This document shows, piece by piece, positions 1-64,000 of a stretch of 64,000 nt of DNA; position 1 is the first letter of the stretch; every line of letters starts with the position of its first letter. The notes beneath the pieces were generated by a model. It saw nothing but the letters and a program-made list of their open reading frames with translations. It did no database searches and was not told the DNA's origin. The translations under genes were made by a program, and so were the position numbers. Source of the stretch: Antedon mediterranea (Eukaryota > Animalia > Echinodermata). Where the stretch lies: contig NC_092671.1 of NCBI RefSeq assembly GCF_964355755.1, forward strand, positions 33,738,304 to 33,802,303, given 5' to 3'.

Positions 1-1589
1 TTCGATGTTATTAATCACAATAATTTAATTAAAAAACTTGAGTGCTATGGAATTAGAGGTATTTCATTGAATTGGTTTAATAGTTATTTGAAAGATAGAA
101 AACAATATGTTGCATTAGGATCTTGTACATCGTCGACGATGGATATTACTTGCGGAGTGCCACAGGGATATGTGCTTGGGCCATTGCTCTTCCTTATTTA
201 TGTTAATGATCTGGCTAATGTCAGTAACAAATTGCAAGTAATATCCTTCGCCGACGACACCACCTTATTTTACTCTAATTCCAATATTGATTTATTATTT
301 ACTACATTCAATGATGAATTAACAAAATTTTGGGACTGGTTTATTTCAAACAAATTACTTATTAATACTCTTAAAACAAATTATTAAATTTTTCACAATT
401 CTCAACGTAAACTAAAAGTTGATGACCTAAATATACTTCTTGGCGGAATTCAAATTGAACGCAAAACTGAAACACTTTTTTTAGGTGTATATATTCATGA
501 AAACCTCAAATGGACCAGTCATCAAAATTACGTTTCGAAAAAAATATCAAGATCTATTAGTATTATTAACAGACTTAAGCACTTCTTCCCTCTAAATATT
601 TTTAATTTCTCTTTATAACACACTTGTACTTCCTTATTTCTAGTATTGTAACATTATTTGGGCTGCAGATTACTCTTCTAATATTGCTAGATTAACTAAA
701 TTACAAAAACGTGCAGCTAGAATTATTACTTTTTCACCATATAGAACCTCATCTGAACCCCTTTTTAAACGTCTTGGTATATTAAAATTAACGGATATCC
801 ACAATGTTCAAGTTGCCAGTTTTATGTTTAATTATTTTAAAAACCAACTTCCTATTTCTATGATTGATATGCTCTGTAAACGTACCAAATTTCACAATTA
901 CAATTTAAGAACTTCTCATTTAAACATTCCTTTTGCTAGACTTACAAAAACTAAATTTTTTATAACTATATCAGGTCCTAATTTGTGGAATCATATCCCA
1001 CCAAATATCAAAACGTCAATATCATTATTTACTTTCCGAAAAAAGTTAAAGAATCATTATATATCTAAATATTATACTGCTTAGTTAATATGCTTATTAT
1101 CATTATTTATACTCATATACTATTTATGTCTTACACAAAATATTAGTTGTTGTTTATTATTGCAATCTTTAATCTATACTATATATAATGTATATAGTAT
1201 ATACTATATATATACTGGAATTATAATTTATGTATACATATTTTTTTTTTTCATTTACCAATATCGGTAGTTATTTCATTTATAATTATCATGAAACTAT
1301 TGAAATATAATTTAAATAATTTTTATAAAGAAGATGTTAGTTATGTTATTATACTGTAATTTTTTATCCTAAATTATATAATTATATATTCTAGGTTATT
1401 TTTATTTTTTTAGTAATGTGTTTTGTTATGGGTCCCTACGAGACAAGTTTTTAACTTCTAGAAGGGATCTATGATAATAATGACTACCAATTACTGCTTT
1501 ATCTATGTTCACTTTAATATCTTTTTTCTATTTTGTATATATTCATTCATTATTATCTAAATAAATATTATCTGAATCTGAATCTGAAT
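1..1589 (+). mobile_element. 3' part of a CR1/L2-group LINE (decayed RT plus 3' UTR), antisense within an intron of gene C
   Basis: Translation shows GVPQGYVLGPLLFLIYVND and FADDTT RT motifs, then a C-terminal ...GPNLWN... segment. There is a stop at 385-387 and later frameshifts. The element ends with AATAAA and a (TCTGAA)3 tail at about 1571-1588. Confidence 0.9.
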
Positions 1590-1838
1590 ACCGTTTGAGC
1601 TAAGTCGACGTTCACAGTATAATTACAGTTCCTACGCATAAATACCTATCGTCAGAATCATCCCCGATGATGATAGAATTGATTTAGAAATATTGATTGC
1701 TTGCACCATGACGTGCATTCGATAACGTTTGTAAAGCTCTTTCTTCAATCTACACTATCAAACTAGTTTGACAAAGGAAGTTTTTTTTACAAATTATACT
1801 GCTTGTTATGCATATTTTTTTTAAATTTTTAAACTTAC

Positions 1839-1874
1839 CTTCAGCGTTTAATCCATATCTTTTAGCAGCAGGTT
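1839..1874 (-). CDS. Gene C micro-exon (36 nt, phase 1-1): (K)PAAKRYGLNAE
   Basis: Flanked by ttctttattgcttcAG and GTaagttt. Both flanking introns are homologous to those of exon 9525-9560. Confidence 0.75.
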
Positions 1875-2002
1875 CTGAAGCAATAAAGAAAAAAATAACT
1901 TTAAAGTGTATAAGTTTTCAAATTAGATTAATAATATATTGTGCTTTGATTTTTTTCATGTTTTCAATTCAATTCAACTCAAAATAACATTTAGTTACTT
2001 TT

Positions 2003-2202
2003 AATTGTAGTTTTTGTGTCAGGGAAATGAGTAATTAGATGTTTTGCCCTCCTCTGACGTAATTTGTACTTTATACTAAGTACATTTGAGAATACTTGAC
2101 CATCCGAGAACTATACTTGTGAATTTTTTCTCAAATGTACTTAGTATAAAGTACAAATTACGTCAGAGTAGGGCAAAACATCTAATTACTCAAACTACAA
2201 TT
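2003..2202. mobile_element. Palindromic MITE-like element
   Basis: Near-perfect inverted arms of about 65 bp (2028-2092 vs 2128-2192), plus outer attgtagttt/aaactacaat. Confidence 0.7.
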
Positions 2203-2607
2203 ACAATCCTGTTGGTGCAGTACCCGCTGCTTACTTGGGCTCGAATCTAACCACAAGCCATCAGCGCAAGCTCGGTGGTCTAGAGGTATGAACGCCAGGC
2301 TAAGTGATTAGGTTATTAGGTTTGCGGGTTTGGTTATCAAATGTTATCTCTTTTTAGCTAGTTTATTATCCCGAACAAGCTGCTATAATCTGAAAAGGAG
2401 TCAGTAATTAGGTATTTTACAGGAGTGTTGCTTGCAGTTGAACGAAATTACGGTTCTATTGTATTTTGGCTTATTTTAGTTTGAATTAAGACATTGAGAT
2501 TTATGTGACACATCCTTTAATTTCAAGAGTTTCTTCTTTCTTGTGGACATACTTCGGTTTGGTTTTTATTACTTAGATTATAGTATATACGTATTTTTGT
2601 AACTTAC

Positions 2608-2637
2608 TTTCAGCGTTTATTTCCATAAAAGAAGGCT
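2608..2637 (-). CDS. Gene C micro-exon (30 nt, phase 1-1): (E)PSFMEINAE
   Basis: Flanked by ctttgttacAG and GTaagtt. It shares the AACGCTGAA (NAE) ending with sister exons. Confidence 0.72.
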
Positions 2638-3147
2638 CTGTAACAAAGATTAGAAGGAAACATAAAGGATACATTGTCTTTTTTAACCTTAATTATCTAA
2701 TGTGTTATCTCCTTTTAGTTAATTCAACATCTAGAAGGATATTTTGGATTAAAATAGAAGTTATCAACGTTTTCCGATAACGGGATGTGCGAATACGGGA
2801 TGATCGATACATAATTGGTGCTGAGACCAGAGTTCAATTAGAAAAGGCTGCAGGATAGCGCTTAGGGCGTATCCATACTTCGTTGCGGTTTAGGTTTTTT
2901 TTCTCACAAGTTTGTAGAGCACTTAGATGTTTCACGACATTAAGGCTCTATACATCAAAAGCATGCATTAAGATGCTATGCTTATAATGTGGCATAATTT
3001 CATAATGCTAAAGCTGCAGAGGAAAACTATAACATGTGCATACTCATTTCCCAACATGTAAGTGACGTTGTAATATTGATTAGGCCTATTATTATAAAAT
3101 ATTATGATTATCAAAGTAATAAATTAGAATAATAATGGTGTACTCAC

Positions 3148-3177
3148 CTACTTCACCTCGACGAACTCTGTCATGAA
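3148..3177 (-). CDS. Gene C micro-exon (30 nt, phase 1-1): (V)HDRVRRGEV, with a furin-type RxRR site
   Basis: Flanked by ttatgttatttcAG and GTgagta. It is paralogous to exon 18619-18645 (HNRVRREE). Confidence 0.75.
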   Translation of the reverse strand, partial: FMTEFVEVK

Positions 3178-3521
3178 CTGAAATAACATAACATATTAAT
3201 AACGAGTGATTAATAGAAAGGATATTGCATTGAAACATTGAATGTTAGTGTTTTGTGTTAACTGAGGTGAAGTTTATGCTTAAGATTGATTATAGTGTGT
3301 ATTTGAATTAATTATTCACTTTGTAACCGTAATATGTGGTCCCATGCCAGTATCGTTTATATTATAGTAATGTGTATTAAATTGGCGAATAAATATAATT
3401 TTTACTGTACTTTAAACATAAAAAGAAATATATAATACATAATTATATTACATGGTATTAAAATGCTGAAAATCATAAATTATCAAAGCAATTATTATCC
3501 GCTATCATCGAAATTATTAAC

Positions 3522-3575
3522 TTTCTGCTAAAGTATTATTTTATTTCATGAATACTATTATTCTATTAGGAGGTT
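3522..3575 (-). pseudogene. Decayed duplicate of a gene C module exon (EPP...LAE, with an in-frame TAA)
   Basis: The acceptor tttcAG|AACCTCC matches sister exons, and the upstream intron motif tgtgttatct..ttttagtt is shared with 2341, 2701 and 4021. The donor (GTtaat) is weak and there is an internal stop. Confidence 0.35.
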
Positions 3576-4276
3576 CTGAAATAGATCAGACGAAAAGCAT
3601 GAACACTTTAAATTTATATTCATGTAACAGATACGTTGATGTTTAGTAACCGTGTTTACCAAATGTGTTATCTACTTTTAGTTTAGTTTAATATCTTGAA
3701 GAATCTGTTTGATCCAAAAAGCAATTAATAAAAGTAGCCTACTAATGCTAGAATGTACTAATGGTTATAATGGAGCATGGTACACAGAACATGCAATTGG
3801 TTGTATTTTTGCTCGTATTAAGATCACGCGCCGTGCGGTACGGTAATTAGTTCTACCTAACAGAAAAGTGACGATACATAATTATGATAAATATGATGAT
3901 ATGATATATATGATATTTGGATTTAGATGAGGTTCTGAAACTGATCAGACAAAAGGCATGAACACTTTGAAATGTACATTCATGTAACAGATAAGTTGAT
4001 GTTTGTAACCGGGTTTATCAAATGTGCTATCTACTTTTAGTTTAGTTCAACATCTTGAAGGATTTGTTTAATCCAAAGAAAATTAATCAAAGTAGCCTAA
4101 TGTAAGAATGTATGCCTATGGTTATAATGGAACATGGTACACAGAAAATGCATTTGGTTGTATTTTTGCTCGTATAAAGATCACGCGCCGTGCGGTACGG
4201 TAATTAGTTCTACCTAACAGAAAAGTGAAGATACATAATTATGATAAATATGATGATATGATATATATGATATTTA
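3570..4276. repeat. Tandem duplication of about 359 bp (2 copies) covering an exon acceptor and upstream intron
   Basis: 3570-3918 and 3929-4276 align; for example gatcacgcgccgtgcggtacggtaattagttctacctaacag occurs in both. Confidence 0.9.
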
Positions 4277-4449
4277 AATTTTATAATCTTTTTGAACACA
4301 TTGATGTTTAAATTTAACATATAGATTTTAATTTTTTTAACTGTTTTTTAATATTGTGCAATTTGTATATGTAACTTATTCTCAATTCAATGTTATATTG
4401 CAATGAGTAGAATGAATAAAACCAGAAATGAACAAATGTAATAATAAAG

Positions 4450-6515
4450 TGATGATAATTGTAATATACCACCAGTACCTTGGTACAGTAGTAATGTATT
4501 GTAATATACCCCCAGTACCTTGGTACAGTAGTAATGTATTGTAATATACCCTCAGTACCTTGGTACAGTAGTAATGTATTGTAATATACCCTCAGTACCT
4601 TGGTACAGTAGTAATGTATTGTAATATACCCTCAGTACCTTGGTACAGTAGTAATGTATTGTAATATACCCCTAGTACCTTGGTACAGTAGTAATGTATT
4701 GTAATATACCCCCAGTACCTTGGTACAGTAGTAATGTATTGTAATATACCCCCAGTACCTTGGTACAGTAGTAATGTATTGTAATATACCCTCAGTACCT
4801 TGGTACAGTAGTAATGTATTGTAATATACCCTCAGTACCTTGGTACAGTAGTAATGTATTGTAATATACCCCCAGTACCTTGGTACAGTAGTAACGTATT
4901 GTAATATACCCCAGTACCTTGGTACAGTAGTAATGTATTGTAATATACCCCCAGTACCTTGGTACAGTAGTAATGTATTGTAATATACCCTCAGTACCTA
5001 TGTACAGTAGTAATGTATTGTAATATACCCCCAGTACCTTGGTACAGTAGTAATGTATTGTAATATACTCCCAGTACCTTGGTACAGTAGTAATGTATTG
5101 TAATATACCCCCAGTACCTTGGTACAGTAGTAATGTATTGTAATATACCCTCAGTACCTTGGTACAGTAGTAATGTATTGTAATATACCCTCAGTACCTT
5201 GGTACAGTAGTAATGTATTGTAATATACCCCCAGTACCTTGGTACAGTAGTAATGTATTGTTATATACCCTCAGTACCTTGGTACAGTAGTAATGTTTTG
5301 TAATATACCCCCAGTACCTTGGTACAGTAGTAATGTATTGTAATATACCCCCAGTACCTTAGTACATTAGTAATGTATTGTAATACCCCCAGTACCTTGG
5401 TACAGTAGTAATGTATTGTAATATACCCCCAGTACCTTGGTACAGTAGTAATGTATTGTAATATACCCCCAGTACCTTGGTACAGTAGTAATGTATTATA
5501 ATTATACCCTCAGTACCTTGGTACAGTAGTAATGTATTGTAATATACCCCCAGTACCTTGGTGCAGTAGTAATGTATTGTAATATACCCCAAGTACCTTG
5601 GTACAGTAGTAATGTATTGTAATATACCCCCAGTACCTTGGTACAGTAGTAATGTATTGTAATATACCCTCAGTACCTTGGTACAGTAGTAATGTATTAT
5701 AATATACCCTCAGTACCTTGGTACAGTAGTAATGTATTGTAATGTACCCTCAGTACCTTGGTACAGTAGTAATGTATTGTAATATACCCTCAGTACCTTG
5801 GTACAGTAGTAATGTATTGTAATATACCCATAGTACCTTGGTACAGTAGTAATGTATTATAATATACCCTCAGTACCTTGGTACAGTAGTAATGTATTGT
5901 AATATACCTCAGTACCTTGGTACAGTAGTAATGTATTGTAATATACCCTCAGTACCTTGGTACAGTAGTAATATTGTAATATACCCTCAGTACCTTGGTA
6001 CAGGAGTAATGTATTGTAATATACCCTCAGTACATTGGTACAGTAGTAATGTATTGTAATATACCTCAGTACCTTGGTACAGTAGTAATGTATTGTAATG
6101 TACTGTAAAGCTGACTGATGATAATTGTAATATACCCTCAGTACCTTGGTACAGTAGTAATGCATTGTAATATACCCTCAGTACCTTGGTACAGTGGTGG
6201 TAGTAATATATTGTAATATACCCTCAGTACCTTGGTACAGTAGTAATGTATTGTAATATACCCTCAGTACCTTGGTACAGTATAGTAATGTATTGTAATA
6301 TACCCTCAGTACATTGGTACAGTAGTAATGCATTGTAATATACCCTCAGTACCTTGGTACAGTATTAATGTATTGTAATATACCCTCAGTACCTTGGTAC
6401 AGTAGTAATGTATTGTAATACCCTCAGTACATTGGTACAGTAGTAATGTATTGTAATATACCCTCAGTACCTTGGTACAGTAGTAATGTATTGTAATGTA
6501 TTGTAAAGCTGACTC
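4450..6515. repeat. 40-bp minisatellite (about 50 units) GTAATATACCC(T/C)CAGTACCTTGGTACAGTAGTAATGTATT
   Basis: Directly visible period of 40 with no spacers. It forms two sub-blocks, each bracketed by gatgataatt and gtaaagctgact. Confidence 0.97.
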
Positions 6516-6904
6516 AAAAAACATGTATTCACTTCGACTACTCTTTTTAACAACTATTTTATTATGACTCATACAAATTGGTATAGGTACAGGTGGTATT
6601 TGTAAACCAACTGATAATACAGGAAGAGGAGTACTGATAACAAATGTATCATCTTGCCTACTGGCACAATAACTAGACATAACAATAATTAATGTTTCTA
6701 ATTTGTCTCGTGTCGTCTCTATATACATTTTTTTGAAAAGGAAGGCAGACGGCAAGTAGGCCTAGCCTGAATTCTACACAAAAAGTCTAGGCCTAGGCCC
6801 ATATTGAGGAAATAATTTAGAGTAGGTGTTAAAACTTCTTCTATATTGATACCGTTTGAGCTCTTAAGTTGGCGTTCACAGTATAAATACAGTTGTTCGC
6901 ATTA

Positions 6905-9335
6905 GGCCAAAAAAAAAAATTGTGTTGGCCACGTTTTTGGTAAATCCCAAAAATGGGTAGGTCGGTAGGAAAAGTTTTTTTTTTTTTTTTCAGACCAAAA
7001 ATGTGTTACCGGCAAAATAATAAACCATTTACACAAATGATACAAAAAGACTTTTTAAACACTTTTCATAGCACCATAGGCTCATTCTAGCTATAATTGT
7101 TTCAAAAAAAGTTTTAATAAGGTTTATTAAATAAACGTAGGCCTAGCCTTTTTAGGCAAAAAGGCCTAGGCTAGCCCTAGGCTCTAGCTACCATTTCCAA
7201 CAAAAAATCAAGGTCGAAATAAACTAGGCCTATTACCGTGTTAATGCTGCATTACGCAAGCGGCAAGTTAACATAGCCTATTATATTATTTTAGATGAAA
7301 CATATTGAGTTTTATATTGTTTTATCCATACATAATTACACTGGCATTTAAGATATATAACATTAAAATGTAGGCCATTATGAGCCATATATTTCGGCGA
7401 TTTCTTATCGCGGGGAAATTCCCCCAACCAGAGACATCGATCGATCGAGGAGTAGGCATAGGCTTAGCCGATTCACCACGATAAGCGCTTAAAGCGCTCA
7501 AAAAGTTAAAAGTCAAGGTCATTGTAAACAAATTATCAACAAAAAAAAAGTAAATCGAATTTACATGCGCAGTTTGCTGTGCATGAATCGTAACAACAAA
7601 TTATACAAAATACTCACAACTTCTTTTTTAAAAATATGCTTCTAAATATATAAAAACAATTGTTGAAGTTAGTTTGAAAATAAAATTCGAAAATATAACC
7701 GTTTTTCGAAGCACGCTGTTCGAAACGCGACAGGCGCGTTGAATGAATCTAGGCCTAAACATACAACGTAAAATCGTCTAAAATCCATCTTTATTTCTGA
7801 TAATCACTATTTTGAAGCTTGTATACAATAAATGTATAATAAATAAAGATTATGTATCAGTTACAGTGTCTAAATCGTCATATTTCCATGTAAAAATGTG
7901 ATTTTTCTACCGGAGAAAAGTCGTGAAGATGTCCTCACAAGGGCCGCGCCATATTGTTTACCTTTGATTGTAATATGAACCCTGACATGTCAGATGCATT
8001 ATGGGCATGAAATATTTGTTCAAACTCTGCGCAAAGGTCAGTTTATTGAAGCATAACTTTTGACAAACATTTTGATACCAAACTTGTTTTAATTTCATAA
8101 GTTTTCGACGCATTTTCGTCAAATTTTCTGCAAGCTACACGTCTAAAACAGCGGACTAAGCTCCCGAGGGATGCCGGTGCGCGTGAGAATCCCGAATTCC
8201 AAGTCGCTTTCGGGATGTTTTTTTTAACATTCCCGGTGAACAAACAGCGGCGACGACGACGCTCTCGGGGCGGCTCCCGATAGGCCTAGGCCCCATATGG
8301 TCATCGTCGGATGAGTCAGTCTACTAATTTCTTCATAATTTCGAAACCGGTCATTCATAATGGTCAAGTTTGGTCTTATTTTGAAGAGAAGAAATAGGTT
8401 CTGATGAAGAGATGAGTTTTATTATGAAATATTTATTAATTTTTGTGCATTTGGTAGTCAAAGATAAATTACAAATTTTTAATAATTTTCCTAAAATATT
8501 TCTAAAATTTGCATAATCCATACTCCGCAAAAATAAGTTGTAACACAAATTTGATAACATATTTGGAAATAAAATGTCCTTTGCATTATTTTTGTTTTTT
8601 AATTTTTTTAATGTCTGTGTTTAGAAAAAAAGTTAGGGTTAATTATATGACATATGCTTTTTGGGTCCCAGGGGAGCAAAATAAACTTAGGGGTCAATGG
8701 GTTAGAGGTCCGCCGGCTAGAGGCCTAGGCTACGTACATGCCGGAACAGATGGATTATCGCTATATAAATAACAAGCTTGAACAAAAGAGCTTACGACAA
8801 TCTTAGGTAATTTTTTTATTAAACATATAGGCCTACTTCCTTGGCGAATCCATGCCTTTTAAATCATTTAACAAATTCGTAAACGGATCGTAGTACTACT
8901 GTACAGTGAAACCAAAAATCACCGCATCAACAACCTCGTGCGATGTACGATCTGTTGTTCTTTGCATGCTGCAGATCAACATTGGTAGAGTCCATTAATT
9001 AAGAGGGTGTTTAAAAACGTGATAACTATTAAAAACCTGTCTCAACCACTGTGTAATCAAAGCGTTTATTTAATTAAAACTTGGATCCCCTCAAAATTGA
9101 TAATCGCGTATTCTGGTTATCACGTGATTGATTCACGGTTGGTTGCACGCTTCTTTTTTACGTCCGGAAGAGGTGAAATATGTTCGCCAATTTGGCAAAT
9201 AAGACAATATTGTTCACCATTTCGTTTCACAATTGCAGTTTGGCTCCCCCGCCCCCCCCCCCCCAAAAAAAAGTCGACATTCATTTTCGTCCATTTAGGG
9301 TCGGTCTGGCGTGGCCAACACAATTTTTTTAGGCC
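6905..9335. mobile_element. Non-autonomous TIR DNA transposon with TTA target duplication (Zator- or PIF/Harbinger-like)
   Basis: Termini are GGCC(A)nTTGTGTTGGCCACG and CGTGGCCAACACAA(T)nAGGCC, with TTA at 6902-6904 and 9336-9338. The paralogous intron at 1590-1720 is the empty site. No transposase ORF is present. Confidence 0.8.
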
Positions 9336-9524
9336 TTATATACGTCTCGTCAGGATCATCCCCGATGATGATAAAATTGATTTAGAAATATTGATTGCTT
9401 GCACCATGACGTGCATTTCATTCAGTTTGTAGAGTAAATCTCTATCTACAATCTACACTATCAAACTAGTTTACAAATCATAATATATTGTATGTTATGT
9501 ATATTTAGTTTTTTTTAAACTTAC

Positions 9525-9560
9525 CATCAGCGTTTAATCCACTTTTTTTAACAGGAGGTC
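9525..9560 (-). CDS. Gene C micro-exon (36 nt, phase 1-1): (R)PPVKKSGLNAD
   Basis: Flanked by tctttttattgcttcAG and GTaagttt, and in frame with the signal-peptide exon. Confidence 0.75.
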
Positions 9561-9974
9561 CTGAAGCAATAAAAAGAATATTAACTTTAAAGTGTAAAGC
9601 TTTTTAAATTAGAACAATCTATAATATATTTTGCTTATTTTAGAGAAACATTTTTATTGTCAAAGACTTCGTTTTGGATACTATATAAACCTTCCAAGTA
9701 AACGGACAGCCTAAACATTCAACATCGATACGACTTCGCGCTTAAGTGAACGTTAAACAAATTCATGTTTATAAGTCGAAATGGTACAAACATTTTATCT
9801 AGGGGAAAATAAACAATGATTTTATCTTTCGTCAAACGAATAGAAGAACAAGACTTTTTTTGTATAACAATGACCTTTAAACGACAGACCTAATCATTAG
9901 ACGACGCGGCATTCCAATTATAGACATAGTTTGCCATATTGGATAATTTGAAACAGTAGGATTTCACATTGCAA

Positions 9975-9978
<4 letters not shown>

Positions 9979-10055
<77 letters not shown>
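9979..10055. repeat. (TA)n microsatellite
   Basis: Pure TA run. Confidence 0.95.
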
Positions 10056-10058
<3 letters not shown>

Positions 10059-10515
10059 CTGTCTAATATATTAAAATTATAAGCACACAAATTGTAGTGT
10101 TAATAATGTCAATGAATAACCAAACAATCATAGGCTTAGGCCTAGCTATGCTAAAGCGCCTAGGTTAGAAAAGCTGCGATAACATTAAAGCTAAATTAAT
10201 TATTTATTTTGTCTAAATTTATACGTATCTCTCCAAAAATTCCGTCGCGATACAGTATTTTCATTGTTTAAAAAACGGCGGTGCTGTTGGATTTCACGTT
10301 CAACTTTTTTTTTCATACACAGAAGAAACGGAACAATACTATTTAACGATCTTTAAATAGTTCGTAATTTCATGACATGTAACCCACAATCGTCCAATCA
10401 AATGACCGGAATTTATTTAGGTGTTATATGTTTTACAATATATTAAAAATAAGCAGAAATTGAGAAATTATACACTTTTTAAAACATACATTACATTAAT
10501 AAAACAATAACTTAC

Positions 10516-10582
10516 TTGCCATGGCCAAGTGGTGGACTTGAAACACAAACAATATAACAAATACAACTACCAGCGATTTCAT
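10516..10582 (-). CDS. Gene C first coding exon, signal peptide MKSLVVVFVILFVFQVHHLAMA
   Basis: Acceptor tttatttcacAG|aATG and donor GCAA|GTaagtt (phase 1). Basic N-terminus, hydrophobic core and A-M-A cleavage motif. Confidence 0.78.
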
Positions 10583-11039
10583 TCTGTGAAATAAATATTT
10601 GTAGTGTTTAACATTTTCACAGAAAAAGGCTATCCTTGTCATAGCTATACAAGCACATTGGAAGTAGATCTGATTTTTCCTGGCCATGAAAAGGAAACAC
10701 TGGCCAACAAGCTCAGTCATTGCTGGGATTGGCTTCCTATAAAAATTAATTTGTTTACAGAATAAATAATAAATGAAACTCTTTGCCACTTTTATCAGCA
10801 ACTATATGTCAGACAAACATGGTTTGACGTAAAAGCCATGTTTGTTTAATTATACAGGTATTAGCCGTTATTCACGTTCCCACACACATTATGAAGCCAT
10901 ATCCTTAAACACTAAAGCCTGCAATTCAGCCCCATCTTTATTCATAAAAATTTAGCCATAACGTGTGGTTAACATGCTTGCCTTCCACGGTTCAATCTTG
11001 ACCTAGTACCAGGGTTGGAATTCACGACCGTTTTAATCA

Positions 11040-11385
11040 ACTCAATACACAATACTTGATGAAGGAGTTCTGGACTGGATGATGACGAGAACAACTGAGA
11101 ATGGAAACACAGGAATAAGATGGAAATTTAGAGAACTCCGCAGATTAAAATCAGAATGTATAGAATTGGATAGCACATGTGCTAAGAATGTAAGATGACA
11201 GCGATTGCAAAAAAGCATTGACATGGACACCTGATGGGCGAAAACAAAGTTGGACGTCTGAGAACTACGTGGAAATCATGGAGCGAGGCCAAGTGAGTTC
11301 CCAGAAACAGAAGAAGCTGGACATAGACCACTGCACTCTTCTGGGCCACAGGGCCCTAAGAGAGTAGATGAGATAGATTAGATTA
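11040..11385 (+). mobile_element. 3' end relic of an RTE-clade LINE
   Basis: Degenerate translation WIAHVLRM..CKKALTWTPDG..GR.RTTW..SWSEAK..NRRSW, followed by a short tagat-repeat tail. Confidence 0.65.
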
Positions 11386-11912
11386 TCCATCATGAAATTC
11401 TCGTTGTTTTTAAATTGCAATAATTAAAAGAAAAATCGTATATGATTATCAATAAAATGTGCTATTTCATAAATTAAAAACTAAATTAAAAGATATTAAC
11501 AGACAAGTCATTAACATATTAATTTCACAGAAACATTATTATTAAAGTTCAATCATAAGCAAACTAAAGCTCTTTGCTTAGCGTTTAAAAGAAAGTATTA
11601 CACTACAGGTTTCTTTAAAAAAAATAAATCCACGCAAAAAAAACCGGAAATACTTTCTTAAAATCCCTTTAAAAATTGAAAAAATGTGTAAAACAAACAT
11701 TATACAATCCATACTTATACTACGTCAAGCATAATGTTAACGAAGGACATCATAGGTTGTCATTTCCTCTTATTGGCTCCACACACTATATAATAATATC
11801 CACAATATCAAATATATTGTATATCATTCTTTATTTTGTCAGTTCAGCAAAACATGAACATAGAACGAAATTTAATTAATAAGACAGAAGTACCTAAAAA
11901 AGAAATACTTAC

Positions 11913-11970
11913 ATTTTACTTGACATGATAATATTACAACGTCAATACGATTGAGTTAAAGTGTCAGCTT
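11913..11970 (-). other. Candidate non-coding first exon of gene C (5' boundary uncertain)
   Basis: Strong donor |GTaagtat at 11912. A TATA-like TATATTAA lies near 11995-12002 and CACGTG near 12034 upstream. Confidence 0.35.
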
Positions 11971-13706
11971 CAAATAAACTAAATCGTCAAATCCTTAATA
12001 TAAAAAAGATACAGATTAAGCAAACGACGCTTTCACGTGATTGGTCAATTAACACCAAAGGTAAGTTCATCTAGAGAAACACGTCATCATCACCGTGTAA
12101 GTGTCAATGTTGACAATGTCTCCTCCAATTATGAATGTGAAAATTTGAAGAGATATATAATATAATTAATACATAATAATTAATAAATATAGTGAAAAAA
12201 TCTATTACTATTGTTAATAAATTAATAATTGAGTACCCTTCAGAAATCCATCGCCAATTTAGCTTCACTACGGGAAGAACAATGGCTGTCGGCCAACATG
12301 TCGAGTACCGTGGGCTCGTTCACCTAATAGTTTTATTGTGTGTGTTATTGGAAATCTTATTTTATCAAAAAATTACAAATTAAATTAATTTAAAAATGAA
12401 ATAAAAACAATTTACATGTAACTAGATGTAATACACATACCAGTGATATTTATTAGGCCGTCATCCATTCACAAACTGACGAGTTTTACAATAACAAACC
12501 TTTTTTCCATTATTCAAATTATAATATGGATTATGCTAAACACTCGGATGAGTTCATCAAATATGTGCGAAAACTTAAAAATGGTACGTCTGCACTGCTT
12601 CAGATGGAATTCGCAAAGAAATGTTAAAAATTTGCGTAACCACTATCATTACGTCTCTGGTTTATTCTATTAGTAAGTTAAGTTTGCTAACGCTTGTTCG
12701 CAAAAAAGGATCACAAATTCCATGGAGTATCCTAGTAATTGCAGTTAATATTAATTTATACGAACTCATCTGCTCAATACTATTAGGTAATAGTTATATT
12801 AATAGTAATTTTGCTATTAAAAAAAATTCTTTCTCGAAAAACAAATTGGTTTTCAAAAACTATCCGGCACGAGTGATCATATTATTTTGCATTTTAAATA
12901 TATTAATACTAAACAAATTAAAAAATGAGATCTGTATGTCTGCTATGTAGATTTTTCGACGGCGTTTGATACTTTCTTTATAAATTAATACATGATTGGC
13001 TTGACAAACGTATTACAGTAGCTGTAGTTCATATTAAGATTGTCAACAATCTTCTCCTTTGCAAACAATTAAATTGAATATTAAATAGTTTAAATAGATA
13101 CTGTACAAAATTGTTGATATTAACAAAGATAATTATAATTATCATTTTAAAAGTTTAAACATGTGGTTATATTCACTGCATTAATTCATATATTTCATAT
13201 AACAACAAGTAAAAAAGAATAACATTTGAATTTGCAATAATACTCATACAAATATAATTAAGCCAGTAGTATTATTGGTTTTTATTTATACGATATTACA
13301 ATATTAAAAAGGCACAAAACAACATCGTAAACTTATTGTTTTCTCTTATAATCATTAACAGATAATTCTGCCAAAGACAATACCATTTTAAAAGGTTAAA
13401 CATGTGGAAATATTCACTTCATTAATTCATATATAGTTTTAATAAAACACAGAAAGGATAGCATTTGCATTAATAATAATATTCCTACTAGTCGAATGTG
13501 TAAACAATAAAATATGTAGTTGTATTGGATTTATAAATATTCATTATTATAGTAACAACAAGAAAAATATACAACATATTTCATACTGTTTAAAACTAGA
13601 ATCAGATATCGAGATGCTGTGCAAGTTCACAATACACTATAATTAAATATTAAACAATAATTTGTATTATATATACACATAATAAACTCAAATATTATTT
13701 TATGCT

Positions 13707-13735
13707 TTACTTAATTTTTTTTCCTGTAGAAGGTT
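13707..13735 (-). CDS. Gene B terminal coding exon: (E)PSTGKKIK*
   Basis: Acceptor ctttctcttttatttcAG|AACCT gives the same xP start as the module exons. In-frame TAA at 13707-13709. The downstream sequence is homologous to 24.7 kb. Confidence 0.55.
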
Positions 13736-13914
13736 CTGAAATAAAAGAGAAAGAAAAATGTGAACTGCTAGATTTTAACACATGCAATACATTTTAATAT
13801 GCGATATATTTAATATAATATGTTCAATGAGGGCGTACTAAAGTAGTTAATTTGCTACTAAAATGGTCCTGTTTACACTATTTGGCCTACATGCAACATA
13901 ATAACATTCACAAA

Positions 13915-16626
13915 ATGAATGTATCGTTACTTATGTACTACTTCAATCGACTATGACAGTTTCAGCAAAGTGTTCAATTGCAAATATTTTACTATGTTTA
14001 GTTTTATTATTATAAAACATGAAAACCAATATTTCGTTACTGAGTGGATAAAATAATATTCAAAATTGTTTCTCTTTGCACCTATCCTCTGTCCATTCCT
14101 CGACCTTCATGTTACATACAAAACACAAATTGTGTTTGTTGAAATTTGACTAAACAATTTTGGTTCATTTTGTTTTCTTTCGGAAGTAATTACCAGGGTG
14201 CTACTTTTAGTTGACAACCTACAAATCACCTTGTCAATTTATTCGTTCCTGAAAACGACAGAATGTATCTATATATAAATTTACATAAGGGCAAAATTCG
14301 GTAAATTGCGCGTTACTTCTAGAATGTTTACTCGATGGTATATACAGTTTGTTCGTACTTTCTGTACTGATTTTAACCACCTGATGTAACCCTGTTTACT
14401 AATTAAATTGAGTTAGATAATTAGCTATTGACAATTAAAACGAATTTTGGTTCAACGATTTGCCCCAAATAGGGGTGTTTTCCGATCGTGGTATACACGG
14501 TATAATGCATGTCCATCGTGAAAAATACCCGCATACAATAATACGAGGATGCTTCGCATTTTCATATCTCCTCCTACGATAATTGTTTTTAATGGCTCAA
14601 AACCGGTTGAACAGCTCAAGTACAGCATCATAATGTTGAAGACAGGCCGACTTTCTTTAAAAAATACTATTTTGACAGATTTAATATACGTTTATTCAAA
14701 TGTATTGATTTGCAATGAATGGAACATTCCAAATTATTTGGTTTAACCATACTTGCAAACCTCCATGGTTTAACACAAGTAGATAAATTTATGGAACATT
14801 GGAGAATAAACATAAATATTATTGTAATGCTATACAATACTGCAAATAGGTATTAACCACTTTTGATCGCCATTTGAATCAAAAGTGTGTTGGTACTGTT
14901 AGATATAATATAAACAAATATACTAATAAACTTGATTACTGTGAGTGTGGGTAGCCCCTACTTTTAGATTATAAACACATAATAATATAATACTTTATTA
15001 CTGATAGTTGCTTCTCAACGTTTGTATTAATTAATAATTACAAAAATATAAACGTAGTAGTGGTCTTTAAATATACTTTAATATTTCAATCGACTATGAG
15101 ACAGTGACAATTTTAACAAAGTATTAAATCGGAAATGGTTTACTCTATTTAGTGGTATATTATTTATAGGCCTATAAAAAAAAATATTTCGTTAATGGAT
15201 GGCTAATAAAGAAATATAAAGAATAATTTAATATAAAGAATATATTAAAAAATTGTTCCTCTTTGTACCTATCCTCATCTCCAACCCTCAACTCTAATGT
15301 TTGATACAAAACACAAATTGGGTTTGTTTAAATGAGTCCAAATAAAAAATTTGGAATCATTTTGTGACAAGTTTCTATGTGCTAATTTTGGTTGACTACA
15401 TAAATCATTGTGTCTATATATTTGTTTCTGTACTAACGACAATGTTTTATAGTCCTGCCGTACGTAGGCCTACATTTGAAATCGCAATTTTTTTTACGCT
15501 GAAATTACTATGTATTCGAGAACCATCTAGTCTTCTATATATAAATTTACGTAAGGGCAAAATTCGGTAAATCGCGCCTTACTTCTAGAATTTTTACTCG
15601 ATGGTATATAAAGTTGGTTCGTACTTTCGATACTGATTTTAACCACCTGATGTAACCCTGTTTACTAATTAAATTAAGTTAGATACTTTAATATACGTTT
15701 ATACAAATATATTGATTTGCGATGAATGGAACATTCCAATCTCTGTGTCGTTCCACAAGTGTCTATTCCCTCAGGCGTCGTAAAGGAAAGTACTGTATAC
15801 TCATAACAGAAATTCGATCCATTTTTTATTCAATCTGTGCTGCAGAGATTGGATATAATTTTTTTTAAACGGATAATGAGCTAGTGCTAGAGTTTTCAGT
15901 CGCCGTATATTATGTACAAATCTTTATTTTTGCAGTTAAACCACCCACATCATCACCCTTCCCTAACTGGCATGAGTAGCGTTGTAAAGCCATAGTAGAC
16001 CCTGATAGGCCTACGGTGCATCATATGCCCTAAACGCAAAACAACTTTGGTGGGTAGGGTAGGAACCAACTTAAGTATGACTTGGCTCTAAGAAACCATT
16101 GAAAACCATTAGACCTACTAATTAAGTTGAGTTAGATAATTTAATATTTATTGACGATTAAATCGAATTTATGATTTTCCCCGAATAGAGGTGGTTTTCA
16201 CAAATTGTTTTACATTATATAAACATACACGTCGTAGTGATGTATCGTTACATGTACTGCTATTTCAATCTACTAGTGTTTAGTGGTATATTATTTGTAA
16301 AACATGAAAACAATTAATATTTTTTTACTAAATGGATAAAGAATATATTTAAAAATTGTTCTTCTTTGCACCCATCCTCTTCCCCATCCCTCAACCCTAA
16401 TGTTACATACAAAACACAAATTAAGTTTGTTTAAATTTGACTTAAACAATTGGTCTCATTTTGTGACAAGTTTCTCTTTCGGAAGTAATTCACAGGGTGC
16501 TAATTTTAGTTGAGTACATAAATTAGTGTCTATTTATTCGTTCCTGTAAACATGTATTATTGTACGTACATTTGAAATCGTCAGTTTTTTAACGCTGAAA
16601 TTATTATGTATTCGAGAACCATCTAG
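13915..16626 (+). mobile_element. Head-to-tail array of non-autonomous Helitron copies (partial 13915-14265; 14268-15530; 15534-16626)
   Basis: Copies start TCTATATATAAATTTAC and end ACCATCTAG|T. They belong to the same family as 25588-26785, but the terminal hairpin is deleted in these copies. Confidence 0.8.
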
Positions 16627-17350
16627 TTATTAATAATGTAACGTATCTGTTTTTGTTGTCGTATTCGTATAACTATTTTCCTATATTTATATAATCGTAC
16701 ACGTCCACAGAATCAACACTAAGTTAATTACGAAACAGGACGTTAGGGGCAGCGACAAACATCCTGTGTTCGCTAAAGCGTAAAATCGTAATTATACAGT
16801 CGGCGTAGTCCTTTAATTAGTTACGCACCCTTGCGCAAAGACGACGACGACCGACATTACCGCTTTCCCTTCTCGTCTTGCCGCGCGGGGCCCTTCGCTT
16901 GGTTTTGGTGATACAGGAATAGGCCTAAGCTAGGGGCCTCGTATTCAAACACCGCCCAAAATGTATTTCTTTTAACACCACCATTTTAACCCATAACAAT
17001 GTTATTTCGTTAAACAATTAAATTAGAAGTTAAACAAATTCACGTTAAGGTGTAATTTGAACTGTATATTTAAGATTATATTTACATTGTTTCTAGTCGT
17101 TCTCCGTAAACGGGAAAATGGCAACTTTTTCGTCCTCAAAAAGAAGACGACAGAATTTCACGCCCATTTTGTTTAAGCTCATGCATAAATTATTCATGAG
17201 CACCATCCTGTTGCTCCTCGTCCTGTTTCGCAAAGGACTGATGATGACGAGGACAATAATATCGAAGTATTGATTTCCTATACACGATGGTGCACTATCC
17301 AGTTTTCTTCGTATTTTAGGCGTATGAATTATGGATTGTATGCGACGTAC

Positions 17351-17380
17351 CTCCGGCGTTTAATCCACCAAGGGGAGGTC
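17351..17380 (-). pseudogene. Gene B module exon (R)PPLGGLNAG with an apparently mutated acceptor (cAA instead of cAG)
   Basis: Contains the GGATTAAACGC core and donor G|GTacgt. The upstream intron shares gtcaaagacttc with the flank of exon 9525. Using the AAG 1 nt inside gives 29 nt and a stop. Confidence 0.55.
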
Positions 17381-18289
17381 TTGAAAACATAAGCAATACC
17401 ATGATTAATATTAATTTATATCAATACCTATTAGATTAGATTTACTGTAATCTATAATTGTGCTTTGTATTGTAATTGCTTATTGTAATTTTTACTGTCA
17501 AAGACTTCATTTTGGGAAATCTAAATTCAACATGTATCCACTTTTGAAATGTAACGTTCATGAAATACAAAGGAAGATTGAGATAAAAATGGAAACTTTC
17601 GAGCCATCATGAAAGGTAACAACCGTCAAGATTATGCCTACATAAACAACTTAGGAAGAATAAAATGTACTAGACTATGCGTAAATATTAAACAACAAAT
17701 GTATGGCTTAGAGTGTTTGCTGTATCCTAAAAATGAATCATGATATTGAATAAGTCTACACAATCTTGTCTCTCGATTGAAGTTAAAACGCAGAATATCA
17801 AATCGCAAAGTACGTGCATACGTACGCACTATTAAGACCGGTGTGGCTTAAGGCAATCTACAGATATTAACATCCCTTCGGCCGCGTTCGTTATATTAAT
17901 GAACATGGTGATAAACGCACAATTCCATGTTTATCTAGTTATACGTGTTAAAAGTACTCTGTGAATAACGCTATGGCGTTAGTAAGTGGGGTTAACAACG
18001 CCTCTACATAATAGTTTACATTCACATGGGCTTATGCCTGCATTATGCCGTACGTGAAAATAAAAACTGTTCTTAGTTACGTTGTGGTTCAGCTTGTTCT
18101 TATTCAAATGCAGACATTTCCGATATATCCGAGTTGTAATCCTGTTATGTGGTTCGGGAAGGTATTGTGTGATTTTTAAATACAGCGGAGGTGTAGCGGT
18201 AGCTACGATTCAGTTTTAAAAATTGTTTTAATAAAATAATTATAATAGTAAGCATGTATACTATATGTATTATTATCCGCGTGACTTAC

Positions 18290-18319
18290 TTTCAGCAGCG
18301 TTTAATCCAGAAGGAAGTA
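18290..18319 (-). CDS. Gene B micro-exon (30 nt, phase 1-1): (V)LPSGLNAAE
   Basis: Flanked by ggattttttcAG and GTaagtc, and encodes the GLNA motif. Confidence 0.7.
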
Positions 18320-18618
18320 CTGAAAAAATCCAAAAGACAAAAAGTAGTATTAGCAAAGGTTAGTTTTATGTTTGAAAACTTGTTCGGATTGAAGCATTGA
18401 TCAGGGTATCGATAATTAAAATGATTATAATCAAATACAGTGTTTTGAGCGACTAAGCGTGGTGGTGAATTTCATGACAAAATTGATGACGTTGCTTGTT
18501 TTAAAATAGTATGCCTAAATGTTATTATAATTCCGTATTAGTTTAATTTAACTTATTATTATTATTAAATCATAAAAGCTTTATTGTTTAAGTTTAAGTG
18601 ATCTAGTTAGTAACTCAC

Positions 18619-18645
18619 CTTCTTCTCGACGGACTCTGTTATGAT
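18619..18645 (-). CDS. Gene B micro-exon (27 nt, phase 1-1): xHNRVRREE
   Basis: Flanked by ttatgtgttttAG and GTgagtt. It is a paralog of 3148-3177. Confidence 0.7.
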
Positions 18646-18839
18646 CTAAAACACATAAGTTAATAATAACTGGAGGTAACATCAGTCTTCATAAACGGGA
18701 AACATGAGGTTTAATGTTTGTGTATATATAAACACAACAGGCATAGAATTAAATTCCTAACCGCCTGGTTATACACTGACAATTATTTAATTAATATTTG
18801 AAACGATAAAGATGAGGAAATCTGGGAAATGAGAAAAAG

Positions 18840-19160
18840 TCGCCCCAACCGAGACTCGAACTCGGACCGTCTGCTTGATATGCAGTTGCCCTTACCATAA
18901 GACCACAAGGGCTTTCATGGTATTGTTCTTTAACTCGATCGGATAACGACCCTTTAACATTCTCGGCGTGGTACGGTTGGAACACAACTAGTCCTCAGTT
19001 GTACCTCAGAGACTCGAACTCGAACCGCCTGCTTGATATGCAGATGTCCTAACCATTAGACCACTGGGGCTTTCATTGTATTGATCGAACTCGATCGGAT
19101 AACGACCCTTTAACATTCTCGGCGTGGTACGGTTGGAACAGCACTAGTCCTCAGTTGTAC
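18840..19160 (-). mobile_element. tRNA-derived repeat (SINE-like), two tandem copies
   Basis: The minus strand has an A box (TGGTCTTATGG) and a B box (GTTCGAGTC). A unit of about 157 bp is repeated (18850-19003 and 19008-19160). Confidence 0.6.
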
Positions 19161-19222
19161 GCACGCGCACCAGAGATCAAATTGATATTTTATCTGTATC
19201 TGTATCTGTATCAGTATCTGTA

Positions 19223-20345
<1,123 letters not shown>

Positions 20346-20585
20346 GGTTGAAATTTTCAGATCGTTTGGATAGAGTGCTCAATACCAAGGTAGAGCATAA
20401 ATAAATAAAATAACAGCAGAAAACTTGGTTACTTCATTGTTTTAATCACTACAAATTTGTTTCGTACGACCAGCATGTAACTGGCCGCACTCTTCATGTG
20501 AAATATAAAACATAAGTGACACAGTTGTCTCATAGTGCTTAATAGAAGTGAGTCATCGGGAAGTCGTATACAATAGCCTATTGTT

Positions 20586-21473
20586 TTAGATAAACTGTTT
20601 GGATCTGCAATTTAGTAAGAATTTTTTCCTATGTCTACAAGTAGAGACTAACTCGTTCTTACGGTTCAGTGAGCATAGCTCTGGTTGACATATAATAACA
20701 TACTTTTCATATATACATAAATTACATCTTTTGTTAATATTTGAGTAAGGTTTGCATTTCTTTATAATTTTCCATTTAATTGAGTAATTTGTTTTAGAGT
20801 CTTTAAGAAGTATCCATATATATTTACTGAGTTCCGTTGAATTTCTTAGTTTTTCGTTCCGGAATGAAGACGTATGGTTTCTGTATCTAGTTTTAAACTG
20901 GTTTTCAGTTAGTCCGACATATGTTTCTTCTTTTGATGAATCTTCTCTCTTTACTGTAGCTTGGTAAACTACACCTTTTGTTAGGCAGTTACTTGGGAGC
21001 GGGCATTCATTGGGATTGCGGCAGTTACATCCGCTTGTTTTCGCGTTGGTTTCAGTAGACTTTTCTTTGGCTATCACATATTTGTTGTGTGCGTTAATTA
21101 CTTTGTCTACGCTGGGCATGCAACTATAGCTTAGTTTCAAGGTATTTTTGTTAAATATTTTTCTGAGCTTGTTGCCGGCAGGAAAACAATCTTCTACTAT
21201 AGCTAAAAACTTGTGGCCGATGTTGGTTGCTACGTTTTTGCTGAATGGTGGGTTAAACCAAATTATGTTTCTGGTACGTGATTATTTGGGCTTCTGCTGT
21301 TCAGCATTGAACTCAAGTTGATGATTGTATCCACTTTCTTTGAGGGCTTCCTGGTATAGGGGTGCAGATGCATGAAATGTATCTTTGTCTGATGAGATGT
21401 CGGAAAGGCGTCTATTTATAGCAAGTGGGATGTTTCGGATAATAGATGGAGGATGGTTGCTGTCATGGTGCAC
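20586..21473 (-). pseudogene. Penelope ORF fragment (RT thumb/linker plus GIY-YIG endonuclease), interrupted near 21282
   Basis: ORFs 21282-21473 and 20586-21140 are consecutive parts of the typical Penelope protein. Confidence 0.85.
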
Positions 21474-21935
21474 GTAGGTTGGTTTGTTATTAGGCTTAGT
21501 GAAAGGTCGGAAGAAACATATGTCGGACTAACTGAAAACAAGTTTAAAACTAGATACAGAAACCATACGTCTTCATTCCGGAACGAAAAACTAAGAAATG
21601 CAACGGAACTCAGTAAATATATATGGATACTTAAAGACTCTAAAACAAATTACTCAATTAAATGGAAAATTATAAAGAAATGCAAACCTTACTCAAATAT
21701 TAACAAAAGATGTAATTTATGTATATATGAAAAGTATGTTATTATATGTCAACCAGAGCTATGCTCACTGAACCGTAAGAACGAGTTAGTCTCTACTTGT
21801 AGACATAGGAAAAAATTCTTACTAAATTGCAGATCCAAACAGTTTATCTAAAACAATAGGCTATTGTATACGACTTCCCGATGACTCACTTCTATTAAGC
21901 ACTATGAGACAACTGTGTCACTTATGTTTTATATT

Positions 21936-21991
21936 TCACCTGAAGAGTGCGGCCAGCTACATGCTGGTCGTACGAAACAAATTTGTAGTGA
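21936..21991 (+). ncRNA. Minimal type I hammerhead ribozyme in the Penelope pLTR
   Basis: TCAC-CTGAAGA-[GTGCGGCCAGC tacat GCTGGTCGTAC]-GAAA-CAAATTTG-TA-GTGA gives the core CUGANGA/GAAA, stem II, a palindromic stem III, a GUA cleavage triplet and stem I TCAC/GTGA. Confidence 0.8.
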
Positions 21992-22027
21992 TTAAAACAA
22001 TGAAGTAACCAAGTTTTCTGCTGTTAT

Positions 22028-22122
<95 letters not shown>

Positions 22123-22125
<3 letters not shown>

Positions 22126-22852
22126 CAATGATGTTGCGTAGCACTGTGTAAATTATATATAAATCATACTGTAAATTATAGAAACAGTACAGGGCGAGTA
22201 TCATACCACTAGACAAACGCCCTCACAATCCACTGATTGTGAGGGCGTTTGTTGTATGAGAGAATGTATCTGGTGGGTTAAAATCTGTGATAATACCATA
22301 CATGGCTCTGTGGTCTAGTGGTATGATACTCGCCCTGTAAGCGAGAGGTTGCAGGTTTGAATCCCGCCAGAGACATTTTTTCATACAACTAAAAAACACG
22401 GAACTTTCGCCAATGAGCTATGCTCGACGCGATTATGAGATCATGTTCCGAATATGAGCACTGTTTCTATAATTTACAGTATGATTTATATATAATTTAC
22501 ACAGTGCTACGCAACATCATTGATTTACATATACACAATATTATTTTAAAAGCCGTTGCGAATTAAAGTTGGAATTTATTCTGACTTGTTAAGCCTCCAC
22601 TGATTGTGAGGGCGTTTGTTGTATGAGAGAATGTATCTGGTGGGTGAAATCTGTGATAATACCATACATGGCTCTGTGGTCTAGTGGTATGATACTCGCC
22701 CTGTAAGCGAGAGGTTGCAGGTTCGAATCCCGCCAGAGACATTTTTTCATACAACTAAAAAATACGGAACTTTCGCCAATGAGCTATGCTTGACGCGATT
22801 ATGAGATCATGTTCCGAATATTATGAGCACTGTTTCTATAATTTACAGTATG

Positions 22853-22860
<8 letters not shown>
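22123..22860 (+). mobile_element. tRNA-derived repeat (tRNA-Pro-like body), two tandem units preceded by inverted fragments
   Basis: GGCTCTGTGGTCTAGTGGTATGATACTCGC..GCGAGAGGTTGCAGGTTCGAATCCCGCCAGAG occurs at about 22304 and 22669. 22123-22230 consists of reverse complements of unit parts. Flanked by (TA)n. Confidence 0.7.
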
Positions 22861-22901
<41 letters not shown>

Positions 22902-25161
22902 GAATTAATGTTCTTTGCCTGATTTGTTTATATATATAAAAGTATCTTTTCGGAGATCCCGCCTCGTGAATAAAAATACTGTAAGATGAGGGCGTATCAA
23001 TTTGATCTCTGGTACCTAGAAAAAATTGGGATTGTTCACTGTAGGGATTCTGAATTTGAGTTGTAGTAAATCATGGTCAAATGGAAAATAAAATTATAAA
23101 TTAATGGTAAGCAGTATTCTCTACATTAATTATTACTCACAACCAGTATATCAAACTTTGATTTACATAAAATAGACATAAACATAATTACTTGAAAATC
23201 TCCTGAAATATTTTTTTTTTCGCTCTAGAAAATATTATATCATACCCCAAAATGTTAATTATTTACTCAAAATACATGCAAATATTTCTCAATCATCATA
23301 ATTACTATAATGGAATATGATGCTTTTATTGATTTTTTTTATTCATTTGGTGGAACAAACGATAAAAACAGGGACAATTCAATTCATTGTTTTTAACAAT
23401 AAGACTAGGCGAGGTCCTGATGAGTGCTACAAACAATACAAAAAACTACAATACAAAAAATAATGTTACTCTCTAACGCTTGTTATTTTAAAACAGTGTC
23501 AGTCACAACACAAATTGGATGGTTAAAAATGTTGCATGGTATTAACAATATATAAGATGAAATACTAATTTCGGACTTTTAATAAAACATAAAATATTTA
23601 CTACACATTTAGGAAAGCGTGTGCTTTATCCCTCGTAGTCGTACTCGTTTAAAATATTATGTGATTTGTGTTTCAGTACTGTTTTATTTTATACTTCCAC
23701 TTTTACTTAATATATTTTAAGTTAAATACCGGCCAATATTTAATTAAAAATTGTCATGATTCAGTACCTAATATCTACGCTGTCAACTTTTATTTGATAC
23801 TGTATAATTATAACATATGCCAAACATTTCAGATTTACATATTTATTTATTTGAAGTAACACTCTGAAGTCTAAGAAAACAAATGCATACACTAATAAAT
23901 TAAAACATTTGTTGGTATTTTGGGTAGAATCATCTTTATTTTGGATTAAATTATGCAGTAAATAAATGGTTTAATCAATGGATTGGAAAAAGATACTTCC
24001 CTTAGACAGCCATAATACTGCAATCTGATTGGCTAGCGCCTAAATAATAGTAAAATCTTATCCTATACTTCCTTTGCCTTGATTTTATTGTCAAAAAGTG
24101 GACGAACTTCCTAATTATGATATTAATATCTCGCTTAATATAAGGTTTCTGGCAATGATTTTTAGTTTAAAATGTACAGAATGATCTCCTGAATCATGTA
24201 CAACCCATAACTCATTTTTGAAAAAAATGTCCCATACTTCCCTTTGCCATAGGGGGGCAGAATAGTTTTAGAGTAATAGCTGAGTAGTGAGTAATAATAG
24301 TAATAATAGGCCTAGATAATGTTTAATTGAAAATCAACTAGGTTTTTAAAAAAGATCCAGCATCATTGATCATACTATTTTTATTTTTAAATATGGGCCT
24401 ATTATTAATAAACAATACAAAACAAATTGATTTTTCGGCTGCATTTGAGGATCTGTTTGGTACAAAGATCAAAATCGTTGACAACACATGATTAGCTCAA
24501 CAAAGGTTTTTTTGTATCCGAATCCATAAAATGTCTATAGAATCCACAAAGTGTCTATATCGTTTTGTAGTTCATAAGGCTATTACTGTTTTTAACCAAA
24601 TCATTACCATAACTCATTATCAGGCAATTGCAGACAATTTTACCAACGTTTTTATATTAACAGTAACTAGACCATGCCAAATAAAGGTTAAACATCTGGA
24701 GATGTTCACTTCATTAATTAATTTATTTTTAACAAGAAGAGAAACTTATTGTTTCCTCTTTCATTAACAGATAATTCTTCAAAAGACAATACCATTTTAA
24801 AAGGTTATTTAAACATGTGGATATATTCACTTCATTAATTCATATAATATTTAATAAAACACAGAAAGGATACCATCTGTTAACAAGTTGTTTTAAACTT
24901 CAATGCACCATCCTTCTGTAATTCTTCATTTTAGTCAGACATCTTACTCTTCCTTCCTTCAGATATCTTCTCCAAAACTATCTCTTACTTGTTGAAATTA
25001 TTGCGGTCCTCAGTATATTCTTTCTCTGATGGTGAATTTGTCTTAGTCCTAATCATTTTTAATTATTTCCGTGTTCAAAATATTTACTAAAGTCCTATAT
25101 TTCATTATTGTATTATCATAATGTGTCAGTACTGCACATTTTATTTACATTTTATATTTAG

Positions 25162-25199
25162 TTATTTTTTTACAACTGTCATTGTCTTGTCAAAAGGCT
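25162..25199 (-). CDS. Orphan terminal exon of a third paralog: (E)PFDKTMTVVKK*
   Basis: Acceptor ttatttttcaataccAG|AGCCT. It has the same phase, xP start and basic end as 13707-13735. Downstream 24680-24870 is homologous to 13140-13460. Upstream exons were not found. Confidence 0.4.
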
Positions 25200-25587
25200 C
25201 TGGTATTGAAAAATAATTAAAAAAAATAACCTTTCCAGCTTTGTTTATGTTTATCTATTTTTTGCGTCTTTTATGGGCCGGGCTCGTCCCACTTTTATTT
25301 CAGTTTGCTGTACACATTATTGAAATAATAGTATACATTATATACTATTTCTCTACATAAGGCATATTATGTATAAGCCTATTCTCTTGTATCATTAAAA
25401 TTAAAAACAAAGGTCATGTTCTCCATCTTTTCTTATCACATGCAAGTGACGAGTACATATTTGTGATTATTGTTAAAGGTGTTTTTTAGTGACATAGTAT
25501 ATTTAATAATAAATTAAAAAAATGTACATATGACCTTACATACATTATAATATATACAGACATGCTGAATATTGCGGATTTCATATA

Positions 25588-26785
25588 TCTATATATAAAT
25601 TTACGTAAGGGCAAAATTCGGTAAATCGCGCCTTACTTCTAGAATTTTTACTCGATGGTAGGCTATATAAAGTTGGTTCGTACTTTCGGTACTGATTTTA
25701 ACCACCTGATGTAACCCTGTTTACTAATTAAATTAAGTTAGATAATTAGTTATTGACGATTAAAACGAATTTAGGTTCAACGATTTGCCCCAAATAGGAG
25801 TGTTTTCCGATCGTGGTATACACTGTCTAATGGATGTCCATCTTGAAAAATACCCGCCACAAAAATGCGAGGAGGCTTCGCATTTTCCTATCTCCTCTTA
25901 CGATAATTGTTTTTAATAGCTGAAAACCGGTTGAACAGCTAGAGTACAGCATCATAATGTTGAAGACAGGCCGATTTTCTTAAAAAAATACTATTTTGAT
26001 AGATTTAATATAAGATTATACAAATGTATTGATTTGCGATGAATGGAACATCCCAATCTCTCAGTCTGCCAGAGTTTGGTTTAACACAAGTAGGTAAATT
26101 TATGAGCCCTTGGTTTAACACATACGGTAGGTAAATATATGGGCCCTTTGAGAATAAACTTCTTGCAATACTTTGACAATACTGTAAATACACATTATTA
26201 TATACAAATAAACTTTATACTGACAGTTCCTTCTCAACGTTTGTATTAATTAATAATTACCAAAAATATAAACGTCGTAGTGGTGTATCGTGACATGTAC
26301 TTTAATATTTCAATCGATTATGACAGTGACAGTTTTAACAAAGTATTAAATCGCAAATGTTTTACTGTATTTAGAGGTATATTAAGTATAGGCTTATAAA
26401 ACATGAACAAAATATTTCGTTACTGAGTGGATAAAGAATATATTTAAAAATTGTTCCTCTTTGTACCTATCCGCTTTCCCATTCCTCAACCCTAATGTTA
26501 CATACAAAACACAAATTGGGTTTCTTTAAATGAGTCCAAATCAAAAATTTGGACTCATTTTGTGATAAGTTTCTCCTTCGGAAGTAATTCCCAGGGTGCT
26601 AATTTTAGTTGACTACATAAATCATCGTGTCTATTTATTCGTTTCTGTAAACGACAATGTATTATAGTCCTGCGGTACGTACATTTGAAATCGCCAGTTT
26701 TGTTACGCTGAAATTACTGTATATTCGAGAACCATCTGTGGGCACGACCTAGATGGTACGCGAGCGAAGCGAGCGTACCATCTAG
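25588..26785 (+). mobile_element. Full-length non-autonomous Helitron
   Basis: A|TC start and CTAG|T end, subterminal hairpin CTAGATGGTACGC...GCGTACCATCTAG, and no TSD. Confidence 0.9.
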
Positions 26786-28877
26786 TTATTAAAATTGTCT
26801 AAAAACATAATCAGGGGTTACATTTAAAATAACTTAAAATAAAAAAGGACTACAAATTTTAAATATTAATACTTATACAGCATATTTCACGCTAATATAA
26901 AATACAATCGTTAATCGTAGGGAGAGAGATCTCCAGCACATATATATTTAATTATTCAATAGGTCAAATATCTTGTCTACTATTTTTCCATTTCTGATCA
27001 GCAGTATAAAAGTTATACGAATACTCAATATTTATGAGGTTTATAATTTCATTTTAAATTGACTCCACCAAATATTTGCAGATTTGTTTGTTTCTGTCGT
27101 TTCTAGTTCCTTATATATTCTTTCTTTATATATTTATATATACGAAAATTAAAGACTGAAATTAATTAATTTATTTACTGTTTGTCACAAATGACATAAA
27201 GTTGTATATATATATATATTGCTAATACATTTTTACTTTCCCTTTGTTTTCACTATTTGCACCTTTCTTTTGTTTTAGGAAGCTATTGTGTGAAGCCAGT
27301 AAAGGAGAGTATTTGTGTTGCAGAAATGGATTGTGTGAATGTTGCTGATTGGAGGAGAGGTATAAGAGTTAAGTTAGGGTGTGAGTTGCTGATTGGTGGA
27401 GAAGGATAAGGTGGTGGTATGTGTACAATTGAGGGAATTTGGAAGGATATGAAATATGAGAGGAGACAGTGAAGGAGGGCTATGTTATGTTAAGCAAGAA
27501 AGGGAGGTGAACATTGTGTGATATAAAGATATACTTTTATATTTAAGAAATTGACCTTTGTATCGGAATTCAGATAGGTTCACAAACTTGACCCAGAAAG
27601 TCCAAAGGAGAGTTTGTCCAGATGTTTTAACGACCATTTAGTTTATAATAGAGTCCCTAAAGAAAACACTTAGCTTAATTTTGTGACTTTCCCATCGTTA
27701 AAACCAGGAGTGATTGACACTATTTAAGTACAGATTTGACAGTGTCATCCATCACAGAAATACCTTATTATACCGTTAATCACTCCCACTTAAACACCCC
27801 TGGATCAACTTAGGACCAATCGTTACCCTCACAGATGATGTAATGACATTATGCAAATGAACTGAGCCAATATACCCCCAAGTTTCAGAAGGGCCCAGAC
27901 ACATCTTACAGCCACCTCACGGAGCACACATCTTACAACCACGCCACGGAACACACACCTTACAGCCACCTCACGGAGCACACACCTCACAGCAGACCTA
28001 CACACTTCACACCTCACCGACAGCATCATTGATCCTCCGCGTTCCTTATGTATACTTATAGTTTTATATTGTACTGAAGTATTATACTGAATAAATAATA
28101 TATGTGTTACGACAGTCAAGCGAGTCAGAGTCCTTCATTAGTACCTCAACAACGCAACATTATATTACATGGTGGAAGACCCGAATTTCATAAGGAACGG
28201 AGTGAGAAAACAAGAAATAAACACTTAACAAGACACGAAGACGAAGACGAAGACAAAAATAACCATATTTGTTTGAAAGGAGAGAAATTTACTTTGACTC
28301 AAAAGACAAGCTGAAATTATATTTGAATGAGATCGAGACAAGCAGAAATTTGATCAAATTATTACCATTGGATGAAGACAAAAAAGATAATCGAGGAAGA
28401 CACAAAAGACAAGCTGAAATTATATTTGAATGAAATCGAGACAAGCAGAAATTTTATAAAATTATAACCATTGGATAAAGACAAAGAAGATAATCGAGGA
28501 AGACCCAAGAAGAATCAAAACAGAAGCAAGCGGACAAGAACTGTTTCGTTTAGAGACTTTCAACTTCACGCCGTTTTTTTTCGATCGTTTTTTTTAACAT
28601 TTACTTTTTTGAACATTGATGAACACCATTCGCATTTTTTTTAATTCGTTGTTTGAAAATTTGAACATTGATGAGCACCTTTAACATTTCTTTAATTCGT
28701 TGTTTGAACATTTAAACATTTTTGAACACTTTTTGCATTCATTTAATTCATTTTTAATTGGATCCGAAGCATTTGGGGTAAGTCAAAGCCATTTTGATTT
28801 TGATTTGTAACCTTGATTGAAAAAGTGAGAGTTTACATATATATACACTAAAATTGTTTTTTAAATTGTTAAAATAA

Positions 28878-29411
28878 TTGTTGAATAAACCCGCCGATAA
28901 TAATAATGAGAAAATTAAGAACACCATTAATGTAGTAAATGACGAAACCAATGTTGAATTTGTAGACGAACATGATAGGACACCAACCCAATTGCAATCA
29001 GATACCCTTACACATCCAACTAAAGTAGAACCCCTTAACTTTCAACCTTACATTGACTGTGTAGAGAATAACATGGGATTAGCAGCCCCATTCCAAATGA
29101 AAGAAGAACAAATCAAGGAACAAACTAATCTAATTATGACAGCACCTAATGATTCAAATATGACATTAAACCGAGGTAGATTTAAAGCAGGACATTTCCA
29201 AGTTTTAGTTTCGTATTCTAAACCGACTTCAGCCAAACGCAACACTGATGAAACAAAACACGAATCTAATGATCGCCAATTTTGGTGGAATATTGACAGA
29301 TATAACGATACAGATAAATTGATTAAAGAGATCATTAAAGATAAACAGATACCGATAAGTGGATCGCCAAAACGATTCATAAAACGTTTGTATAATGCAA
29401 CGAATTACTGA
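28878..29411 (+). pseudogene. 177-codon open frame with a TTG start, probably the C-terminal remnant of pol left by an internal deletion
   Basis: It begins where homology with the autonomous partner's leader ends. No recognisable catalytic motif; the assignment is inference. Confidence 0.4.
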
Positions 29412-30049
29412 TTTAATTTTTTTGCAAGATTATTTTTAAATTACGACATTTGCTAAATTAATGATAGCATAGTCTACGTATTTTTGATGAGATTTGTTAA
29501 GTAATGATGTGATTTCAGTTAAAAGAGAATTGAATTTATGATTAAGTATTGATTTTGTAACGAGTTTGATAATGATTAATTTTGAATTTTGAATGATCGA
29601 TATATTGAGATATTGAAAAGAACGACAATCATTTTGTAACAAATATTTTGTTTAACCTTTGAGTCGTTAATCTCAAGCATTAATTAATTGATATACAATA
29701 ACAGGAGATTTTCTTAGTACTTTTAATTGTAATTTTTTTAACATTGAGTACAAAAGTCGAATTTGCCGACCGATTGAAATCGTAATTACCTGTAAATATA
29801 AATGCTTAAATCGATAAAGTTGTGACGATAACGATATATTGTGGATAAGTTTGTGTCAACGGGACACACACATTTGTTTCTTTAAAGTTTTAAGTGATTG
29901 AGTTTGATATTTTGATTCTAGGCTAATCAGCCACAGTTTCTTGAGTTTTATGTTTCGATTTGATTGATTTATATTTGAAGGCCATTAGAACGCGATAAGT
30001 TGTCGCGCTATTTGATATATATTCATTGTACATATTCTTTAAGTTCTTT

Positions 30050-30175
30050 AAATTTGACCAATTGACGTTTGATTAACGCTCGAGGGAGGAGTAGAGCCAA
30101 TTACGAGCTATATATATAAACAACCGGATGGGCAGACTATAAATAAGTCGCACGAGCGTATCAAATATACAGTAT
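30050..30175 (+). promoter_or_regulatory. Putative internal Pol II promoter for the RING ORF
   Basis: CCAAT at about 30058 and 30097, TATAAATA at 30138-30145, and CAGT at 30170-30173. Confidence 0.45.
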
Positions 30176-30344
30176 TTACTGTCGAATTATAAGTTAATTT
30201 ACTTTTGTGAGATTGTTATAATAGTTGAACTTAAAATTTTATTGTTTGAGTTTTATATCGTTTATTTAGTTTAATATTGTTTATTTTAAATACATTTTAA
30301 TTTTATTTATCGTAATTTTAGTCAATTCCAAATTTCCCCCTAAA

Positions 30345-31214
30345 ATGGAATCCGAAAAGCTTGACGTTACACAGTTATGCTTAAAACACAAAATTCAAAT
30401 GACGCCCCTGTCCACAGAATGTGCCCTTATAAAGAAGATAATCCTTTACCAAAGCGAACAAAACGTAATTCTCCATATTACCAAAATGATGCCATTTACT
30501 TTAGATTCCTTGAAAAGAGTTTTATTATTCCTTTGCGACATCCGTCCAGCAGACCAACTGACAAACCTCAAATTAAATACCCTTTTACACATTGGCAGTT
30601 ATTTATGTTGTTTCGACAAAATGTCCTCCCCCATTATAGACTACATTTGGAAGCATAAGAGTGAACCAGCCCTACTTGACTTTTCCACAATCAACCTTTC
30701 CATTAATCTAGACGGCATCGCCACTTGTATACAAAACACACATGAATTTCACAGACAACATATTTATTCTATGACCCTCCTGCTCTTAGCAATTACAAAA
30801 AACATCAAAGCCCCACAATGCACAACATTTTTTTCAAGAGTCCGACAACAAACAGGCATCATACCCCAAGACGAATTAAAACCTAGCGAACACTCACCAT
30901 TTGGATATGTTGTAACTAAATATAAGAAAAAACTATATTCGCACATTCGTAACATGCAGTACCTGGAAAATAAATACAAAGATACCCCCTGCCAAATTTG
31001 TCAATGTAACCCCGAAATTAAAAACTTTCATACTGATTGTACAATCAACAAATGCTGCGGAACATTGTTTCACAAAAATTGCCAACAAATAAACAAGAAA
31101 TACCAATGCTTGAATTGCGGTATGGTATATTTGAATGAGATGCCTTACACTGCTACCTACATGTTGGACATACCGTGGACTACATCCCATTATTATCGAT
31201 TATTATATGATTGA
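30345..31214 (+). CDS. 289-aa accessory protein with a C-terminal RING-variant/PHD-like (C4HC3) zinc finger
   Basis: Intact ORF with aaaATGG context. The C-terminus is CQIC-x17-CC-x4-H-x2-C-x8-CLNC. It lies inside the LTR element at the position where env-like ORFs occur. Confidence 0.75.
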   Translation: MESEKLDVTQLCLKHKIQMTPLSTECALIKKIILYQSEQNVILHITKMMPFTLDSLKRVLLFLCDIRPADQLTNLKLNTLLHIGSYLCCFDKMSSPIIDYIWKHKSEPALLDFSTINLSINLDGIATCIQNTHEFHRQHIYSMTLLLLAITKNIKAPQCTTFFSRVRQQTGIIPQDELKPSEHSPFGYVVTKYKKKLYSHIRNMQYLENKYKDTPCQICQCNPEIKNFHTDCTINKCCGTLFHKNCQQINKKYQCLNCGMVYLNEMPYTATYMLDIPWTTSHYYRLLYD

Positions 31215-32323
31215 TTTCAATTTATCCTTTATAAATTTTTTTTCTATTTCAAATAATTAACGAGAGTCGACTTCTTGACCGATGTTTTTTAGGGAAACCC
31301 AACCGTTGTGATGTTTATATTTCGGTAATCCGAGTGTAGCATGCCTCCAAAGCAACGGACCCACAATTATGTCGATCTTGAAGAACACTTTTGTTTTTTT
31401 TATATACATTTTTTGTTTCAAATTTTATATAAATTCCGGAATTTTTATACCAAATTCATTTTTAATTTCATTTTTTTAAGAGAGAGAAGAGAGAGAGTGA
31501 AAGTGATAAGGTTACACTTCAGAGTCAATGGTTTTGGCTAACTCAATTTTTGCATATATGTATAATGTTTTTTTTCTTTTATATAACTTTAATTTTGCAT
31601 GCCACTATTATAACCATTTTTATATGTTAAATAGATTAGAAAAAAAAAAAAGGGAAACAGAGGGATGTGATATAAAGATATACTTTTATATTTAAGAAAT
31701 TGACCTTTGTATCGGAATTCAGATAGGTTCACAAACTTGACCCAGAAAGTCCAAAGGAGAGTTTGTCCAGATGTTTTAACGACCATTTAGTTTATAATAG
31801 AGTCCCTAAAGAAAACACTTAGCTTAATTTTGTGACTTTCCCATCGTTAAAACCAGGAGTGATTGACACTATTTAAGTACAGATTTGACAGTGTCATCCA
31901 TCACAGAAATACCTTATTATACCGTTAATCACTCCCACTTAAACACCCCTGGATCAACTTAGGACCAATCGTTACCCTCACAGATGATGTAATGACATTA
32001 TGCAAATGAACTGAGCCAATATACCCCCAAGTTTCAGAAGGGCCCAGACACATCTTACAGCCACCTCACGGAGCACACATCTTACAACCACGCCACGGAA
32101 CACACACCTTACAGCCACCTCACGGAGCACACACCTCACAGCAGACCTACACACTTCACACCTCACCGACAGCATCATTGATCCTCCGCGTTCCTTATGT
32201 ATACTTATAGTTGTATATTGTACTGAAGTATTATACTGAATAAATAATATATGTGTTACGACAGTCAAGCGAGTCAGAGTCCTTCATTAGTACCTCAACA
32301 ACCCAAACATTATATTACAATTG

Positions 32324-33310
32324 ATATGAGAAACTAAGACGTACAGTAAAGAAGAAATTGTAATTGCTGTGGTGATAAAGCAGAAGCATAAAGGAAATGA
32401 AATGAGATATGTAAAGTAAAATAAATAGTGAAATGGAAGTAATACTATAATGCTGTACTTAAATGTAGAACTGTTAATTGTTGAGATTACTAAGGATTAA
32501 TTGAAATTATGTATGTAAATTGAAGAAAGAAATAACTGTTGGAAATAGCAGAATAAGTTGCATTTAAAGAATTGTTGAAGTATTGAAGAGTAACTTTAAC
32601 GTGGAAAAGGAGAAACAAATAATTGGTCGGGAAAATAGTTGCAGTTTGGGGAATAATTATAATTGGTAACACCAGCAGAACGGGAGCAGAGGCGTGGGAG
32701 TTGTTTAGTTGCATGCAGAATCGTTTTAACTTTTATCTTTTTAATTTGTTTTGGTGTCAGCACAGGAGAGAATGCAAGAAGGAACGATATTGTGACCTTT
32801 AGTACTCGTTGAATTATTCATCCTGTGATATTATTGTATTTGGAAGGGTGGTGGTGGTGGGGGGGGGGGGGGCTTGTGGGTTCGGGGATTTATTTGACAA
32901 TAAGAAGATGGTTAATATTTTGTCTGGAAGGATTGGGAAATTTGGGGAATTGTATTAATTGTGTGGGGAATAAGGATACAGTATCATTGTGGGAGAATTG
33001 GTTGGGTTTTTTTTTTGCGGTGATTTTTTTGGTTGGGGTTTGGATTAGAAAGGAAAGAATTGTTTTGCCAAACGTGATTATTAAACTTACTTTTTACATT
33101 TATTTTACGAGTTGTACAGGTGCGGCTATTTACCGTTGTTTACCGGTGGTTAACAGAAATTACATGTCCGAAAGAGCCGTAGTTGCGGCTGTGTGACACT
33201 GTTTTGTATCCAGAGTTTAACCAGGTGTTGAAATATAGAGATTTTCCATCAATAATTTGTTTTCCCATAAGTGTTGGGACTTAATTTCTTTTTATTTTGC
33301 GGTTCTAAAT
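32324..33310 (-). mobile_element. Possible highly decayed L1/Tx1-like LINE 3' fragment (probably continues at about 27.0-27.5 kb, split by the LTR insertion)
   Basis: Minus-strand QHLWENK / IDGKSLYFNTWLNSGYKTV resembles the post-RT region of Tx1/L1 ORF2. Strong strand skew on both sides of the LTR element. Confidence 0.35.
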
Positions 33311-34019
33311 AATATACAATATTGTTTAACTTTAAAGCTGCTTTCAACATATTCATAGACAATACTGGCATATTTTTAATTTAGTATGCGCTTCAGTATT
33401 TAATTTACTACAATTTACAATACAATCAACTGGATGCATATAGTAATTTGAAATACACTTCCAAATACCTGGGTTAGGATTCAAGAGTATCTTAACCCAA
33501 CTCAACTAAAAAGAGTCAACTAAGACATTAACATTTACCATATTTATACCACCTAATATCTACTGTGTTTATAAGAGTTTTTCTTTGATTTTTTCCCTTT
33601 TTCCTCCCCACAAAAATCTACATAACAATGTGTCAACTTTTGGAAGGATATATTATGGTACGTCAAGCATGCAAGCATTGTATATTAATTTCGAAATTGC
33701 CAGAGATTTTATTACTGTTACCTTGGTAAAAAAACGTAAGTTTTCGTTTTTCTAGTATAGTTTTAGAGTTTTCTCTAATTTTAGAACTGTATCATCTTGT
33801 GATTGGTTTGTCACACGGAAGTGAGCCATGTAGAGAGAAAGAGAGGATGAATAAAGATAGACGACAAATACAACGTGTTTTGTTATGTTATTATTGTTGA
33901 TTTCAGACTAACGAGCGAGCCCGTAACAATTTAGGGGTCATCCGGGAACAAAGTACGGAATTGTAGTTGTAGATCGAACTGATGGTAATTTGTGTTGCTA
34001 ATTCTAAGCTGGTTTTATA

Positions 34020-37000
34020 GTCCGGTGGCAGGAGGTGGGAATCACCACCCGAAAGGGGACAAATTGCCATGCAACTTCTCTAGACCAGCATTTTCCGTAG
34101 ATTACGAATATGGAAGGTAATCGATCAGGATAGGAAGCGTTTTCGAGATATAAGGGGTCAAAGTTCAAAATTGACCAATTACAACAATGTATTATGTATA
34201 TGTATCTATATATAAATTTACGTAAGGGCAAAATTCGGTAAATCGCGCCTTACTTCTAGAATTTTTACTCGATGGTATATAAAGTTGGTTCGTACTTTCG
34301 GTACTGATTTTAACCACCTGATGTAACCCTGTTTACTAATTAAATTATGTTAGATAATTAGTTATTGACGATTAAAACGAATTATGTTCAACGATTTTCC
34401 CCAAATAGGGGTGTTTTCCGATCGTGGTATACACTGTCTAATGGATGTCCATCTTGAAAAATACCCGCCACATAAATGCGAGGAGGCTTTGCATTTTCCT
34501 ATCTCCTCCTACGATAATTGTTTTTAATAGCTCAAAACTGGTTGAACAGCTAGAATACAGCATCATAATGTTGAAGACAGGCCGATTTTCTTAAAAAAAT
34601 ACTATTTTGATAGATTTAATATACGATTATACAAATGTATTGATTTGCGATGAATGGAACATCCCAATCTCTCAGTCTGCCAGAGTCTGGTTTAACACAA
34701 GTAAGTAAATTTATGAGTCATTGGTTTAACACATACGGTAGGTAAATATATGGGCCCTTTGAGAATAAACTTGCAATACTTTGACAATACTGTAAATACC
34801 TATGAACTATTTTTGGTCCTAATTTGAATCGAACATTTCTTACTGTGAATGTTCGTACTGTTAGATGTAATATAAAAATATATACAAATAAACTTTATTA
34901 CTGAGATTGTGAATAGGCTCTACTGTTAGATATATAAACACATTATTATATACAAATAAACTTTATACTGGCAGTTCTTTCTCAACGTTTGTATTATTTA
35001 ATAATTACCAAAAATATAAACGTCGTAGTGGTGTATCGTGAAATGTACTTTAATATTTCAATCGATTATGACAGTGACAGTTTTAAATAAACTGAATAAA
35101 GAATGTTCTCTAATATAATTAGGAATCTCTTGCCCTACACGGGAAAAATTAATGTACAATGAATATTTAAAAGAAATAAATACATAAATAAATAAATAAA
35201 ATAAACAAAGTATTAAATCGCAAATGTTTTACTGTATTTAGAGGTATATTATTTATAGACCTATAAAACATGAAAAAAATATTTCGTTACTGAGTGAATA
35301 ATGAATATATTTAAAAATTGTTCCTCTTTGTACCTATCCGCTTTCCCATCCCTCAACCCTAATGTTACATACAAAACACAAATTGGGTTTCTTTAAATGA
35401 GTCCAAATCAAAAATTTAGACTCATTTTGTGCTAAGTTTCTCCTTCGGAAGTAATTCCCGGGGTGCTAATTTTAGTTGACTACATAAATCATCGTGTCTA
35501 TTTATTCGTTTCTGTAAACGACAATGTATTGCGGTATGTACATTTGAAATCGCCAGTTTTGTTACGCTGAAATTACTGTGTATTCGAGAACCATCTGTGG
35601 GCATGACCTAGATGGTACTCGAGCGAAGCGAGCGTACCATCTAGTTATAACAAATTTATTGAAGCACAATTTGGTCTTTTATTAAATTTTTATGATTATA
35701 AGTGTCTATTCAATCACCTTATAAAAAAAAAATATTTTGTAATTAAGGGTCAAATGTCAATAGTGACCAATCATAGAACGTACCTATAAAACCAAATAAA
35801 AACTTATATTTAATAAAAAGTGGATGTTTTCTCATCCTGTTAATCAATCATATGAAATGTAAAATAGCGAATACATCATTTCATCAGTTGACATAAGGTC
35901 AATTTCATCAGTTGATATAAGGTCAAGGGTCAACATTTTAATACATGTATTAGTTAACAAATAAATGCAAAGTCATCCAAACTATGATATTGATGGTTTT
36001 ACAAGTAATCAGATTATTTGATTAGTAAAGTTATGTTATTTCATTATAATTTTGATTAATATAATTATAATACTGTATTTAAGCAAATCAGACTTTGATC
36101 AGGATAGGAAGCGAATAGGAAGAGATAAGGGGTCAAAGTTCAAAATTGACCAATTATAATAATTTATATATACATATGTATTATAACCAATTTATTGAAG
36201 TTCACTTTGGTCTTTTAATACATTTGCATGGTTATAGGTATCTATTCAGTCGCCTTATAAAACAAATACTTTTCAATTAAATGTCAAATGTCAATATTTG
36301 AACAAGTGATATACTAAATAATGCAAAGTTATTCAAACTATGAGATCGATGTTCATAAATGTAATCACGTTTTATATTTTTTCTAGTGCGCATTATTTTA
36401 AATGTATTAATATAATACTGTAAAATAAATAATAAAATTATTAATATTATTAATAGTAGGCCTATGGCGGTTAAAATGTTATGATGTTAATATGTTACGC
36501 TGACCTTCAATGATTTGCCACTATACAGTTGCATTTATTAGGGCTACAATATTCGTTTTTAGGAAAATAAACTACTAATCATCAGAACCAGAGAATACAA
36601 AATCGTACAGGATAGGGCATAGGCAGATCCATGTGGCCAAACTCAATCCACAACTCACTACGAAGACAGACCACAAGTTTTATATAGCCACAGATAGTTT
36701 GGACCATAGAGGAAAGATTTTTCTGTACACAAAAGATTCTAAAATAACCCATATGGATTTGCCCGAATGAACCCTCTAAGGACCCCTTTGGGATCTCTAT
36801 GTGGTGTGCTACATAAGGCCCAATATTAGAAATTAATATGGGGTAAATAGTTCATAGATGAACTATAGAATAAAACTAAAATGTTCACCCTCAATCTTTA
36901 AATAACATTTATGGATTTGCCCAAATGAACCCAAGGACCGATCCTTCATGGCCTTTCGGGGTTCTCTATGTGGTTCTAAAAGAGACCCTATATTGGAAAT

Positions 37001-38558
37001 ACTGTATGTTGGGTGAAAATGTGGGTTCATAGAGATATAATAAATATCCCTGTGCACCCTCGATCATTCATAAGGAACATTTTATGGATTTGCCCAAATT
37101 AACCCAAGGGCCGGTCATTCTCCATGGATGGACATTACGCACCATAATGGAAATATAAGGGGTGACACTGAGAGTTCATATAGACAGGCGCGGCCCATGG
37201 AATAAAGCTGCCTGTGAACTCTCGATCCTTAAGGAACACTTATGGATTTGCCAAAATTAACCCCCCAAAGGCCGCTCCTCCATAGATGGACATTAAGCCC
37301 CATAATGGAAATATAAGGGGTGACAATGTGGGTTTATATATACAGCCAAATGGAATAAAGCTGCCTGTGCACTCTCGATCCTTAAGGAACCGATTTGGAT
37401 TTTGCCTAAAATGAAACAACAGCAGGTCATTTATTTAGACCCTTCTCTACTGTATGTTCAGTTCTACATTTGGCCCCTGTATCGGATCAATGCATTTGGC
37501 TATATAAGTTACTGTGTTAGAAATATATCGGGTAACTAAAACTGTAGGTTCCAATATTAAGCCATGGGAAAAGCCTGTCTGATCTGTGCACCAACAATCC
37601 TTTTAAAAGGAACCCATAGGGATTTGCAAAAATAAACCAAGGGTAACTTCTGAATTCTCTATGAACCGTACATTCCGTTTATTGGAGATACATGGATACC
37701 TGATTGAAATTGCTCAAATGTTTCTGAAAGACATTGTACTCTATAGTAGTAGTATTCCCCTTTCACACCTCTTTGCATTAAATCTGCCCGATAGGCTCTT
37801 ATGTACAGGATTTCAAAGCAATAATCACACTTGAATTTTTCAAGCAGTATAATCTATTAGATTGAATAAGAATATCTATTACAGACCTAAACAATTTGCC
37901 GTTAGAAATCTCTATGCCATGTCGTTATTTAGATGAGAAAACAGGTCAAAGGTTAAAATTACAGAAAACTAGTGTTTCAGTCACTTTTAAAAAAAAATGT
38001 TGCATTATGGCAAGTGTAAACATATATATTGTGAACAATTTGATACCAAAATTGGCTCCTTACGACAAATATTTATTAATTTATGTTTTTATAACCTTAT
38101 TCAATTATGTGAAAGGTTAATAACCACACTTCCGGTCATTTTTAAGCAATGTCATCTGTTACACTGCATATAAATGTATATTTTGGGAACAATTTGCTCC
38201 TATTTTTAATTCTCTCCGACCTGCCGTTACTTAGATATAGCTAAAAGAGGTCAAAGTTCAACATTGCTAAAAATGGGGTTTCCAGTCAATTTTACAAAGA
38301 AAGTTCTGTTAGAGGTAATATGAACATATACATTGTGAACAATTTGACACCAAAATTATCTTACTAGGTCCAGAATTTACAGAGATATAGCATGTTTTTA
38401 TATTGGTCATTTTTTAACTTTGACCCTTATATCTTGAAAACACTTCCTATCCTGATCGATTACCTTCCATGTTCGTAATCTACGGAAAATTCTGATCTAG
38501 AAAAGTTGGATGACAATGTGTCCCCTTTCGGGTGGTGATATCCCTCCTCCTGTCGGAT
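34020..38558. mobile_element. Long-TIR non-autonomous DNA element with internal tandem repeats
   Basis: About 34020-34180 is the diverged reverse complement of about 38400-38558. A motif tatggatttgccc is repeated at 36750-37640. Contains a Helitron. Confidence 0.7.
34205..35644 (+). mobile_element. Full-length non-autonomous Helitron (same family), nested
   Basis: A|TC start, CTAG|T end and terminal hairpin; highly similar to 25588-26785. Confidence 0.9.
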
Positions 38559-38875
38559 TATTAGGTTTAGAGGCATTTTATAGTGAACAAGGTTTGGCGG
38601 TCGTCGAGCCAGTACACTGTGTTGTTGTTTTAGGCTTGTGTATAGGCTTGCCTGTGATACTAGAAGTCGGTTTGGTTTTGATTTTGGGGTCTAGTTATTG
38701 AGATCACGGCGCACGGTAGGTTTTATTACTGTGTGGGCTTGGCAGGTGCCTAATTATCATATTGGTTATTTTAACCTTTGTTTTTGTTGCTATGTCAGAA
38801 AGTGATTTTGACGGGGAATGTTGGGATATCATGTCTATTGAGGTGGTAGCTTAGCTATCAGAGAAGCGTTTGCGA

Positions 38876-39322
38876 CTCCTCAAAATCGTACACAAAAATC
38901 TGCTGCTGGTGTTTACGAAACGAAACGAAACTGAGGCCAGACGACAGGTGGTACTGTTGTAGTTCACAGTAATTTGTATACAGTAATAAATTGTTTTTCA
39001 TCCGCGTTTTTTCGTACACAAAAATCTTTAAAAAAGTACTATTAAACGATCGTTTAATAGTGTGTTATAACACCTAAATACATTCCTGTCATTTAATTGG
39101 ACGAATGTGGGTCACATGGCGTGCTACTATTAAACGATCGTTTAATAGTACCTTTTTAAACATTTTTGTGTACGACAAAAAAAATGTTTCGCGGATGAAA
39201 AAAAATCTAGTATATATTTTTTCTGTGAAATACAACAGCGCCACCTGTCGTTCGGCCTCAGTTTCGTTTGTAAACACAACCGTGAGATATGCAGCAGCAG
39301 ATTTGTGTGTACGGTTTGGAGA
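38876..39322. repeat. Diverged inverted pair (arms about 190 bp), each arm ending in the palindrome CTATTAAACGATCGTTTAATAG
   Basis: 38876-39060 matches the reverse complement of 39125-39322. A related relic lies at about 10227-10360. Confidence 0.7.
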
Positions 39323-39520
39323 TATATATGTACTAATTTCATTCAAAAAGGCATTTAAATTAGCTTTAGATCGTTTTTAGGATTTTGATTAATTAATGGG
39401 AACATCTCTACAAGACGTGGAATCATTGGCAAAAACATAATTAGCCTGGATTAATTACAGTTGCCTGTCAAAGTTTCGTATTGCTGTGTTTCAGCCTAGG
39501 CCTAGTAGAAGACCTAGGCT

Positions 39521-39712
39521 ACAGGAATCTATTTAGATGTTATATAAAACAAATAATGAATGTTTTATATTCGTGTAATGGTACAAATAATGGCATTTTG
39601 TGAATGATGAAAGGTTATATCAACTCGGCGTTGCCTCGTTGATATAACCTTTCATCATTCACCTCATGCCATTATTTGTATTATTACACTCATAAACATT
39701 CATTATTTGTAT
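39521..39712. mobile_element. Palindromic MITE, with a second inverted copy at about 44196-44392
   Basis: Hairpin of about 165 bp centred on caactcggcgttgcctcgttg. Both copies carry the acaggaatctatttagatgttatataa end. Confidence 0.75.
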
Positions 39713-42150
39713 ACTATTGCACGCCATGTGACCCACAATCGTCCAATCAAATGACATGAATTTATTTAGGTGTTATATAAAATATAATTATAGTATAATA
39801 TAATGAATTTTATTGATAATATAATGGCAAATGTTCATAATATAATGCTAAAACCAAATAATATAATACAAAACGTAAATATTTTGTTATACTTTTAACA
39901 TAATATATTAGAATAAGATTCAGTATAATATATTTTGCTACATAAATGTTTATAATATAATATAATATAACCAAGTAATATAATACAAAAAGGTATAAAT
40001 CATTAAAATACAATACATAATATAATAAAAAATGATATAATAATACTCTATTTCGAACACTTCAGACAGCTGAGACTTGCCATAGTTCTTGCAAAAGACG
40101 AGCGAATGAAGCTGATGTATTTTTGTTGTTTATACTGTAGTTAGTTTCCGTTGTTTTAATACTACATCCTTTACCGCCGATAGTAGTCTGGGTTCCAGAC
40201 GGAGTTTTGTCTTAATATTAGTAAAAAGATAAATATATTGGTACATATGGCGTTTCACACGTATACTACTTGATTTTGGATACTCCGTCTGGGAAAACAC
40301 GCACAAGTCACGTGGTTTGACACCAAGAATTCTTGGTGCATACGATTATCCGGTTGACTAGTTTCAGCTGCATGCGATTGGCTACTCACTCGTACACCGT
40401 TTTAATATTCATATTTCAGAATTTCAAAGACTCAACAACTACGATGATGCGCATGCGCTATGTTACGTTTAGACAATGTGTACTTGGGTACATTTATGAA
40501 AGTTTCTGAAGGCTAGAAAATATTTTATATGCCTAGTAGTCTGGTAAACATTTGATGGGATTTTTCCCAAGAACATGAAAACTCGTCTTGATATGATAGG
40601 CTAGCTTCTCCGCAAATCAAACATTGCATGGATCATTTATTACGCGGAGATAATTTTGATTTAATTCCCACCAAGACCCTGTCCTGTTCTGTGTGGTAGT
40701 GTAGCCCTGTTATGTGCCGGTAGTGGTATGTAGGGCTACTTTTTTGGCGTTTTATTTGGCAAGGCATACGTGCGAGTTGAGTAGGACCTACGAAAGAGGC
40801 CTAGGCCATGGACTAAACAATTAATAAACAAAAAAACTTGGCATTGCGATTTTATATTCAACAGTCTCGATCGTACTTTCAGCACTGTACGTACTCGATC
40901 TTTTTCATTTTGAAACAAAATGATCATTGGTTGATTCGAAATCCATATTTACATACCGCCCGCCCCATATAGCCAAATACGGTATGACATCCTACGTCTT
41001 TCTTATCGGATGTTTGCGGTCTGCAAATCGATTTCTATACGTGTTTCACAAGTCTGTATTTTCAGACAAAATCGCGGTCGAAATAAGAAAAAATTAATTT
41101 AAAAAAAAAGAATAATACAGACTTTGGGCAAGTCTACGCCTTTAGTTTTGTTTTTCCCAAATAAACACACCTAATTTACAAAATTTTAAAATTCAAACAC
41201 GATTGCTGTATTTCAATTCCAAATTTTTAAAGTTTACTCATTTATTGAATGAATTGTGAGAGCCATTCAGAACACAGCATTCATAACACAGCATTCATAT
41301 GCGTATTTTAACATTTCTATTCTTTATTATTTTAATTTCAGATGTAGCAAACTTTTGCTTCTATAATATTAATATTTTTTCGAATATTTGAATATTTAAA
41401 GAATGCATATTTTAACTAATACGCACATTTTCTCCAATACATCTTAAAGATCATAGTCTCTCTGATGTGACCCATGCGATCCCAAATTTGTTATGCTTTT
41501 ATTTATTTTTATGCCACTATGGATTTATTGGTGTATTGCTCTTTAACTGGAAACATTGATAATTTGGTAACATTTTGTAGAAAATATTCTGGTCTTTTTT
41601 TACCACAGAAGAAGGAGTGTTGTTACACCTTATTTCCTGTTAGAAACACTGAATGGCAAACCCTCGTGAACTTTGTTAATGCTGTAACAATGTTCTAGTT
41701 TATAGAATTAACATAGTATATAGGATGAAATAATTGAAGAGAATTAGAGTCATACATTTTTAATATATTTAGAATGAAACACGCAAGCAGTCTGTATTGG
41801 TTTTAATTTATTTTTCAACAATGAGAAAACACAACAAAAGCATTAACCTTTATAATTTACGATATATTCACGTTATACCTTGTCTTCAGATACGAATATG
41901 TTAGTGACAGTGATAACTTGTAAAAGTATATATTTAGACTTGTATCTCATTGACTTGCAATAATCAGTTAATATATATCTAGTGACAGCTGCAGACTCCG
42001 ATTCCAATTATTGAATATTATTTAACGCATACATCAAGAAGTTAACACTAAAATAATACAATAATATTATAGAAGAAGAAGAATTATTAAGTGCCTTGTT
42101 TCGGTAGTTAATTCATGTGAAGTGTGTGAAGTAAGGGCTATGACGTACTA

Positions 42151-42233
42151 CTATTGACAGCAACCATTAACACATCTTCTACCATGACAACCGGCTTCTG
42201 AATTGCAGGCGTGACAGATGATAGTATCCGGTG
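42151..42233 (-). CDS. Gene A terminal exon: (P)PDTIICHACNSEAGCHGRRCVNGCCQ*
   Basis: Six Cys in 27 codons ending in TAG TAG, with AATAAA on the minus strand at 41807-41812. The acceptor reads ttatgttttgtAC rather than AG; an alternative canonical AG at 42198-42199 keeps the same frame. Confidence 0.6.
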
Positions 42234-42348
42234 GTACAAAACATAAACATTATTAATACGTTATCTATGATATATCATGGAATTATAATAGATGGGTGTG
42301 GAGTAAAGGTGTGTTATACCATTATCGCCAATATATGAAATCACTCAC

Positions 42349-42367
42349 GTAAAATACAACACACATA
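42349..42367 (-). CDS. Gene A micro-exon (19 nt, phase 0-1): YVCCIL
   Basis: Flanked by tactacAG and GTgagt. The phases match both neighbouring exons. Confidence 0.55.
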
Positions 42368-42686
42368 CTGTAGTACGTTACAAATATAATTATTTGTAAT
42401 TATCAACATTATTATGTCACAGACGATATATAAAAAAAAGGAAGGAAAGAGAGTAAGATCAACATAATAAATAAAAGGAGAAATTAAACAATTCTGTATT
42501 AAAGGTTGTGTAATGAGTTCGATTCAGTCCGTCAATGTAAATATGAAAATTCCAAAAAAGTGGCACATTTGTCATTGTTTTTTATCCACTTAGTTATACG
42601 GAATCATTAAGTGTATAATATTAATCATAATCAGCTTATAATCAAGAATTTCCTCATAATAATTTAATACTACCCGTTGTTCTTAC

Positions 42687-42713
42687 CTTGATCTCTAGAT
42701 GATTATTCGAAGT
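42687..42713 (-). CDS. Gene A micro-exon (27 nt, phase 0-0): TSNNHLEIK
   Basis: Flanked by a poly-T tract plus AG and AAG|GTaaga. Only phase 0 is open. Confidence 0.62.
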
Positions 42714-43321
42714 CTAAAAAAAAAACGCCCATACAATTTTACATTTATTTTTCGTATACATTTTCATTTATATATTAGAAGATAATAATGAATAACAACT
42801 TTCAAATATAAAGTATAGTATATAGGTCTTGCAGAGTAAACTATAGCCATTATCGGACCGAGTTTTTTTATTCTAGCTACCCGGCAAAACTTCTGGTCTA
42901 AATAGCCACATGTCCAGTGCGAGCTACTCGAGGAAGAAGATGCAATTTGTGCCGAACAAGTTAGTATAGAAATGTTTCTCATTGAATAACAAAATACATC
43001 CCATTGACTATGTCGTTTGCAATCCTCGCATCATGCAATAATTGATTTAATCTTGGCCTAGGTCGTCTTAGGCCACTTTTTTGTAGATAAACTATAAACT
43101 TTCGGTTCTGACAAGCAATAGAGCGTGATGGGAGGTATTATTTCTGTACAGAATATACATATAAAACGCAGCATTCACTTTTAGTTAAGGAATTTAATGG
43201 CAACATATTTATATAAAAGTTTTATATGGATTTAGAATTGTCAAACAATCATTCAGTAATGTATTACTGCACATAACTGACTATTACTATCAATGTATAA
43301 TACCCGATTTCTTGACTTTAC

Positions 43322-43338
43322 TGTAACTTGTCCGAAAA
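43322..43338 (-). CDS. Gene A micro-exon (17 nt, phase 1-0): (I)FGQVT; may extend to 43304 (adding VKSRNR)
   Basis: Very strong T/C-rich acceptor ending in tttcAG. Both possible donors (GTaaag, GTatta) give phase 0. Confidence 0.58.
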
Positions 43339-43679
43339 CTGAAAAAAAAGAAAGAAAAACAAAGTTAAATTATTTTGATTGTAAACTATTTCCCATCTTT
43401 TTCGACTTCCAAATTGACGTTTCAGAAACATTTATGTATTGGCTTTGTTGTATTATATTACACATTTTATGTAAATACGGTGACGTGGTTTTTTAAAATG
43501 GCAACACGTAACTAAGCCGATGATCCAAATTGTTATTACCACCAATATTCTATGTCCTAGACGGATATTTTGGTAAACATTGCGTATAATATCTATACGG
43601 GAATATTTCTCGTTACAACAAAATAATAAATATGTTCGGAACTCTAAAAACGTTAAAAAACATCAATAACTACAGATAG

Positions 43680-43994
43680 GGCCGTGTTTCCTAAGCCAAA
43701 AATTAACCGATAATTAACCGATACAAATTAACTGATAATTAACCGATAACATTCTTGTGAAAACGGGGTTAACCTATTCCGCTAGAGAAAAATTAACCGA
43801 TAAAATTTCATTCAAACCAGATAATAATTGGATAATATGTGTTAACCTTTGACCTGAAGGACAAATTGTAGCGTTGTGATTGGTCACTTGGCTATAGTAA
43901 TGTTTGATCATGCGCACTTTATTTATTTTAATTAATATCTGATTGGTTACAAAATTAACCGATCACTTTGTTATGACTAGGGAGAAACACGGCC
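43680..43994. mobile_element. Small MITE (Harbinger-like) in a gene A intron
   Basis: TIR GGCCGTGTTTC / GAAACACGGCC, TAG/TAA flanks, and internal AATTAACCGAT repeats. Confidence 0.65.
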
Positions 43995-44023
43995 TAAGAT
44001 TAGTGGAAAATCTGACAACGTAC

Positions 44024-44096
44024 TATGGTCGGTATCCGCATATACATAAATTAGTACTATAGCGACAACAAGGAGAACAGCAATTATAATCTTCAT
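44024..44096 (-). CDS. Gene A first coding exon, signal peptide MKIIIAVLLVVAIVLIYVYA-DTDH
   Basis: Acceptor ttttgtttcttttAG|aaacATG and donor A|GTacgt (phase 1). Classic signal peptide with a V-Y-A cleavage motif. Confidence 0.75.
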
Positions 44097-44419
44097 GTTT
44101 CTAAAAGAAACAAAAAAAGTTTTACTTTTGTATGAACAAGTACATAAATAAAATAATGATGGACAGTAATCTACTGTAGAGTCGAGTTGAGTATTATACA
44201 AGTAATGAATGTTTGTGTGTGTAATGGTACAAAATAATGGCATTCGGTGAATGATGAAAGGTTATATATCAATTCGTCCTTGCCTCGTTGATATATAACT
44301 TTTCATCATTCACCAAATGCCATTATTTGTACCATTAAACGAATATAAAACATTCATTATTTGTTTTATATAACATCTAAATAGATTCCTGTCATTTTAA
44401 TTAAATAAAAGGTAGGCCT

Positions 44420-45560
44420 AGCAACTTTTATTTTAAGTAATTTAACATATGTTATAAATACTTCATTCACTACAGGTATTGTACCTACCCAATTAAAAAT
44501 CGCAAAAGTTGTTCCAGTTTTTAAAAAGGGAAACCCTATCAATAATTATATACCTATTTACATTTTTCGAAAACAATAAACTTTTGTTAAGCTCATTTCT
44601 TGACTTATCTAAAGGAAGCGTTTGATGTGATGAATTATTTAATATTACTAGATACGGTCTCATACTATGGCATTAGAGGTATAGTATTGCACTTGAATGG
44701 TTTAAGAGTTATCTTAGTGACCGCAACAATGTGTACATGTCAATGAATTGTTCATCATTTCAATAATTGTGGAGTGCAATATGTGAAATATTATTCCTGG
44801 GTGTTTTTATACATGAACATCTAAATTGGACAGGTCATCAACATTATATAGCAAATACGATTTCCAATAGTATTGGTGTAACTTTTTTCCCCTCACAATA
44901 GTGTAATACAACTTTATAACACACTTGTACTCCCCCATTTACCATATTGTAACCTTATTTGAGCAGATGATTATCCATCCCATCTTGATCAACTATTAAA
45001 GTTGCAAACACGTGTAATTAGAATTATGCATTTAGATCCATTTGATTTTCATTCTGAACTATTATTTACGAAATCAAATTTCTTAAAATCACTTATTTTC
45101 ATAACATTCAAATCTCTATTGTTATGTTTAAACTTATAAAGGGCTCACTACCCAAACCTATTCTTGAATTATTTTGTACAGCTACTGTCATTAACAAATA
45201 TAATTTTTGAAATCCACGTACCACTTGTTAGATTGATCAAATCTAAATACTGTATAACCTTCTGTGGACCAACTCTGTGGAATGATTTAGATGATATACT
45301 TACTGATTGTAAAACATTAACAATGTTGAGGAAATGTATAAAATATTTTTATATGTCAAATTTTTATTTGCATGAGTAAAGATAATTAATGTTCTCTGCT
45401 CACTCTCTCTACTTACTTATATAATTTGAAGTTAAAATATTTCGTTTACCTTTTTCCTTATTAAACTAATTCTAATATTGTTTTGTGAGGGGTCTGATTG
45501 AAACAAGTTTATTACTTCTAAACCAGGGAAATTATTATGTTAAAATGTATGTTAAATAAA
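44420..45560 (+). mobile_element. Heavily decayed CR1/L2-group LINE related to 1-1589
   Basis: Translated relics SFTTGIVPTQLKIAKVVPVFKKG, YGIRG and GPTLWN, with many deletions. Confidence 0.8.
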
Positions 45561-45670
45561 ATATATATATATTTATATAATATAAACAATATTTTTTTCA
45601 GATTACGCCATTATTAGTTGGCCTAAGATCAGTAATATCGTCCGGGCCTTAAGAAAATTGTGATACTTAC

Positions 45671-45710
45671 CGTGTGTTCGAGCCAACGAATTCAGTGGAA
45701 TGAAGCTTAG
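45671..45710 (-). other. Candidate non-coding first exon of gene A (5' boundary uncertain)
   Basis: Consensus donor ACG|GTaagta at 45670. The signal exon begins with an acceptor, so an upstream UTR exon is required. Confidence 0.4.
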
Positions 45711-46531
45711 TATGTTTAGGAAACAGTATAATTGTGTGTATATTTCAGATAGGAAGAGTTTTTTTTATTATACAAACCTAATTTCCGAAAAAATTTGCCA
45801 AGCCTTTATGCAGCTGCACTTTTAAAATTTCCATCATAGTTTATGAAATACTGTAACCTTTGTCATCATATTATAGCCTACGTATTATAATTAAATAAAG
45901 AAAATGATGAAAACGATTCGAATCTTGTGATAAACCAAAAATATTCGAATCAATGGGAATTCAAAAAGGATTCTCGAATTTTGACCACATGATAGAAAAG
46001 TTATAGACGGAGGACACTATGATGCATAACTTTATCAGAATCAGAAAACACTGCACGAGCTATAGAATCATTTACTAGAACATTATATAGAACTTGTACC
46101 ATAGCACAATTATTGAACGACACGTGGTACAAACTTAATCAATTACATTATAAAGATACACGTCACTGTGTTATGGTCATGTAATACATAAGATGATGGT
46201 AACTTAATGTACGCTAATAGTCAGCTAAATGTTTAAACAAACATGTTTGAACTGTGTTCGCCTATCTCATAATTAAACATAATGTGTATGTAGATGATGA
46301 CGTATTACGTTGATTGCTATTTGTTATTAGTAATTAGACTGTTCCCTTAAAATTAATGATCCACTGTGGTTTGTTGAGCCTAATGCCAATATTAAATCAT
46401 GTAAGTCATGTCGGCCTATATTTTGCAGAAGTCATTAGAAAAAAATATACACACCTAATTTTCGAATAATATTTATGATGAAGTGCTTAAAAGTTTAAAT
46501 AAGATTTGTAAAAGAGCATAAATATAATATT

Positions 46532-47345
46532 TGCCCACAGATGGTTCTCGAATACACAGTTATTTCAGCGTAAAAACAAAAATGTTTTGTTTTTAATGTA
46601 CGTATGCCTACCGCAGGAGTGTACTATAATAGTTATTGTCGTTTGCAAAAACGAATAAATACACACGATGATTTGTGTAGTCAACTAAAATTAGCACCAT
46701 GCGAATTACTTCCGAAAGTTGTCACAAAATCAGAGTCAACATTTTTTATTTGGACTCATTTAAACAAACCAAATTTGTGTTTTGTGTTTAACATTAGGGT
46801 TGAGGGATAGCGAAGTGGATATTGGTACAAAGAAGAACAATTTTTAAATATATTTTTTATCTACTCAGTAACGAATCTTGTTCATGTTTTATAGGCCTAT
46901 AATTAATATACCACTTGATACAGTAACACATTTGCGATATAATACTAATGTATATAATATAAATAATGTTAAAACTGTCACTGTCATAGTAGATTGAAAT
47001 AGCATAGTACATGTAACGATACACCATCACAACGTTTATATCTTTGTAATTAATAATTAATGCAAACGTTGAGAAGCACCTGTTAGTAATACATTTTATT
47101 TGTATATTGTGCGTTTATATCTAACAGTAGGGCCTACTCACACGCACAGTAATACGTTTATGTATACATGTGTGTTATAGCTAACAGTAGCCTACCGAAC
47201 AATTTCGATTAAAATGGCGACCAAAAATGGTTAATACGTATTTATACAGTAATGTCCAAGTATTTATATAAAAATCTATATAGATTTTAGGTTAATTCTC
47301 CAAGGGCCAATACATTTACCTACAGCTGGTACTGGTACTTGTGTT
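46532..47345 (-). mobile_element. Older partial Helitron copy of the same family
   Basis: Reverse complement of ...tattcgagaaccatctgtgggca and internal segments of 25588-26785. Confidence 0.8.
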
Positions 47346-47699
47346 AAATGAAATAGTTATATTCACTCGATTCTGTAGCTGTTAGTACACTCAACGTGGA
47401 AGACTGAAGGACAGTCTACCAGAGACCTATCTGACTGTATTAAGACTTTTAATACACGATATCGCTGTCATTAGGTTCCTATCTGGAGACAATTTGTAAC
47501 GTTATAGACTATATTCAATATAAAATCCACTCGGCAACCAGAATAGTAGCAGGTTATGGTATTGCCATGCAAGAAAGGCCTAGCCTAGTCAATTATTGTA
47601 CGAATTACGTAATTAGTTTAGTAGCTCATCTACCTTTTTAGTAGGGCATAATGAATATCGTAGCTAGGCTAGGCCTACTAGCGTGAAATCAACCAATTA

Positions 47700-48405
47700 T
47701 TTGGGTGGTATGAGGGGGTGGGTAGGAAGTTTAGTACGAGTTGGCATGGGTACGAGTCGACCAGGGTACACCCACTAGCCCTGCTAGAGCATAGGCTATA
47801 GTCCTGCGAGAATGGGAAATCTGGTCTAGATAGGCATAGGCCTACCTTAGGTACTCCGCAAAAAAGCTATCCTATGAGCATAAACAGGCCTCGTAGTAGA
47901 GCCAAAGGTGTTAGCCCACTACTACGGATCACTAATTAATCTATCTAGGGCTAGCTAGCCTAGCTAGGCCTATAGAGTTAATTTTAAATTAAGTGGGCCT
48001 GGCTGGTTGATTGGTTGCTCTAGTTAGGCATGGGCTTCAATAATTTCGGTCGCATTTTTGGCCTACTTTTAAGGACATGTGAGAGGTGAGGTAGGTTAGC
48101 CCAGATAGGCTAACCTAACCTGTAAGTAGTATTCTAGCCCATCCATGATGCCGGATGGGTACGAGTTGGCAGCCATTGGTACGGGTTGACCCGTATTCTA
48201 GCTAGGGTGTGCTGGTCAACCCGTAGTTAAACCAACCCGTATGTAATATAAATATACTTTTAATAGCATTAAACATGGGTACAGGCCAGCCCGTGATGAG
48301 TACGAGCCAGCCCATGATGTGCAAGAGTGGGCCAACATTTTGGGTATGAGTAAACCAAAATTTGGGTACGTTGTTGGCATGGGTACGTGTTGACCTGTAT
48401 CCTTC
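47700..48405. repeat. Cluster of GGGTACG(A/G)GTTG-type motifs in both orientations, probably a decayed DNA-element end
   Basis: The motif recurs at about 47735, 47748, 48157, 48178, 48364 and 48381. Confidence 0.4.
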
Positions 48406-48742
48406 TAGCTAATCTTACTAGGCCTAGAGTAGAATAGGTCTATGCTATACCCAGACCGGTTACAATAATGTGTCTATTCATTCTGTTTATACTGTAGCTT
48501 TATTGATCGCTGGGTTGGGGCGGCTTTTTCTCATTCTAAAACAAGATTTCCTTATCATAATAAAATAATATATGAATTTAAATGTAATATTGTATTTGTA
48601 TACATAATTATATTAGTACTTGCCATTGCATTTATTATAACTATATATTATACGGTTACCCCTTAATTATACTATAGTATAATTTCCTTGTTATATTTTA
48701 CAATATTTTCTTCATAGTTCAACAATTTTTTATGTATGTCTA

Positions 48743-50093
48743 ACTTCAGGAATGATCTGAGGCTAGAAGAACAAATTTCTGTACATATAATTTATATAAA
48801 AAATAAGCCAATGTTTTCCTAATAACTTAACCCCTAGGTTGATAACTAACAAAGAAATTATTGAAATTGTGTTCTTACAATATAGGTGTAATGTATCTAC
48901 ATATGCATGCTGCTGTACTTGTTTTTAACCGCATAATGGCATTGAAAACAAGAATGTTTTATAATTATTATAGGTTATTTCCAAATATTAAAGGTCTGAT
49001 ATCTAACAGAAACTAAATGTTACCAAACTATGTTTTTGAAAATATTTATGATATAATAATTATAATAATATGAACATAATATTAAATTATATTGACTATT
49101 TTTGATAATCATCGTGTCCTTATAAATTCATTTATATTTATTTTGTGGTAATATAGTTCATATATTATGTATTAAATAAATTGGTAAGGCCCTATACTGT
49201 TTATATTTAAGGGAAGTTTATATACACTTTTATTTTATGCCTACCAATATTAGTATTAATTGTTTATGTAACTATTTTTTCTAATTGCATTGGATTTTTG
49301 TATAGGCCAATGGCATTAATGTTTTTCTCAAAGCAAATTAGCCTAATAATGCCATATTTAGACACATAATTCATTGATTTCTGATATTCTGTACTTGTGT
49401 ATGCATTACTAAAATAGTAGTTATTTTATTACTTTTATAATGTATGTATAAACATTTATTCATTTTTTTTTTTACATTTTTTAATTTAAAAATTATTAAA
49501 ATACCTATCTACCTTTCTGTTATTGTTACTATTATAATATATTTTGAGGCAGATTGATTTCAATAAAAAAAATTTAAATCAATTAATTTGACTTATACTG
49601 TACTATGTTAGTTCAGGAGATGAAGTGTGTGTGGGCAGAATCTGGTGTGTTGGAAGTTGGTGATGCGAGGTGTATTTTTGTCATTTGAAGTCCTAATTTA
49701 GAAGTTTTCTGAAGAAAAGAAGTAAGAGGATAGGCTTTCAAACAACTTCAAGAAGATTCACACAGAAATAATTACTTCCCAATAAAATAGTATGTAACAG
49801 TGTATAACAGTAAATTGAATAAACTCGAGCGGAAAAATAACACACATAAAAAAACATTCATTTTCTTGTCGAAAAGCGCCTTCTCTAGTTTTATATTAAT
49901 TTATTATAATAATATTATTATTTAGTATGCATTTGTAGATACAGTACACCTATATTGTAAGAACACAATTTCAATAATTTCTTTGTTAGTCATCAACCCA
50001 GGGGTTAAGTTATCAGGAAAACATTGGTTTATTTTTTATATAAATTATATGTACAGAAATTCGTTCTTCTAGCCTCAGATCATTCCTGAAGTA
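48743..50093. repeat. Inverted repeat of about 165 bp (48743-48908 vs 49927-50093) around an AT-rich spacer
   Basis: acttcaggaatgatctgaggctagaagaac... is present as a reverse complement with few mismatches. Confidence 0.85.
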
Positions 50094-53000
50094 ATGGATA
50101 TTAGATGAAGTACAGTACAAACTTGTTTCAGGAGGATACTTTATGTTAAAAGGTGATATAATAAATGTACTCATGTAGAACACAGTCAGTTCTACCAAGG
50201 TTAGAGGTGTGCCACAATTTGAGCTAAGTGGAAACATGACTTTTTCAATAGTAAACTCATTACCAGCATTATATATACAATTTTAAAAAGATGAGAATGC
50301 AAGTAAATATTAGATTCATAGTCCTCATTATGCACAATGATTATCTACTATCACATATTAAAATATAAAACAATCTTATAGCCTTAAATGAATTTACATG
50401 GAGGTCTATCCAAATAAATTTAAATAAAAGGGTCGTAATATGTCTTTGTCACTCTCCAGCTCGTGGAAAATGAAGTTAGGATTTCATCATTTCAACAACA
50501 ACAAATATTCAAAATATCCTGCCAGTTTGCGTACAAGAATATAACCTGCTTAGTTTTTAATACGAGTACTGCTTTCTATACACATAACTTTGATTTCTGC
50601 AACAACAAAAAATCTCTGTAATAATGTACTTTAATTACGGTAATAATCTAGGCGTAGGTTATTGTAATATAACGATATACTTTTATATTTAAGAAATTGA
50701 CCTTTGTATCAGAATTCAAATAGGTTCACAAACTTGACCCAGAAAGTCTAGAGGAGAGTTTGTCCAGATGTTTTAATGACCATTTAGTTTATAATAGAAT
50801 CCCTAAAGAAAACACTTAGCTTAACTTTGTGACTGTTCCCATCGTAAAACAATTAGATATTGACAGTTTTAAGCAGAGATTCGACAGGGCCAATTCATCA
50901 TTGTAACCTCCCCAGATAAGATCAATCATTCCCACTTAAACACCCCTGGATCAACTTAGGACCAATCATTAGCTCCATAAATGATGTAATGACATTATGC
51001 AAATGAACTGAGCCAATATACTCCCAAGTTTCAGAAGAGCCCAGACACACCTCACAGCCACTTCTTCAGAAGAACATCTACACCTCACAGCCACTTCTTC
51101 AGAAGAACATCTACACCTTACAGCCACTTCTCCAGAAGCAGACCTACACACTTCACACCTCACCGACAGCATCACTGATCCTCTGTATCCTTATCCTAAT
51201 GGTATATTGTACCGAATCATTATTGTACTGAAGTATTATACTGAATAAACAATATATGTGTTACGACAGTCAAGCGAGTAAGAGTCTTCATTAGTACCTC
51301 AACACAACATTATATTACATGGTGGAAGACCCAAATTTCATAAGGAACAGAGTGAGAAAACAGAATAACAAGACAACAAGAAATAAACACTTAACAAGAC
51401 ACGAAAACGAAGACAAAAATAACCATATTTGTTTGAAAGGAGAAAACCAGAAATTTACTTTTACACAAAAGACAAAGAAGATAATCGAGGAAGACACAAA
51501 AGACAAGCTGAAATTATATTTATCGAGACAAGCTAAAATTAAATTTGAATGAGATCGAGACAAGCTGAAATTATATTTGAATGAGATCGAGACAAGCAGA
51601 AATTTTATGAAATTATAACCATTGGATAAAGACAAAGAAGATAATCGAGGAAGACCCAAGAAGAATCAAAACAGAAGCAAGCGGACAAGAACTGTTTCGT
51701 TTGGACACTTTCAACTTCACGCCGTTTTTTTTTCGATCGTTTTTTTAACATTTACCTTTTTGACCATTTTGAACATTGATGAGCACTTTAACATTTCTTT
51801 AATTCGTTGTTTGAAAATTTGAACATTGATGAGCACTTTTAACATTTCTTTAATTCGTTGTTTCAACATTTAAACATTTTTGAACACTTTTTGCATTCCT
51901 TTAATTCATTTTTAATTGGATCCGAAGCATTTGGGGTAAGTCAAAACCATTTTGATTTTTGATTTGTAACCTTGATTGAAAAAGTGAGAGTTTACATATA
52001 TATACACTAAATTGTTTTTGATATTTTGATTAATTAATATTATAAAGTATGGTCGACGTTGTTGATAACGAAGTAATTTTAAATGAGCCCGACAATCCTC
52101 ACCCCGTGCCCCACCTAAGACAAACCGATTTCCTTCCCAAAAGATATGACGGTTCCATAACCGATCACGACCAATGTAGTGCACACTACTTATCGTTTAC
52201 CGACTACCTTGAGGCCCACACTTTAGAAAACCCTGTAAACAATGCCTAATTAATTAATGTAATAAGTATTTTCAAACGTAGCCTTCAGGGCCAAGCTAGA
52301 CTCTGGATTGAGGGAAAGCAGTTCGATTCACTGGAATCCTTAAAAACCCAATTCACCAACATGTTTAGTAAAAACAAATCAATCTATGCGCACAAAAGAG
52401 AATACGATTCAATTACTTACACCACTGGCGACAACGCCGAAAAACACTTAACCAAAATCAAACAAGCCGCAGACAGAATTGGATACGCTGACCAGCAGAT
52501 AAAGAATAAATTTATTTCGACCCTTCCACCAAAATGTAGAGCAGCTGTAGCCATGTCCACCCCAATCGATGCCACTATTGACACTATCGTAAATAGCACA
52601 CAAAATTACCTTGACCTTTCCGTAGATGATGCCACACGGGAAGTTTCATTCAACGTCAATAAGGAAACAGATAATAGTCTCGAATCGCTCCAACATGAGA
52701 TCAATTCTCTTAAGTTAGATATAGCCACAACAAAACGATCCCTTAATGATGATACTCGACGCTCACGTTCCCCCACCCGAAATTATTGTCATGGATCAGT
52801 TGTTGTTCGTGTGCGTTCTGCGTATTTGCATATAAGTGTCTTGCTGCTAGTTGTTTTGCGAGCATTGTGTTTGGCGCATTTGCATATAGGTGATGTTTTG
52901 GTTAACTACCTGGTTTTTCTGTCTGCGCGTCAGAAAAGCTTTTGTTGCAAACACAGGAAGATGTGATTTTTGTTACCGTGTTGTATATATATATTATTAA

Positions 53001-54165
53001 GCCGTTGTTGAAGTTACCATTGTAAGTAGTAAAAAGAATTATATTACATGATGGACGGATCATTCGCCTGTTAATTTATTATACTAAATTGCATGCATAC
53101 AACTTAAATAAAGCAAATAATGTTCTCAAATCTTTACTTCAATTTATAGAGAAATGGTTGATTGCTGTACGATCTTTCGTTCTTAGTTAGTAAATACATC
53201 ATTCAAGTTGATTCAGGTATTAATCATTTGTAATGACGTTTAATTGATTGTATTGTTCTTAATGATAACCAGTTTGTACACAGTGTGTTTGTTTAAGTAT
53301 AGTGGTAATACAGTGGTAAAGTGAAGTTATAAACTGACTGTTATTGAAATTATGTAACGCTTGTTTGTATATTTGCAGGGTTTTTTCCTTTCTTCGTTCT
53401 CTTTATTTTCTGAGTGACGTTGAGTTGTACACAATAAATGGTCTGGTAACGGCAATCAACAACTTGTTGTCTTTCTGTTGGTCTTGATATTGCATTCATT
53501 TGAGCCAAGCCTCGCACGCTTGATACCCGGGGAGAAAACTTCCAAATCAATCCGGGCATGGTCTCACGTACCACGACAAATTGGCGTCACGGACAGGATC
53601 GCAATTCAAGAATGACGTTTAGCGGCAGATGATGGTGATTAGCGGGTATATTCTTTGGAGTGACCAGTGATTGGAAAGCCCTGGATCAACTGTCGGTGAA
53701 TCCGCGATACAGATAAGATGTATACATATTGAACTATCATTAATTGATGTATTTTCTTTATGTTAATTATATAGATTTCTATATACTGTATGGGATTTAT
53801 TGATCACTGTAGATTGATGTATTGTATTTACGCAATTATTGATTTATAATAATAATTGACATTGATATAACGTAAGTGATATTGTAGTTTGAATGCAGTA
53901 GCCGATTATTTAGAGGATTTGCCTAGTGATGTTATGGTAAACTTGTGTTATATAACGTGTAATAATATTGTTAAACGATAGTCTGTTTAAAGCACATTGC
54001 GATAATTAAATGTTGATATATGCTACTTTAATATTGTAACTATAATTACAGAACGTTAGTGAGATTGTTATATGCTGTTTAAAATCCATAGAGAAATATT
54101 GATATCTAATATATTATATGCTACCTTCGTAAATAATTCATTAGTGAAAGTCACATTTTCTCGTT

Positions 54166-56652
54166 ATGGCGACTGGTGGTGGTCAAAGCGCGGCCCCGCC
54201 TAAAAAACAGACTGCGCAAGGGGGTGGTAGTGCTGCGAAGACAACTGATGTTAGTGAAATGATATCCGCTCTTACCAATGCTTTCAAGGGTTTGTCCACC
54301 CAAAAATCTCCTCCACCTGTTAAATTATCCAAGTTTTTTGGTACACCTAAACTTCCTGGGCAGAGTTCTTTAAGGGATTGGCTTATTGATTTCGAAGCCT
54401 ATTGTGACCATTATTCTTTAACAGATTGGAAAAAATATGATACTTTGATAAGTCATCTTGGTGGCAAGGCAAAGGATGAAGTCCGGTGTCAGATGATGGT
54501 GTCCGGTAATAGTAAAGATGCTAAGCGTGCTATTGGTATATTAAAATTTATGTTTGGTCCAGAAGAAACTGTTTCAGGATATAGTTCTTCTTTTTATTCT
54601 AGGCGTCAGTTAGAGGGAGAATCAATAGCTGATTATAGTCTAGAGTTACTCAAACTATACACACAGTTGGTTGAGGCATCAGATAGGAATGAGCAGGCAG
54701 CCTTAAAACACCTCCAGGATACTACTTTGAAGCAGAGATTAGTAGAAGGGGTCGGAGACCATGGGGTTAAAAGAGAATTAAAGCGAATTGAGTTGGCGTT
54801 CAGAGGGAAGACCTTTCTTGAAATGAGGGAGGAGGTTGTAGAATTGTTTAAAGGGGAACGAGTAAATACTAAACCAAAAATTCACGGGGTAGAGTGTGTA
54901 GATTACGGTCTGACCGAGATGAAACAAGAATTACAATCTTTTCTTAAGCAGCAAATCAATGAGACCATTGATAACAAATTCGGTGCATTATTGCAATCTC
55001 AACGTCCTAAATTCCATTCAGATGTTCGTTCTAATATTTCTCGTAGATGTTTCAATTGTGGTAACGAAGGTCATAGTAGAAACCAATGTAGTGTCCCTCC
55101 TGGTTTGTGTTGGACTTGTAAAAATCCAGGTCATTTTGCGTATGCTTGTCCTACTAAGTATAGTAGAAACCAAAATGTCAATTATAACTCATCTATAAAT
55201 CCTTCTCAACAGAGTGTTGTTCCGCAATCGTCATCAGGTATCCAGAGTAAGGATGTCCGTGCCCCTGTTGCAAGTGCAGATACAAATATTTCTAATGCTA
55301 TACCTAATTCACATGTTCAAAATACCGTGTTATTCGAGAAATTAGTTGCTAGAAGTCCTTGTACTACTATGAGTGTTGGTTCCGCTGAACTTGGGTGTAT
55401 TTTAGACACCGGAGCTGAGGCATCAATTATTCCATCATCCATATACCATAACATACTAAAGCCTGAATGTGGTGAACTGGGTAGTGTTGGTGGGTTGTTC
55501 ATGAATGTTATTGGGGTCTGTGGGGTTGAGGTACCCATAGAAGGGTACATTGAAATTCCCGTTGTGATTGCTGATCAGCAACTTAAGGGTAGTTTTCTGG
55601 TTGTCTCCGACATCGCCGTTAAGAATAAGCAAGTAAATTATCCGATTCTTATTGGATGTAATATTTTACGCCAGTTGCATGGTTTCAGTGGTCTACATGA
55701 GTTGCGAAAACTGGTAGATGAGCATCCTTCTGCGCCCGAAATAAGTAGATCTGAAGTAATGTTGAGAATCGATGAAGACGAGTCCAACGTTCTTGTCTCA
55801 TTAAAACACATAAATATAGTTGTTCCTTTCCAATCTTTAAATGAATCTATTAAACCTAATGTAAATGTTGGTTCTCATGCTAACTGTGACTCTTTTACTA
55901 CTTTGAACAGGGAATCGTCGGATGTTGGAGCAGATAGAAGTATCAACTCAGAACCAGATATTGCTTTAGATTTACCTCCTGGGATAATGTTGAATGGTTT
56001 GGATCCTCGTGTGGAAAAGTTTGATTGTGATTTGGACGATGTTTTGCCACATGGTGTGGTTTCTCTGGATGGAAATGGTGAAGGGTCTGAACATCATTAC
56101 AACAATGATAGTGGTTCTAGTTCTGAGTCGGATGATGATATACCCGGTGTTATTGTTAGTTGTGACCTGCCTCCAGTATTGAGTGATAGTGAGCCAATAG
56201 TTCCTCTTAGAAGGTCTACTCGTAGTACCCAAGGAACTCATAGTAACCCTTTTCGTTTACCTAAATCTGTTTTGGAACAATACCTGGTGTTATGTGCCTT
56301 GTTACATTTGCTGGTTAACTTCTCCTCTTTATTTTCGTTTGTTTCTCCTTTTGGGGACAAAAGGATCTCAAGCGGGGAAGGTGTAGTGAATCTATATTTT
56401 TTTGTATTTTTTATGTTTCTTCTCTTTTATAGGTTCTCCTTTTGGGGACAAAAGGATTTTAAGCGGGGAACATGTCATGGATCAGTTGTTGTTCGTGTGC
56501 GTTCTGCGTATTTGCATATAAGTGTCTTGCTGCTAGTTGTTTTGCGAGCATTGTGTTTGGCGCATTTGCATATAGGTGATGTTTTGGTTAACTACCTGGT
56601 TTTTCTGTCTGCGCGTCAGAAAAGCTTTTGTTGCAAACACAGGAAGATGTGA
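54166..56652 (+). CDS. 828-aa gag-protease polyprotein (RT/RNase H/integrase deleted), copy 1
   Basis: Capsid-like region, two CCHC knuckles (CFNCGNEGHSRNQC, CWTCKNPGHFAYAC), protease LDTGA and pol-tail motif PLRRSTR. The frame runs into the LTR. Confidence 0.85.
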   Translation: MATGGGQSAAPPKKQTAQGGGSAAKTTDVSEMISALTNAFKGLSTQKSPPPVKLSKFFGTPKLPGQSSLRDWLIDFEAYCDHYSLTDWKKYDTLISHLGGKAKDEVRCQMMVSGNSKDAKRAIGILKFMFGPEETVSGYSSSFYSRRQLEGESIADYSLELLKLYTQLVEASDRNEQAALKHLQDTTLKQRLVEGVGDHGVKRELKRIELAFRGKTFLEMREEVVELFKGERVNTKPKIHGVECVDYGLTEMKQELQSFLKQQINETIDNKFGALLQSQRPKFHSDVRSNISRRCFNCGNEGHSRNQCSVPPGLCWTCKNPGHFAYACPTKYSRNQNVNYNSSINPSQQSVVPQSSSGIQSKDVRAPVASADTNISNAIPNSHVQNTVLFEKLVARSPCTTMSVGSAELGCILDTGAEASIIPSSIYHNILKPECGELGSVGGLFMNVIGVCGVEVPIEGYIEIPVVIADQQLKGSFLVVSDIAVKNKQVNYPILIGCNILRQLHGFSGLHELRKLVDEHPSAPEISRSEVMLRIDEDESNVLVSLKHINIVVPFQSLNESIKPNVNVGSHANCDSFTTLNRESSDVGADRSINSEPDIALDLPPGIMLNGLDPRVEKFDCDLDDVLPHGVVSLDGNGEGSEHHYNNDSGSSSESDDDIPGVIVSCDLPPVLSDSEPIVPLRRSTRSTQGTHSNPFRLPKSVLEQYLVLCALLHLLVNFSSLFSFVSPFGDKRISSGEGVVNLYFFVFFMFLLFYRFSFWGQKDFKRGTCHGSVVVRVRSAYLHISVLLLVVLRALCLAHLHIGDVLVNYLVFLSARQKSFCCKHRKM

Positions 56653-57851
56653 TTTTTGTTACCGTGTTGTATATATATATTATTAAGCCGTTGTTGAAGT
56701 TACCATTGTAAGTAGTAAAAAGAATTATATTACATGATGGACGGATCATTCGCCTGTTAATTTATTATACTAAATTGCATGCATACAACTTAAATAAAGC
56801 AAATAATGTTCTCAAATCTTTACTTCAATTTATAGAGAAATGGTTGATTGCTGTACGATCTTTCGTTCTTAGTTAGTAAATACATCATTCAAGTTGATTC
56901 AGGTATTAATCATTTGTAATGACGTTTAATTGATTGTATTGTTCTTAATGATAACCAGTTTGTACACAGTGTGTTTGTTTAAGTATAGTGGTAATACAGT
57001 GGTAAAGTGAAGTTATAAACTGACTGTTATTGAAATTATGTAACGCTTGTTTGTATATTTGCAGGGTTTTTTCCTTTCTTCGTTCTCTTTATTTTCTGAG
57101 TGACGTTGAGTTGTACACAATAAATGGTCTGGTAACGGCAATCAACAACTTGTTGTCTTTCTGTTGGTCTTGATATTGCATTCATTTGAGCCAAGCCTCG
57201 CACGCTTGATACCCGGGGAGAAAACTTCCAAATCAATCCGGGCATGGTCTCACGTACCACGACAAATTGGCGTCACGGACAGGATCGCAATTCAAGAATG
57301 ACGTTTAGCGGCAGATGATGGTGATTAGCGGGTATATTCTTTGGAGTGACCAGTGATTGGAAAGCCCTGGATCAACTGTCGGTGAATCCGCGATACAGAT
57401 AAGATGTATACATATTGAACTATCATTAATTGATGTATTTTCTTTATGTTAATTATATAGATTTCTATATACTGTATGGGATTTATTGATCACTGTAGAT
57501 TGATGTATTGTATTTACGCAATTATTGATTTATAATAATAATTGACATTGATATAACGTAAGTGATATTGTAGTTTGAATGCAGTAGCCGATTATTTAGA
57601 GGATTTGCCTAGTGATGTTATGGTAAACTTGTGTTATATAACGTGTAATAATATTGTTAAACGATAGTCTGTTTAAAGCACATTGCGATAATTAAATGTT
57701 GATATATGCTACTTTAATATTGTAACTATAATTACAGAACGTTAGTGAGATTGTTATATGCTGTTTAAAATCCATAGAGAAATATTGATATCTAATATAT
57801 TATATGCTACCTTCGTAAATAATTCATTAGTGAAAGTCACATTTTCTCGTT

Positions 57852-60338
57852 ATGGCGACTGGTGGTGGTCAAAGCGCGGCCCCGCCTAAAAAACAGACTG
57901 CGCAAGGGGGTGGTAGTGCTGCGAAGACAACTGATGTTAGTGAAATGATATCCGCTCTTACCAATGCTTTCAAGGGTTTGTCCACCCAAAAATCTCCTCC
58001 ACCTGTTAAATTATCCAAGTTTTTTGGTACACCTAAACTTCCTGGGCAGAGTTCTTTAAGGGATTGGCTTATTGATTTCGAAGCCTATTGTGACCATTAT
58101 TCTTTAACAGATTGGAAAAAATATGATACTTTGATAAGTCATCTTGGTGGCAAGGCAAAGGATGAAGTCCGGTGTCAGATGATGGTGTCCGGTAATAGTA
58201 AAGATGCTAAGCGTGCTATTGGTATATTAAAATTTATGTTTGGTCCAGAAGAAACTGTTTCAGGATATAGTTCTTCTTTTTATTCTAGGCGTCAGTTAGA
58301 GGGAGAATCAATAGCTGATTATAGTCTAGAGTTACTCAAACTATACACACAGTTGGTTGAGGCATCAGATAGGAATGAGCAGGCAGCCTTAAAACACCTC
58401 CAGGATACTACTTTGAAGCAGAGATTAGTAGAAGGGGTCGGAGACCATGGGGTTAAAAGAGAATTAAAGCGAATTGAGTTGGCGTTCAGAGGGAAGACCT
58501 TTCTTGAAATGAGGGAGGAGGTTGTAGAATTGTTTAAAGGGGAACGAGTAAATACTAAACCAAAAATTCACGGGGTAGAGTGTGTAGATTACGGTCTGAC
58601 CGAGATGAAACAAGAATTACAATCTTTTCTTAAGCAGCAAATCAATGAGACCATTGATAACAAATTCGGTGCATTATTGCAATCTCAACGTCCTAAATTC
58701 CATTCAGATGTTCGTTCTAATATTTCTCGTAGATGTTTCAATTGTGGTAACGAAGGTCATAGTAGAAACCAATGTAGTGTCCCTCCTGGTTTGTGTTGGA
58801 CTTGTAAAAATCCAGGTCATTTTGCGTATGCTTGTCCTACTAAGTATAGTAGAAACCAAAATGTCAATTATAACTCATCTATAAATCCTTCTCAACAGAG
58901 TGTTGTTCCGCAATCGTCATCAGGTATCCAGAGTAAGGATGTCCGTGCCCCTGTTGCAAGTGCAGATACAAATATTTCTAATGCTATACCTAATTCACAT
59001 GTTCAAAATACCGTGTTATTCGAGAAATTAGTTGCTAGAAGTCCTTGTACTACTATGAGTGTTGGTTCCGCTGAACTTGGGTGTATTTTAGACACCGGAG
59101 CTGAGGCATCAATTATTCCATCATCCATATACCATAACATACTAAAGCCTGAATGTGGTGAACTGGGTAGTGTTGGTGGGTTGTTCATGAATGTTATTGG
59201 GGTCTGTGGGGTTGAGGTACCCATAGAAGGGTACATTGAAATTCCCGTTGTGATTGCTGATCAGCAACTTAAGGGTAGTTTTCTGGTTGTCTCCGACATC
59301 GCCGTTAAGAATAAGCAAGTAAATTATCCGATTCTTATTGGATGTAATATTTTACGCCAGTTGCATGGTTTCAGTGGTCTACATGAGTTGCGAAAACTGG
59401 TAGATGAGCATCCTTCTGCGCCCGAAATAAGTAGATCTGAAGTAATGTTGAGAATCGATGAAGACGAGTCCAACGTTCTTGTCTCATTAAAACACATAAA
59501 TATAGTTGTTCCTTTCCAATCTTTAAATGAATCTATTAAACCTAATGTAAATGTTGGTTCTCATGCTAACTGTGACTCTTTTACTACTTTGAACAGGGAA
59601 TCGTCGGATGTTGGAGCAGATAGAAGTATCAACTCAGAACCAGATATTGCTTTAGATTTACCTCCTGGGATAATGTTGAATGGTTTGGATCCTCGTGTGG
59701 AAAAGTTTGATTGTGATTTGGACGATGTTTTGCCACATGGTGTGGTTTCTCTGGATGGAAATGGTGAAGGGTCTGAACATCATTACAACAATGATAGTGG
59801 TTCTAGTTCTGAGTCGGATGATGATATACCCGGTGTTATTGTTAGTTGTGACCTGCCTCCAGTATTGAGTGATAGTGAGCCAATAGTTCCTCTTAGAAGG
59901 TCTACTCGTAGTACCCAAGGAACTCATAGTAACCCTTTTCGTTTACCTAAATCTGTTTTGGAACAATACCTGGTGTTATGTGCCTTGTTACATTTGCTGG
60001 TTAACTTCTCCTCTTTATTTTCGTTTGTTTCTCCTTTTGGGGACAAAAGGATCTCAAGCGGGGAAGGTGTAGTGAATCTATATTTTTTTGTATTTTTTAT
60101 GTTTCTTCTCTTTTATAGGTTCTCCTTTTGGGGACAAAAGGATTTTAAGCGGGGAACATGTCATGGATCAGTTGTTGTTCGTGTGCGTTCTGCGTATTTG
60201 CATATAAGTGTCTTGCTGCTAGTTGTTTTGCGAGCATTGTGTTTGGCGCATTTGCATATAGGTGATGTTTTGGTTAACTACCTGGTTTTTCTGTCTGCGC
60301 GTCAGAAAAGCTTTTGTTGCAAACACAGGAAGATGTGA
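57852..60338 (+). CDS. 828-aa gag-protease polyprotein, copy 2
   Basis: Translation identical to copy 1. Confidence 0.85.
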   Translation: MATGGGQSAAPPKKQTAQGGGSAAKTTDVSEMISALTNAFKGLSTQKSPPPVKLSKFFGTPKLPGQSSLRDWLIDFEAYCDHYSLTDWKKYDTLISHLGGKAKDEVRCQMMVSGNSKDAKRAIGILKFMFGPEETVSGYSSSFYSRRQLEGESIADYSLELLKLYTQLVEASDRNEQAALKHLQDTTLKQRLVEGVGDHGVKRELKRIELAFRGKTFLEMREEVVELFKGERVNTKPKIHGVECVDYGLTEMKQELQSFLKQQINETIDNKFGALLQSQRPKFHSDVRSNISRRCFNCGNEGHSRNQCSVPPGLCWTCKNPGHFAYACPTKYSRNQNVNYNSSINPSQQSVVPQSSSGIQSKDVRAPVASADTNISNAIPNSHVQNTVLFEKLVARSPCTTMSVGSAELGCILDTGAEASIIPSSIYHNILKPECGELGSVGGLFMNVIGVCGVEVPIEGYIEIPVVIADQQLKGSFLVVSDIAVKNKQVNYPILIGCNILRQLHGFSGLHELRKLVDEHPSAPEISRSEVMLRIDEDESNVLVSLKHINIVVPFQSLNESIKPNVNVGSHANCDSFTTLNRESSDVGADRSINSEPDIALDLPPGIMLNGLDPRVEKFDCDLDDVLPHGVVSLDGNGEGSEHHYNNDSGSSSESDDDIPGVIVSCDLPPVLSDSEPIVPLRRSTRSTQGTHSNPFRLPKSVLEQYLVLCALLHLLVNFSSLFSFVSPFGDKRISSGEGVVNLYFFVFFMFLLFYRFSFWGQKDFKRGTCHGSVVVRVRSAYLHISVLLLVVLRALCLAHLHIGDVLVNYLVFLSARQKSFCCKHRKM

Positions 60339-61166
60339 TTTTTGTTACCGTGTTGTATATATATATTATTAAGCCGTTGTTGAAGTTACCATTGTAAGTA
60401 GTAAAAAGAATTATATTACATGATGGACGGATCATTCGCCTGTTAATTTATTATACTAAATTGCATGCATACAACTTAAATAAAGCAAATAATGTTCTCA
60501 AATCTTTACTTCAATTTATAGAGAAATGGTTGATTGCTGTACGATCTTTCGTTCTTAGTTAGTAAATACATCATTCAAGTTGATTCAGGTATTAATCATT
60601 TGTAATGACGTTTAATTGATTGTATTGTTCTTAATGATAACCAGTTTGTACACAGTGTGTTTGTTTAAGTATAGTGGTAATACAGTGGTAAAGTGAAGTT
60701 ATAAACTGACTGTTATTGAAATTATGTAACGCTTGTTTGTATATTTGCAGGGTTTTTTCCTTTCTTCGTTCTCTTTATTTTCTGAGTGACGTTGAGTTGT
60801 ACACAATAAATGGTCTGGTAACGGCAATCAACAACTTGTTGTCTTTCTGTTGGTCTTGATATTGCATTCATTTGAGCCAAGCCTCGCACGCTTGATACCC
60901 GGGGAGAAAACTTCCAAATCAATCCGGGCATGGTCTCACGTACCACGACATTATACCCCAAGACGAAACCGAAGCCCAAGCCCATACAAACCCCGATTCC
61001 AGACCCCACTGACCCCAAGATATAGACAACCTCCCCCAACCTGTTATTACTGCGGGAAACCAGGCCACATAGCAAGGCACTGCCGACAACAAAACCGTTC
61101 TTACGGAAATTATCCCCCACCATACCCATACCAACAGTCAAACAATTACTATCCTAGCCACCAGCA

Positions 61167-61210
61167 GGATTTTTAAAAAGGGGACTAGATGCCGCCTATA
61201 ATCTGGCCCC
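61167..61210 (+). promoter_or_regulatory. -1 programmed ribosomal frameshift signal between gag and pol
   Basis: G GAT TTT immediately precedes the gag TAA. A 6-nt spacer is followed by the hairpin GGGGACTAGAT...ATCTGGCCCC. The -1 frame is open into pol. Confidence 0.75.
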
Positions 61211-64000
61211 CCATACTAAATACGACAATTTTAAGGCAAAATACTTAGGGAATTCAGATAATATTGATTTGTTACTTAACGACAGAAATGACGTTAAAGG
61301 AAATTTACCAGATGGTAGAAATGTTTTAACTTTATTTGACAGTGGTTCAACTAGAACTATAATCTCACAATCGTACGTTAATTCCTCACTTTATTTATCG
61401 CGTTTAAAGCCAGTTAAAGTGAACACAACTAAATTTCGATTAGGTAACGGTGACTTCTTATATGCCAACCACTTAGTGCTATTCGAATTATATATCCAAG
61501 GACACAAATTTAAAATGTCAGCGTTAATCGTAAAAAATTTGACAGGTATTGACCTGATACTTAGAACCGAAACATTGTCTGAACTCGACGGTACTTTAAA
61601 TTTTAAGGAAAACACATTTCGCATTAGACCAAAGATTTTTAGCTTTCGTCCTGTCCACAAGATTTTTTTTAAACCCGGTGATACTAAAACAGTTAAATTA
61701 AAAGGAAGGGTTCCCGCCTTTGTACGCAATTCTGATGTTGTTCTACATGCAACCACCCATATTTCAAAACTTTGTCCATCAGATATGTTAGTAAAATTAC
61801 ACAGAGGAGAAACCAACATTGATATCACTAACAACACAAACAGAAACGTATCTCTAAATACACATCAACCTATCGCGAGCCTTCACTTAACCAACCTTTT
61901 AACAGTTACTAACGACCTACCAATAGATAGAATAAAGTTGACCAATGACAACGCAAACAAGTACCCACATTTAGAACGTACAGACCCATTGCTAACTTTA
62001 ACCGAGGAAGAAATAATTAGAAAACAAGTTGATTTAACAGACAGCGTTTTAACACATAGAGAAAAAGAAGATTTGTATAAAACCTTACAACAAAACAGAA
62101 ACGCATTTTCACTTTATGGTGAACTATCTAGCTGCCCAAACTTCAAAGCTGACATACACCTCTCTAACGATGAACCATTTTTTATTCGACCATACTTCGC
62201 GACAGACAAAGACAAACATGTTATTGAGGCCGAATTGAACAAATTAGTCAAATTAGGAATCTTAGCAGTAGGACACCAATCGTATACTTCCCCTGTCCTT
62301 CTTGTTTCAAAGAAAAATTCAAAAGATAAAAGAGTTGTCACAGACTTTCGCTATCTAAATTCCAGGATAAAACGTATTAATCACCCATTCCCATTAATTG
62401 CCGAAACTTTGAAAACAATAGGTAACGCTAATGCACAGATTCTTAGCGTAATTGATTTGAAATCAGCGTTCCACTGTGTACCATTAGCCGAACATGCCCA
62501 ACAATACACAGGTATAGCTTCATATCATGGTGGAAAACATTATTATTATAAGAGATTAGCACAAGGATTAAACGTTTCGCCAGGTATATTTCAAGCAAAG
62601 ATTGACGAAATTTTAAATGAAATCCCAAATTCTAGAGAATTCTGTATCGCCCATCACGATGATATTATTTTATTTAGCCAAGACAAATTTGCTCATAAGC
62701 AGCACCTCGTTTCCGTTTTACAAGCCCTACAATTAAATGGTTTTAGAATTTGTCCAAAGAAATGTAAGTTATTCAAGAATAAAGTGCAATATATGGGACA
62801 CACCATCCTGATTAATTCTTCAGGACACGCATGCATCACACCATTAGGCGACAGGTGTGCAGCTATCCAAAATTTGCCAGTCCCACGAACCCATAAAGAA
62901 ACTAAACGATTTATTGGTGCAGTAAATTATGTATCCTATTTTTTCCCTCAAATACAATCAATTTTACGTCCGTTACATACACTCGCAAGTAAACGCCGAA
63001 AATTTGTTTGGTCTACTGAACACCAGAAAGCATTTGACGAAATTAAACAATTAATGGTTAAACGACCTACTCTTCAAATGCCTAGAAAAGAAGGTAGATT
63101 TACGCTATATAGCGACACTTCAAGAACCGCAACAGGTTCATATTTAACACAAACAGTAAACGGTAAAGAACACATAATAGGTTATTATTCCAAAATCTTA
63201 CCACAAGCCTGTCAACGATATAGCGTCACAGAATTAGAGTTATTTGGACTTTACATTAACGTTTCAGCATTTCGACACTTACTAAAGGGTTGCGAATTTG
63301 ATGCATTCGTAGACCACTCAGCAATTGTACAAATTTGGAATTCAAAAGATCAGCCATGTACACCCCGTTTACAGAAACTAATATTACGATTGTCCGGATA
63401 CATTTTCCAAATTGGTTATAAGAAAGGAACTGAATTAGTTTTAGCAGATTTCCTCTCCCGAGCCCCTCGTGATGACGATTCCGAAATTGATCAAGTTGTA
63501 CCCATTGCATGTAATATTACAGAGACTGAATCTCTTAACCCGATTACAAACACATCTACTTGCAGACCAGTAACAAGGTCATACGTCAAGAAAATGGGAA
63601 TAAATATACCTGAACTACATAAACCCAAACCAGTACAAACACCTGTCATTAATCAAAATCCAGTGACAACAAACACGCGACCTACACCTCAACCTACCGC
63701 TACACCACAGATAATCACGAGACAACAAACAAACGATCACCGCCTATCATAACGCCACCTATCGTAACACCACCCCCAATACGTAATGTAAACATTCGAC
63801 AACCTCCAGAGGAACGACTAGTAGACAAAAATAAGCAAAGCAAAGACACTACACATCGAAATGTACCAGTTGAATTGTATACATCGCCCAAACCACTAGT
63901 ACCCAACATAACTGAATTTAAATCAGCACACATCCCAAATCAACAAGACTTAGATAGATTAATGGATGTTATTCAAAGAAAGATAATTAGAGATTATAAC
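61173..64000 (+). CDS. pol: pol: protease, RT and RNase H; frameshift near 63730-63752; integrase expected beyond the window
   Basis: Motifs LFDSGS; SPVLLVSK..KRVVTDFRYLN, IDLKSAF, QGLNVSP, HHDD; YSDTS...YSVTELE...VDH. Another frame stays open to the window end. Confidence 0.9.

What the first reader, a model, noticed from the sequence alone, without database searches (positions are those of the whole stretch)
1839..18645. Hidden family of micro-exon genes encoding modular secreted peptide precursors (RVRR plus GLNA modules)
Seen in sequence: a signal-peptide exon (10516-10582) and 27-36 nt exons with canonical splice sites, all phase 1-1. Gene C splices to MKSLVVVFVILFVFQVHHLAMA-RPPVKKSGLNAD-VHDRVRRGEV-EPSFMEINAE-KPAAKRYGLNAE-..., continuing off the window. 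Gene B gives ...xHNRVRREE-VLPSGLNAAE-(RPPLGGLNAG)-EPSTGKKIK*, with the same exon order. Established: RxRR and KR/KK are furin/prohormone-convertase sites, and symmetric micro-exons can be skipped without frameshift, as in schistosome MEG genes. Inference: this is a lineage-specific multi-peptide precursor family (signalling, pheromone, defence or matrix peptides) diversified by exon duplication and skipping. I do not recognise the GLNA(E/D/G) module from any known family, and it is invisible to ORF-based annotation.
Basis: partly seen in the sequence, partly recalled or inferred. Interest (0 to 1): 0.85.

Follow-up and report, generated by a model that had tools for sequence, protein, structure and literature searches.

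The report
Feather-star micro-exon peptide precursor gene
A feather-star gene is spliced from a row of tiny 30-36-base exons into a small protein with no relative in the databases searched, which is likely secreted and predicted to be cut into short repeated peptides, making it a likely but untested new signalling-peptide precursor.

Summary
The main observation holds. One RNA-like run covers only the three exons tested and joins two of them. So gene C is real and spliced, but already annotated, not hidden. The 97-109-residue product has a hydrophobic leader, two RVRR and three KK/KR sites, and two tandem three-exon units; it is predicted to yield two GLNA peptides and two acidic INAE peptides. 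No homologue was found, and it is not among the published crinoid neuropeptide precursors. 'Gene B' is a true paralogous exon row, but it has no nearby signal exon, one non-canonical acceptor and no expression test, so 'family' rests on one proven gene plus remnants. The layout resembles schistosome MEGs and aphid bicycle genes; the processing plan resembles neuropeptide and frog-skin precursors; it belongs to none. Cleavage, tissue and function are untested.

The parts
11913..11926 (-). Gene C exon C0, coding end (ATG plus 14 bases, GTAAGT donor, phase 2). CCAAT at 12044, CACGTG at 12039 and TATA at 12002 lie upstream (promoter-like, untested).
   Evidence: gives residues 1-5 of P0002-P0006
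10516..10583 (-). Gene C exon C1, signal-peptide exon (68 bases, second ATG at 10582, ends in phase 1)
   Evidence: best 9-residue hydropathy 3.88
9525..9560 (-). Gene C exon C2, 36 bases, KK site plus GLNA; skipped in RefSeq isoform X5
3148..3177 (-). Gene C exon C3, 30 bases, RVRR site
   Evidence: covered and joined to C4 in run X1
2608..2637 (-). Gene C exon C4, 30 bases, acidic INAE module
1839..1874 (-). Gene C exon C5, 36 bases, KR site plus GLNA; duplicate of C2 including its introns. The gene goes on beyond position 1 (38 more residues in P0006).
18619..18645 (-). Gene B exon B1, 27 bases, RVRR; paralogue of C3
   Evidence: (E 8e-08 within the window)
18290..18319 (-). Gene B exon B2, 30 bases, GLNA; positional paralogue of C4
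17351..17380 (-). Gene B exon-like B3, 30 bases, GLNA; paralogue of C2/C5 with a non-canonical acceptor
13707..13735 (-). Gene B candidate last exon (stop codon), AATAAA at 13286
   Evidence: inferred, no RNA test
24300..25199 (-). Remnant of a third copy: a last-exon-like stretch from 25199 (short frame ending in a stop) followed by DNA that aligns with the region 3' of gene B (12813-13476)
   Evidence: inferred
3540..3575 (-). Exon-like stretch with an acceptor and intron similar to those of C4, no donor, early stop; absent from the five RefSeq isoforms

Best explanation
Gene C is a spliced feather-star gene of 30-36-base in-frame exons whose product is likely secreted and is predicted to be cut at its RVRR, KK and KR sites into short repeated peptides that likely act as extracellular signals. 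Shown: the exon chain, its match to five annotated isoforms, splicing of C3 to C4 in one RNA-like run, and growth by tandem duplication of a three-exon unit (basic-site/GLNA exon, RVRR exon, acidic INAE exon) together with its introns. Inferred: the leader is removed after residue 27 of P0006; furin-type and PC1/PC2-type convertases release two related GLNA peptides (residues 34-42 and 66-74, two residues longer if cut only after the RR pair), two acidic peptides (47-63, 79-94) and a C-terminal peptide (97-109), none amidated. Each GLNA peptide spans an exon junction. Skipping C2 would remove the first GLNA peptide, and skipping the second INAE exon would shorten the second acidic peptide, so splicing would tune the peptide mix. 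Gene B is most likely a 5'-truncated or decaying paralogue.
For: Exact match of exons to XP_071943195-200: 71 of 71 residues for four isoforms, and 59 of 59 for X5 with C2 skipped. Run X1 has one depth value (103.2) spread over 31, 33 and 36 bases at C3, C4 and C5, zero depth in the unique intron bins next to them, and a joint from 2639 to 3151; runs X2, X4 and X5 cover the introns. RVRR is kept in both units of gene C and in gene B, whose flanks have drifted to near-random identity (0.59/0.62 against 0.54/0.58 shuffled; exon 0.73). The GLNA codons are the same in C2, C5 and B2, with one synonymous change in B3. The mature region has no Cys or Trp, a hydropathy of -1.0 and an unconfident Atlas model (pLDDT 0.41), as expected of an unfolded precursor. 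It meets both criteria used to call predicted crinoid neuropeptide precursors (PMC9793003 section 36). That RxRR and dibasic pairs are convertase sites is established knowledge (recalled; RXXR/KR/RR in frog precursors per PMC3731216 passages).
Against: No peptide, tissue or receptor evidence. No Gly-basic amidation signal. No similarity to any of PCNP1-20 or the other precursors of three crinoids; most PCNPs are shared by two or three species, whereas this protein found no relative, which fits a fast-evolving non-neural product equally well. Between C2 and C5 all 6 base differences in internal codons change the amino acid and none is silent; this is not significant (P about 0.21) but shows no purifying selection outside GLNA. 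The signal peptide was judged by hydropathy only. The skip isoforms are database models that I could not check against reads. X1 is only guessed to be RNA, and the C4-C5 joint is inferred from depth, not shown.
Confidence: 0.5

Rival explanations
1. The precursor is cut as predicted, but the peptides are surface or gland products for defence, anti-fouling, adhesion or dealing with symbionts, diversified by exon shuffling like schistosome MEGs, aphid bicycle proteins or frog-skin peptides.
For: Orphan status; only amino-acid-changing differences between duplicate exons, and a Tyr/Ser variant at 1856 in DNA-like run X2; transposon-rich tandem locus with decaying copies; micro-exon secreted genes elsewhere are interface proteins (PMC8293314, PMC9168663 passages); a second small secreted-type gene lies 25 kb upstream.
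Against: The predicted peptides are acidic or neutral (charge -4 to 0 for the five longer ones) and have no Cys, unlike cationic antimicrobial or disulphide-held toxin peptides. Copy number in the window is low. The excess of amino-acid changes is not significant.
Confidence: 0.27
2. The product works as one small disordered secreted protein (a matrix, mucus or mineral-binding component), and the basic clusters are not used as cut sites.
For: Alternating basic and acidic modules with a repeated [LIV]N[AT][ED] end; the whole mature region has pI 9.2; no amidation signal.
Against: A full RVRR site is kept in three exon copies while the neighbouring introns have diverged; the basic pairs fall at regular positions around a repeated short motif.
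Confidence: 0.15
3. A young, expressed but nearly neutral orphan gene whose repeats only reflect recent duplication.
For: C2/C5 introns are still 68-72% identical against 81% for the exons; paralogous pieces are decaying; no outside homologue.
Against: Splice sites, frame and motifs are kept in all gene C exons; exon identity exceeds intron identity between genes B and C; the spliced contig has depth 103 against 2.9 for the one unique intronic contig in X1.
Confidence: 0.08

Closest known systems
RefSeq XP_071943195.1, XP_071943197.1-XP_071943200.1, Antedon mediterranea 'uncharacterized protein' isoforms X1-X5
   Same: The same protein: the window's exons give its first 71 residues letter for letter.
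   Different: The records carry no functional name; the peptide-precursor reading, the duplication history and the gene B paralogue are not part of the name.
Schistosome micro-exon genes (MEGs) (PMC8293314, passages read)
   Same: Coding region mostly of symmetric exons of 36 bases or less, signal peptide, in-frame skipping, transposon-rich surroundings.
   Different: No sequence homology; free-living deuterostome; repeated convertase sites suggest a multi-peptide precursor. 'Furin' and 'cleavage' do not occur in the main text of the MEG survey PMC10526429 (word search only).
Aphid bicycle genes (PMC9168663, passages read)
   Same: Secreted products, many micro-exons that all start at the second codon position, growth by internal duplication, homologues hard to find by sequence.
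   Different: No CYC motif (no Cys in the mature region), fewer exons, no sign of a large family in this window, no homology.
Echinoderm neuropeptide precursors, including crinoid PCNP1-20 (PMC9793003: sections 7 and 36, passages, part 2 of supplement 2 read; all 7 supplements word-searched)
   Same: About 100 residues, signal peptide, repeated short peptides between dibasic sites, acidic spacers.
   Different: No shared motif, no amidation signal, RVRR sites, no detected orthologue in other crinoids, neural expression unknown.
Pipid frog skin AMP/HLP precursors (magainin, caerulein) (PMC3731216, passages read)
   Same: 75-96-residue precursors with RXXR/KR/RR sites, tandem-duplicated peptide exons, peptides split over two exons, gene cluster with pseudogenes and incomplete copies.
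   Different: Those derive from cck and give cationic helical or hormone-like peptides; here the peptides are acidic or neutral and the exons are much shorter.

Membership tests
Schistosome MEG | Mostly short (36 bases or less) symmetric exons | tested here: met
   4 of 4 internal exons after the leader in the window are 30-36 bases, phase 1-1; the rest of the gene is off-window and inferred from protein modules
Schistosome MEG | Signal peptide | tested here: met
   Hydropathy core 3.88 ending in small residues; no SignalP run
Schistosome MEG | Variation by exon skipping | tested here: inconclusive
   Two different skips among 5 RefSeq isoforms; not checked in reads
Schistosome MEG | Raised dN/dS | tested here: inconclusive
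   6 of 6 internal differences between C2 and C5 are non-synonymous, P about 0.21
Schistosome MEG | Homology to MEG families, restricted to schistosomes | tested here: not met
   No hit but itself among 1.84 billion representatives; crinoid protein
Crinoid neuropeptide precursor (PCNP criteria) | Signal peptide plus peptides bounded by dibasic sites | tested here: met
   against the criteria
Crinoid neuropeptide precursor (PCNP criteria) | Homology to a described precursor | tested here: not met
   GLNA, RVRR, EINAE, LNAD, LNAE: 0 hits in 7 supplements, control motif found; PCNP1-20 compared by eye; 0 hits in the main text of the starfish survey PMC4772807 (figures not held)
Crinoid neuropeptide precursor (PCNP criteria) | C-terminal Gly for amidation (common, not required) | tested here: not met
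   No Gly before any basic site
Crinoid neuropeptide precursor (PCNP criteria) | Neuronal expression, processed peptides, receptor | not testable with these tools
   Run labels are coded; no peptidomics
Aphid bicycle genes | Micro-exons all starting at codon position 2 | tested here: met
Aphid bicycle genes | CYC motif or homology | tested here: not met
   0 Cys in the mature region; no hit
Pipid AMP/HLP precursors | RXXR/KR sites and tandem peptide exons | tested here: met
Pipid AMP/HLP precursors | Cationic peptide, cck ancestry | tested here: not met
   Peptide charges -4 to 0; no Pfam family at E up to 10

The most novel reading that the evidence does not exclude
Crinoids have a so-far undescribed class of peptide signal (pheromone-like or neurohormonal) encoded in MEG-style cassettes: each basic site, core motif and spacer sits on its own skippable micro-exon, so splicing and exon duplication assemble different peptide cocktails, and gene B is a second active member spliced from the distant leader exon at 44.1 kb. 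That would extend the schistosome/aphid micro-exon strategy to prohormone-type precursors in a free-living deuterostome.
Probability: 0.2. Interest if true: 0.75.

Novelty: new variant of a known kind. Interest (0 to 1): 0.45.

Why it matters
It adds a candidate peptide precursor that the one dedicated crinoid neuropeptide survey does not list, in the lineage that is sister to all other echinoderms. It also shows the secreted micro-exon gene design, described mainly from parasite and herbivore effectors, in a free-living animal and combined with convertase sites. The predicted peptides are short and easy to synthesise and look for by mass spectrometry. The limits are that the gene model already exists in RefSeq, only one gene is proven, and nothing yet ties it to a function.

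Tried and rejected
No whole genome was held, so no genome-wide count of paralogues and no view of the off-window exons. Run search: 5 runs listed, no RNA holder on record, one guessed RNA. Homologue searches with P0002 or P0006: 2 of 13 candidates scored, both its own isoforms (lengths 59-189 only); 1 hit at E up to 0.001 among 1.84 billion representatives, its own isoform; 0 Pfam families for 3 isoforms; 0 PDB sequences; Atlas best feature score 0.85 to plant small secreted proteins, below the 0.9 bar, and no usable named hit for the mature part; JGI metagenomes: 257 pattern matches, 0 confirmed and 0 exact DNA matches. These searches would miss a short, diverged orthologue, and I did not check which crinoid proteomes the databases hold. 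The leader exon at 44.1 kb found 1 candidate and 0 scored hits among 39-126-residue proteins, so neither gene A nor a gene B starting there is shown as annotated; longer proteins were not searched. Literature: 'GLNAE' with 'echinoderm' gave 0 papers; searches listed nothing on this gene (listings only). A link to sea-urchin sperm-activating peptides (recalled resemblance of an LNG/LNA core) was considered and dropped as too weak; one search gave no crinoid paper to test it. Cleavage after the conserved Asn by an asparaginyl endopeptidase was considered; there is no evidence for it. No structure prediction was run because the Atlas model is already unconfident. Earlier findings by place, sequence and words gave nothing on this locus.

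Full report
Observation. The window is AT-rich animal DNA (GC 26-39%). All have canonical sites except 17380-17351, whose in-register acceptor reads CAA. The pattern is not chance: of 15 strict micro-exon candidates in the window, 6 carry an [LI]NA or RxRR motif, against a mean of 0.01 and a maximum of 1 in 100 Markov simulations (the motif was picked after seeing the data). The RVRR-exon pattern has 2 matches and the GLNA-plus-donor pattern 3, with none in 100 shuffles each.

Identity. A search with the unspliced frame over the leader exon found 2 of 2 candidates, both Antedon mediterranea 'uncharacterized protein' isoforms. Their clusters hold five RefSeq isoforms of 97-109 residues. A. mediterranea is a feather star. 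X3 and X4 lack a 10-residue block further on, and X2 and X4 lack one residue at the last junction.

Splicing evidence. Four coded runs were laid on 1650-3230. X2, X4 and X5 (one sample) cover introns and exons alike and behave as DNA. X1, guessed to be RNA, has zero depth in the bins spanning 2339-2603, 2657-2868, 3081-3133 and 3187-3230, but 64.2, 60.3 and 44.8+25.3 in the bins of C4, C3 and C5. These equal one depth of 103.2 over 33, 31 and 36 of 53 bases. A joint from 2639 to 3151 at depth 103.2 is listed, which is the C3-C4 splice with one differing letter. The C4-C5 joint is not among the rows shown and is inferred from depth. X1 also holds high-copy repeats and one 165-base intronic contig at depth 2.9. 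Gene B and exons C0-C2 could not be tested.

How it was built. The protein has two tandem three-exon units (basic-site/GLNA, RVRR, acidic INAE) and two shorter related end modules. C2 and C5 align with their introns (79% over 324 bases), so the unit was duplicated as genomic DNA. Gene B has the same order, and its introns align weakly with those of C3 and C2. Exon against upstream/downstream intron identity: C2/C5 0.81 against 0.68/0.72; C3/B1 0.73 against 0.59/0.62; C4/B2 0.73 against 0.53/0.55; C2/B3 0.67 against 0.63/0.56; shuffled introns give 0.53-0.60. Exons are better kept in all 4 same-type pairs, only slightly so for C2/B3. All 6 internal base differences between C2 and C5 change the amino acid, while the GLNA codons are identical; with 7.5 of 33 sites synonymous this is not significant (P about 0.21). 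A Tyr/Ser variant at 1856 appears in run X2.

Gene B. No signal-like exon lies between 18.7 and 44 kb; the only two on the minus strand are at 10583 and 44100. The latter found no scored database protein of 39-126 residues and is followed by its own short exon candidates, so it more likely belongs to a separate gene. A further last-exon-like stretch at 25199 is followed by DNA that aligns with the region 3' of gene B. The simplest reading is one intact gene plus truncated or decaying copies in a transposon-rich tandem locus. An active gene B with a distant leader exon is not excluded.

Mechanism. The leader is strongly hydrophobic (3.88 over 9 residues). The 82-residue mature region has no Cys or Trp, two RVRR and three KK/KR sites, and no confident fold (pLDDT 0.41). 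Cutting at these sites, which is established convertase behaviour but untested here, would release two related GLNA peptides (P0006 residues 34-42, 66-74; charge -2), two acidic peptides (47-63, 79-94; -3 and -4) and a neutral C-terminal peptide (97-109). None has an amidation Gly. Repeated short motifs between basic sites are the usual signature of signalling-peptide precursors, and the charge argues against cationic antimicrobial peptides, so I put extracellular signalling first (0.5), then defence or interface peptides (0.27), an uncut matrix protein (0.15) and a near-neutral orphan (0.08).

Comparison. No homologue was found in the 5.8-billion-protein word search, the 1.84-billion-representative HMMER search, Pfam, PDB, the Atlas or JGI metagenomes; these would miss a short diverged orthologue. 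The crinoid neuropeptide survey PMC9793003 does not hold its motifs in the main text or in 7 supplements, where a control motif was found; one store of supplements gave no answer and long cells were cut. PCNP1-20 look unrelated by eye. It works like a schistosome MEG or aphid bicycle gene in exon layout and like neuropeptide or pipid frog skin precursors in processing plan, but fails the homology test for each.

Verdict. Real, spliced, already modelled in RefSeq but, in the searches named, undescribed: a new variant that joins micro-exon cassette architecture with a multi-peptide precursor plan. One gene is proven, the family and the function are not. Interest 0.45.

Noticed in passing
window 44100-44024, 43338-43304, 42713-42687, about 42225-42150 (minus strand): A second small secreted-type gene candidate: leader exon (hydropathy 3.94, phase-1 donor), two short exon candidates and a stretch with six Cys before a stop. 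No canonical acceptor lies in front of the first Cys pair. No scored database hit for the leader. Not joined or tested.
   Followed up: partly
window 27517-32319 and 50663-52025: 654-base direct repeats (99.5% identical) flank about 3.5 kb holding 314- and 177-residue open frames with no Pfam family; a third, 84% identical partial copy lies at 50.7-52.0 kb. An unclassified LTR-like element.
   Followed up: partly
window 52787-63752: LTR-retrotransposon gag/protease and reverse-transcriptase frames; a 3686-base unit is repeated in tandem at 100% identity, either very recent or an assembly effect.
   Followed up: no
window 20264-22123: Inverted pair of endonuclease-like frames with 411-base arms at 99%, flanked by TA runs; looks like a Penelope-type element (recalled; Pfam gave no family).
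   Followed up: no
window 1-1590: LINE reverse-transcriptase fragment on the plus strand inside the intron after exon C5.
   Followed up: partly
window 4460-6500: About 50 copies of a 40-base minisatellite fill a third of the 6.3-kb C2-C3 intron.
   Followed up: no
window 1750-1781 and 2192-2302: Two very high-copy short elements in gene C introns (summed depth in the tens of thousands or more for the first in all four runs); the second has a tRNA-like end and looks like a SINE (label inferred). The first also lies in the matching intron after C2, so it predates the duplication.
   Followed up: no
window 2312-2940: DNA-like runs show a second sequence about 5-10% different across the C3-C5 introns, either a divergent allele or the off-window second unit.
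   Followed up: no
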